A stretch of 64,000 bases of DNA from Amphiscolops sp. MND2022 (taxonomy: Eukaryota), in contig OZ076409.1 in NCBI GenBank assembly GCA_964187785.1, positions 26,848,001 to 26,912,000 of the forward strand, in the 5' to 3' direction. Shown piece after piece: positions 1 to 64,000 of this stretch. The position numbers and the translations under genes were made by a program. Below the pieces are notes generated by a model. It saw nothing but the letters and a program-made list of their open reading frames with translations, was not told where the DNA came from and ran no database searches. How positions within the stretch are numbered: the stretch's first letter is position 1; each line of letters begins with the position of its first letter.

Positions 1-3000
1 AAAAAGTCATGTACTTGAGTCGAGTCGAAAATTTTTTGTAATTCCTTCTCAGCAGCAGTGAATTTCCTTCCTCCACCAGACACTAGTTGCGCGGGATAAC
101 CGCGCCGAGAAAAGAAACGTTGCAGGGCGTTCATAGTTGCATTGCATGAAAGATCGACACACATTTCCAAATCAACCGCTCTTGTAGTCAGACATGTAAG
201 TATTAGAGCGTATCGTTTGTTGTAGGTTGACTAAGATTCAGAGGCGAAGAGGCCAAACCAGTTTGTTGAAAAAAGAAAGGTTTTTCTGCTGGAAAGCGGA
301 ATTCGGGTGGCGACATCTGTGGTAACTCCGCAGCTGCGTGTTGTCGACAACATTCGCGGCAACGTTTAAGCATTTTACGAATCTCATTTGTTATAGACAG
401 ATTCGAAAACTCGTTCTGGAGCATGTTTCTTGTGTGCTGTAGAGGGCAATGACTATTGGTAACGTGTATTTGGCGTACAAACAATTTAACCACAAGATAT
501 TTGCCATGTAAGATAATGGGATGTTTTTGGCAATAATCAAAGCCCGATTTCTGGAGTCGGCCTCCTGCTCGAATGAAACATCGGCCGAAAAGAAAGGACT
601 CAATTGTGCTAAGCGACTGCTTTTTCCAACTGGTCGTTTGCTGGTTAGAGCTAGCATCTCGGGTTGGAAAGAGTCTTTTTGGGACTGAAGTAAGAGGTAC
701 AGTTTTGCGTTTGAAATATCCTGTGGCTGAACGCAACATTGAGCAATCCCAGGCTGACTTGAGCCTTGCATCATACTGTTAGTGCTGGAGTCCAGCCAGA
801 CATGCTGCTTGATAGCATGTGAGATGGGTGAGTTGCTCGAATCAATTATCGTCTCATCGTGATCAACACTTTCACGAAAGGACTTGAAAATGCGAACTGC
901 ACGAGAACTGTTGCACTGACGGGAACTAGCTTCGTCCAATCTGAGAAAGTTTCGAAGTCAAGGATTGGTTTTACTGCTGTGAGCGCTGCTTTGCATTGTA
1001 ACTTTTTCAATTCCACTAAAACTGTGATTAACAGGCCGTCGATTTTCTGGTTGCTGGAGGAGTTGTGGGCCAGAGAACCATCTCCAGTCAGATGAGAAGT
1101 CCTTCAACGGCAAACCTCTGGTTTCGTCGTCCGAAGGGTTCAGTTCTCCATGGCAATGTCGCCATTGGCGAACGTTAGTGTTGTCTAAAATTTCGGCGAC
1201 ATGGTTAGCGACAATAATTCGCTGCCTTTTTTTGGAGTCACGAATCCATTGCAACACGGTGGTACTGTCCGTCCACAACACAAAGTCCGCAATAATTGGT
1301 GTTTGCTCGTTTTTAATGAACTTCGACAGTCGAGATCCAATAAGCGCAGCTTGGAGTTCAAGTTTGGTAGTTGTATGCAGTTTTAGAGGGACAACGCGTG
1401 CTTTTCCTAAGATATAGGAAGGTTTTGGAAATTGAAAAGCAGAAGAGTGGTAAACAAACTATGCTACTGCGGAAACTGCAGGAAAGGAAGCGTCACAGGA
1501 GACGTGGAGTGTTATCTCACTAATTTGACCCAGGATTGCATGTCGTGGAATAGCGATTGTTTTGGAGAATGATGGTATTTTAGAGATTAGATCGAAAAGT
1601 TCAGAAAGGATGTCTGAGGTTGAAACATCATCCCATTTGACACCTTTTCGCCAGAGCAGCTGCTGAATGATTCGGAGACGAATTGTTATGGGTGCAGCGA
1701 TACCCAGAGGATCTAAGATTGATTAAATTATATGTAATAGGTTTCACTGTGTCGAATTGATGGTCGTCAATTCTTTGAGTTTTAGAGGATCGAATAAAAG
1801 TGGGTCACTAGACAAGTCCCATATCACAACTAGAACACGTTGTTGCAACTTCTTTGATTGTATGTCGACGTGGGAAATTCTGCGGTGGGTCTCGGGAATT
1901 GAGTAAAATACATCTTGGGACGTGGTTGTCTATTTTGTTAAATGGAATCCACTTTTCAGCAGAATACAACAAAGAATCTGAAATGAAAGAGTCTGAAAAC
2001 AAATCGACCGTGTCAGTTGAGACGAAGAGATCATTCATGAAAAATGTCTGTTTGAAGATGGCAGCGGTGTCTGGGAAGTCATTTACATTGTCATCATCAC
2101 ACTTTTGGAGAGCAAACATGGCGCAGGTTGGGGAGCATGCAGGTCCAAAGATAAACCTGAGGTACTCATACAACTCAGCATCCTCAGCGACCCAAAGAAA
2201 TCGCAGAAACTTTCGATCAGCAGATCGTACGGAGACTTGCATGAACATCGCTTTATTATCTGCAGTTTGTGGATACTTCCGCTCGCGGAATCTGATAAGC
2301 ACTCCTAACAAGTTAGCCAGAAGAGCTGGAACCGGGAGAAGCATTTCATTCAAACACACTCCACGATATTTGGATCTTGCGTTGGACACGCGGCGAAGTG
2401 TACCAGGTTTTTGAGGATGCATCACACCGTGTTCTGGCAGTAACGACCCAGTGGAAGGATTTTCAGGTGAAGTACCATAAGTGTCCATCCTCCACAAACT
2501 TGCTATCAGATCATAAAGGTCTTCGTCTTGTTGATCTGAGTGATAAACTGGGGCTTGGAAGGATTATTGTTCAAAACTCGTGTCATTTGGACCTCCAATT
2601 GTCCACCCAATGACGGTCAAAACTGCACGAGGGGCGTTATCAGATCCTTTGAAAACAGCTTTAGCTGTAATCAGATCAGAATTGCCTTGACCAAGTATGA
2701 GACCGATTTGGTTGTCGGAAAAATCAGAAAAACTGATTTCCTTCAAGTGGCTATACGATTGGCAAATAATTTTGAGTTTAGTAGGGTCGGCATCGTGTAA
2801 ATTTATTTTCGGAAGGACGAAAGCATTATCAATTTGAAAGTTTTCAGCATTATGTCTGAAAGGGTGAAGGATGAAAGAAACAGGTTCAACAGTTAGTGTT
2901 TTAGATCCATGGAAGCCGCCTACTTGGAGTTGCACACTAGGCGTTTTCTTTACGACATCTAAACTGCCAACACGATCTTCTGAAATGTAGCTACAACAAC

Positions 3001-3030
3001 TCCCTGAAACCAGGAAAGCGTATGTTGAAA
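1..3030 (-). pseudogene. pol: BEL/Pao pol (PR, RT, RNase H, integrase), disrupted
   Basis: RT 'LPEHGVMHPQKPGTLRRV...DRKFLRFLW...FGPACSP...FFMNDL'; RNase H 'LWTDSTTVLQWI...VANHVAEIL...WRHCHGELNPSD..TRG'; IN 'KHPIIL', 'CREC', and 'LTCLTTRAVDLEM' read on the reverse strand at ~160-200. Confidence 0.88.
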
Positions 3031-3116
3031 CAATTTATTCTGATGTTGTAGTGTTACTGGAATTGTGAACAGGATAGAGTTTCGAATTTTGACGGGTGAA
3101 GAACTGGTTGGTTGTC

Positions 3117-4620
3117 CTATGTGGGATGGAGATTGCTGATTAGTTGATTTGACAGTTTGTTGCGGTTTTTGAGCGTTTTCGAAGGTTCGAGAAGAGGTAG
3201 CTTCGTTTTGCTGACATGTGCTTGAGTAGCAACCATGGACTGTGATTTGGTGTTTTTTGTTACAATCACGACGTGTTCTTGGAGTTCCAGTCTTTTACCA
3301 AATGATGTCCCAGGCAAGTGAGACAACGCTTATGGTTCATTATCAATCTCTTTATGGTCATCCGAGGAGGACTGCTTGTATAGTGCACAATGCGCTGGAC
3401 GATGCTCCTGATTGTCAAAGGGGAAGGCAATTTTTTGCTGCCTTGTTGGTTGTTTTGTCCGAACATCATTTGTTTTTGAATTGTTGGAAGAGTTATCAGA
3501 ATGCAAATCGGCAGGTAAGTTCCCACATACAAATTCTCACAGGTAAGTTCTCACAATGGCAAACTCACGTAACCATGCATTGAGTTCCATTAAATTGGGT
3601 TGAGCAATGGTCTTGCTAACTGTGTGTTATTCCATTGAACTCGCTGGAAATGAGGCAGTTTGTTGTTAGCAAACTGTACATAGATAGTCGAGTGCAGTTC
3701 ATGGGTAAACGCAAGTCACTGGAAGGTTTCAACCAAGTTGTTAACAAACGTGGAGAAAGTCATGAAACTATATTTTTCGTGCGTCGAAGGTTGTGGGAAA
3801 GACCGAAGTTCACGCCAAAAGTTGTTGATTACTACTTCTGGTCGACCGAAAGTCTTTGAAGCTCTGCTAATGCCGCATTGTACATCGAACTGTTAAAAGA
3901 GAAGCCAGCGATTGCTTGCTGCGTTGTTCCAGTTCTTAGTGTCTGCAAGTGTGTCATTTTTTTCGACATTAGAAAATGCTTGATCGTGAATTAGGGTTTT
4001 GAAAAGACCGAACCAAGTGTTCCATCTGAGAGGATTTTCATCATAAGGCGCAATTTTGATTTTAGGGCGAGAAAGATGCGAGATTTGTTGAGGAGAAGCA
4101 GAACTCCCAACGGCAACCGCAGGAGTTTGCTCTTGAGCGTCAACGATAGGCGTTTCTTCACCTGTCTCAACATTTGGAACACGAATCGTTGTTAGTACTG
4201 ATGTTTGGGTTTGTAGTTTTTCATTCGTTTCGTTTTTCGAATGCTTTACCATGTCTTGGAACCGGTCACAGACGTCGTCGATGCTGTCTTCCCAAGCTGT
4301 GAAGTCAGCAATTAAACTGTCTACTGTCACGTGTTCAGTGGGATGATAAACAACGATACATCGTAGAGATTTCAAAATCTTTTCGTATTTTGTCCAGGTC
4401 ATTGATTGTTTTGTCGAATTGAAAACGAATACTGGAGTCATCGATTGCTTTCAATTTTAGTTAAATGACGTTTTAGTTTGGCAACGAGGAAGTCTTTTTT
4501 GCAATCGAAGATTTGGGAGGCAAAGTGACTCTTCGAAGACCCTTTCTGAAACAATAAGCGGAAGTAAGCTTGATAAAAACTACTCAAACGTTGATAGTTA
4601 GAAAATAGAAAATAGGTCAA
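3117..4620 (-). pseudogene. gag: BEL/Pao gag (DUF1759-like region plus zinc-knuckle remnants), disrupted
   Basis: ORF 3893-4441 'KIKIAPYDENPLRWNTWFGLFKTLIHDQAFSNVEK'; 'CLTCLGHHLVKD' knuckle remnant in ORF 3266-3532. Confidence 0.75.
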
Positions 4621-6285
4621 ATTTCAAATCCCCGAGGCGTTACTAGCTGGAGTATACCTGGATTTGAATGTTTTCATTTTCAAAAAAATCTAAGGCAAGT
4701 TTAAATAGTTTCAGAAGCACGAAAATTGCAAAATGAGAGGCCCATTTGGCGGCAGAAGCTGAATCTAAAGCGCGAAGATCTACGTCAAACGTAGATTCCA
4801 GACTGATTGGCAGTGGGTAAGGCAAATCGTAGTTGGTGCACCATGAAAAGGAGTTGCGGGTCGATATTGTAATAATATCGGTTTTCTTTGCGGTTATGCT
4901 CAATTGAAGTGACCCAGGTTGATTGGAGGTTCCAATTTTGGAATGTACAAAACCCATACCTAATGTTTATTGACCGTTCCGATCAATCTGCGAGTCTATT
5001 TCTTTGAAGGGAAAAGTATTTTATATAAAGGATTCCTTTAGTTAGATTTCAGTGTTAAGGTAAAGGAAGCATCGATTAAATAAAGGTAACTCAACAGAAG
5101 AGTTTGAGTTGATGATAATTTGCGTTGAAGAAAGTTTTTCAAAAGTCCAAGTTGACGGAAATGTTCAATTGCTTCTCCGGAAGTGTGGAAAGTTTTTTCT
5201 GAAGTTCGGAGTTGAATCTTTCTTGAGAATTGACTTGAAGCCACGTGAAATATTGAAATATTCTTTTTGAGATTGTCACTAACAGTCACTGTGCTGCGGA
5301 CTGGCTTCTAACAGGCATAAGACTCTACGTATGTCTTTCTCACAACCATGAGCCCAGTTAGTATTTCGGAAACGGTGTAGTAATCACAGTGTGGAATTTA
5401 AGTAGCGGAGAAGTTGAATGATAGGGATCTGGTAATCATGCACCTAATCTTGTAGATAATAACTACTTCTTCGGTGAAATTGCAAAAAATTTCTCTCATC
5501 TGTCGCTAGACCTTTTCCTCAGGACCAAAAACCTGTGGATTGAGTGCGTTTCTTAAGGTTCTTAGTTTGCTACGAACGTACTTTCATGCAGAACGTCTCA
5601 TCACCAATGTGAGTTATAAGTATCCCAGCACTTTCGGGTTTGTTGCCCTGCGTCTGGAGAAGGTACCATTCTTCAGCTTTCTGGTTTCACAGTTTCGTAG
5701 ATCAGGTTATTGTGTGTAATACTCAAAGCTCGTTTTTGTTGTTTTCTGTCATGATGGTACCACTAAGTTAGGAATGAATGACTTGCTCAACTTTCAACAA
5801 AACAAAGTTCAGGGAGATCATCCCAGCATGATAGAAAACCTCGTTTTCGCACTTTCATATAAACAACCATTTTGCTGCAGTTTTTAGTAGTAGAAATATG
5901 AAAAATTAACCAAGCGAGACAGCCATTAAACAAGACTGAAGATTTCAAACTTTTTCCACAATTTTTTCTCCGTATGAGATGAAAAGACTTGAAAAAACAG
6001 ATGGGACTAGGACATCAAAGATTGAAATCGTTTCGGGGGTTGAAAGCAAATCGACTGAAGCCGCAATGAGACGCTAATCAGATGGTAGAAGGAGGTTCCA
6101 CTGGATCTGATACATGAGAAAAAATTTTAGGGAAAATCGTCAAAGAAGAGACGAGGTCTGGAAAAGAAAGAATTGACAGGTTTTCCGATTTAACAATTGA
6201 TTTATCTGTTGCTGACTTTGCTAATGTATTTTCTCTCCGTTTGAAATTGCAATGGGAATTGGTTTTAACTCAATGAAGGGTTGCT

Positions 6286-6898
6286 TCAGACATCCTCGAC
6301 TGCCACTAACACATCAAAGTTATGCATATGACGTTTTTTGTTCAAATTGCATTGACGGACTTCGTCAAGAATGCTGAACGTTGCTTTGATGAAATCGCCG
6401 TCACATGAATAGATCTTTCGAGTGTCTTTTCCTACTTTTTGAAGTATGAAAAGCCAGATTAGACCAAAGTTATTTCTATACGCAGGCGGTGCAAATACGG
6501 ATATTAGACAGCTGTGGTGTTCATAAGGGGGAACACATAGACCCGAACACTCAACTTTATCTTGAACAACTGCAGCATCGTGAGGCAAAAGAATCAAAAA
6601 AGAATGTTTTTAGAATTATATGACTGCCAACTTTTGTGAAACCTAAACGCGCATCAATATCGAGATAGCTTCAGTATTTCAGACCTTATCTTGCAGAGCG
6701 AGGATAACTTTTTCCAAAGTCACTTTTTTCTGAAACCTCTAGATCTTGCGTACATGTTTGAAATATATTTTGGTCAGAAATTTCTGTTCCATCATCTTTC
6801 GTTAAACAGACATATTTATCGTTGGAAAGAAAGCTGGAGAGAAAGAAATTCATCGCTGGAATGAAAATTCGACGAAAACTTTGAAAAACTGGTTTCAA
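6286..6898 (-). pseudogene. Fragmented ORF of unknown, possibly transposon-associated, origin
   Basis: Two adjacent same-strand ORFs (6686-6898, 6286-6597) with protein-like composition. 'LTKDDGTEISDQNIF' loosely recalls a CIDE-N/PB1-like EDGTE motif. No firm assignment. Confidence 0.2.
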
Positions 6899-7688
6899 CC
6901 TTTAACCACACACAAAGAGTTCCAAGTGAAATTCAGGAACATACAATGATTATCAGCTTTAAGTTGTCTGCCCCCTGAACAAGCTGTAACGGCTGATTCT
7001 AGTAGCTAATGCGTTCGAACCGTCGGCATGCCCTGGGATAAAATTTCTTTGCAAACAATTGTGAAGTTCCCAAAAATTTACGAATCTGTGATGAAAAATG
7101 AATTATTCAACTTCCTAAAACCCTCACAACTTCTTTAAGGAAGTCAATTTTCGTTCTAATATGGCTATACCACATCTCAGGTATATCGACTAGTAGAAAA
7201 AACATTAGAGAAGCAAATATTTATGCGTAAGTTTGAAGTTATGAGGGAATATCGCTGTTTAACAATAAGTAACCGTCCTTTCGTGATCAATAAATACACT
7301 ATCTTGGGCACTTTTTGCCTATCTGGGTAAGCTAATATAGCTACAAATACTCAAATATGTTCTCACAACACGATGTCAAATAAATATGAGGGCTAAAATG
7401 GGTTAAACAGGAAATGGAGGGCGATATTTGCTAGAAAAGCGATACATTGAGTTTGAAGCCCAAATACCCCAGAATAAAATAAAAAATAAAAGAATCGAAT
7501 TAATTTCCAGTTTTTTTCACTAACCCGGTAGTCTGGGTCAAAAAATGTCGGTAGCCACCAATGCGGAAATCATTCCTTCATTCGATGTGGAAATATGGCT
7601 CGGTGAAACTACCAAATTTTGTGTTATTTTCAGTTGCCGATTTACAGGCCTTTTCACGAGTTAATTTACAATTGCAAGTAACTTTAAT

Positions 7689-8660
7689 AACAAGCCGGAA
7701 ACGCCCAAGTCAGCACCATATCTAAGGCTCAAAAATAGCAAAAGAACTTCGAGTTGTTAAGTATTCTTTACTATAGTACCCAAATTTTTCGGATTTTTTA
7801 ACAGTCATTGTATTGCAAAATATCAAGAAGCCGGAAACGGCCCAACTCGGCGCCATATCTAAGGCTCAAAAAGACTCGAAAACCACTTTTTCTACAACTG
7901 GAGACAACAAAAGCTCTCGAGAAACTGAAATTTGAGAAAAAAATTCCGAATTTTTTTTGAAGTTTTTTTTCGAAGTTTCCGGTAAGTCGCATAGTGTCGA
8001 AAAATGTAAAAGGGGGGACGCTTTTTATCTCATGTTAGACGCTTTGGATGCGTTGAAAATGAAGTACTAAGTACATATGTTAAAATTTGTTAAAAGTGCA
8101 TTAATTGCATTAATGCACAAAAAGTGGACGTTAAGCGTTGAACTGACGAAAAAAAACTAGCCACTGTAAGAGTCGCGATTTTCTTCGAAAACGCCGACTA
8201 AAAAATACAGGGGCCCTTTGAAGGCATCAAAAAAATTTTGAAAAACGTCTCACAATGACAAAAACTGAAAGGTGGACCCTTTGGATTTTTTTAACATCCA
8301 TTCTGTTGCAAAATATCAAAATTATTGAAGGGGGACCCTTTGCAGACGTCAAAACATTTTTGAAAAAAGTCTCACAAAGCTCAAACAAGGCACAAAAGTG
8401 TACTGGGGGGTCGTGGTTTTATTATCCTTTGTTGAATAAAGATTTTTCGAAAATCCAAAAAAGTCCCAAAATACTGAAAACCTAGCCCTAAAGTTTTACA
8501 TTGGACGCAAATTATGTGTAATTTTGGGGAAAAATTGATAACGTTTTACGAGAAATGAAAACGTTACATCCGAACTTGAAAACGTTTCTCCGAATTTATG
8601 TCCGTGTTAGATGTTATGTATGTTCTAAGAAGTTGTCTGTAAACAGATCAAAATGAACAA
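7689..8660 (+). repeat. Dispersed non-autonomous repeat family (Helentron/DINE-like?); one copy (~7825-8204) apparently nested in another
   Basis: Head motif 'aacaagccggaaacg(g)cccaagtcggcgccatatctaaggctcaaaaa' at ~7689 and ~7825, tail 'aaaacgccgactaaaaa' at ~8188-8204 (inverted repeat of agtcggcg). The same head recurs at ~10845-10885 (reverse), ~14780, ~29240 and ~59784. Confidence 0.6.
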
Positions 8661-8714
8661 AATTGATGAAAATTGATGAAATTGGTCACTTCGTCGTTCT
8701 TTAAAAAACAAGAA

Positions 8715-8908
8715 ACGTTATATCCGGTATACGTTATATCCGGAATTCGCTATTTCCGGTTTGCCTTAAATCCGGTTTGCGACAAACAAAATCCAATGGG
8801 GAACCCTTTTGTAACATTTCAAAGATCTCCAAGAAACTTGTTATGTTCGGCATACCTTTTATCCAGAATTCGTTGTTTCCGAATGCGGTAAATCCGGTAT
8901 GGATTGTG
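8715..8908. mobile_element. Decayed pogo/Tigger-like MITE remnant
   Basis: Repeated 'cgttatatccgg' and 'tatcc(a/g)g' motifs. The right end reads 'cacaatccataccggatttaccg' on the reverse strand. Left TIR missing. Confidence 0.3.
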
Positions 8909-10447
8909 TTTTTGTCGAAGGGGACTCCTTTCTCCTAGGAAAGACAGGAAAGTTTATTTAGTTTGAATGTTTTATAATATACACATTCACGTTGGACAAG
9001 GGATGAGTCGTTTCGGCTCTTCGAGTCCCTGCCCAGGACAATGCCAATTAGAGAGTCTTTCTTTTTCAATTCTATCTTTCTTCTTCAATATCTTTTTGTG
9101 CGGTCATGTTTTATATCTTAAATTGGAAAAATGGAATTTTTTAAATCTATATCAAGTTTTCTAGATGAAAAAAAAACTTTGGAGAATGATGCGGTATAAC
9201 CTCGCCTACAGGAAAGGAAAGGAAAGTTTATGCAATTGAATGTTGTATAAATAAGATTACATTCATCTCAAAAATATAAACCTTCAATTTGGTTTTCTCG
9301 GCGCTTCGAGCTCTGCTCAGCCGAATACCAAATAGCGGCTACCTGTTTTGGCTATGAATGAAAAAAAAACAAATGCAACCTACCGGATATTTCCAAAGAT
9401 GATCCTTAGAAGGTAGTTTCTAGGTGTGAATAAAAGTGTTTTTTTATTTCAGTGCAACCAGCAACGTAATTAAAACAGATTTTTTGTGTAGGAGTTCATT
9501 TGATTTCAGCCTAATTTGACGATATCACGGGGAATTGAAAAACTCACTTTTTGGAATAATAGGCAAACAAAACAAGTGCAACAAGAAATTGAAGCAACTT
9601 TCTAGCAGCAATTTTATCAATCTTATTGATTGCAGCTTGAAACGGTGGAATCACTCAGCCTCAGAACTACACGGTCATCAGGAGACCACAGTCTCTTCTT
9701 TTGTAACAACTCATCGGAAGCTAACAACTTGGTCTGCAATTGATAGGCCGGGGTCTCTTCACCAAAATTGGTGTTTCAAACGTCACCTATACAATGGTTT
9801 CCTGATTTATCATTTCGACAAATGAATTCTTACCCAATTTCCAAAACAAATGACAGTTAGGAAAAAAATTTTCTTTCCCAATATATATTTTTTCTCACAC
9901 CCATAGTTTGACAAGAACTTCACCAAAAATTTGTTTATGCTTCATACGAAAGAAATTGAGTAGGGAGGGAGACTTCGAAAAACTATCTTTTCAGTCGTCA
10001 CAAATGGTCATTATCCCTACATCAGAGCAAGTCTTTTCTGTAAAACAAATTCAAGTTTGGAGAATCATTGCCACTAAAATCAATTTGAAGGTGCTTAACT
10101 TACGATTAAGGTGTTTACGATTACTTTACTTACGATTAAGAATTTGAGTGAAAAATTACAGAGCAAAACTAATTTCTGAAACAAACTAAAATTGAATCAA
10201 AAGCTATGCGCTCATCAAGTTTTTGATTAGACTCTATTTTAACAGATTTTCGAGGAAAAACGTTTGACTACTCCGCAAGTAGTTAAAAAAGAGCAAGTTT
10301 CTTTGTGAACAAAACTGAGTCTCAAAAGCAGCTCTACTTAAATCGATCTATTTATAGATAATTTTTATTGAGACACACCCATAAAACAGTTAAAAATTTA
10401 TGATGAACACTTCGGGAGAAAGTCGACCTTCGACACGTTTATCACCC

Positions 10448-10887
10448 TTTTTAGTCGGCGCATTTAAAGAAAAAATGCCCGACTCTTACAGTGACCTTTT
10501 TTTTCTTCAGACCACAGACCTCACACTGATCGGTCCACTTTTTACAGAAACTACTTAAACTACTGAGGCCAAGTCAGGCCAGCTGAAACATAGTGCAAAG
10601 GGTCCCGGATGAGACCCTTTCAATTTTTGTTGGCTCTATGAGATTTTTTTCAATTTTTTGTCTCCAAAGGATCCCCGTTTGATTTTATTGAGGTCTCGCC
10701 TCGTAATATCCCAAATGAAGCGGTATATCTGACCTTTTGACGTTATATTCGAACTATATTGCGTTTTCTTAAGGAGGAGGCGGAGGTTCGAAAACAGAAG
10801 TTTTCCATGAAACGTCCTACGCATATTTTAAAAACTGCGCTTTTTGAGCCTTAGATATAGCGCCGACTTTAGACGTTCCCGTCTTTT
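10448..10887 (-). repeat. Copy of the 'gcccaagtcggcgccatatctaaggctc' repeat family
   Basis: Reverse-complement head 'ttttgagccttagatatagcgccgactt' at ~10842-10870 and tail 'tttttagtcggcgc' at ~10448-10461. Confidence 0.65.
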
Positions 10888-11748
10888 TGCAACTTCTGGA
10901 CCAAAAAGACTTTTACGAAAAAAAACAAAAAGGTAAAATTGGCTACAATTGAATGCTCCTAAGTATATTCTTTTTTCATTGAAAAACTTTGTCTGAAAGC
11001 CAGGAAAACAAAAAAATGTCTTGAAAACGATTTTCTAACAGTGTAAAATTTGCGTTTTTCGACGTTCCAGGGAAAACACAAAAACTGTGCTATATCTAAT
11101 ACTTTTCTAGAAGAAATTCCTGCTCGGTTGAAACAATAATGAATCTTCCGTTTTATGGCTCAATTACGTTATTGGATTTGACAAATCAAAATTCTTGTTT
11201 CGGTTGTTGAGCTAGCCCGCTCATATTAGGTTAATGATCTCTTAAACTTGAAACACCGTTTCCAAGCTTTCTTTTGATTACAACTGATCTTGAGATTAAT
11301 TATTAGAACAGTTATAGTTTTGCAACGTGATCAAAAAGCAATGTTTTATATTCACGCCATCCTAGTTTTTCTCACATCCGCGTTTCTCGTCATCCTGTAA
11401 AACAGATTGAATTCGACCTACCAATTTGCCATGGTACTCGCACGAATACTTTAACAAGATTTTGACCTAGGAGATTTTTACCTAGGATATTTCAACTTCG
11501 AGTATTTGACATGTTACCATTGAATGCACGGTGTCAAATAATTCCATATATATAACCGTATGAAAGCGATGATCTTTTGGTTTCAAATACGAATTGGTAT
11601 AGAATCCTAGCAGATTTATACCCAGTTGATAATGGAAAAGATTTTTTTAGTTTGTCAAATACCTAGGGAATGTTTGTTTTGATTTTCAAACAATTCATTC
11701 CCAGGTGGAAAACTATATATTAAGTTAATCAACGTAAGTCAACTAACC

Positions 11749-12107
11749 GGGTAATCAGACGCTTGGGCTCTGCTTGAGGGGTAATTTAGGTTACTGGAGG
11801 GGCAATAATAACTGTCGGGGTCCACGCTACTGTTGTCATAACTGGAAGTGCCATTGATGCAGGAATAGTGATTGGGGTAAGAAGGCGAAGATGGTAAATC
11901 CGGCTTGGCATAAAGGGACTCATTTTCCGCGACTGATTGAGGACTGGCGTAAAGCTCGCCGTACATGGTCCCTAACTTTCCATTTGAAATAATTTGAGAT
12001 GATTTGTTGCGTGATGATGGCATTTTTTGAGAAGAGGTACCTTTTCTCTTTTTGGAACTTCCGCCCTGTCCAGAATTAGAGTTGTAGTTTAGGCTGTTGT
12101 TCTTCAT
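11749..12107 (-). CDS. Probable coding exon of an unidentified host gene (Ser/Tyr/Asn-rich, basic NLS-like KKRK)
   Basis: 122-aa ATG-initiated ORF 'MKNNSLNYNSNSGQGGSSKKRKG...LYAKPDLPSSPSYP...DYP' ending at a GTTAGT donor-like site. No TE motifs. Confidence 0.45.
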
Positions 12108-14347
12108 TTTGGGCTAATAAATTCCGGTGCTGAGTAAGTGTAAAGCGGACGCCATTTTTGAACATGTTGTTGTTTACATTTCCCGACAAACGTGATTTTG
12201 ATGCAAATTTTATGACTGCAAGTACGTAAACAAAAACATTGTCATAACAGAGAATTATAAACAAGAAAAATTCAGCTGTTACAATTTCTTACGATCAAGA
12301 AAGGAAGAAATTGGCCATGCATGCTTAATTTCTACTAATGAAAATAATTCGCTCTTTTTGAAGTTGCAATCCTATTGGCGGAAATTGAAGCGTGGCTGTG
12401 AAAAGTGGTGCTTCCAATAATTTTCCTCCCATTTTACCAATGATCGAATGGAGTCTTGGTTCTTAGGAATGAAATGTTTCAAAAAAATGAGTAAATTTAG
12501 TATACAGGAAGAGACATTTTTCTGGCTTAAGTTCCCGTGAACAAGACAAGAAAATTGTGTACGTGACGTGAAATGATAATGATTCGAAGGAAAAGGTATT
12601 CAAATAACGGAATGCATCGGACATTGTGAATTTTGTATTTAACAATTTTGTAGTCTGGAAAAGTGAATTAATAGAGTCCAGAATTTGGAACAGCGGCGGG
12701 CTGGCTGAAATAGTCGAGTGAAAAATAATCACATTAAATTATAGCGCTACAACCGACAGGACCGAGCTTAATTGAAGTCATTTTAGACCTACAGGGGAGT
12801 TATTGGGCGTGAATTAAATGGTATACACCGGTGACTTTGTTGTCAAATAACGATCTGGGAGACTTGGAATAATTCAGCCAACCAAAAAATGACTCCCTTG
12901 ATTTCAACTATTCAACACTTTCGTACTCCTGCTCAAAATGTTGTTTTAAAACAATTCGGCAAATATTATAAAACTGATAGAATAACAGTACTAGCCAACA
13001 ACGTTATTGGTGTGGCTTCTACCATGGCTGGTAAGTATGGAAGCATGAACCAGAAGCTGCAAAACACGTGGCACCAAACACGGGTGTGCGAACTGGTGAC
13101 AGGACCCCTCACTTTCATCCAATTTATGAACTTCCTCTTACCAACTCTTACCATTTATCGCTTCCATGGATGAAGTTAAGGCCCATCAGAATTCGCGTTT
13201 CTCAATGGTTAAAAACGAAAAGTAACAAAATGGAGAAAAAGAAAGGACCTGTCAAAATTACCAGTCTCCGGGTATCTAAATAGTGATATAATATTCCGCG
13301 AAAGACTCAATTTCATAAAATTGAAGTTGTCTAATATGGCTAAAAACACAGAATACACGCATTTGTTTAACAGTCCAAAAAAATGGCGACCATCGACGCT
13401 TACTCTGTTTGGAACAAATTAAACATCAACAAATTAAAAAGTCTAGGACCAACTTCCCCCTTCACAATGTCGTTTTTGAAAGGAAAACAATGCAGACTTT
13501 TGAGCATCGTGTGTGTAATTGCCAGCTGAAATTGCAAAATTCACTAAATTCATACCTGTATCTAGGAAAGTGTTTCTTCTAGACTCGCCACGGTGGCCTT
13601 GCAAGCTTCCTACTTGTTACCCAGCCGTATTTTTTCACACATCGAAGGTGTGACCAGATATGCGCACTTGAATGCCAATTTGAAATTCACAACCGACCAT
13701 TTTCCCGCGCAATTCAAACCAACTGTTTGCCCAATGTGCAGGTATCATCGCGACAACAAACACAGCTTCGTGCAAATTAAATTCAAGGGTGTGAATAGAT
13801 TTGCTATCGTGCATTATTATCTAGCTTTTGTGTCCACAATTCACACCACCGGCCATCTTGAACAGGATTTTCACTGCTGGGACTTCCAGACGCATTGCGT
13901 GAGCTGATTGCACTATATGGATAACAATTATTGAAGGCATGATCATCATATCATGTTCATTTCTTAAGGCTTCCATTATTTTTGCGACTGTTTGAATTAG
14001 ACAGGAAAATTATCACAATTTCTGAATCTTCGCTTGAAGGGTGCAACTCTACAGTTCTGAAAAATTTCATGTGAAGTTGTCGACACCTGAGGTTGAACAG
14101 CCGATCTTTTCCATGTTACATGGCGCGCGTTTATCTCAACAGGAGGTTTGTAATTCTGGAAGGCCATGATAGTGATGCAGTCTATGTATTCCAGAGACCT
14201 AAATTTTGTCTGCTTTGTTATAATTCCTATAGGCACCTAATACAACTATAAAAGTTATACAAAACAAGAACAACATAGCATTGAGCCAGGAGTAAGAAGT
14301 ATGTACTGTTTTCATCTTTCCACTGCTATGAACACAATTATGTTATA

Positions 14348-14525
14348 CAGTAAACCCTCAATTATCCGCCACTCGATTATCCGCCACCTTTGGTCAACCG
14401 CCACGAATCTACGGGGACATTTTGCTATAACATCCGTGTCTAAGCTCCCTTGATTAACCGCCACTCTCACTTATCCGCCATGATTCGCGCTGAACCGATG
14501 GTCACGGATAATCGAGGGTTTACTG
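14348..14525. mobile_element. pogo/Tigger-type (Tc1/mariner superfamily) MITE, 178 bp
   Basis: TIRs CAGTAAACCCTC(A/G)ATTATCCG at both ends, flanked by TA (14346-47, 14526-27); internal 'ttatccgcca' repeats. Confidence 0.85.
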
Positions 14526-14778
14526 TACTTATCTAGCCTACTGATTTAGGTGTTAAGCTTTTATGACAAAGAAAACGTTTATAGATCTATACAAGTGCTT
14601 ATCAGAATCTGAAGAAATTCATCAACCAAGAAATATCGAAAATTGGATTCGTTCTGAAGCAGTGGAAAACCGCAAAGTTTTTTTGAAAAGCAATAAAAAA
14701 TAGCTTGGTTCCTTTTGGAGCGAAAACTATTAATACATTCAATCAATGTAGTAAGAAACATAAATTCCAATTTTCACA

Positions 14779-15490
14779 TGGCCCAAGTCGGCACCCTGCT
14801 CAAGGTTCAAAAAACATTTTTCTCAATATGCAAAGGGACACTGTTGTAAAAATTTCATGAGGTTTCCAGTGCCAAAAAAATACCCGACGGATACGCAGAA
14901 AACTCGAAAACCGCTTTTCGCCTACTGCAAACATCAAAAAACCCAAATCTTTTGAAACTATTATTTTCAGCTCGCAAAACTTTTTTTCATGCTGGAAACA
15001 GTTATGAAAATGAAGGGGGTACCATTAGATCAATGGAAAATTTCACGGAAAAAGAGTCGCTCAGATCCAAAAAGCAAAAAAGGTATTTTCCACACTCATT
15101 GACAAATTCATCAGTTACACAGTGTCAGAAACGAATCGCAGAGGTCACCGAAAACCTGAAAAAAGAAAAATTGTCTAGATAGTTGCAAAAAAGTCGTACA
15201 GTGCCGAAAAGCTTTAGAGCCCTTCCATGTTTGCAAAACACTTCGTTTCTGCCAAAAATATGAGGACAGGGGTTTCGGTTTTCAAAATCCGGGTTCCAAA
15301 AGAGCGCGAGACTCGAACCCACGTACTCTGATTCTCAAGCCTCGGAAACTATGGGCTAACCATCAGGCCGAGTGGCAGTTAGAAATTACAACTTTTATTT
15401 ATGGAAATGGTCATAGAACACTGTCAGTTCGCTGGTCTTAGAAAACCACTTCTATAGTCATGACTTTTCTTGACAAAAGCGCCGACAAGA
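14779..15490 (+). repeat. Diverged copy of the 'gcccaagtcggc' repeat family containing an internal tRNA-like segment (~15305-15380, minus)
   Basis: Head 'ggcccaagtcggcaccctgctcaaggttcaaaaaa', tail 'aaaagcgccgacaa'. The reverse strand has a B-box-like GGTTCGAGTCT and an A-box-like 'cggcctgatggttag'. Confidence 0.55.
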
Positions 15491-16295
15491 GATTGGATGC
15501 GAAATCTCTGTGACAACCTGTCACGGATCGCCACGTAAGTTCGACTGGCTGGCTTAGCGATGCTTTCCAGTCATTAAAGTATTTTACTTTGGTCGCATCA
15601 CTTTTGTCTCCCAACACTATTCCCTTGACAATGTTTTTTGACGTTGCCTTGACTCCAAGAGTTACGATCTTACTGAAGCCATTTCTGAGTGCCTCTGGGC
15701 ATTTCTTCTTCTTTCGACTACATGTTTACAGGAAAAAGTAGAGATCGAGAAAGATTCAGTTCAATTCCAAATGGTTCTTTCACTTCCAAGTGATGCGGAA
15801 ATACAAACAGCGAATCTCGGAATTCAGAACGAATGAAATTAAAACAACACTTTCATACCTTTCTCGCATTATTAATTCATACCTCCATAACCCTAGACTT
15901 CCTGTTTTAGTAGTCATATCTGGTGTATTCGAGATCAACTCCAATCAATTTTTCATTTTCGTCATTGTTGCGACAACTTTTACTCTAACTCATCCTGAAA
16001 TTCAACACTAGTCATCAATCAGCATCAAAACCATTCTTTCCGGCGGCGTTTTACTTTCTCAAAACAAGAAGATTTTACTTTACAGATCTACAAACCTGGA
16101 GCCCTTCTCAGGTTTTTAGGAAACAGTTCTGGTTCGACGACTTTTTTGGCGCTTACGGCGATATGAACATCTAATATTCAACTCTCCAACTTTGAACAAG
16201 ATCTAGGGATCACTTCGAATGGATATTATCAATGATGCTGAGAGTATTTTAAAATAAAATGATTGTCATTCCGTCATTCGAGATTTGGTACTATT

Positions 16296-16825
16296 TGTTG
16301 GCGATAACGCAAGATCGGAATGAAAAATAATAGTGAAATTAGAGTTTGAATTTTAACTTAGTTTCAAGGAATGTTAGTTTGTTATGATCTATTTTAAAAG
16401 AGATTTTTACAAAGATTTATGCACCTGCATTTGTTTATAAACAACTAGGAAAGGGGGTTTCCTAAGGGTCTGGGGTTCTGGTTCAAAGTCGGATAGGGTT
16501 AATATTTTTATATATATTAACCCTATATCTAATGTCAAAGTTGCACCATTAAATTGGTTCAATCTGAGTTTTTCAGAATTCAGTTCATATTAGATGCTTG
16601 GTTTCTGATGTAACAATTGGTTCTTGGTTGTGGGTTATCTGAGTTGAAGGTTAGAGTTGACGTTTCAATTGGTAGGCTGGGCAGGTACTTGGTTTCAGTT
16701 CATTTCATCTTGGTTGTTTGAATTGAGAGGCTGCTTGGTTGTTACTGTTATCTTTGTTGACGGTGTTACGAAAGTCTTTGTTACATAACATCTTGGTGAG
16801 TACAGCTTTTCATTGAATGTCAACA
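16296..16825 (-). repeat. copia 3' LTR (530 bp)
   Basis: TGTTGGCG...TGTCAACA; about 97% identical to 25160-25690 by manual comparison. Confidence 0.97.
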
Positions 16826-16836
16826 CGCCCCCTCAA
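16826..16836 (-). promoter_or_regulatory. copia polypurine tract
   Basis: Reverse strand reads TTGAGGGGGCG immediately before the 3' LTR. Confidence 0.85.
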
Positions 16837-19613
16837 TGAGACTGTACTGCAAGGCCAAACAAACCACATCTGAGCTGTATGAACTTGGGACCGGCTAAGG
16901 CTTTCGTCAGAATGTCCGCTAAATTCTGATCCGTTGGGAGATAATCCAGTTGGATGACTTTTCTCTCCACGAGATCTCTCACAAAGTGGTGTCGGATGTC
17001 AATGTGCTTGCCTCGACTATGTGTGATCGCGTTCTGAGCCAGCTTGATCGCTTCCTGGTTGTCACCGTGGAGGAGAACAGGGCCACCTAGATCTAATCCT
17101 AGACTCTTACAAAGAGACAACAAATAAACTGACTCCTGGGCGGCTGAAGAGATAATCATATACTCAGCCTCAGTCGAATACAAAGCAACTGTTTGCTGTT
17201 TACGGGAAGACCATCAAATAACACTACTCTCAACCGACAATTTAAAACAATAACCACTTGTGGACCTCCTGTCGTTGGGGTCACCTCCCCAATCAGAGTC
17301 ACAAAACCCAAACAGTTCAAGGTTCTTGCTACGTTTGAAAACAAGACATAAGTCTAAGCTGCCTTTCAAATAGCGCAAGACTTTCTTTGCTAAAAGCCAA
17401 TGTTCTTGAGCGGGGTTCTTAAGAACTTGACTTAAAGAAGAAAGAACAAAATTCAAATCCGGTCGAGAAACAACTGATAAATAATTCAATTTACCAACTA
17501 AGGACATATACAGGGTACGCATTTTAGAAAGATTTCTGAACTAATTTGAGTCCAACTCAGAACAACAACTTTTGTCAATTCTAGTGTTAGCTATCATTGG
17601 TAGCTCGCAAGGACTACAATCAGACATCCCGAAAATGGACAACAAATCTAAGATGTAAGACTTTTGGGAAAGAGTGATTTTGTCAGGCAACTGTTCAACG
17701 GAGACGCCTAAGAACCACTTCATTGAACCCTTGTCATCAATTTTGAATTTATTAGAGAAAGCAGTTTTGAAAGACTGAGCTGAATCAGAAGAAGTTGAAA
17801 AATACATAATGTCATCAACTAAAACAAAAAAAACAAAAAGCCTAAAGCTACTTGGATCAGTCATCGAATAACAACAACTGTCAATCTGTGAACAAGTGAG
17901 ACCAAAATCATTCAAAATTTTATCCAATGTCTTATTCCAACACCTTCCTGCCTGTTTCAAACCGTAGAGTCCTTTCAAAAGCTTGCAAACTAATTTCGAG
18001 TCCTTATTTGGGAATTCAAACCCCGGTGGCTGTTGAACAAAAACATCTTCTTCTAAGTCGGCATTCAAATAAGCCAAACTAACATCAAACTGAAAGACTT
18101 CACAACTAAAATGAATAGCCAGTGCTAAGAACAAGCGGATTGAAGACAATTTAGCAGTTGGTGCAAAAGTTTCCAGATAATCACTTCCAAAAACTTGATT
18201 AAAACCTTTCGCATTATAGCGAGCTTTATGCTTTACTATATATCCATTCTCATCTTTCTTCAAAGCGAAGACCCATCGACCACCTAAAACTTTCCTATTT
18301 TCCGGAAGTTCACAAAGTTTCCAAGTTCTATTCTCTACCAAAGAATCGAACTCCTTTTTCATAGCTGCAAACCACTCATCTCGAAATTGAGACACTTCAA
18401 ATTCCTCAAGAAGGGTGGGAAATTCCTCGCAAGAAAAACATTCAACAAAAGACACACTTTCTGAATGATTAATGGGACAGCCATAACGCTCAACTGTTTT
18501 AACATGGCGACCGCTACGAGTGCGGAAGTCCGCATAAGGATCTTCAGTAGAATTTGAACGGGAAGAATCTTGACTAGGCAAAGACTCTTGAGTTGGTGAA
18601 TCAAAATTTTCAACTACCGGCTTTGACGGCTTCAAAGGTTTTGCTTCACCCTCCTCAAAATCCAAAGAATTTTCAGACTCAGGTAGAAACTCATAATCCT
18701 CTGCTTCGATATTTTGAAGACCAATAAACTCTTTCTCATTGAAAGACACATTTCTAGAATGAATGATTTTGCCAGAGACAGGATTGTACAAGTAGTAGGA
18801 ATCATGAGTGTGACCATAGCCTACGAAAATTTCCTTCACCGCTTTTGAATCTAACTTCTTAACATCAACTTCGAGAAACCGAAATGCTGAACAACCAAAG
18901 ACTTTCAAATTGGACACGTCAGGTTTTCGACCGTAGAACAACTCATATGGTGTCTTATTCGGAGGCAAACTACTACTTAAGCAACGATTGGTTAAGTAAA
19001 AATCAACATCAACAGCTCTCACCCAGAAAGAGTTGGGCAAATTTGCCTGTTTCAAAAGACACCTAGCCATGTTCCCAACGGTTTGCCAACAACGTTCTGC
19101 AACACCGTTTTGATGCGGGGAATAAGGAGCAGTCATTTCTCTCCTAATTCCCTGCGCAAAACAAAACTCGTCAAAAGCCTTGTTGTTATATTCACCACCA
19201 CCATCGGATCTCAACGTCAAAGACGCAAATGATTTGGGCACAACTTCATCAATACAAAACTGACAAAACTTATTCAAAACTTCCGACTTATTTTCAATGA
19301 AATAAACACGAGCAAAACGACTGTAACTGTCAATGAAACTCACGACATAATGCTGTCCACCTACAAAAGTGGTTTCCATGGGACCTCTCACATCAGAATA
19401 AACTAATTCCAACTTCGAAGACTTTCTAGGGACAGTCTTAGAACAAGCAGGTTTACGATTAAGTTTATTCGAAGCACAAATGTCACAGAAACAATCAGAA
19501 ATATCAGAGTTCTGCAATTTCATTCCAGTGACAGACTTTGACAACTTTTGAACATCTCGCTTATTGTTATGACCCAAACGACAATGCCACAAATCAACAT
19601 CAAGCTGGGGCAA
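16833..19613 (-). pseudogene. pol: copia IN-RT-RNaseH (unit 3 plus the unique RT C-terminus and RNase H), with two in-frame stops
   Basis: 'WHCRLGH...CDIC', 'SDVRGP...SDGGGEY...NGVAER', RT 'FDVSLAYLN...LYGLKQAGRCW...LVDD', RNase H 'FCDSDWGGD...STEAEY...DNQ...ADILTK'. ORFs 17541-19613, 17214-17522 and 16833-17183 share one frame. Confidence 0.95.
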
Positions 19614-19615
19614 AC

Positions 19616-21634
19616 TTACAAATGAGAAGAAGTAACTGAAAACGCTTTGGTGACATACAAACCATTCCTTTCAACAAAAGGTAAAGAAACATCATCGGAA
19701 CGATGAAATTCACACGTTTCACCAAAAACAACCATAGCACCCTTTTGACCAAACGCACTAACGCTCAACAAGTTTTTCGAATGATCAGGAACGTAAAGAC
19801 AATTACTCAAACTCAACACATGCGAAACACTTTTCTTATCAACTAAAGAAACTTTTGCAACGCCTTGCCCTTTCACCGGGGAAACACTATTATTTGCATT
19901 CACGCAAACTTTTGAAGAAACATCATGAAGTTCAACAAAAAATTCACTATCATGAAACATGTGTGAAGTACAACCAGAATCCAAAATCAATTCTTGACAT
20001 CTCGAACCATGCGGACCACAGTCCTTATTTGGGAATTCAAACCCCGGTGGCTGTTGAACAAAAACATCTTCTTCTAAGTCGGCATTCAAATTAGCCGAAC
20101 TAACATCAAACTGAAAGACTTCACAACTAAAGTGAATAGCCAGTGCTAAGAACAAGCGGATTGAAGACAATTTAGCAGTCGGTGCAAAAGTTTCCAGATA
20201 ATCACTTCCAAAAACTTGATTAAAACCTTTCGCATTATAGCGAGCTTTATGCTTTACTATATATCCATTCTCATCTTTCTTCAAAGCGAAGACCCATCGA
20301 CCACCTAAAACTTTCCTATTTTCCGGAAGTTCACAAAGTTTCCAAGTTCTATTCTCTACCAAAGAATCGAACTCCTTTTTCATAGCTGCAAACCACTCAT
20401 CTCGAAATTGAGACACTTCAAATTCCTCAAGAAGGGTGGGAAATTCCTCGCAAGAAAAACATTCAACAAAAGACACACTTTCTGAATGATTAATGGGACA
20501 GCCATAACGCTCAACTGTTTTAACATGGCGACCGCTACGAGTGCGGAAGTCCGCATAAGGATCTTCAGTAGAATTTGAACGGGAAGAATCTTGACTAGGC
20601 AAAGACTCTTGAGTTGGTGAATCAAAATTTTCAACTACCGGCTTTGACGGCTTCAAAGGTTTTGCTTCACCCTCCTCAAAATCCAAAGAATTTTCAGACT
20701 CAGGTAGAAACTCATAATCCTCTGCTTCGATATTTTGAAGACCAATAAACTCTTTCTCATTGAAAGACACATTTCTAGAATGACTGATTTTGCCAGAGAC
20801 AGGATTGTACAAGTAGTAGGAATCATGAGTGTGACCATAGCCTACGAAAATTTTCTTCACCGCTTTTGAATCTAACTTCTTAACATCAACTTCGAGAAAC
20901 CGAAATGCTGAACAACCAAAGACTTTCAAATTGGACACGTCAGGTTTTCGACCGTAGAACAACTCATATGGTGTCTTATTCGGAGGCAAACTACTACTTA
21001 AGCAACGATTGGTTAAGTAAAAATCAACATCAACAGCTCTCACCCAGAAAGAGTTGGGCAAATTTGCCTGTTTCAAAAGACATCTAGCCATGTTCCCAAC
21101 GGTTTGCCAACAACGTTCTGCAACACCGTTTTGATGCGGGGAATAAGGAGCAGTCATTTCTCTCCTAATTCCCTGCGCAAAACAAAACTCGTCAAAAGCC
21201 TTGTTGTTATATTCACCACCACCATCGGATCTCAACGTCAAAGACGCAAATGATTTGGGCACAACTTCATCAATACAAAACTGACAAAACTTATTCAAAA
21301 CTTCCGACTTATTTTCAATGAAATAAACACGAGCAAAACGACTGTAACTGTCAATGAAACTCACGACATAATGCTGTCCACCTACAAAAGTGGTTTCCAT
21401 GGGACCTCTCACATCAGAATAAACTAATTCCAACTTCGAAGACTTTCTAGGGACAGTCTTAGAACAAGCAGGTTTACGATTAAGTTTATTCGAAGCACAA
21501 ATGTCACAGAAACAATCAGAAATATCAGAGTTCTGCAATTTCATTCCAGTGACAGACTTTGACAACTTTTGAACATCTCGCTTATTGTTATGACCCAAAC
21601 GACAATGCCACAAATCAACATCAAGCTGGGGCAA
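19616..21634 (-). pseudogene. Chimeric IN-RT'-PR ORF created by the tandem duplication junction
   Basis: Reads from integrase through RT 'QQPPGFEFPNKD' directly into pre-protease 'CGPHGSRCQELILDSGCTSHM'. Confidence 0.9.
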
Positions 21635-21636
21635 AC

Positions 21637-23655
21637 TTACAAATGAGAAGAAGTAACTGAAAACGCTTTGGTGACATACAAACCATTCCTTTCAACAAAA
21701 GGTAAAGAAACATCATCGGAACGATGAAATTCACACGTTTCACCAAAAACAACCATAGCACCCTTTTGACCAAACGCACTAACGCTCAACAAGTTTTTCG
21801 AATGATCAGGAACGTAAAGACAATTACTCAAACTCAACACATGCGAAACACTTTTCTTATCAACTAAAGAAACTTTTGCAACGCCTTGCCCCTTCACCGG
21901 GGAAACACTATTATTTGCATTCACGCAAACTTTTGAAGAAACATCATGAAGTTCAACAAAATATTCACTATCATGAAACATGTGTGAAGTACAACCAGAA
22001 TCCAAAATCAATTCTTGACATCTCGAACCATCCGGACCACAGTCCTTATTTGGGAATTCAAACCCCGGTGGCTGTTGAACAAAAACATCTCCTTCTAAGT
22101 CGGCATTCAAATAAGCCGAACTAACATCAAACTGAAAGACTTCACAACTAAAGTGAATAGCCAGTGCTAAGAACAAGCGGATTGAAGACAATTTAGCAGT
22201 CGGTGCAAAAGTTTCCAGATAATCACTTCCAAAAACTTGATTAAAACCTTTCGCATTATAGCGAGCTTTATGCTTTACTATATATCCATTCTCATCTTTC
22301 TTCAAAGCGAAGACCCATCGACCACCTAAAACTTTCCTATTTTCCGGAAGTTCTTAAAGTTTCCAAGTTCTATTCTCTACCAAAGAATCGAACTCCTTTT
22401 TCATAGCTGCAAACCACTCATCTCGAAATTGAGACACTTCAAATTCCTCAAGAAGGGTTGGAAATTCCTTGCAAGAAAAACATTCAACAAAAGACACACT
22501 TTCTGAATGATTAATGGGACAGCCATAACGCTCAACTGTTTTAACATGGCGACCGCTACGAGTGCGGAAGTCCGCATAAGGATCTTCAGTAGAATTTGAA
22601 CGGGAAGAATCTTGACTAGGCAAAGACTCTTGAGTTGGTGAATCAAAATTTTCAACTACCGGCTTTGACGGCTTCAAAGGTTTTGCTTCACCCTCCTCAA
22701 AATCCAAAGAATTTTCAGACTCAGGTAGAAACTCATAATCCTCTGCTTCGATATTTTGAAGACCAATAAACTCTTTCTCATTGAAAGACACATTTCTAGA
22801 ATGACTGATTTTGCCAGAGACAGGATTGTACAAGTAGTAGGAATCATGAGTGTGACCATAGCCTACGAAAATTTCCTTCACCGCTTTTGAATCTAACTTC
22901 TTATCATCAACTTCGAGAAACCGAAATGCTGAACAACCAAAGACTTTCAAATTGGACACGTCAGGTTTTCGACCGTAGAACAACTCATATGGTGTCTTAT
23001 TCGGAGGCAAACTACTACTCAAGCAACGATTGGTTAAGTAAAAATCAACATCAACAGCTCTCACCCAGAAAGAGTTGGGCAAATTTGCCTGTTTCAAAAG
23101 ACACCTAGCCATGTTCCCAACGGTTTGCCAACAACGTTCTGCAACACCGTTTTGATGCGGGGAATAAGGAGCAGTCATTTCTCTCCTAATTCCCTGCGCA
23201 AAACAAAACTCGTCAAAAGCCTTGTTGTTATATTCACCACCACCATCGGATCTCAACGTCAAAGACGCAAATGATTTGGGCACAACTTCATCAATACAAA
23301 ACTGACAAAACTTATTCAAAACTTCCGACTTATTTTCAATGAAATAAACACGAGCAAAACGACTGTAACTGTCAATGAAACTCACGACATAATGCTGTCC
23401 ACCTACAAAAGTGGTTTCCATGGGACCTCTCACATCAGAATAAACTAATTCCAACTTCGAAGACTTTCTAGGGACAGTCTTAGAACAAGCAGGTTTACGA
23501 TTAAGTTTATTCGAAGCACAAATGTCACAGAAACAATCAGAAATATCAGAGTTCTGCAATTTCATTCCAGTGACAGACTTTGACAACTTTTGAACATCTC
23601 GCTTATTGTTATGACCCAAACGACAAGGCCACAAACCAACATCAAGCTGGGGCAA
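21637..23655 (-). pseudogene. Second chimeric IN-RT'-PR segment with a private premature stop
   Basis: ORFs 22354-23655 and 21637-22305 share a frame and are separated by the stop after 'NRTWKL'; same RT-to-PR junction. Confidence 0.9.
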
Positions 23656-23657
23656 AC

Positions 23658-24872
23658 TTACAAAAGAGAAGAAGTAACTGAAAACGCTTTGGTGACATAC
23701 AAACCATTCCTTTCAACAAAAGGTAAAGAAACATCATCGGAACGATGAAATTCACACGTTTCACCAAAAACAACCATAGCACCCTTTTGACCAAACGCAC
23801 TAACGCTCAACAAGTTTTTCGAATGATCAGGAACGTAAAGACAATTACTCAAACTCAACACATGCGAAACACTTTTCTTATCAACTAAAGAAACTTTTGC
23901 AACGCCTTGCCCCTTCACCGGGGAAACACTATTATTTGCATTCACGCAAACTTTTGAAGAAACATCATGAAGTTCAACAAAAAATTCACTATCATGAAAC
24001 ATGTGTGAAGTACAACCAGAATCCAAAATCAATTCTTGACATCTCGAACCATCCGGACCACAGTAAAACGAAAACTCACAACCCTGAGAGAGGTTCACTT
24101 TATTATCTGACTTTCTATCCAACTTCGACTTCTGGAAACATTTGGATTCAGAATGACCAAACTTTTTGCAAAACGAACACTGTTTTACTGTACAAGAACT
24201 TTTCAAATGTCCAATTTCGTTACAACGGAAACATTTTCCAGAAAACTTCTTGCCGTTACCTCGCGAATTAAACAATGCTGCTTCAGACTTAGAATTACTA
24301 GTAGTGCCGCATTCTTTTAATTTTTGTGAATCCGCAAAATTTTTGAGAGCCTTTTTCTAATCAGAAAACGGGGTGCGGGTTGAGGAAAAATCGTGCACCG
24401 TCTTAAAGTACTCATAACTATCAGGTAAACCCTTAAGAACAACAGAAACTAACAATTTCTCTGATATCTTTTCCCCTGCAACCTCCAATGAAGATGAAAG
24501 AGTCTCAGCCCTGATCAGATAGTCCGTCATCTCCTCACTTGGCTTCAACGACAGAGACGTCAGTTGCTCCAGCATGTTCATCACACGCGGTGTCTCTGAA
24601 CTGGAGAAGTTTGCCGCCAATCGCTTCCATGCTTCTGGTTTATCGCCTTTGCACTCCGACTTCAACATCATAATTGATCGTTTGTCCAGACACTGCACAA
24701 GTTCTGCCCAAATATTGTACTTTTCGTCGTTGTTCGATGCCTCAGTACCCAACAGTTGCCCTCGTAGCTTTTTGGTGTGCATGTAGCCTTCAAACTTTTC
24801 GCTCCAGTATGAAAAGTCATCTTCTTCCCCAGAGAATTGAAGAGAGCGTCGCTTCTCTCCCTCTGTTGCCAT
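23658..24872 (-). pseudogene. gag: copia gag (UBN2-like region, two CCHC knuckles) and protease; one in-frame TAG
   Basis: ATG at 24872 'MATEGEKRRSLQFSGEEDDFSYWSEKF...VLKGLPDSYEYF'; knuckles 'CFRCNEIGHLKSSC' and 'CSFCKKFGHSESKC'; protease 'LILDSGCTSHM'. The TAG at 24357-59 is in frame with ORF 23658-24275. Confidence 0.95.
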
Positions 24873-25140
24873 CGTTGACGAAGATGAAACAAAAATTGTG
24901 ATCAGTACACTTACTGAATTGAACACCTTTGCACAAAAAAGGGAAAAACACGCTAGGTGGCTGGCCAGGCCTTCAGAACGCTTACACAAAAAAACTGCTG
25001 CAAAAACAGGATACGCTAAAACTATTTGATCCGGGATCCACATCCACAGATGGGTAACCACGATCCACAGATGTGTAACCACAAAACGGCTAAATCCAAT
25101 TCCAGACCGAAAGAAAGATAACTCAGCTACACAAAAGACA

Positions 25141-25159
25141 GGAACCTGGGGCCATAACC
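25141..25159 (-). promoter_or_regulatory. copia primer-binding site of the internal (half) tRNA-iMet type
   Basis: Reverse strand directly after the 5' LTR reads GGTTATGGCCCCAGG, close to the GGTTATGGGCCCAG PBS of Drosophila copia-like elements. Confidence 0.8.
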
Positions 25160-25690
25160 TGTTGGCGATAACGCAAGATCGGAATGAAAAATAATAGTGA
25201 AATTAGAGTTTGAATTTTAACTTAGTTTTAAGGAATGTTAGTTTGTTATGATCTATTTTAAAAGAGATTCTTACAAAGATTTATGCACCTGCATTTGTTT
25301 ATAAACAACTAGGAAAGGGGGTTTCCTAAGGGTCTGGGGTTCTGGTTCAAAGTCAGATAGGGTTAATTTTTTATATATATATTAACCCTATATTTAATGT
25401 CAAAAATGCACCATTAAATTGGTTCAATCTGAGTTTCTCAGAATTCAGTTCATATTAGATGCTTGGTTTCTGATGTAACAATTGGTTCTTGGTTGTGGGT
25501 TATCTGAGTTGAAGGTTAGAGTTGACGTTTCAATTGGTAGGCTGGGCAGGTACTTGGTTTCAGTTCGTTTAATCTTGGTTGTTTAAATTGAGAGGCTGCT
25601 TGGTTGTTACTGTTATCTTTGTTGACGGTGTTACGAAAGTTTTTGTTACATAACATTTTGGTGAGTACAGCTTTTCATTGAATGTCAACA
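25160..25690 (-). repeat. copia 5' LTR (531 bp)
   Basis: Near-identical to 16296-16825; followed on the plus strand by the TSD CTATT. Confidence 0.97.
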
Positions 25691-26519
25691 CTATTGATTT
25701 TTCAGGTCAGACAATTGCGCAATTGCAACGTATAACAGTAACGGAAGTCACAAACATCATCACTGTAATAAATCAAATACTACCATCAACCTATAAAATA
25801 AACTATATGACTTATCTCTTTGAAGGTATCAAGTCATTATAGTTAAAAGGTATAGAAGACAACGGTAAAATGACAGTATCAGAGACAAAATCAATATAAA
25901 ACGTTAAATTTGATAACGCGTGATTCTTCGACTTGCAGGCTACTTAAAATAGCAACATATACATATAATGCATATAACCTTATATATATAGTAGCGACGG
26001 AATTTGGAATCTCTAGTCACGCAGATGTGACGTTACAGAACATCTTTCCATATACCGAGCTGTATTGGTGTTATTAACGCATTGTTGACGTCACAAAAAC
26101 TATTCCAATTAGGTCAACACACTGAAATTGATCAAAATAATTGCTTTCTAAATTAAGCGCCTGGAGCTGACTATGATAGGACTACTGGGAAAAATGAAGG
26201 CTGTATTCGTGTTTTTTGTACATTCACCTGTTTCTTTCAACGACGGGAATTTTTATTCCCAGAGTGAAACTCTTTGTTTTGGGGGATGAGTGCTTCAAGT
26301 AATTGGTGTTTCGCAGGGCGATCCGATTGCTAAGGAAACCATTCCTTGTTTCTATGATAAGGTAAACGAACGTTCTTCAATGGCAGTCTCCCTCAAGTTG
26401 GTCTGAATGCTCGCTCTTCCGTTAAACTCTGTGATTCTTACCTCCATAAAATGGGCAGTTTCAAAATGTAAGTCACGATTTATATTTTTTTGCGCAATGA
26501 ATGAGAATCCATTAACAGT

Positions 26520-28040
26520 TCTTCCCAATTACCGGATTCCTGCCCCAGTCGTCCAATGTCAACCTCCCGTCCCCTGAAAAAAGAGTTCGGGTAACAGCGC
26601 TTTCATGTTAAAGAAATGCTGTATTTCATCAACGTTTTTGTACCTTTCAAAAAAACCTGTTTCACTATCACCAGGGTTCTTGAAAACTATGAAAAAACAG
26701 TACGAGACAGCTTTTCTGAAATAAGTAACGTGAACATTGACACTTTCGTCGGTTGTTAGTTGACTCTGTAAGCGGAAATATGCGGTCTTGAGGTTTCATC
26801 TACAATATTGTTAGCTCTTCCTGCCTTTTTGTCCGCAGGGGCTGGATCGAGTGACTTCTCAGCAACCATTTTCTCGGAAATCTTAAGAGAGGTTCCGTTC
26901 ATGAAAGTGGTTGAGAAAAGGCTAAGTTTGACGAGTGAAGAGAATAGTCCCCTCGACGGGATTCAAAAAAATCAGACTCAACCTTTTCATGTCCGAGCGG
27001 CTCAAGAATTGAAATCCAGAGCGGAAGAATGTCGGTAAAAATTTCAACTCTCAACAGCGCGAGTTATTGTCCCAGTGATTAAACGTGATTAAACGTGACA
27101 ACTAGCACCCAAACACGTTGAGATGTGAAAAGTCACGCTCGCACCCGTGAAATAAACATCTCAAAAGGAGTCGTCTTGCCTTGTGCAGAATGGATTGATT
27201 TGTTTTTCAGGTAGACGGCAGTTGAAAGAGCAAAAGGTCAGAGCTTCTTTGGAACTCCTACAATTGCCATCATGCATAGCGTCATGCCAGTCACAGTGCC
27301 CCTTGTTGGCTCAATTTTGCCGTTTTCCCCGAATGTGTATGGAGCCGAAAACAACTCATGTTTGATGCCATTGGATGTGCACAGGTCATTGAACTGCTTC
27401 AATTTGAACTCGAGAGCCCCGACTGGTACTTGGCTTGCCAAAATCGATATAGAAACGTTGCATTTGCGATCAATTCATCATTTGACTGCAATGGGTACAC
27501 TGCCCCGAAACGGTTGTAGCTGTCGATGAAGCCCACCGCATAGCGAAAGCCATCGTGAGACTCCTGCTGAATGAGTCCGAGTACGTCTGTGTGAACGACA
27601 GCCAATTTCGTTTTTGCCCGAGTGCCCCATGTCTTTGAAATGAATGCCCGCTTCGCCTTCTCAGTAGAACAGATGTTGCAGTTCGTCTTCGTTTCAGAGC
27701 CCAGGATCTTCATGCCCATGACCCTTGTCTGTCAATCACTTCACAGACACCAGATTCTTTGCCGTAGGATGGCACCCAGAAGGCATACTCAGTTCAAACT
27801 GTTCAACGTCCTCTGATCTTTGAACGACGGACGGTAGCATTACATACGTCTGCAGAAAACCCTCGTCCAGATCTGAGAAGAGCTCCTTGTTCTTGATGAT
27901 GAAGCTGTTGCACTCGGTGTCAATGAGAAGCTCAAAGCTCCCGTTGTCGTAGCATCAAGGCCCGGAAACCACCTAAACTAAAGAAGTCCCCTGACCAATG
28001 GTTGCTGGATTGACCCGAGACTCATCCCCGACATTGAAAC
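26520..28040 (-). mobile_element. Heavily decayed second Ty1/copia family (protease and integrase remnants)
   Basis: 'ELLIDTECNSFIIKNKEL' (~27880-27935), 'CNICSTEK...VHTDVLG...FRYAVGFIDSY' (27399-27719), 'GIKHELFSAPYTFGENGKIE' (27238-27441). Boundaries uncertain. Confidence 0.75.
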
Positions 28041-28197
28041 AGGCTAGGTAGGAATGAAGACCTGAATTGGGATTGATTAGGTATATCAGGCTTAGTGTAT
28101 GTATTTACTTTTGCAATTGTTGGTAGAAGTGGCTCAGCAGGCGTGGTAGAGCTGGTAGAAGTTCAGGAATATAAAACATTGTGACAGGTACCTGTCA

Positions 28198-28986
28198 GGG
28201 GAGCCGGACGATTGGTCGACAACGTTTTGGAGGCTTGGACGATTCATCGACACGTTTACCAAATCGGCGGCGGAAGCTTGGATAGAATCAAGTTGCGCGA
28301 ATATGCAATCTGTTACTGAGATCGAAGTAAAATGGTCGGAGAAAATGAGATCGAATCAATGTTTTCAAATACCTAGCGTTCTCAAACAACAATACCTTTG
28401 GCCCTCAAACATGCCCCCATTTTTTCTAGTGCCCCGCGGCACCTTGGGGCCGCTTATGTTTCCATCTTGCTAAGCAAAGTTGAACTGGACAAAAAAGAGC
28501 AAAAACCTAGCGGGAACGGTGATGGCGAGCCGATCGTAGTGGGAGCTGGTCTCTGCGACGATGATGGTGAGAGCGCATACACAGAATGTGACCCATAGCA
28601 GGTGGGGGGAAAACCTGATATGTTTTAAATGCTTCTAAACGCTTTGTAGGGGTGAAAACCTAGCAAAATTGGAAGCATTTGATCTCAACATTGCCATCCA
28701 CTTTTGATTTCGCTTTCCGATAACACAAACCTCCGATCTCAAAATACCCCATCTACCAATTCCTCGACAAACTTGTCAACCCGTCGTTCAAAAAGTTTTG
28801 TTGGTCAAAACTTGGATTTATTTGTGCTGTTTGTCGACCAGTTGTCCAATCTTTTCAGGACAAGCTTTTGGTTGTCGACCTCCGTATGAATGAAGCGTTT
28901 TGCCGACCAATTGTCCAAATGAGTTATCCAGTTAGTTGTGTGAAAAATGTGTATAAAGCGTTTTATCGACCAATCGCACAGGGCCC
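28198..28986. mobile_element. Non-autonomous TIR element with 'gacgattggtcgac'-type subterminal repeats (Mutator-like?), carrying the shared 190-bp module
   Basis: Left end 'ggggagccggacgattggtcgacaac' versus reverse-complemented right end 'gggccctgtgcgattggtcgataaa'; several 'tcgacca.ttgtcc' repeats near the right end. TSD not found. Confidence 0.55.
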
Positions 28987-29330
28987 ACAGAACATTGATA
29001 ATTTTTTCTTTTGCTTTTAAAAATCCTATTTTTCTCATTCGAAGAAATAATAATTCAAAATTCTTCAAAATTTTCATTTTCTGTAAATCTTCCCAATCTT
29101 TGATAATGATCAATTACTTTTCTGTCTCATTGCTGTTTGTTTTCCTATCGCAAACGCAGGTTGGGTGCCATCTCACTGTAACATGATGACCCACTTGGCA
29201 CAAGGTTAATAGCAACGATCCATGTCATGTGAGAGAAGTGACAAGTCGGGAACGGCCCAAGTCGGCGCCATATCTACGGGTCAACAAATTGGGAACGTTG
29301 GGAAAAAAACGATGATGCTCCTCGAGAAAT

Positions 29331-29453
29331 GAAAACGTTACATCCGAACTTTGAAAATGTTTTATCCGAATTTTGAAAACGTTACATCGGAACTGTGAAA
29401 ACGTTATATTCGATCTTTGGAAAAGATATCTCCGCTGTTTGAAACTGTTTATA
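29331..29453 (+). repeat. 22-bp tandem array (gaaaacgttacatccgaacttt) inside a dispersed repeat; appears to resume at 59639-59725
   Basis: About 5.5 degenerate 22-bp units here and about 4 more at 59639-59725; a shorter version at ~8556-8596. Confidence 0.8.
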
Positions 29454-29523
29454 GCGATCCACTAAACTATCTAGACACTAAAGCAAAGGTTTAGATTTGA
29501 CAAAATTCCAACCTTTGCTTCCA

Positions 29524-30971
29524 TGTTTATCAAACCCATCCAAACAAAAGGCAGTACAAAGAATATTGAAAATTATTGCCCCGTTGCCAGTCTATCAAAC
29601 CTGTGCCTTTGCTTTGAGAGATTACTGTTCTGAAAGCTGTATCCAATTTTGGATTCTCAAATTTTCAATAACCAACATGGTTTTTTTGAAACGGAAGTAT
29701 ACATCAACTCAACTCCTCGTCCAGTTAAAACTTCTTCAGGACGCTTTTGAAATTAGGTAAGATCTTTATACCTTGTATATGGACTTTTCAAAAGCATTCG
29801 ACAGAGTATGTCATCAAATACTTCTGAAAATCTACGAACTTTCGGCCTTGGTTGTAACTTGTTGAAGCTGAGGTCTCACCTCCAAAATCGAAGACAGCGG
29901 GTAATCGTCAATGATTATGCCTCAGAGTTTGAAAATATTATGAGTGGAGTCCCACCAGGCTCAATTTTGGGGCGTCTATTATTCATTATTTTCATTAACG
30001 ATCTACAAGAATGCTGCACAAAGTCTCACGTTCTCATATTTGCAGATGATACAAAGGAAACAACTAAATGTTCTTATGAACTTCAAAATGATCTTATTCG
30101 ACTACATGATTGGGCATTTGAAAATAAAATGGTTTTTAATGCTGATAAAACAAAGCTCATATGGTTCTCTTTAGAAGAGCCAGATGTAAAAGCACAACCA
30201 ATATTAGTCTTCGAGGATGAAGACGTTTCATTCGCCTTCGAACCGGTCAAGGATCTTGGTATCGTTTTGGTTTCAACCCTCTGCTAGACCCCCCACCTTG
30301 AAAAAAGAATACATGATGCCTACGGCCGTTTTATCAATCTCAAAAGAAGTCTCCCAAGCTTATCTCAACTCAACAAAAAGCTCTTGCCTACCAAACCTAC
30401 ATTCAACCATTCCTTATGTATGGCTCTCAAATCTGGTTTCAAAATAAGACAAATGTTGAGAAGCTCGAAAAATTTCAAAGCTCTGTTACCAGGTCGATGT
30501 CTCGTGGGACATTTAAAAAACCGTTTGATTCTTTTGAATCGTCTGCCAATTTCGCTTTTGTTTCAGCTCTCTGTCATCGTCTTCTTGTACTATATGATGA
30601 CTCATGTTGATGAGTTCAAATTCCAGCCTGAACATTGATGACCTGTTCGATTCGAGAAAACACATGTTCAACTACCAACTTCGTCCCACAACACACTTCA
30701 TACAACAAAAGCCAAGCCGATTGCAAACTATCGAAACATTTTTCTTCACGAGAGCCCCGAATTTAGGGCATTTCTTTAAGCAAATAATGCTTTTAAACTT
30801 CGAGCTGAGCAAATATGAATTCGAGAAGGAACTTAAGTAAATTTGTTGCAGCTTATCCTTGAATTTTTATGATAGAAACCCTTGTGCTCGTTTCCTGAAA
30901 TGCTATTGTTGTTTAATGTGATATTTGGAGCATCTTATTCTGGTTATGTTATGATGAACATAATTCAAGTC
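29524..30971 (+). mobile_element. 5'-truncated, decayed CR1/L2-type LINE (RT only), inserted into a tRNA-like repeat
   Basis: 'YMDFSKAFDRV', 'SGVPPGSILGRLLFIIFIND...IFADDTK', 'PVKDLGIV', 'MYGSQIW'; flanked by the two halves of the ~155-bp unit seen intact at 52496-52650. Confidence 0.85.
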
Positions 30972-31189
30972 TTCTTTCAAGTCGCGACTTGACGTGCTGA
31001 CCATCACACTACAGCTCCCATCTTTGAGCAATCAGTCCAGACTTATCAACCAAATTAGTGCATGCTATGTTACTCCTTTTTCAAAGGAGGTCCTATCTCG
31101 CTGTCACTAAGGACAACATTCGGTCCGAGCAACCCATGCTCTTATCAGAAAAGCCTAATTGTTGTGATAAACTTATTAATTAGGTTGTG

Positions 31190-31980
31190 ATGCCTCCAAA
31201 AAGACAGGCAAAGCAGACAAACAGCAAAAGTGCAACTACTGACCTCCTACCCTGTGCAAAAGAATCGTGTGGAAAATGTGATGTGGAGGTAGTTGACGGG
31301 GATTCAGCCCTGACTTGTGAACAATGCCTCAGGTACTTCCACGGGGTCTGCTTGGGCGTCAACAATGATGTGGTGACAGCAATGGGGAAGCTCCCTGGGT
31401 GCTACTGGTTCTGTCAAGAGTGTGATGGACCTCAGCGGGCTCATGTGGATCTGCCAAAAAAAACTGAAAAGGTAAGTAAAATGGTTTCTCATTTGAATAC
31501 ATTAGTAGCAGGGATTCCTTTTTTAGAGATACCAAAAACTCCTGATTCATCGACTGCTAAAATAATGAATGTAATGACTGACGATTATAAATGTCAAGTA
31601 CGTATCTCTGGCAATGAAGAAACTCCTGAAAACACTGCATCAAAGCAGATGATTAAAGATCAGGTTCAAAATGAAGAAGTCCTTGAGAAAATTGACTGTT
31701 CCTTCCCGATTAAAGGTGTACGACGAATGGGCCGCGATTATCCAGGACGCAAACGGAAAGTTTTAATAACATTCCAATCACCATGGGATGCACGGCTCGT
31801 CATTGACAAAGCGAAATAACCTCAGGAACACAAAGTACTGATTACTCCTGGGTTTCCGAAAGAAGACGCATTGCGAGAGAAAACGCTCCTGCAAAAAAAT
31901 ATGAAATGATACAGAATGGCACTGATTCATAAACGTTGAAAAATAGAAAACTTAAACTCTACCAAAATGGCAAGAAGGTT
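31190..31980 (+). pseudogene. LINE ORF1 with N-terminal PHD finger
   Basis: 'CAKESCGKC...CEQCLRYFHGVC...WFCQEC' followed by the RRM-like 'VRISG...VRRMGR...RKVLITF'; stop at 31819 with degenerate continuation. Confidence 0.85.
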
Positions 31981-34084
31981 CAAATTGAATGGCTCACAAA
32001 GTTGGAAGAAAAAGTTTTGTAAAATTCTCTACTCGAATGTGCAAGGTCTCTTATCGTTCCAAAAATGTATCGACTCACAGAAGCTTTATCTGACTGGTTC
32101 ATATGATTTGATGCTGTTCTGCGAAACCTGGTTTGACGAGAATGTTGAATCGATTATAATTCCTAATGACATCCCAACAGTTCTGAATCGAGCGGATCGG
32201 AAGGATGGTTCACATGGTGGTGTGGTGATATGCTCGAATACTTTGGATACATCTCCGGTCAAAACAAAATTCGACTTCGGTTGTGCAGTTGTTTTTCACA
32301 ACTGCTTAGTGATAGTTATTTATAATCCTCCCCTGACCACCAAATACCGGGTAATGGATAAACATCTCCTCGATTTTATTAAATCGGTTATTTGCAATGC
32401 TTTTTGGTCGGTCGAGAAAAATATCTTAGTGTTAGGCGATTTCAATATTCTTCGATTAATTGGGCACTCTTTTCCGCTCAAATTCCTGATGAGTATTCCG
32501 AAGTTTTCAATTTCTTCATTCACAATGGCTTTGATCAATTAATTCATCAAACGACCAATGACGGACAAAAATCTTGACCTTTGTTTCGCAAACTTAGACA
32601 TTCAATCATTTTCTGTGTCGGAAAAAAACTTCCAATCTGACCACGTAGGAATAACTATTGGTTTAGAAACTCTTCATCTTAAAAAGTGGGAAATGCCTCA
32701 ATCCAACTCAACCTTCTCCCTTACTCCAGATGCGGTGGAAAACATAAAGCTTGACCTATCTGACAATATATTTTCAATGGTACAGTCAAATTCCGAATCT
32801 AGTTAGAGCCAGAACTGGTTCGGTAATTTCAACGAATATTCTCAAGAAGCACATGAGAAAAAAACGTCAAAAGCGTTTGAGTCTACCTTTCTATTACACT
32901 TCTCATTCGATTCACCTTTATAATCAAATGAAAGCCCTTGCGTCTTCAACTAAAAATTACAACATATCAAAATTTATGTCCGTGAAAAAAGACCTCTTGT
33001 ACTCTATTGAGTTGGATATTCATTGTTTTGTAAACCATTTTGTTAGTAACAACACGAGAATGCATGACTGTTGTAATTTATTCAGATCTTTCAAAACTTC
33101 TTCGTCCTATCCCTCAAAAATTACATGGGAGAAAAAGAAATTCTCTGGTAAATCTGAAATTGCAAATGCCTTCAACGACTTCTTCTTTTGCCAATATCAA
33201 CAATGTTCAACTATCAAAAAATTCAACAACTTCGATGAATTAGAATTGAATGATGTTGAAATCACTCTAGATGAAATATACCCAGTTCTAAAATGTTGCA
33301 CAAATGGAAATGGACCGCATGGTCTTTCTGGGTTTCTACTGCGACAGATTTCAAACGAATTTAGCATTCATTTTCTTAAATTGGCAGAACACATTCTCAG
33401 TTTATCAGTTTTCACTGCAAGCTGGAAAACAACTTTCATTAGACCAATGCAGAAAAAGAAATGTAAAACGTTATTCGAAAATTGTAGACCTGTAGCATCT
33501 TTATCCCGTCTTTCAAATTGTTTTGAACGGCTCCTATATAAAAAACTTTATCCCCACTGTTCAAAAAAGATATCCCATTTACAGCATGGGTTCATGAAAC
33601 GCAAATCGATACAATCGCAATTGTTAATTCACTTAGATTACATACACAACAACCTCGACAGAGGAGATGAAGTTTTCACAGTTTATCTTGACTTCAGCAA
33701 AGCGTTTGATCGTGTTGATCATGAGATTTTATTGAAAAAAGTTGCCAGTTTTGGGATTGGTGGCAGTATACTCAAACTCTTGAAAAGTTATCTCGAAGAT
33801 CGTGAACAACGAGTTAAAATTGACGACTGTCTCTCAACTGCCCTTTCAATCAAAAGTGGTGTCACCCAAGGCTCTGTTATTGGACCTTCAATTTTTTTTA
33901 AAATTCATCAATGATTTGCCTTGAGTTTGTGTCAACTCAATAATGCTACTCTTTGCAGACGATTCAAAAATCTCAAATGCTGATCCCATCGAACTCCAGA
34001 ATGATCTCATAAGGATTTATAACTGGGCGAATGCAAATAAAATGGAATTCAATAACACGAAAACTGAACTGCTATGGTTTACAC
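31967..34084 (+). pseudogene. LINE ORF2, 5' part (APE endonuclease and RT), frameshifted
   Basis: APE 'YSNVQG...ETW...HGGV...YNPP...GDFN...LDL...SDH'; RT 'RPVASLS...QHGF...YLDFSKAFDRVDH...SGVTQGSVIGP'. Confidence 0.9.
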
Positions 34085-34485
34085 TGTGATGCCATGATGC
34101 ATGTCCTCAAAGATTCTATAAATTTGAAATACTCTGAACTCTTAACCAAACCAATTAGTAAATGTAATCTAATTTAGAAACTAAGAAACTTCATTTAATA
34201 GATCCTGTATCAAACTCCCCTGCTTCATCCTGTTGCTGTCACATTGTTAATTGATGTAACCTACCCTAGTTAATAGAATATATCTACTCCGAGAAATTGA
34301 GAATTCATCCTAGCAATCAGTCTTCCTCCCATACTTCAAGAACTGAGATCTCAGAAATAGATTGTACTCAGAACTAGCTAGCTACAGGATAAAAGATAAG
34401 ACGACTCTGTTGTTAAAATCTTAGACTTCTTATGTCAGTTCTAACTCTTCTAAAAGAAACCATCACACAACTTTTTAACAGCTCA
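34085..34485 (+). repeat. gypsy 5' LTR (401 bp)
   Basis: TGTGATGCC...AACAGCTCA; near-identical to 51490-51890. Confidence 0.96.
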
Positions 34486-34487
34486 AT

Positions 34488-34500
34488 TGGTGCGACCAAG
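34488..34500 (+). promoter_or_regulatory. Putative PBS (TGGTGCGACCAAG); cognate tRNA not determined
   Basis: TGG starts 2 nt after the LTR end, the canonical PBS position. Confidence 0.6.
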
Positions 34501-35176
34501 AAAATTCTTTTCTCTCTCCCATTTATTTCACACACCTACAATTGTTGTACTTCTTTCCTTGGCTTTCTCATACGCTATCTCTTTGTTCGACACACAGTTT
34601 CTCCACCTCTCAACATCGCCTATCGTTATTAACTTCAACGTTGCAACCAATTTCTATTTGAAATTGATCCGTGTTGCTATGGTTCTGACTGCGTTTCTCA
34701 ACGTAATTCCTGTCAGTCGTATTTCTTGGTTCTGACTACGTTTCTTGACGTAATTCCTGTCAGTAAATTTTTCGTTCCAACCACCACTGAGTGAATTCGT
34801 GTTGGCTTTTTCTCTCTCTTCCGTTCCAACTGCAGACGTGCGATACGTGTTGGCCCTTCTCCAGTGCTATCCAGCGATACCTGCTAGTAGAAATCTCTTT
34901 GGTTCTAGCCGCTTGGATCAACTTTAAAGTTGGCACACATATTTAACACATATTTTCTACATAACATATTTATAATACCTTCTTATTCTCTCTTCTATTG
35001 TACAAACAGCATACAAAACTCTTTTAACACTAGCTTACGGATCCAAATACATAACAATTAAGATATATAACACATACATCACATATTTCTTTATATAACT
35101 TTCATTTTTATACACATATATATAACAAATTTTTGTACAACTTCTTTTACATACTCTTAATAAAACTTTATTGTAC

Positions 35177-35275
35177 ATGCCGCCTTCAGTAGACACTATA
35201 GTTAAACTTATTGTCTGCTTTTGGTTCTTTGTTGCTATCATTGCTGGTCTTGCACTTTTTCTGGACAAATTCTAA
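35177..35275 (+). CDS. Small hydrophobic ORF (32 aa) in the gypsy leader
   Basis: MPPSVDTIVKLIVCFWFFVAIIAGLALFLDKF*, a single TM-like stretch read directly from the sequence. Confidence 0.35.
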   Translation: MPPSVDTIVKLIVCFWFFVAIIAGLALFLDKF

Positions 35276-35318
35276 ATTTCATTCATACCAAAATTTTGAA
35301 GTACAACCTTTTTCTTCT

Positions 35319-35558
35319 ATGTTAACAAGTATAGTACTACCTCTTTTTGGACTACTTAGTATCTACCACACTTTCCATATACTTATCCAATATATACAAA
35401 ACCCATTCCTTCTTTTCATAAGTATTGCACTTACTATTTTCTTACAAGTTGCTTTCATAGATCAAATTTTACCATATAACTCACAATTCAATACAAGATA
35501 TCTTCTTTTTCGATACATCTATCCTTCATGGCAATCTTATTGTACTAATCAAACTTAA
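35319..35558 (+). CDS. Small hydrophobic ORF (79 aa, about two TM segments) in the gypsy leader
   Basis: MLTSIVLPLFGLLSIYHTFHILIQYIQNPFLLFISIALTIFLQVAFIDQ...; its stop lies 10 nt before the ATG at 35568. Confidence 0.35.
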   Translation: MLTSIVLPLFGLLSIYHTFHILIQYIQNPFLLFISIALTIFLQVAFIDQILPYNSQFNTRYLLFRYIYPSWQSYCTNQT

Positions 35559-35567
35559 TATCATTTA

Positions 35568-38500
35568 ATGCTCCCCACTCCATTTACAGTCACTACTGAC
35601 AAAAGACAAAATCGATCTCTTATACAAGATGTAACACCTTTTCTACAAAACATTATCTTTCAGTACACTAACCCACTTCCATTTGAAACAGAACCCCATA
35701 TATTACATACTATTCCATTAGTACGAGAACATTGTGATTCTTATCCACTATATTATATCCACTATAAAACACTTGACATTACACCATCACAAACTCCTTT
35801 TCAAGTTATTTTTAACCCTGTTAAAGGAATAAACTCCGGAACATTTTATAGAACTATACACCCACAGAATTTTACACTTTCTATACAAGATGTTTTTCAC
35901 ACATACATGCAAAAACTCATTGAATTCAATGAACACCAAGACACACCACTTTATCGTCCTTCTCATTTACAAGAACTAAAACACCTATCTGAATATTTCG
36001 AGGTCCCCGATCTTGACACGAAAGTTCAAAGACATGATAACCCTCATTATTGGTTACAACGAGATATATTACAAATAAAACATTTCCAGTTCAAATTCTT
36101 TGCAAAAATTATCCTTACAGATGACACTATACCTCAAGTCAAAATTTTTACGCATTTCTTATTAAAGTTCCTTAGATTTAACTATCAACTACTTTGGGAA
36201 CAAAAAGACCAAAAAGCTTATATTAACTTCCCTCAAGCACTAACACATATAAAACTCCTACCATACATCATAAACAATGAAAACAAACATCTACATTACA
36301 TAGATCTTACTTCATTAAATGATACACATTTTGAACAAATAAACCTAGATCACAACTTTGTACTTGAACACTCTGAAACTTCAGATAACAGACCTTATAC
36401 TACATCTGATACTTCTCATACAACAACTCATAAAGAACACCTCTAATGTCCAACCTTCATATATGAGACAACAATCAGAACAATCAGAACAATCAGAACA
36501 AGAATCACCAACGCAAGAAACACTTGTTAACCTTTTTCAAAATCCTAATTCTCCTCCGAGACAACCACAATTACAAGTCTCTGATATACAACTCCCAAAT
36601 CCTTCTGAAACCAATACAATTCACAATACATCTGAATTCTCTGAAGAAACAGTACAAAATACACAAAGTTTTACAATAACGGATGATTCAAATCTTATAA
36701 TCATTCCTACCCACACTATCACCCAAAACGAAATTACAAACCAAAATTAAGACAACACCTCAAATACTAACCCAGACAATACCTCTGTTTTATCTACATC
36801 TAATACTACTATTACACACCCCTCTCACACACAAATACGATCTCCTCGAAATTATAATCCACCTTCTGTTCCACCTCAATTCTCAACTCAGATAAATACC
36901 CATAACTCTCCACAACAAAGCTCTTCAAATACACACTCTATTACACAGAACAATAATACAGTACATTTTCAAACACCAACTCCACCATCTTCTTCTGAAA
37001 TACAAACTTTAACTTATACTCCAGCTCAAACCAATTCAGTACAAACTACACAGCCTACCTTAAACATTAACACAATTCATTCCAATCCCTCCTCTAATTA
37101 TACCACAGCCAGACAACTTTCTCGACCTCCATTACAACCTATATTAACTAATCCATTATCATACAATCTTACCAGTACTAATCCAAGTCATACACAACAA
37201 TCTCAGATAAACTATAACACACACAACCAATTAAACACTCTTTCTTCCCAACATACATCCAATACAATCACTCCTACATTACAAACTTCCCAATTTCATA
37301 TACCAAATCCCCCTTCGACAACAATTAGAACTAACCCTCACTTTTATAGTACTTCAACTACATACAATAACCCCACATACAATACAACAACTCCATCTAC
37401 TATGTCTCATAACACTATGTCACACCCAACATATATTAACTCTTCTACTTCTATATCAGAACCCATTAAACCTTTTGATGGACTCGATCACAACTATACA
37501 CCTGAAGAATATTTACAACATATTGAAGCACGTGTTACATTTTCATTAGGTTTACAACCTACATTGGAACATGAATATAAATTTTGGCACGCCCGTCGCA
37601 TGGCTTTTATACAATGCTCTTTAACAGGTACAGCACTAAGCTGGTACATTCGTTTAAACGACACTTATAAACATGATTGGCACGCTTTTGTACAAGCTTT
37701 CAAAAAACAATTTTCCTCACAAAAGAACGCTTACTATGCTCAAGTTGAAGCCCTTAATTTAACAAAGAAAGACAATGAAACAGTACGTCATTTTGCACTC
37801 AAAGTTCAACAACTGGTTGAAAAAGGCTGGTGTAATGAGAATGCATCTACCATAAACCTTAAATGTAATGAAATCTTTACAAAAGGATTTCCAAAAAACC
37901 TTAAAGATTTTGCAAATAAAAGACAAGTAAAACACACCTCCACTGTCTTAGAACCTTCAATTCCTTTTCATACTTTGGTAAAACTTGTTGACGCCGAAGA
38001 TATTGCAAACGACAAAATCAGAACACACGATCTTGCACTTGAAATCAATAATATTACAAAACAATTGAACACTCAAACCCTAGATCACCCATCTCAAGAA
38101 CAACTTATGTGTACACAACCCAAAGACCCAAATAACAAAAATAAACCTGCATATAAAAAATATTGCTCATACTGTCATAGAACAAATCACTCCATTTCTG
38201 CTTGTTTCAAAAAACAACGAGATGACGAAGATAAACGAGAAGCATATGCTCGATCAAAATCTCCACAAAAATCATTCGTTCAGTACTTTCGTTCTCCTTC
38301 CAATGACAGAACAAAACACTATGATAATCGATACCGAAGTCGAAGCACTTCACGAGACAACTCTTATAACCAAAAATATTCACAAAATCGATACCGTTCT
38401 ACATCTCGAGATAGAGACAGATTTCGTTATGACAAATGTACTACTTCTCCACACTACTCCAGATCAAGATATGACACATACAAACGTGATTCTCGATGTT

Positions 38501-39339
38501 ACCGTTCTCCTTACAGATCTTCTTATAGATCCCCATATAGACAAAACTCTCGTCCTAGATACAGATCACGCTCCTATTCAAGAGATAACAAATTCACCAA
38601 ATACACAAATTCATATAGACCACCTTCAAGACCAAGAGACTCTCGATTTTCTAGATCTCGCTCACACTCAAATTCCAGAAATAAAATCAATATGATACAA
38701 CAACAAGAGCAAACTGACCCTATCAAATTTGAAGTACACATGTATCACCCAACAGCAATGGCAAATGCTGTCACACCTACAAGTTGGTTTTATACTCTAT
38801 ATGTACACACCCCATCAAGTATAGTACAAAGAGACAACCCATCTAGATTAGAAATTGCATTCCTCCTAGATAGCGGTGCTTCCATTTCTGTACTCAATTA
38901 TCCAACATACATAACTCTTACAAAACTTCTCGATATCAGACCAAATCACACCTCTGATGTTGGACCAACTCGAAATTCCAAAACACTAACTGTTGCAAAC
39001 CAAACTGAAGTTCCTATTTTACATTATGCAAATATAATTCTGAACACCACTATTGACGAAAACTCTCGTTACTTTTCAGTACCTTTCGCAGTAGCTGATA
39101 TTAAATACAATATCCTTGGTACACCATTCTTTGAAGACAATATACAAAACATAAACATACAAGACTTTACACTCGAATTTAAATACCAATCAAAAACACA
39201 CCCAAATTATGCAAAATTTACAACACTCCTATCTAAAGATTATCCATACTTCTCTTACATTTATAGAATTAATTCAAAAACTCAAATACGTCTAAAACCC
39301 AAATCTTCAAAAATTGCACACTTTCCGATTAAAAATTAA
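35568..39339 (+). pseudogene. gag: Extended Gag plus protease: ~290-aa unknown N-terminal domain, S/T/P/Q/N-rich linker, capsid, CCHC knuckle, RS-rich tract, aspartic protease
   Basis: 36358-39339 is one frame with a single TAA (36748-50), and 35568-36446 joins it by a frameshift. Motifs: 'PFDG...LTGTALSWY...W.AFVQAFKKQF', 'CSYCHRTNHSISAC', 'FLLDSGASIS', 'NILGTPFF'. Confidence 0.85.
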
Positions 39340-39640
39340 AAATCCGATGGCTTAAAAAGCTTTATCCGATCTTTAAAAGCCAGATATTTGTGCAACTATT
39401 ATTCAGAACACTTCAAAACATATTGTAACCCTACCTACAGGACATATTGGATACATTGAAGTTCCAATTACTAATGAAAAACCTCAATTCTTCCAAGTCA
39501 ACGACATTAATACTTTAATACACAATGTTACCCATACTTATCATCGTGATATTACTGAACCACTTTCACAGACCAATTATATTGTACAATATGATGATCC
39601 TACAACCCCTCCTCCACAATTCTCTCTACATCAAATTTAT

Positions 39641-41758
39641 ATGACAAATAGCGACATTCCAAACCAAACTTCTCCTTTATATAACGTTCAGCCTACTTCT
39701 CATACTTCCGAAAAACGCATTTTCCCTTCTCTACCATATACTTCTGAAAATCTGAAATTTATTAATAAATTTAACTTCCAATTTTCTGACCTTACAGATT
39801 CAGAATACATTACTCTTTGCAATATGTTACTCAAATATAAAACATGTTATGCAACTCATAAAAACGATGTTGGAAAAATTTCAACACCCTTTCGTATAAG
39901 ACTTAAACCAAATGCTCAACTTATGACACAACGTCCTTCCAAAGTCCCTATTCACTACCGAGACAAACTTAATGTACTTCTTAAAGAACTCGAAAAATAT
40001 AACATAATCAAACAAATTGGTTCTTCTCCTCAAGACAAACCCGTTTATGGCACAACTTATTTAAATCCTCTTATTATAATCCCCAAGGGAGATACAATAA
40101 AATGTGTATTAGACGCTCGACATCTTAACTCCAATACAGAACAATCTGATGAATCTTGGCCTATTGAACCTCTTGCTCCACAACTAGCACGCGCAAATAA
40201 AAAGTACAAATCCGCTATTGACCTTATGTATGCCTATGCACATACACCTCTTGACGAAGATACTATAAAACTTACTAAATTCTCCTCCGGAGACAAACTT
40301 TTCGCTTTTATCCGAGGCTTTTATGGTCTCAAAGGACTACCAAACTTCTTTACAAAACAAATGTCTACTTTCTTTAAAACTCTTATAGAACAAGGTTTCG
40401 CTCTTGTCTACATTGACGATATATTACTTTTATCTGATTCTAAAGAACACATGTTTCAACTCATAGAACAATTGCACATTATTAGTACAAAAAATAATCT
40501 TAAACTAGCCCCTGAAAAATCCTTTTTCATGCTTCTTAAAGTCAAATTCCTTGGACATGAAATTGGTTACAATACAATTAAACCAATCCACTCAAAAATT
40601 GCAGCTATTCATAAGATTCCTTCTCCAACTGGCAAAGTTGCCCTAATGAGTTTCATTGGCGCACTCAATTTTTACACCAAATTTATTGAAAAACTACATA
40701 TTAACCTCAAACCGTTTTACGTCCATGAAAACACTCCTTGGAAATGGACAGACGAACACAAAAGTCTATTCCAAAAACTTAAAATGTCTCTCACTTCTGA
40801 AACAGAATTAACAATACCAAATACAAAACATCCATTTTTCATTACAGTTGACGCTTCTCTTATTGGATTAGGCGCTGTCTTATTCCAATTAAATGAACAA
40901 AACAAAATGAAAGTCATATCGTACAACTCTCGTATACTTAATCCACAAGAACAAAAACTCTCCACACTTGATAGAGAACTTCTTGGTATCGTACACGCAC
41001 TTCAAATCTATGAATTTCTCATCATAGGTTCTCCCCATCCAATACACATTTTTACTGATCACAAACCTTTATTACATTGTTTTACAAAGAAAGGTAATCT
41101 CAGTCCTCGTTTCTACAGAGCTCAAATGCAACTGACTAAATTTTCAAAACTCAAAATAATTCACACTCCTGGAAAAAATCTCTCTGTTGCCGATATGTTG
41201 AGTCGCTCATTCACAAAAGCTGAATTACAACTAAACCAATTAAAACATAAACACCTCCCACCACAAATCGATTTTGCACTATTACAAGATAACACTCTTA
41301 ATCCTGTACATTACTTAATAAAACATGAAGAAATTTTACCTCATCAAAAACATGACTCTCATCCAATTCTTGCTGATTATGGTACAGATCAATTCTCTAT
41401 TCGTATCAATGATAAAGGAAATGACATTGTTGTCAAACCGTTACAATCCTTCTCATTCAAATCCATAACTCCTTTTCAAACTAAGTTCAAGACACCTACC
41501 AAAAAGAACAACAGAACCCTTCATCAACAATCTCTCTTACTTAATGATACTGACGTTACAAGTCATGACGAAGATCATATTTACACCAGAATTCCAAAAT
41601 CTAACTCTTCCTTCTTACAAGACACAACATTACAAACAGAAAATTATTCTACTCTTAAACAACCAAATCACAACACCCCACAGAAATTAGTTCCTGCAAT
41701 AAATGTACAACCAAATTTACCATCTCTCACACAGTCAACAAATCGTACCTTTTTATGA
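39641..41758 (+). pseudogene. pol: gypsy RT and RNase H plus a long spacer
   Basis: 'CVLDARHLN', 'IDLMYAY', 'GLKGLPNFF', 'VYIDDIL', 'KFLGH'; RNase H 'VDASLIGLGAVL...ELLGIV...TDHKPL...ADMLSR'. Confidence 0.95.
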
Positions 41759-41829
41759 TACATCATTTTTTAAGTACAAAAATTATTTTCAAGGTTTCTT
41801 CCTTCCCGATGATTACTCATTAGACATAA

Positions 41830-43659
41830 AACTCTTCAACAACAACAATCTCAAGATCCGGTTCTCAGAACTGTTTATTCTTGGTTATTAAACAATGAAA
41901 ACCCGAATTTGTAACACCTCTTATCACTGGTACTCCATTTCTACATGTATCTTACAAAAGATTTTCACAACTTTTCATTGACGAATCCACAAATCTTATT
42001 AGTCTATATATTACAAACCCCACTGTTATTAACCAATCCTCTACTCCAAATTTTGTACAAGACACTATTCGTATATGCCTACCTTTCCGACTGTTTAAAA
42101 CTGTCTTTAACAAACTTCATGAACACTCTCATACTGGTATGAAAATCACCTACAATACATTCAAACAATATTACTATATCCCATTCCTTGAAAAATGGCT
42201 TTCCATTTTCATACATGACTGTATTGAATGTCAACGAAACAAACACTTTAATATGAAAATTCAAACTGCTCCTACACAATCTTTTTCAGAACATGCTCCA
42301 TCTTTCAACTATCGAATTTCAATGGATACTAAAGGACCTATTAATCCTCCTTCTCACAACAAATCCTATATACACGTGATAATTGACGCTTTTAGTCACT
42401 TTGTTGTTACAGTACCCATCAAATCAAACAACGCAAAGACTGCTAACAAAACTCTCCTACACCATTGGATTATTAAATTTGGACCACCCATATATCTTGT
42501 CACTGATCGTGGATCAGAATATGTTAATAAAGAAATGGCACACCTTTGCACACTTATGGGAATTCGTCATTCTCCTCGAACAGCTTATTCTCCTTGGACA
42601 AACGGCCTTGTTGAAGTACAAAATAGAAATCTTGGTACCCATTTACGAATGTTGTTACATGATACACCTAAAAATTGGGCATTCCAAGTCCATATGTACG
42701 CTTATGCACATAACTCACAACCACTTTCAGAACTCAACATTTCACCTCACGAAATTGTTTTCCACACTCGACCCAGAATACCCCTTACATTTGATTTGAA
42801 CCTTAACCGAGACACCTCTAAAACATGTATTTCACGATATTGCTCTCAACTTCCAGCACACTCCCATTATGATAAATCCGATTTAAACCCATTTTTCTAT
42901 AAAACACTTTCAAAATCCATACCACATTGGTTTCTCGCTGTAGAAACTGCTATGTTACAAATTTATTCTACAGTATACGAAAACACTCTAAGAAAAATCA
43001 ATTCACACGCATATATTACAAAAACTTATCATGAAGGTAAACCCCTTCCTATTGGTACCTTTGTTTTAAAACGCATTTTTACCCACGTTCACTTTTCTGA
43101 CAAACTAAAACCCCTTCGGATTCGACCATATAAAATTCTTGACAGATTATCAGACGTCACATATGCACTACTTGCACAAGATGGCTCTACAGTACACGTC
43201 CACAGAAATCATTTAATTCCATACTATCCAAAAGAACCACTCTTATACCCACACCTGCGTAGTTTTATGCGCTTTTCAGACACAACTCAATTTCAAATTC
43301 CACAACCTACCAAATATGCAAACAGTGATTCTTCTCCTTTTAACTCTGACGAATCGTTGTCAGAAGAAGATTCCCAAACATTTGTAACACCATCATCATT
43401 TATTACATCCAATCAGAATACACCATCTATAACATCCAATGACAGTTCTTTGACTCCCTCAACCAATGACAACTCCTTATATAGACATATAATTATTACC
43501 CCTCATACTATTATCTCTAGTGACAGATCAAGACACTCATCTAATAACCAAACCACTTCACTTCCTCCTATAATTGACAGAACCACAAAAACTACCTATA
43601 AACTACGACAACAACCCAAATTAGATTATAGACTTTTTATTACACCTTCACAACTGTAA
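41830..43659 (+). pseudogene. pol: gypsy integrase (HHCC, DDE core, C-terminal SH3-like region, Ser/Thr tail); 5' part frameshifted
   Basis: 'LHEHSHTGMKITY...CIECQ', 'ISMDTKGP', 'VTDRGSEY', 'NGLVEVQN', 'PYKIL...VHRNHL'. Confidence 0.93.
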
Positions 43660-43709
43660 TCTAGTCATTCTATCTGTTGGCTCACTCAAAACTAGTCACT
43701 CCGGTTGAA

Positions 43710-44990
43710 TGAATGAAATATAACCCATAACAAGTTATCTCAAAGATAACCTGTTAAAAACACTTCAACAACCCTGGATTCTTCCTCTGATATATCTCCA
43801 TCAGCTCCAAGTATTCCTTCCCCACCTGAATCTTCAGTATCTAGCACCACAAACTCTAGTAATGTAACTCCTACTACTCCTTCTAAAAGACCAAGATCAT
43901 ACATCTCTGAAACCACCTCTTCTTCACTTCTTCACAGACCACCTATAACCGAAATTCCTATAAACACTCGTCCCCAACAAACTCCTATTAACACTCCTAT
44001 TATACACATACCAAACCCTGAAAGTGTTGAACAATACGTAACATACAAACATCCTACAGCTATCAAAACTGTTAGACTCCAACCTCAACTTAATCTTGTA
44101 CAAATCACTGATACTGAATATACAAAGCTACCTCCACTAAAATTACCTTCAGAACATAGCACTACTCCTTCAAAACTTTATCCCCATTAAAACCTCTTCG
44201 AAAACCCTCTACATCACTCTCGAATCTCTTAGACAATAATACTTCTGACTACGCTCCATCACAAGACACAAGCTCACTTTTTGTACCTAAACATAGATAT
44301 AATCTTCGTGACCTTCCTTCACGTAGACTTAGTACAGACACTTCAACACTCAATTTTTCCGCTCTTTCTAGCAATTCTGCATTACGACTTGTAAGACAAC
44401 ACGCTCAACCATTGTCCTCTGACACACCATCTTCAGAACTCTTTCAATCTCCTTATTTTACTTCTGGTTTTGAAACCGCTTCATTACTCTCATCTAACCC
44501 ACAGACTGCATTTCTATCAGGAGATCTCTTTTCACAAGTAGTAATCCCTACTCCTGTTCCTGCACATATTAGACTGCCCGAATACTATACTGCAGAACAC
44601 TCTAGACCTCCAACTCCAAATTTTGCTGACTATCCACTTAGAGTCGATGGTATAACCATCTACGACCCACAAAACGACCCCCGATTTCCAATTCTTGCAG
44701 AACGTTTTATTAACAACAACGACCTCTTATCTCACAAACGCAAAGAAACAGAACTGAAACGTCTCCAGGCATCAAATCTAGAACTTAAATTTGAAGTCAA
44801 AGTTAAATTTCAAGGATTAAATCCACACCCAATATTTCACGTTTCTAAGATAGAACATAAAACCTCTCCTGCTCCTTTCGAAGTAGTACATATTGAATTT
44901 GAACGCGATCTTAATATACCCACTATCACATATGGCAACATTGTCTTCTGTAACCCATATTCCGGTCTCAAATATACAACATCTTTTTAA
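43710..44990 (+). pseudogene. Unassigned ORF between IN and env (Ser/Pro/Thr-rich N-terminal part, globular C-terminal part), disrupted
   Basis: Long open S/P/T-rich reading from ~43750 to 44190, then a frameshift into the frame of ORF 44412-44990. Confidence 0.5.
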
Positions 44991-47640
44991 ACCCTACACA
45001 ACCTTTTACATAACAACTCTGATTCTTTATTTACATTTATTTAACTCTACCTTTTCCATACCCATAACACCCTCTGACACAGAAAACTATCTTCCATCGG
45101 ATGACCCGAATATTACAAATCTCATGGTTTCTCATTATGACTGTGCAAAACAACACAATCTGAGACAATTTAATTTACTCAATGTAAAACAATGCACTGA
45201 AGCTCCTTCTGACATTAAACATGCAAGTGTTAAAGCCCGTGTATATGTCCGAGCAAAAGCTAAACGCATCAAAGCTTTCAAATGTGTTGCTTATGCAAAA
45301 AAGGAAAGAAAAATATGCTTTCAAGGTTCCGTTAAGTACCGTCGTGTTGATAGAACCGTATGGAATCATAATACATTACCGCTCCCTGTTACTCTTGATC
45401 CAGCAGAATGTAAAAACATTATACGACATTTAAATGGTACAAATGATAAAATACTGAATAACCTTCAATACAACAAAACCTTTACACTCTTAGAAGACCA
45501 TTATTTTCAAGAACGTTTAGAACAATATCAAACTCCTTTCACTGTATATCAACTGAACAAAATGTATACAGGTACATTTACATTTATGCCTGCTGATAAA
45601 AACTGGATATATGACCCTACAAAAAACCCTTATCATAACTGTCCTGCTCATCATCAATTCGAAGTCAACTTAGTTAGTTGGCGACTAGAAATTTCTGAAG
45701 TAGAACTTACATATGATGACACATCAAATGACATGATAATTGATGGACATACATTACCCTGCTACTTTGCAGATGGCTTCTGTAAACCCACTACAAAAAC
45801 TCCTTTTACTCTTGTTTGGTTTAATGATGATTATTGTCTAATTTTTACACTACAAGACTTTATTGGACGTATGACTAAAATTGAAGATAGATATTGGATT
45901 GAAACAGACTCTTTTGTACATTCTCCACATCCAATAAAATATAAAACAGCTTCTGGCATAAAAGGTACAGAACACCCCTATGTTTATGCTCCTCATACAC
46001 AACACCCAAATAATCCAAGTCTTTCAAGATTTGAAGTTTTTCCTACAGCACAAACCTTTTGTGGTAAACCAGACCTTCTTTATTCTACACAATATTCAGA
46101 CCTTTTTGTTACATACACTGATGGTTTCAATATGCATACAGGACAACCTAATCCTCATTCCATGATTGATGAGTATATTTCTGGTAAAATAGTATTGGAC
46201 ACTTCAAATAACAAATTTGTATTTCCTGCATTAAATGTATCAAACAATTTTGCTACCATTGATTATGATGCACATATAAACACCAAAATCGATTATACTA
46301 TTAATCATGTTTTCCGATCAATGACAGTACAAGAACTAAATACTCTTCATACAATATGTGAACTAGAACGAAATCAACTCCTTACAATACTCGCAATGTC
46401 AGTACAAAACCCTCAACTTGCTGGTTTCCTTTTAACCGGTAATAGAAGTAACTTCTTATACGTTGAAGGCTCAACCGCCTGGCTTTACGACTGTCCTCAT
46501 TTTTTATTTCCTTTATACAAAGCAGATAGATGCTTTGACCGTATACCCATACATTTTAAAGATACCTTAATGTACGTTGATCCTATTACCAGACAAACTT
46601 ATGATTATGCTACACCAATTACATGTGATAATAATCCACGTAACATTATTGAACTAGATCCTGATTCAGACGATCAAGACTTTTACATTCTTGGACCTGA
46701 ACCTATCAAACGCAAACCTCCACTAATGTTTACACCCTCACAAATCAAAACTACAATACGCCCTAATACTTTTACAGCCCAAGATGCTGGTATATATTCA
46801 AATGCAGAACTTGACCAATTTTGGAACCGTATTTTATTTTCTAAACATTCTGATTCTACACTCCAATTAATAGGCAAAGCTCTTAGTTATTCATTCATTT
46901 CATCTAATACTCCAAATTACGATGCAGATTCCCCTCAAGATTCTGGTAATCCTTACAATACATTACGCATAGGACTCCATGATAAACTCTTGAATTTAAC
47001 TCCTCTTTTTACACCTACATGGTTTTCAGATGCTTTTATTGCACTTTTTGGATACCCTTGTTACATTCTCACACAATGTGGTATATAGTTTTCTACATTT
47101 CTTTTCGTACAAGCTGCTCTTACACTCATTGTAAAACTGTACAAAACAATATCTATTAAATATAATCACAAAAATAATATTACTTTACTTAGTTCTATAG
47201 CACATGGTTTTTTTAATGTTCTTACAGCACGAATGGTCAGTGACCTCCATGAGACTCAAAACCGAAAACCCAAAAGTACACTTTTAAAATCCAAATCTTT
47301 AGATAATTTTATTGACACTTCTCCAAATTTAATTAACCATTCTACAGATGTTACTTCCCCTCCACCTTTCTATACTAAACGACCTAACAAAATTCAATTT
47401 CCTAAATTTAACTTTTTTCCGAAACGACACCACAATTCTCACCATAAAACAACTCCACTTCCTTTCTCTCCTGTTCAACATCCTACACTTCCTAATTATA
47501 CTCATAAAAACTTTCACTCGAATGACAATCTAACTACTCAACATGACACTTTAATTAACAACCCTGTCACTTCTACTACGGATACACCATTTACAATTTA
47601 TTCGCGGATAAACTATCCTTTTCCTCCTCCATCTTCTTGA
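44932..47640 (+). pseudogene. env: Envelope glycoprotein resembling chuvirus G / class III fusogens; one in-frame TAG at the start of the TM region
   Basis: Hydrophobic signal 'FYITTLILYLHLFNSTFS'; 'HYDC...FNLLNVKQC'; 'ICELERNQLLTILAMSVQNPQLAGFLL...LYDCP...CFDRIPI...YVDPITR...ITCD'. The frame continues past TAG (47086-88) into a TM segment 'FSTFLFVQAALTLIVKLY' and a cytoplasmic tail ending at 47640. Confidence 0.8.
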
Positions 47641-47903
47641 ACACTCTCTCAGTTTTTCTCTAACTCTCTTTCAGTACACTTGCCTACTATTTCTTCACAA
47701 TTGCTACTCCTCCACCACTCGAAACTCTTGCAGAAGTTCATCTTCCTCAGCCCAATAATACTTCTCTCATAATAACCGTCTTCAAAAACTCTTCAACTAA
47801 AGTTGACAAATCCACTCGTTAGTGTAATTTATAGTACTTTAACTTTAAAGTGCTAAGGCCTCTTGGAATAGATAACACTGTGATTATTGATGTTTTTAAA
47901 ACA

Positions 47904-49229
47904 ATGACACAAGCACAAATTGACCTACAAACACAGCTTGAACAAGCAACCCCAACAGATCTAATAACTAGACCTCTTTCAAATGATTCTCCTGTTCTCT
48001 ATATTGAGACTTCAGAACAAACACCTCCAATTTTCCTTGAACCAATGGAACACACAAAAGTTGAAAATGAAAATCCAAAACCTACTCCTCCACAAGATGA
48101 TACTGATCATACACAATCGACACCACCTCCTCCCAAAAAGCGATATCAAATAATGAAAGATCCAATCTTTCTTTCATCACCAATATATCCTCCTTCAATA
48201 CCTTCAAAAATTTCACTTTGCACGAATCGCGATGATCATTTGATCTCAATTCTTTCTACTGACGATTTCGTCTTCAAAGCACAACTAACTTCTCTATATA
48301 TGCATCCTACTGACTATTCATTTCGCTTATATGACAAAAATCAAGACTTCTTCACATCCATTGCTTCCAAAATAATGGGTCCATACCAATATTGGCTCGA
48401 AAATGGAGTTAAAATTTTCTCTCTCCAATTCAATTTTCTTCGACCTTCTATATACGATCTCAAAACAGATGAATCTGATCCATCCTTTCTCTCTATAGCA
48501 CAAAAAGCTACTCATCATCAGACATATACTAAATTTCTACAATACACGAAATCACAAAATCACATTTTTGTCAATTACAAATATTCATCACCGTTCACAA
48601 TGACAAATATATAGGTTCTGGACCACTCCTGTATAACAGGCTACCTTCGGAACTATGACCCTATAAAACAATACTTCTGTTTGCTTCCATATAACAATAC
48701 TTCACGTCCACTTATTGTACCTCAAGAATATCTCATACATTACGATGATTTTTTGTTGCCTTGCAACATTCCTACTCAAATTGCAAAACCTCTTACTGTT
48801 ATTAAACACCTCGTTTCTTCTCCATTCGACGATAAAGATAGAACATCCTATACAGCACTCTACAAACAAACGTATTCCTACAATGAACTTCTCCTTATCT
48901 CTGCCAAAACTATCTCTTTCATGGTACAAGCTGAACAAAAACCTGAACATAAATCACACACTTCACCCATAAAAAACGCTCCTGACAAACTTTCCTCTGT
49001 ATTAAACAACCGACCACTTCGCGACATAACAAAACTTGAACCCTATAAACGAAACTCCTCTGAAACACCTATCACAACACTCACACATATACTACACTGC
49101 TACGACAGAACACACAAACTCCTTCAGACACTCGATTTAGACTCTCAACGCATCACTCAATCATCCCAAGCAATCCAATCTGCTTTGGAAACTATAACTA
49201 CTCTTTTTAACTCAACTGATCTTCATTAA
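47904..49229 (+). pseudogene. Unassigned accessory ORF downstream of env (about 440 aa if frameshifts near 48600-48650 are repaired)
   Basis: ORFs 47850-48614 (ATG at 47904) and 48681-49229 are adjacent on the same strand; 'PPPPKKR' NLS-like motif and a C-terminal heptad-like segment. Confidence 0.55.
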
Positions 49230-49648
49230 AATCTTTTACAGGTAATAGAAAGTTCTTAATTTTTCTTCTATGGTACACTCTATGATACATCTGTGACACA
49301 TCCTTCAAGGTATTTTCATTTTTACCTACTTCTTTAAAGTAAATTCTTGCTTTTGAATGAAATCTCAGGACTATTTTTCAAGTACACTAATTTTTCCTAC
49401 AGTACATGTCCAAAAAACTAACTATTTCTATTAAAAACACTACAATACAAGACATACAAGACAGTATGGCACATAACTACATATGATACATTCTAGCACC
49501 CAATTTTGTTGTACATCTTTGACTCGATATTGTCATTCTTCTTACACTTCCTTTGTTTTAGAAACATCCATTCTTCTTCCTCCTCCTTCCATTCTCTTTC
49601 AGAACATCTCTACTTCTCCTTTTTCGTCTTCCACAGGACTCTCTCGTC

Positions 49649-50101
49649 ATGGCCCCCAACGCTGAAATACAAGATATAATTACAATGACTTCCAGCCATT
49701 CTAAAGTTCATAGCCTAAAAGCAGCTATTTTCCACACAATGGCATACAAACTTTCCCTGGAAATAAACAACAATAAAATAACGCCAAAATCTCTTATCGC
49801 CTTTCTGAAAGTCTTATATAATGTCACCCAAATCAAAAAGAAGCACATTACATTTGAATAATATTCAAGGCTTCATGTTGCCGGACCAAAAATAGCCATA
49901 TGTGAAACGGCTTCTAATGTCGTTTTTGTGTTAAACTCGGCGTTCACGTCTAAAGACCAATACTTTCAAGCTGCCCTCCACGAAGCCACCAACGCATTCA
50001 ATGAGATGCTTCATAGTTTTGGATATACCCAAAAACTCGAACACTATGGTCCTCACCAACATCAGGCACACCCACCTCAACAACATCCTCTATACAACTA
50101 A
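49649..50101 (+). pseudogene. Unassigned ~150-aa accessory ORF with one internal stop
   Basis: MAPNAEIQ...HITFE*YSRLHVAGPKIAICETASNVVFVLNSAF...HPLYN*; the frame stays open for 79 codons after the TAA. Confidence 0.5.
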
Positions 50102-50309
50102 ACCAATATTCTACTTACTTCATCACTCTTCAACTCCATCTCTTCTTGAATCCGTCATTCTTCCTCAATGATGTTTGAGATGTAGCTGTCGCTCACTCCT
50201 TCAAAGAACTCCTACACATGCTGAAACTCTTCACTCCACCCACACACGATGGTCAACAACATCCATCTCCATTTTGGGTTCATCGACGTTGCCAAACTTT
50301 GTCCTCGTC

Positions 50310-50423
50310 ACTGGTCTTCACACCTCACGATGACTTCTTGACTGGTCTTCATACTTCAAATGCTGACTTCTTGACTGGTCTTCACACCTCAACTGCTGAC
50401 TTCTTGACTGGTCTTCATACTCC
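50310..50423 (+). repeat. ~33-bp tandem repeat (about 3.5 units) in the gypsy 3' region
   Basis: Repeats of actggtcttca(c/t)ac(c/t)tca..tgctgacttcttg. Confidence 0.85.
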
Positions 50424-51489
50424 AATGGCCAATACAAATTTCAAACTGAACTGTATAATCACTTTTAACCAATATAACCTGTAACTTATTTTAATCAAAT
50501 TATAACTTTAATACAGTCTAGTGCTATTTACTCTTATCTAATCTTTAGTGCTATATAATCTTATTTATTCTTAATCTTCTCTAATCGTAGTATAATTACC
50601 CCCCATTAAAAATAATCCTTCCTAAATTCTACCTATAATTATCCTTGTAACCACAATAATATCTAGTTCCATTGTATTGTGTATCGTACAATAACTTAAT
50701 CTTATCTCATTATGTTGATACTTATATAATACACTTTAAAAATATATCTCCAATACCCATCTTTTACAGAACACAAGTCCTACTTACAGTACAAGAAATT
50801 TTCTAAGATTTTTGGACAAAATTTTTCTTTAACAAAACATGTTATACAACTTTGTTTTAATCCCCAAAAGCATTCCCAAAAATTTTCAAATTTTTCATTA
50901 GAACTCTTCAAAAATGTCACTTCTAGTTTTCCAATGTTTGAAACTTGAAATAGCCAAAGTTTTTTTCAACTCTTGCTTCTGCTCTACTCTTCACTTTTGT
51001 TGAAAATGAACTCTCACTAGAACCTTGACTTTTCGAAACTTCTTCACTTTTGGTTCACATACCCGCCAATGTTGGTTCACAACTCATTGACAACTTCACG
51101 CTTTAATTCTTAAACTTGAAAAGTTTTCAATGCTGACTAACTCATGTTGATGAAAGAATTTTTTCAAACAAGCCAATGGCTGATACGAAAAAGAAACATG
51201 AAATGATAAATAGTTGTCAACAATAACTTCAAAGAACTTGTCAGTCAAAGAAACTGAAAGAACTTGAACCTTGCTAGAACCTTTTTGCACCAATTGAATC
51301 GTCTATGACGTAAGAAGTCAAATCGTCTTAGGTTGTTCTCACTCCTTAAGTATGGTATTCTACAAAACAAAACTCATGCAACTCTAGTACAACACAAATG
51401 AAACAAACCCATGCATATAACAAAAACTTCTAGAACTCCTCAAACCCAAACTGCATATAGGTAATTTAATTTTTAAATTCCCGGTTGAT

Positions 51490-51890
51490 TGTGATGCCAT
51501 GATGCATGTCCTCGAAGATTCTATAAATTTGAAATACTCTGAACTCTTAACCAAACCAATTAGTAAATGTAATCTAATTTAGAAACTAAGAAACTTCATT
51601 TAATAGATCCTGTATCAAACTCCCCTGCTTCATCCTGTTGCTGTCACATTGTTAATTGATGTAACCTACCCTAGTTAATAGAATATATCTACTCGGAGAA
51701 ATTGAGAATTCATCCTAGCAATCAGTCTTCCTCCCATACTTCAAGAACTGAGATCTCAGAAATAGATTGTACTCAGAACTAGCTAGTTACAGGATAAAAG
51801 ATAAGACGACTCTGCTGTTAAAATCTTAGACTTCTTATATCAGTTCTAACTCTTCTAAAAGAAACCATCACACAACTTTCTAACAGCTCA
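51490..51890 (+). repeat. gypsy 3' LTR (401 bp)
   Basis: Near-identical to 34085-34485; followed by the TSD ACAC. Confidence 0.96.
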
Positions 51891-52495
51891 ACACTTCTCG
51901 CTATAAAATTTCTGATAGACGTGTATTGGTCTTTGATTCTAAAGATATTGAGTTTTCTACGGTCCCTATTAATGATTTGGGTATCAATTTTACGTCTGAT
52001 TTGAAATGGTCAGCCCACATCGATGTTCGTATTAGAAAAGCTTTTTCACGATTCAAGATGCTAAAGCGGTCCTTACCGACTACCTTACCAGATAATGTAA
52101 AATCACAAGTTTACAAACTTTATACCACTAATCACCTATGGAGCAGTCCCATGGTTTCCCAACAAGACTGATTTATCGAAATTAGAAGTCTTTCAAAATA
52201 AAGTTACTCGTTGGTTTGGACCTATAGATGATTATAGGGATCGGCTATTAGCCCTCAATTTACTTCCCTTTTCTTTGCTATTTCAGTTGAACGACCTCCT
52301 TTTCCTACATCAATGTATTGTCAACGATTCTCCGATATGTTCAGGACTGTTCTACAAAGGAGCTCCCCGCCATTATGCCACCCGGTTTTCATCACGAAAA
52401 CTTCTCTTTAAGAAGAATACAAGACTGAAGTCCACCGACAGCTTTTTCATAAACAGAGTTGTTAATCTTTTACTACTACATGTCAGTTCTACCAC

Positions 52496-52650
52496 TATAG
52501 CAATCCAATAAACTATCTAGACACCAAAGCAAAGATTTAATGCTGACAGGATTCGAACCTATTCTTCCAAGTCGCAACCTGACGTGCTAACCATTACACT
52601 ACACCTCCGATATTTGAGCAATCCGTCTGGACTTATCAACCAAATTAGTG
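52496..52650 (-). repeat. ~155-bp repeat with a tRNA-derived core (SINE-like); second copy split at 29450-29523 + 30972-31060
   Basis: Reverse strand has A-box TAGTGTAATGG (52591-52601) and B-box GGTTCGAATCC (52549-52559). No proper acceptor stem. Confidence 0.65.
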
Positions 52651-53297
52651 GTTCCTATAGAGGGATTGGAACTAAGGTATGGCCATATAAATGGTACCTG
52701 AAAAAGACCCCCATAAATATCTCCAAGTTTTTGAAGGAAGCTTTAAATAATGGCCATAATGGCCATAAATATGGTGTCAAAAAAACAAGATTCAAATGAA
52801 GAATTGAATCAAACAATTCCGAAAACTTCAATCACTGTTCACGACAAGCAAGAGAGTTTCGACGTCCCAGTAGTTTTTATTCACAGCCAGGTAGAGATTC
52901 TCCTCAAAATTCACTGGAAGGATCCTGTTTCGCAGGGGTGTTTGGATGTTTTTAGCCTTACTGAACAGACGTTCTACAATATTGGAAGTTCTACAATACA
53001 TCATAGGTATTACTAAATTTTTAGCCACAGCTCGCATTGTAGACTCATTGTCACTGACGATGAATTTCACATCAGTTCGCGTTTTCTTGTAGTACTCTAG
53101 AGTTGTTTCGATGAATCCGGCAATACTACCAGCGCCAAGATCGGTTTCATCGGCAAAACAGAAAAGAGTAGAAGAGGCACACCATCCACATCGAAGCAAG
53201 CGAAAACACCCACGAAATGTTCACTTTGTTGCGACCATCCATCTACAATCAAACCAGAGTTGCTGGGTAGGGCACTGGTTTTCTTCTTTTCGATTTC

Positions 53298-54207
53298 GGG
53301 TGGGCGGAAGTAGGTCGAAGGGTAAATGGTCACTTGGCTTAATGCCATTTGGCTTAAAGTCATTTGGCTTAATATAATTGGTCACTTGGCTTAATTTTTT
53401 TAAGCTAAGTGTCTCGGGTACTGGTCACTTGGCTTAAAGTCATTTGACTTAAAACCTCCTAGTTGAAAACACGTTGCAGATTTTGTCGATTTTATCTTTA
53501 TAACGTAGTCAGCGTATTATTATAACGTCATATCAAGTACCCTTCGCATATGTCCCCATTTCCTCTAGTGCCCTGCGGCCCCTTGGGGCCGCTTATATTC
53601 CCATCTTGCTAAGCGAGGTCGAACAGGAGCAAAGACCTAGCGGGAACGAAGATCGCGAAGCGATCGTAGTGGCAGCTGGTCTTTGCGACGGCGAGGGCGA
53701 GCGTGCATACACCGCATATGCCCCACATTATGATATTTCCGGGAGTTGACATATTTATTCCTTGAGTTGGAATGGAGTTGGCTTAATTTTGTGTTCACTT
53801 GGCTTAAAAATTTTGAGCCAAATGACTCGACAAAAAAATTAAGCCAAATGGTATTAAGCCAAGTGACTGGTAACCGGTCGAAGGAACGGGATCGAAAATC
53901 AGAGTTAGTCCTCAGGTCACAACCAAATTTTTGAATGGGTTCGAAACAACTCGGATCGAAATTTTTATAACGTAGTCAGATATGTTCACATACCCCTAGT
54001 GCCCTGAATGCAGGAGCGAAGCGAAGCGGAGCGACGTGCCATTTGGCCATGCCTCATGGTTGCTACTCAGCGAAGGGAGCGAAGCGACCGAGCCATACAG
54101 CAAATACGATAAAATTCGACCACATTCCATTCGATCCCTGCAATTCGATCAAAAGGTTCGACCTCTGTCCTTTCGACCAGAAAAATTCGACCTATTTACA
54201 GCCACCC
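53298..54207 (+). mobile_element. Mutator-like MITE family B, copy 1 (about 347 bp net), interrupted by family A'
   Basis: TIRs GGGTGG...TAGGTCGAA; 9-bp TSD TTCGA(T/C)TTC (53289-97, 54208-16); an inverted copy lies at 58831-59181. Confidence 0.9.
53321..53875. mobile_element. Mutator/foldback-like MITE family A' (CA(T/C)TTGGCTTAA subterminal repeats)
   Basis: TIRs GGT....(A/G)GTCACTTGGCTTAAT(G/A)CCATTTGGCTTAA; TSD GGTCGAAG(G) of 8-9 bp (53313-20, 53876-83). The uninterrupted target sequence is visible in B copy 2. Confidence 0.88.
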
Positions 54208-54617
54208 TTCGACTTCCAAGGAAACCAGGTCTATATATTTCTGCAGAATCTTCTGGCATATCGGCTCCAATTTAGTGTTGTTTCGTACCAATGGTTCGTC
54301 GACAAAACTGTACTCGCGATTCTCCAAAATCACCCATATCAACCAACGGAAAATATTTTCCGCCTTCTTGTTCACTTTAGGGTACGGCAATACTGCTTGC
54401 TCTTTGGTTTCTGACTTCCTATACTCATCTTCCCAGGAGTCTTTGTGAACATTTTCCAAGTGACTCATCAAATTTGTATATCCTTTCTTGCCTGGTTGTT
54501 TCACCCTCTTATTGTGGGTGCACTTATATATAATAAAAATAATAATGGGTTTTTCCCGAAGGAGGGGACAGGGTCCCAGAATTCCACAGGTTCTCCTTAA
54601 AGTTGTCCGGCTTTCGC

Positions 54618-57459
54618 CTAACTCGTCATTTTCCACGTCGACTTTATATGATAATTGTAGGAATTGGCAAAATATTCTTTGAAAACTTTGGTAAGATCTT
54701 CTTTAATTGTGGGAGATAGTAGGTCAATGTCTTTCTTGGTCGCTTGGTGAATCGCAATAGACCGGTACCAGAAATTTTGTCTACTTGAAGATAATCGCTG
54801 TTTCGGTAGTACAAATAATTCGGACTCGGCAGCTCTCGTTCTTTTATCTGAAGGGGGAAAACGTACCTTCGGCTCCCAGTCATAGTTGTACTTGTCATTG
54901 ACTATTCGACTCAAGAGAAGGATATCATGTAACTCAATGTATAGCGAGATTGGTAATAAATTCAGGCGGTGTAGTCTCATTTTGTAATCTGGCTCATGGT
55001 CGATCCATTTCGTAACGCGTGCCTGAAACAATTCTAAAGCAGAAAGCGAATTGGTATTTGCATGGCTAACTTGCATGCCATAAGTTAAAATTGGGACTAA
55101 TAAACCACGATATAAGTTCATTTTCGCTCCTTTGGATGTTCTCGGGGAAACATTTCTTCTGATCATGTGAAACATGCTATAGGCTTTAGAAACTCTACTT
55201 TTAATATGTTCGCTCCAATTCAGATTGTCACAGATGATAACTCCCAGGTCCTTTTCACACTGTTTTCTCTCAAAAACGGAATTTCCAAACAAAAAGGGTC
55301 CCTGGTCTTTGCCCTTGAATAGCAGATAACCGCATTTACTAATATTGGCGCTCATTCTGTTGGAATTACACCGTTCAAGGATATGTCTCAAGGATAATTG
55401 GAGATTTTGATGGTCGTCAGAATATAGTTTTAGGTCATCAGCGAATAATTTGGAATCCACGCTCAAGTTTTTAACTACATCATTGATGTAAATGACAAAC
55501 ATTAGTGGTCCCAGCAGCGACCCTTGGGGGACACCACTTGTGGCGTATTTGTAATCCGACAAACTGCTGTTTACTCTAACTCTTTGCCTTCTGTTACTAA
55601 GGTAATCCCTAAGTATGTCATGTAGACCCCCCTGAATCCCAGCTGACCATAGCTTCCGTAAAAGGATGTTGTGGCAAATTTTATCAAAGGCTTTTTCGAA
55701 ATCGATGTATATTGTCGCAAAGTAAGAAATATCCTGATTTTCTCTAGCTCGGTAGATATCGTCCACATAGTCCAAAAGTTGAAGAACGGCAGATTTGTTT
55801 CTAGAAAAGCCGTACTGAGAAGAATTTATATCATCCTTGACGTGTGCATATATGGCATCGTATCGTATGCGTTCGTAGACCTTCGATATCGTGCAAAGGA
55901 GCGCCACTGGGCGATACATTTCAACGCAGCTCTTGTCACCCTTTTTGAACAGCGGAACTATTGTGGCATCTTTCCATGCTGACGGGAATTTGTGCTTATT
56001 TGCAGCGGTCCTCAGGAGTAGGTAAATTGACGGGGCTAAAGATTCGGCACACTTTTTGAGGAAAATATTCGGAATATTGTCTGGTCCACGTGATTTGTTC
56101 ACGTTTAAATTAGACAGTCTTTTAACAATATCGCGCACGCTGAAGTGTATACTGCTGGTTATAATCCTTGGTTCAGTATTTACCAATTCATCGGATTCCA
56201 ACAATTGGGTAGCAATGTTATACACACTTGCGAACCAATTGTTAAAAAAATTCGCTTTGTCAGTATCGGTTTGGACTTGCTTGTCTCTATAGTGCATAAC
56301 TGAGGGGAGTCTGTCAGGTGATTTGATTTCTTTGATGTAGCGGTAAATTTTGTCAAAACGTCTTGACCTAAACACATTTTCCTCGTAATCTAATTGATCT
56401 ATACTTGTCATCTCCTTGATAGTTGTAAGCAGGTTTAGAATTTTGCACGATCTGGCATACGAAAAGTTTCGTAACTGTTTTGATTCCATTGATTTCACTT
56501 TCCTTATAACGCATGAAGTTTCTGGTTTAATCCATGCTGGTAAAGAAGATCGGTGCTTGGTGCGTTTGGGAATGGTTTGTTTGTGAATTTCATCTAACCA
56601 AGTGTACCATTGCTCAGTAAGAACATCCACATTACTATAACAGTACGGAGTAAAAGGGTTTGATAATATATAATCGTTTACGGATGGAAAGTCCGCTTTT
56701 GAGTAAGAGTAGCATTTGAGTTTGGCGTGGGGTGTTGGGTCATAATAGGCCTCGAACGTCATGGAATAGGGATAATGGTTGCTCAGTGGTTTATCGTCAA
56801 TGGCAAACGATTTATGCATAGTAAGATTTATCTTACACAGGGTCACAAATTCTGAGCTGTTCGTGAGAATGACCTGGAGTGAATTTCCCAGATGAGTCTT
56901 CATGAATCATTTGCTCGAAATTGTAGTAGACAAGTAAATCCAATATTTCCGATTCAAAGTTATCAGAAGACTCCATCACATACCAATTGGTAAATTCAAA
57001 GTTTATATCTCCGGTGATAATTACGTGCTCTATGTTATTGCTGTTCTTTAGATTATCTATATTCACAAGGAAGTCCGTGAACTTTTGTAATGACCATTTA
57101 TAGGTACTATTGGCTGGGGCTGAGTAAATTGATGCAATTAAAATCTTTGTATCATCGAGATCGATTTGCACACAGGCACAATCGTCATTGGCTACATTTG
57201 GAAGTTGTATTTCTTTAGAGATAAGCTGCTTCGACAACGCAATTAACGTACCTCCGTGACTTGTTTTATCGCCCGATTTGGATGGTCTGTCGCCTCTGAA
57301 TACATTGAACTGGTTTAAGGATAACGAATTGTTTGAGATTGCTGAGGTAAGCCATGTTTCTGATAAACAAACGATATCAATGTCCTGCAGCGCTAATGAG
57401 TTGGCTAATGTCTGTCTTCGTGTAATATCTAGAATGCTCCGGACATTATAAATTAGCAC
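54618..57459 (-). pseudogene. LINE ORF2 (APE and RT) with one frameshift near 56880
   Basis: 'YNVRSI...SETWL...HGG...GDIN'; 'YRPVALL...SQYGF...IDFEKAFD...SGVPQGSLLGP...LFADDLK...KDLGV'. Confidence 0.93.
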
Positions 57460-58368
57460 GTGGATTATTCGTTTACTACGTTGATCGCCGAGATACCTCG
57501 GTGAGATACCCGAATGTAGTCAATTGTCCGTTTGATTCACGTTTTCAGAATCGGTGTATTTGACAACAACCCATTTTTCGTCGAAACGCTGGTGAAGTTC
57601 CAATCCTTTGATTTTCAAATTTCTTGGATCAATGCCGTCTGTAATCAGTTTGCGTCGTTTGACTACCGCATCATGTTCTTTTTTGGCGTCTTCTTTGCTC
57701 AGTTCAGGACTCAAATAAACCATGTTTCCTTCAATCTTGAAGTTATCAACTTTCAATTTGTATGACGATTTCAATAACATATCTTTATCCAGTTCATCTT
57801 CTACCTGGAATATGATGTTTCTAGGTCTGGTAGCCTTCTCATCAAATGGTCCATTCCGTTTCAGTCGCGTGACTTTTGCATCGACACCCAAATGCTCAAT
57901 AATAGTTTTGACATTTCGAAGATCACTTTTGAGGCGATCGTCTGGGTTTCCCTCAGATTCGGGAATACCCCTGATCCTCGAACCCAATGTAGGAATTGGT
58001 AGTTTTGAGATGGCATTGTCAATCACCTTTCCTGGTACAACCTGTCCCAAAGCAGCGGCATAGGTTGTATCGGTTTTAGACTTTTGCAATTCCGTTTCCA
58101 ATTTTTTGATACCTTGAAAAGCTTGGACGAGTTGATCATTGTAATTAGTTACTTTCTTGTCGAGCTGAGTTAACTTCACCTCAATTTCATTAATCACAGG
58201 GGATTTCAAAAAACTATTATCCCGGTTACTCTCATCTAGTGCACAGTCGTTACAAACATGCAACAAATTTCTACTTAGCTTGATCAGGACATTGACTTCT
58301 TCGGAGGAGAATCCAGTGCATTCGTCAGTCATATGCATGACTTTGTCACAGTAACAACACTTGAAACG

Positions 58369-59270
58369 GGAAATGGTCATTTCGCCTAATGCCATTTCGC
58401 CTAAAGTCATTTCGCCTAACGTGTTTGGTCACTTCGCCTAATTTTTTTAGGCGAAACGTCTTTTACTTTGGTCACTTCGCCTAATTTTTTTTCAGAAACG
58501 TGAAAAACACATGAAATTGGAAAACAAATAAATCGTTTAAGATCTAAAACTAAAAAGTGATTTAAAATAGAAAACGTGCCTCGGATATGTCCCATTCCTT
58601 CTAGTGCCCCGCGGCCCCTTGGGGCCGCTTATGTTCCATCTTGCTAAGCGAGGTCGAACAGGAGCAAAGACCTAGCGGGAACGGAGATCGCGAAGCGATC
58701 GTAGTGGGAGCTGGTCTTTGCGACGGTGAGGGCGAGTGTGCATACACCGCATATGCCCCACATTTTGATATTTTCGCTTTCAGAAAGCCTTTTTCGAAAC
58801 ATGATTATTTAGACGTTATTCCCGTTTGGTGGGTGGCTGTAAATAGGTCGAATTTTTCTGGTCGAAAGGACAGAGGTCGAACCTTTTGATCGAATTGCAG
58901 GGATCGAATGGAATGCGGTCGAATTTTATCGTATTTGTTGTATGGCTCGGTCGCTTCGCTCCCTTCGCCAAGTAGCAACATTGAGGCATGGCCATATGGC
59001 ACGTCGCTCCACTTCGCTTCGCTCTCCTGTATTCAGGGCACCAGGGGTATGTGAACATATCTGACTACGTTATAAAAATTTCGATCCCAGTTGTTTCGAT
59101 CCCATTCAAAAATTTGGTATGTCGACCTGAGGACTAACTCTGATTTTCGATCCCGTTCCTTCGACCTATTTCCGCCCACCCCCGTTTGGTCATTTCGCCT
59201 AATTTTTTTAGGCGAAATGACTCAACTAAATTTTTAGGCGAAATGGCATTAGGCGAAATGACCTGCATCC
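58369..59270. mobile_element. Mutator/foldback-like MITE family A (CATTTCGCCTAA subterminal repeats), containing B copy 2
   Basis: TIRs GGA...GGTCATTTCGCCTAATGCCATTTCGCCTAAA; perfect 9-bp TSD CTTGAAACG (58360-68, 59271-79). Confidence 0.92.
58831..59181 (-). mobile_element. Mutator-like MITE family B, copy 2 (351 bp)
   Basis: Reverse complement of 53298-54207 without its insert; perfect 9-bp TSD CCGTTTGGT (58822-30, 59182-90). Confidence 0.92.
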
Positions 59271-59782
59271 CTTGAAACGCTCTCCCTTGATCTTCTTTTT
59301 GCACGAATAGCAGTTTTCCCTCCTTCGACTCGACATGTCTGCCGGGTCATCACCCGACTTGGTTGCCATTAAATATGAAAACACACTATTTAATAAGTTG
59401 AACATATCATCACCGAGAGGGGTAAAGAAGAAGTCTACAACAGATTTGTTTTGCAGATCCATGACCCTATCTGAAAGAAACAAACGGAATGAATTTCCCG
59501 AGAAAAAAATATGGTGGCATTATGGCAGAGCTACCATACATAATGGCCATTTTTCTCAGTGCAGCCATAAATAATTTCCATATATTTATGGCCATATATG
59601 GTTATGGCCATTATGGAGTTCCAATCCCTGTTCCTATACGTTTCATCCGAAGTTTGAAAACGTCACTTTCGAACTTTGAAAACGTTACATCCGAGCTATG
59701 AAACGTTCAATCCTAACTGAAACATCTCTGCTACAAATATGAACAAATGAACAAAGAAAGTGGACCATTTATAGTGAACTGA

Positions 59783-60205
59783 AACAAGCCGAAAACGTCA
59801 TAAGTCGACGCCATAACTAAGGCTCAAAAAAGCAGAAAGACTTAAGTATCAAATATTTTTACAGTACCTGAAAATCCCAAAATTTGGATCGAATTGGCGC
59901 GCCGGGGCCCGCTAGCTGATTTTTTAAACATTCATCGTTGCAAAACATCAAAAAATTGAAGGGGGACCCTTTGGGGAATTTTTTTGGAAAAGTCTCACAT
60001 TGCCGAAAAACTGAAAGGACCCTCTAGCCTCGCCCGGAATTGTGTGACGCTGAAAAACCATTTTGGTTCAGGTCACTGGGCCAAATGGTTAAATTTGACA
60101 CCATAAAATTTTGTAGAACTTCATATAACTATTTTGGTCAGTTCGTGTGGATTGAAAAAAGTCACTATAATTGTCACGTTTCTTTTCATGAAGCGCCTTT
60201 TAAAA
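59783..60205 (+). repeat. Copy of the 'aacaagccg...gtcggcgccata.ctaaggctcaaaa' repeat family
   Basis: Head at ~59783-59830; internal 'gggggaccctttg...gtctcac' blocks as at ~8200-8380; tail 'gaagcgcc'. Confidence 0.6.
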
Positions 60206-60364
60206 ATACCCACTGAGCTTTTTAAAAAATGCCTTTTTAAAAATACCCATTTATAATGATCTGGATTTTTTTTGAAAGTTAATTCCATTGGTTTCAGATT
60301 GCATGGAACTATATGGAACTGAAGTACCATTATTTCCACCAAATAGCCCTAACAACTATTCCAG

Positions 60365-63300
60365 TTCATCCGACGAAAACGAACACAAATTGAATGACAT
60401 GAAAGGAAACGCGGAGGTTTCTGACGTTATATTGCCTGATCCTCCCGAGGTTTAAATCAAAAATTTTGTCTAGTAATCTTTTTGTCTAATAATGTTTTGA
60501 CGATCGCACTGTTTTCAGATGCAGAGTCAAACAAGTGAAAAGGAAGAGAACTTACCCGTTGGATTGGCTGAGAATCCTGGTGCGAAAGATAGTAAAAATA
60601 ACAATTCCAGCTCATCGGGATCTTCTGGTGAAAGTAGTAGTGGTTCAGATGGTGAGTCCGTTTCATCATCAGACAGTGAATCTGGATCCGAGTCTTCTGA
60701 TAGTGCAACAAAATCAAAACATACCAATAAAAGTCACACACACAGGAAGAGAAGAAGTAGAGAAAGAAGGCACGGCAATAATGATAAAACATCCACCCGT
60801 GTGAGTTTTTTGTTCTATGACAACTTTTGGGGTGTTATATTCGCTACTACAAGCCCTTACAGTGCCACTGACGGTCCCATAAAAAATATTGAAAAAATGT
60901 AAAAATTGAGCACGTCAAGAGAATAGTTATGACCGCCTCCCCTCTTCCTCTATTGCTTATATCGCAGATTAGGTGCCATATTAGATTGGCGGTTCCTTAG
61001 CATTAGCTCTTTTTGTAGATTTTGTTAATTCTGTTTGGAACAACTGAATTTGATGACCTGTAGGATTCTGGGGGAAGACACGGCAGCAATAGACATCACA
61101 AACACAAAAGGAAACACGGCAAAAGTTCGAGACATGGCAAACACCACAGAAGCCGAAGACATGGCTCTAAATCAAAGAGTCGCAGAAACAGTAATCACAG
61201 TAAAGAAAAGAAGAAAAGCGGCGAGCACCATCGGAGGAAACGAAAACACAGTGAGAAACAACGCAGTACCAACAAGGACGGTAAATCTAGGTATGACATT
61301 TCGAGCGTTTTCCATGCTAAGGTAATGATTAAAGCATCAAATGTTTCGGGGTTTCAGACCAGATGACAGGCGCGACAGAGAAAGAAGAGAATCAATGAAA
61401 CAAGAAGATCTCATACTAACGTAAGTTTTTTTACTTGTTCTTCTTAAAAAGCGTCCTAGACAATGATATTTTTTCTAATTGTCAATCTTGTCGAAGTATT
61501 GTTGTGTTGATTGTCTTTCGATTGCTTCCGCATGTCTTAGCCATCTTAATTCGGCAGTTTGGTTTTGAATCAGTTATCCTTCTAGTCGAAAATAGTTCAC
61601 TTAGGTATGAAGGAAAATGACGTTTTCCCTGCTGTCGATATCAGGTGAAATCAAGTTACAAATCAATTCTAGATAATTTGGTTTCAAATCCTAAATTATT
61701 ATACTCTACAGTGAAAATGACATGCAGAATAGTTTGCTTATACTGAAGTCAATTCTTGGTAAGATCTTGGTTTGATCCCTTTCTTAGCTGGCTCTCTTCT
61801 GTCTTCTTCAACGCCAAACGTTGGAAATTTTTTGTGCAGAGACCCCCAGAGGGCCTTGGCAGAGAGACTGGCCAAAGTAAAGCGAGAGAGCGAGACTGGA
61901 AGCAAAGACTTATCAACTAACTCGGCTGCAGAAATTGCAGAGAGCTTTCTCAACGCTACTGCCAACGCACCCACTCCTAGCTTCAATGATCACCCAGGCA
62001 GCAGCAGACCTACACACCAAACTGTGTTGTACATTTGATTAATAAGTAATTTTTAAATTCTTAAAATATGGAAAATCCAAATTATTGATTGTACGTTTGT
62101 CTTTTGTTAGTCTATTTCAAGATATTTTGTTTGTTGGTTATTACAGGTAGCGATAAAACATAATTTCCGAAAATAAAAATGACTGGCAGTGGAATGTGTT
62201 AATCGAACTGTTTGAATGAAAATTGAGAGAATTGTGTTAAAATTCTGTGATAATTTCCTGAGATTTCATCATTATCAATGGAAATTCCCATAAAAGTTGT
62301 TCAAAAGCCTTAGCAAACCTGCAAGTACTCAGCCTATCTTTGAAGATTGATGATCCAACCTTACGCTTAACTGGTTTCTTGTATTCATGTGAAAAATGTA
62401 CATCATTGCTTGTGAAGAGCAAAAAATCACGTCAGTCTCCCGAAGAACATACATCTCACAGAAGAGCTTCCCCCTCGAACAGACACAGACGCAGTAGTCC
62501 TTCTTCACGGGGTGCAGACGACTCTAGTAGCAGGAGGAGCAAGAAGCACGAGAGGAGACCGAAGGAGGGCGGCGGCAGGCACAGGAGACATGACTCACAG
62601 TCGGGTGGCAAGCACAGAAAGAGGCGCCAGTCCAGTGCACGTGACTCTTCTTCCGATTACTCAAGTGAAGGTCAGTTAAACAACCTCTTCTTACAGCAAG
62701 AATCAGTGGTAAAATAGTCCACCTGTTGCGTCACCGCCATAATTCTCATTTCGTTTTTTACATGAAAGATTTGCTAGAAGTGGAACCATCGTGTGCGAAT
62801 TTCAGACCCAATTTGTGAACTTTTGTAAGCAAAAAAGCCGTTAGTAGGATATTGTGTTCTACTGTGTTAACACGGTTATACTGTCACCGTTATAACGTCA
62901 AGGCGCTGATAATGTTACTGAGGATTTTGTATTGGAAACATTCTTGTCACCTCAATTTCACCACGTAGCCAGTTTCACACCCAGTTAAAAACAAATTCAG
63001 CGACCTCTACTTTCATTGCTGAAGAGTTAGTTTTGTACTTCTGGGGTTTTGAAAAATGTTGCATTTCAGATCAAAGTGGTAGATTCAGACCGAAGAGGGA
63101 TTACAAAAGCAGCGGCAAACCCAGTGGTTCATTTTCAGCCCAGAGGCAAATGCAGAAAACTGAAATGTTGAAAGAAAAGGTTTGCTCGATAATACACAGC
63201 TCGAGTTGTGTTATCCTTCTTGTTTCTTTGTTGTACATTCTATTGTCATTGACTTTCTAGTCTCAAAAATATCCACCTGGTCCGGATGACAATTCTGTAA

Positions 63301-63657
63301 TGTATTAACAAGAAAATGTATTCAATATTGGATGCCTATCGTATTTAATAACCGGTTTTTCTCAAGTTATCATCAACCCTGAAAAATTAATTTATTATAC
63401 TGCACGAGAGCTTGGGTAACTTACTATGATTTTGGATTTGTGTACTGGAAATCATTGTTACAGAAATGAATGGCATTTCAGGTGAAGAGGGAGACAGGCA
63501 TAGAAGTTCCTGACTACTACAAGGCAACTGCAGTGAACCCGGAGCAGTTTGCGGAGCAGGAGAAGAAGAGGAAGTTGTTGTGGAGCAAGAAAGACTCTTC
63601 TAAGCCTTCCGTCTGGGATGGCCTCTCTTTTTCCACGGACGGTAGCAACGAGAAGTT
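60365..63657 (+). CDS. RSRC2: Spliced host gene resembling arginine/serine-rich coiled-coil protein 2, truncated in its last visible exon
   Basis: Phase-consistent GT-AG exons at about 60365-60449, 60519-60800, 61064-61290, 61358-61420, 61840-~61997, ~62418-62670, 63070-63179 and 63482-63657; the junction between the fifth and sixth exons is uncertain. R/S/H-rich N-terminal part; 'DPQRALAERLAK' and 'ETGIEVPDYYKATAVNPEQFAEQEKKRKLLW...VWDGLSF...NEK' match my recollection of the RSRC2 C-terminal region. Confidence 0.8.
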
Positions 63658-64000
63658 GTATTTCTTTAGAGATAAGCTGCTTCGACAACGCAATTAACGT
63701 ACCTCCGTGACTTGTTTTATCGCCCGATTTGGATGGTCGGTCGCCTCTGAATACATTGAACTGGTTTAAGAATAACGAATTGTTTGAGATTGCTGAGGTA
63801 AGCCATGTTTCTGATAAACAAACGATATCAATGTCCTGCAGCGCTAATGAGTTGGCTAATGTCTGTCTTCGTGTAATATCTAGAATGCTCCGGACATTAT
63901 AAATTAGCACGTGGATTATTCGTTTACTACGTTGATCGCCGAGATACCTCGGTGAGATACCCGAATGTAGTCAATTGTCCGTTTGATTCACGTTTTCAGA
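63652..64000 (-). repeat. Near-identical copy of 57201-57549 (LINE APE/ORF1 region); runs off the right edge
   Basis: Offset 6451 bp; 2 substitutions seen in 349 bp; starts at a GAAGTT shared with the host exon. Confidence 0.93.

What the first reader, a model, noticed from the sequence alone, without database searches (positions are those of the whole stretch)
34085..51890. Giant 17.8-kb enveloped gypsy-type element with a chuvirus-like (class III) fusogen and multiple accessory ORFs: candidate undescribed invertebrate endogenous retrovirus
Seen in sequence: paired 401-bp LTRs (6 differences), ACAC TSD, complete gag-PR-RT-RH-IN, and a ~900-codon signal-peptide/Cys-rich/TM glycoprotein, plus up to five further sense-strand ORFs. 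Established knowledge: insect errantiviruses carry baculovirus F-type env, whereas chuvirus-like or herpesvirus gB-like env captures are described mainly in BEL/Pao elements of mosquitoes and nematodes. Inference: the motifs YDC...LLNV..C and CELER...P...G..L...C....C...IP....VDP.TR....C resemble chuvirus G. This would be an independent capture by a gypsy-order element, giving a complex-retrovirus-like genome about twice the usual size.
Basis: partly seen in the sequence, partly recalled or inferred. Interest (0 to 1): 0.9.

Follow-up and report, generated by a model that had tools for sequence, protein, structure and literature searches.

The report
Giant retrovirus-like elements in acoel worm
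This is a damaged copy of a very abundant, 18-kb retrovirus-like jumping gene of a tiny marine acoel worm; its virus-type envelope gene is a combination already known from other animals, but its three conserved extra genes, one apparently started at CUG instead of AUG, look new.

Summary
The element is real: 401-bp LTRs (6 differences), ACAC target duplication, a tRNA-Met primer site, a Ty3/gypsy gag-pol and a class III (chuvirus G / herpes gB fold) env. The host is an acoel worm. This copy is broken in every ORF. That survey did not sample acoels and capped LTR spacing at 14 kb. What looks new is the layout. Three families in this genome (env 54-65% identical, each with at least 150 near-identical copies, together roughly 8% of the genome) share an 18-kb, five-ORF plan. 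It has three accessory genes, not five, all under purifying selection (dN/dS 0.05-0.22). ORF2, which overlaps the env start, has no in-frame AUG. It opens with A-n-n-CUG-GAU in 17 of 17 young copies and is AUG-depleted, which suggests CUG initiation with leaky scanning to env (inferred, about 0.65). The scan also noted an accessory-rich gypsy with an F-type env elsewhere. Verdict: new variant of a known kind; infectivity untested.

The parts
32748..34084 (+). Host-side LINE reverse transcriptase, 5' part; the insertion target
   Evidence: RVT_1 E 1e-17; FADD motif read up to the junction
34081..34084 (+). Target-site duplication ACAC (left)
34085..34485 (+). 5' LTR, 401 bp, TG...CA
   Evidence: 6 substitutions against the 3' LTR
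34488..34498 (+). Primer-binding site, 11-nt complement of the 3' end (plus CCA) of a host tRNA-Met(CAT)
   Evidence: ARAGORN calls the matching genes tRNA-Met; elongator type is my reading of the T-loop (recalled)
35568..43659 (+). gag-pol, one frame of about 2,700 codons by family layout, broken here. Order: conserved ~280-aa N-terminal domain of no known family; low-complexity linker; Retrotrans_gag (~37606-37821); CCHC knuckle; RS-rich tract; DSG protease; RT with YIDD (~40190-40564); one RNase H (~40826-41143); H2C2 and rve integrase (~42088-42594)
   Evidence: knuckle, protease and catalytic motifs read by eye (recalled motifs)
43774..44990 (+). ORF2: accessory gene with no in-frame AUG, putative CUG start at 43774; Ser/Pro/Thr-rich N-half, YNLR motif, conserved C-terminal domain; overlaps the env start by 59 nt; frameshifted in this copy
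   Evidence: no Pfam hit
44932..47640 (+). env: class III fusogen (chuvirus G / herpes gB fold), 902 codons, 14 Cys and 6 N-glycosylation sequons in residues 45-700, membrane segment at ~712-740; in-frame stop at 47086 in this copy
47904..49229 (+). ORF4: accessory gene of ~440 aa, no known family; in-frame stop at 48612 in this copy
49649..50101 (+). ORF5: accessory gene of ~150 aa, fast-evolving; in-frame stop at 49859 in this copy
51470..51489 (+). Degenerate polypurine-tract position: 7 of 20 purines; AAA..CC(C)GG core shared by the three families
51490..51890 (+). 3' LTR, 401 bp
51891..51894 (+). Target-site duplication ACAC (right)
51896..52099 (+). Continuation of the interrupted LINE reading frame

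Best explanation
A recently inserted, defective copy of a family of 'complex' env-bearing Ty3/gypsy elements (HSV/gB-type errantiviruses in the broad sense of Chary & Hayashi) of an acoel worm. SHOWN: LTR/TSD/PBS anatomy; gypsy pol with one RNase H; class III env; three families in this genome with the same five-ORF, 18-19-kb plan; purifying selection on env and on all accessory genes; very high copy number. INFERRED: full-length RNA is primed by host tRNA-Met and makes one Gag-Pol polyprotein. A subgenomic RNA whose 5' end lies between the pol stop and ORF2 is bicistronic: some ribosomes start ORF2 at a CUG in strong context, and the rest scan 1.2-1.4 kb of AUG-poor RNA to the env AUG (about 0.65), as in RTBV ORF I-III or HIV vpu/env. 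ORF4 and ORF5 have their own AUGs and need separate, probably spliced, RNAs. Env is kept because enveloped particles move between cells, most likely from soma into germ or stem cells (about 0.6). Damaged copies are also spread in trans by competent ones. ORF2 and the integrase tail carry YxLR motifs resembling the foamy-virus Gag chromatin anchor, so ORF2 may tether to nucleosomes (about 0.25).
For: Anatomy. RT. Env fold. Families and layout. dN/dS: ORF2 0.09-0.12, ORF4 0.05-0.09, ORF5 0.08-0.22, env 0.11, Gag N-domain 0.11-0.26, RT-IN 0.06. CUG: the first in-frame CTG is Ann.CTG.GAT in 17 of 17 copies. CTG is 1.1-2.6% of Leu codons in the other ORFs, and 1 of 17 other in-frame CTGs has A-3 and G+4. 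Out-of-frame AUGs are 0-1.7 per kb against 6-17 per kb in 8 control stretches, and below synonymous shuffles in 3 of 4 subfamilies (P 0.047, 0.003, 0.003). Substitutions switch from 1 synonymous: 8 nonsynonymous above the CUG to 13: 11 below it (Fisher P 0.047). In pair B/B2 the first 12 codons carry 6 synonymous and 0 replacement changes, before any AG. Env frame open for at least 900 codons in 95 of the 150 best-scoring copies. Precedent for leaky scanning: passages of PMC5902531.
Against: No RNA data; the one run laid gave contigs of unknown kind and no splice joint. Out-of-sample test on three older copies: one has GTA.CTG.GAT, one ATC.TTG.GAT, and one (decayed) ATA.CTC.GAT, which is not a start codon. 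AUG depletion was not significant in subfamily B (P 0.32). Lack of Met alone is weak if the low-complexity rate is used (P 0.07-0.28 per family). In pair A/A2 the 20 codons below the CUG show 5 synonymous and 5 replacement changes. AG dinucleotides lie 21-54 nt below the CUG in most subfamilies, so a splice acceptor is not excluded. No stimulatory hairpin at the CUG (z -0.8 to 1.9). The three families are related, so they are not fully independent. RT could not be placed against labelled reference clades.
Confidence: 0.7

Rival explanations
1. Same element, but ORF2 gets its AUG by cis-splicing from the 5' leader or gag start, and env is on a separate spliced RNA; the CTGGAT is a cis-signal or just a conserved Leu-Asp.
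For: Spliced env RNA is the rule in errantiviruses (recalled). Pyrimidine-rich tracts with AG lie near the ORF2, ORF4 and ORF5 starts. One older copy reads CTC at this codon.
Against: A rare Leu codon is kept in frame with purine -3 and G+4 across families whose ORF2 N-termini do not align. Purifying selection starts before the first AG in B/B2, and B's first AG is absent from B2. Out-of-frame AUG depletion would have no reason to exist.
Confidence: 0.2
2. The element spreads only inside cells; env and the accessory genes serve particle trafficking, cell-cell fusion or anti-silencing rather than infection.
For: No particles or infection shown. PMC13524379 itself infers activity from copy number. 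Internally deleted and heavily broken copies also carry near-identical LTRs.
Against: env is under purifying selection (0.11), keeps the class III fold and is present in 7 of 7 copies chosen by LTR alone (partial in one). Non-infectious lineages tend to lose env (established knowledge).
Confidence: 0.25
3. One reading: a recent, independent capture of a chuvirus glycoprotein by this gypsy lineage.
For: The best structural matches are chuvirus/xinmovirus glycoproteins. The env was not compared with the published errantivirus env set, so a separate origin is not excluded.
Against: Only 12-16% identity to the top ten viral matches. No free-virus relative in IMG/VR in two scans. The 25-30%-identical relatives are themselves beside same-clade pol (two more pairs linked only by equal contig length). 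Env identity tracks RT identity (Spearman 0.92 over 21 non-independent pairs).
Confidence: 0.12
4. The many breaks per copy are assembly errors, and most copies are intact.
For: Copies whose LTRs differ at only 1-3 positions carry several breaks each.
Against: Breaks recur at the same place in different loci (gag-pol ends near window 39642 in three copies; repeated truncated env lengths). Many are stops rather than indels. Other copies in the same assembly show long unbroken frames.
Confidence: 0.1

Closest known systems
'Ancient errantiviruses' with HSV/gB-type ENV (Chary & Hayashi, eLife 2026, PMC13524379)
   Same: Ty3/gypsy pol; gag-pol-env order; class III env like chuvirus G and herpes gB; multi-copy; single canonical RNase H; env and pol diverge together.
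   Different: Host group not sampled (Xenacoelomorpha absent from methods; 0 hits in text and 7 supplements). LTR spacing of 17.4 kb exceeds their 14-kb cap, and the pol-env gap of 1.3-1.7 kb exceeds their 1-kb prefilter. Three conserved accessory genes and a ~280-aa Gag N-domain; 'accessory', 'splic' and 'polypurine' do not occur in their text. Thousands of copies against their 'one to hundreds'. A tRNA-Met primer is rare there: 4 elements of 1,512 in the tRNA sheet.
Anakin and related mosquito BEL/Pao elements with chuvirus G (Dezordi 2020, PMC7642597; seen as listing and as cited in PMC13524379)
   Same: Chuvirus-like class III glycoprotein in an LTR element.
   Different: Those are BEL/Pao; this RT is gypsy-type.
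Burro giant gypsy elements of planarians (passages of PMC6431247)
   Same: Giant, env-bearing, accessory ORFs, thousands of copies in a soft-bodied worm.
   Different: Burro exceeds 30 kb, with env in frame between gag and pol and identifiable extra domains; here env is a separate downstream ORF of the class III fold.
RTBV ORF I-III and lentiviral vpu/env leaky scanning (passages of PMC5902531)
   Same: A weak or non-AUG upstream start, a long AUG-free stretch, and a downstream essential ORF. This is the working analogy only.
   Different: Unrelated viruses and proteins; here the mechanism is inferred from sequence alone.
Odin, lokiretroviruses, foamy-like fish ERVs (passages of PMC9040795, PMC6431247)
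   Same: Large size and accessory ORFs (fish foamy-like ERVs reach 17 kb); env related to negative-strand RNA virus fusogens (loki).
   Different: Those have a dual RNase H; only one is found here, and RT scores far better to Ty3 than to foamy virus.

Membership tests
Metaviridae (Ty3/gypsy) | pol order PR-RT-RH-IN | tested here: met
Metaviridae (Ty3/gypsy) | RT most similar to Ty3/gypsy RTs | tested here: met
   Ty3 E 1.8e-37, caulimovirus 1.9e-24, foamy 1.5e-16 among solved structures only
Metaviridae (Ty3/gypsy) | TG...CA LTRs, 4-6 bp TSD, tRNA PBS | tested here: met
   family B LTRs end in TA
Metaviridae (Ty3/gypsy) | Polypurine tract before the 3' LTR | tested here: inconclusive
   7-13 purines of 20, longest purine run 3-5 nt; conserved core in three families
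Metaviridae (Ty3/gypsy) | RT/IN phylogeny nested among named clades | not testable with these tools
   no labelled reference RTs available as tool sequences; the tree has only unlabelled rows
HSV/gB-type errantivirus (Chary & Hayashi 2026) | Separate env ORF with class III (gB-like) fold and C-terminal membrane anchor | tested here: met
HSV/gB-type errantivirus (Chary & Hayashi 2026) | gag, pol and env together in multiple near-identical copies | tested here: met
HSV/gB-type errantivirus (Chary & Hayashi 2026) | RNase H plus 'mini' bridge domain; cysteine-bridge class; position in clades A1-A11 | not tested
   bridge region not folded; figures and reference alignments could not be used
Retroviridae / lokiretroviruses / Odin | Dual RNase H (degenerate tether plus new RNase H) | tested here: not met
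   one RT_RNaseH with its acidic residues present; no second RNase H family among the precomputed domains of the 120 listed pol relatives; definition
Troyka / Kuafuorterviruses | CG...CG termini, 3-bp TSD, IADD/VADD/LADD motif | tested here: not met
   TG...CA, 4-bp TSD, YIDD; definitions
Belpaoviridae (Anakin-like) | BEL/Pao-type Gag, protease and RT | tested here: not met
   no BEL-type Pfam family at E<=0.1; gypsy-type RT_RNaseH and H2C2 hits; Ty3 best
Burro | env in frame between gag and pol in one polyprotein | tested here: not met

The most novel reading that the evidence does not exclude
An undescribed deep clade of Metaviridae is a truly infectious 'complex retrovirus' of acoel worms. 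It converged on lentivirus-like gene expression: a CUG-initiated accessory protein and a class III Env from one leaky-scanned RNA, plus two more accessory genes and a non-canonical plus-strand primer. It makes up about a tenth of the host genome and is a main cause of the LTR-rich genomes of acoels.
Probability: 0.3. Interest if true: 0.8.

Novelty: new variant of a known kind. Interest (0 to 1): 0.57.

Why it matters
It would extend env-bearing gypsy elements to Xenacoelomorpha, an early-branching bilaterian group missing from the one metazoan-wide survey. It also shows a size class (over 14 kb, long pol-env gap) that the survey's filters tend to drop. Acoel genomes are reported as up to about half LTR retrotransposon, with no families characterised in the passages seen; here a single enveloped lineage accounts for roughly 8%. 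Three accessory proteins and a Gag N-domain with no known relatives, all under strong selection, are candidates for new anti-silencing, trafficking or chromatin-tethering functions. A conserved CUG start with leaky scanning to env would be a translation strategy my search did not find described for LTR retrotransposons, and it can be tested with one ribosome-profiling experiment.

Tried and rejected
Sequence search of env against PDB: 0 hits with one protein, 1 spurious hit with a profile; only fold search worked. Free-virus relatives in IMG/VR: none in two scans. RNA: no RNA holder listed; the one run laid gave 6 contigs and no splice joint; neither is evidence on expression. ORF4 as a paralogue of the Gag N-domain: rejected (hhalign probability 0.04%); no homology among the accessory families or to the two downstream ORFs of metagenome locus L021. 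ORF4 structure: pLDDT 38.6, unusable, so no fold search was run. ESM Atlas: no usable hit for ORF4, under 0.8 for the Gag N-domain. Pfam: nothing above cut-off for ORF2, 4, 5 or Gag-N. The 203-codon overlapping frame in gag (38084-38695): probably a by-product, dN/dS 0.56 against 0.12 in the gag frame. Primer tRNA: Val and Leu matches were minority variants and were dropped for tRNA-Met. Conserved RNA structure at the CUG or the PPT position: none (7 folds, z -0.8 to 1.9). A fourth env family (P0171) has no close copy in this genome (best 51%), so it likely comes from another organism. Clade-specific RT motifs: 0 hits in the supplements of the errantivirus, Kuafu and Odin papers; this is weak, because cells are cut and alignments are gapped. 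Ten distant env proteins carried no names. Earlier notes on this genome: none.


Full report
1. Observation. The LTR pair is exact: 34085-34485 and 51490-51890, 401 bp each, TG...CA, 6 substitutions, flanked by ACAC. The element is strongly G-poor on the sense strand (GC skew about -0.2 to -0.56 per kb) and sits inside a LINE RT whose frame is readable on both flanks. Pfam gives gag, RT, RNase H and integrase in gypsy order, and PF24664 (Monjiviricetes fusion glycoprotein, E 4.8e-25) for the 44932 ORF. This copy is defective: gag-pol is in five open pieces, ORF2 is frameshifted, and env, ORF4 and ORF5 each carry an in-frame stop. The env stop falls in the membrane segment.

2. Host. The single COX1 of G000 is nearest, among named proteins, to the acoels Symsagittifera roscoffensis (79%) and Baltalimania ylvae (77%); other named animals are at 69% or less. 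The host is therefore an acoel, and not S. roscoffensis (inference).

3. Layout from sister copies. I fetched 10 copies of the window's family: 7 chosen from paired LTR hits and 3 from env hits. Nine cover the element's plan (one lacks ORF4, one has a duplicated env stretch and its 5' end outside the fetch), and one is a 5.1-kb internal deletion. Their open frames show five ORFs: gag-pol from about 35568 to 43659, ORF2 (413-418 codons), env (901-902 aa from Met), ORF4 (~445 aa) and ORF5 (~150 aa). LTR pairs differ at 0-3 positions in 9 of 9 copies parsed, and the 4-bp TSD matches in 7 of 9 (one mismatch, one mis-parsed). Two more families are in the genome: B (env 56% identical to the window's) and C (65%), each filling the 150-row list at 95-100%. 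Four copies each were fetched. They repeat the same five-ORF plan; lengths where both LTRs were read were 18.8 kb (B, two copies) and 18.2-18.5 kb (C, 2 of 4).

4. Abundance. Four env probes gave 5,625-7,338 loose candidates; these are not copy numbers. As a check, 60 grid-spaced 3-kb samples from the 13 largest contigs were compared with the three families: 6 of 60 matched, 7.7% of bases (bootstrap 2.5-14.3%). That is about 4,600 element-lengths by my arithmetic. Acoel genomes are reported as LTR-rich (passages of PMC9911081 and PMC6451197).

5. Env. The AlphaFold2 model of the ectodomain (641 aa, 60-row alignment) has mean pLDDT 74 and pTM 0.54. Foldseek against PDB lists only herpesvirus gB among the rows shown (best E 5.9e-11; TM about 0.3, so domain arrangement differs). 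Against BFVD the best are Tacheng tick virus 4, chu-related and xinmovirus glycoproteins (E 1e-24, TM 0.40-0.46, 12-16% identity in the top ten). So the class III, chuvirus-like call is right.

6. Pol. RT-RH scores best to Ty3. It has YIDD and a single RNase H, which excludes Odin/loki/retroviruses (passages of PMC9040795) and Troyka/Kuafu (PMC12440569 part 1 of 5; PMC11673190 parts 1-2 of 3). In a tree of 30 unlabelled rows, families A-C form one clade (100/98), beside lineages from unnamed assemblies and metagenomes at 39-48% identity; I included 21 of the 120 listed relatives, and the two outgroups are on very long branches. A 13.2-kb metagenome contig, L021, has same-clade pol, a 28%-identical env and two different downstream ORFs that are paralogues of each other. 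Env identity follows RT identity over 7 pairs; two of these pairs are linked only by equal contig length, and the 21 comparisons are not independent. The env is thus old in this lineage, not a one-off capture.

7. Replication signals. The PBS is complementary to the 3' end of host tRNA-Met(CAT) genes. The polypurine tract is degenerate: 7 of 20 purines in family A and 13 of 20 in C, with a shared AAA..CC(C)GG core; it is unchanged in copies with identical LTRs. One paper search on non-canonical tracts returned 4 listings, none read.

8. Accessory genes are real. Between families, ORF2, ORF4 and the Gag N-domain align at 34-45% identity; ORF5 aligns only within families. Within-family dN/dS is 0.09-0.12 (ORF2), 0.05-0.09 (ORF4), 0.08-0.22 (ORF5), 0.11-0.26 (Gag-N), 0.11 (env) and 0.06 (RT-IN), by a simple Nei-Gojobori count on one pair per family. 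None has a known family.

9. ORF2 start. ORF2 has no in-frame ATG in any family. In 17 of 17 copies examined (left out: one family-A copy whose ORF2 frame was broken at its 5' end, and the deleted copy) the first in-frame CTG reads Ann.CTG.GAT, 7-53 codons below the upstream stop. CTG is rare elsewhere (17 in about 11,000 codons, 1 with this context). Between it and the env AUG lie 0-3 AUGs, all opening short frames (1-36 codons), in 1.16-1.39 kb. That is 0-1.7 per kb against 6-17 in controls, and below synonymous shuffles in 3 of 4 subfamilies. Selection appears to begin at the CUG. Against: three older copies gave CTG, TTG and CTC at the site; nearby AGs allow a splice alternative; and there are no RNA data. 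The arrangement matches leaky scanning in RTBV and HIV vpu/env (passages of PMC5902531). A search for CUG plus leaky scanning plus retrotransposon plus env listed 11 papers, none on such an element by title or abstract start. I put CUG initiation at about 0.65. YxLR motifs occur in ORF2 and in 4 of 4 integrase tails examined (one read past a stop); the foamy Gag chromatin-binding peptide contains YNLR (one passage of PMC12125541). That is a lead only.

10. What is known. [quoted passage not shown] The headline combination is therefore known. The survey lists no Xenacoelomorpha, and its filters would tend to miss an 18-kb element. Its figures and external alignments could not be seen and bear on clade placement. 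Extra ORFs around env, giant Burro elements and 17-kb fish ERVs are precedents for size (passages of PMC6431247). Four searches pairing acoel or env terms with retroelements listed no description of an enveloped acoel element; the library lacks most subscription papers, and Repbase was not searchable. This scan earlier noted a coral gypsy with a chuvirus/gB env and an accessory-rich F-type gypsy in other genomes; these are unchecked AI notes that agree with, and do not support, this reading.

11. Verdict. A real, ordinary-in-kind enveloped gypsy element, with a host, size, gene set, copy number and probable translation trick that appear undescribed. New variant of a known kind; interest 0.57.

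Noticed in passing
window 17541-25660: A copia-type LTR element on the minus strand with a 2,021-bp internal segment present three times head to tail (99% identical); likely LTRs near 16296-16795 and 25160-25660. Could be a tandem duplication or an assembly artefact.
   Followed up: no
window 203-4450: Decayed BEL/Pao-type element on the minus strand, recognised by eye from ORF translations.
   Followed up: no
window 38084-38695: A 203-codon frame overlapping the RS-rich part of gag stays open in most family-A copies, and similar 208-239-codon frames sit at the same place in families B and C; dN/dS suggests a by-product.
   Followed up: partly
ORF5 region, window 49562-50101: Between subfamilies A and A2, dS is 2.2 in ORF5 against 0.2-0.3 elsewhere, suggesting the 3' module was exchanged by recombination.
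   Followed up: no
L034/L036, L040/L042: Family B LTRs end in TA instead of CA, with a clean 4-bp TSD.
   Followed up: no
L021 9651-12095: A metagenome relative carries two paralogous coiled-coil ORFs after env (35% identical to each other), unrelated to ORF4/5; its gag and pol are in different frames. L022, L023 also have long ORFs after env.
   Followed up: partly
G000:C9:7862076-7898984: Three env hits spaced 18,204 bp apart, suggesting tandem arrays of whole elements; a contig of run X1 also runs from the 3' end on into an LTR.
   Followed up: no
L028, L029, L071, L072: Host tRNA genes lie in tandem arrays (Val; Leu at about 270-bp spacing; Met at about 220-bp spacing).
   Followed up: no
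L059, L061, L067, L073: Isolated 3' fragments of tRNA-Met, several followed by genomic CCA, at scattered loci; possibly primer-derived cDNA insertions, one preceded by sequence like the family-A LTR end.
   Followed up: no
window 53541-59173 and 57201-63951: Further repeats: direct repeats at 53601/58636 with inverted arms at 53869-54207/58831-59173, and a 99%-identical direct repeat spaced 6,451 bp that may be another LTR pair.
   Followed up: no
window 7688-10891, 29240-29466, 59616-59830: A dispersed small repeat family with a 48-nt core and 22-nt tandem units.
   Followed up: no
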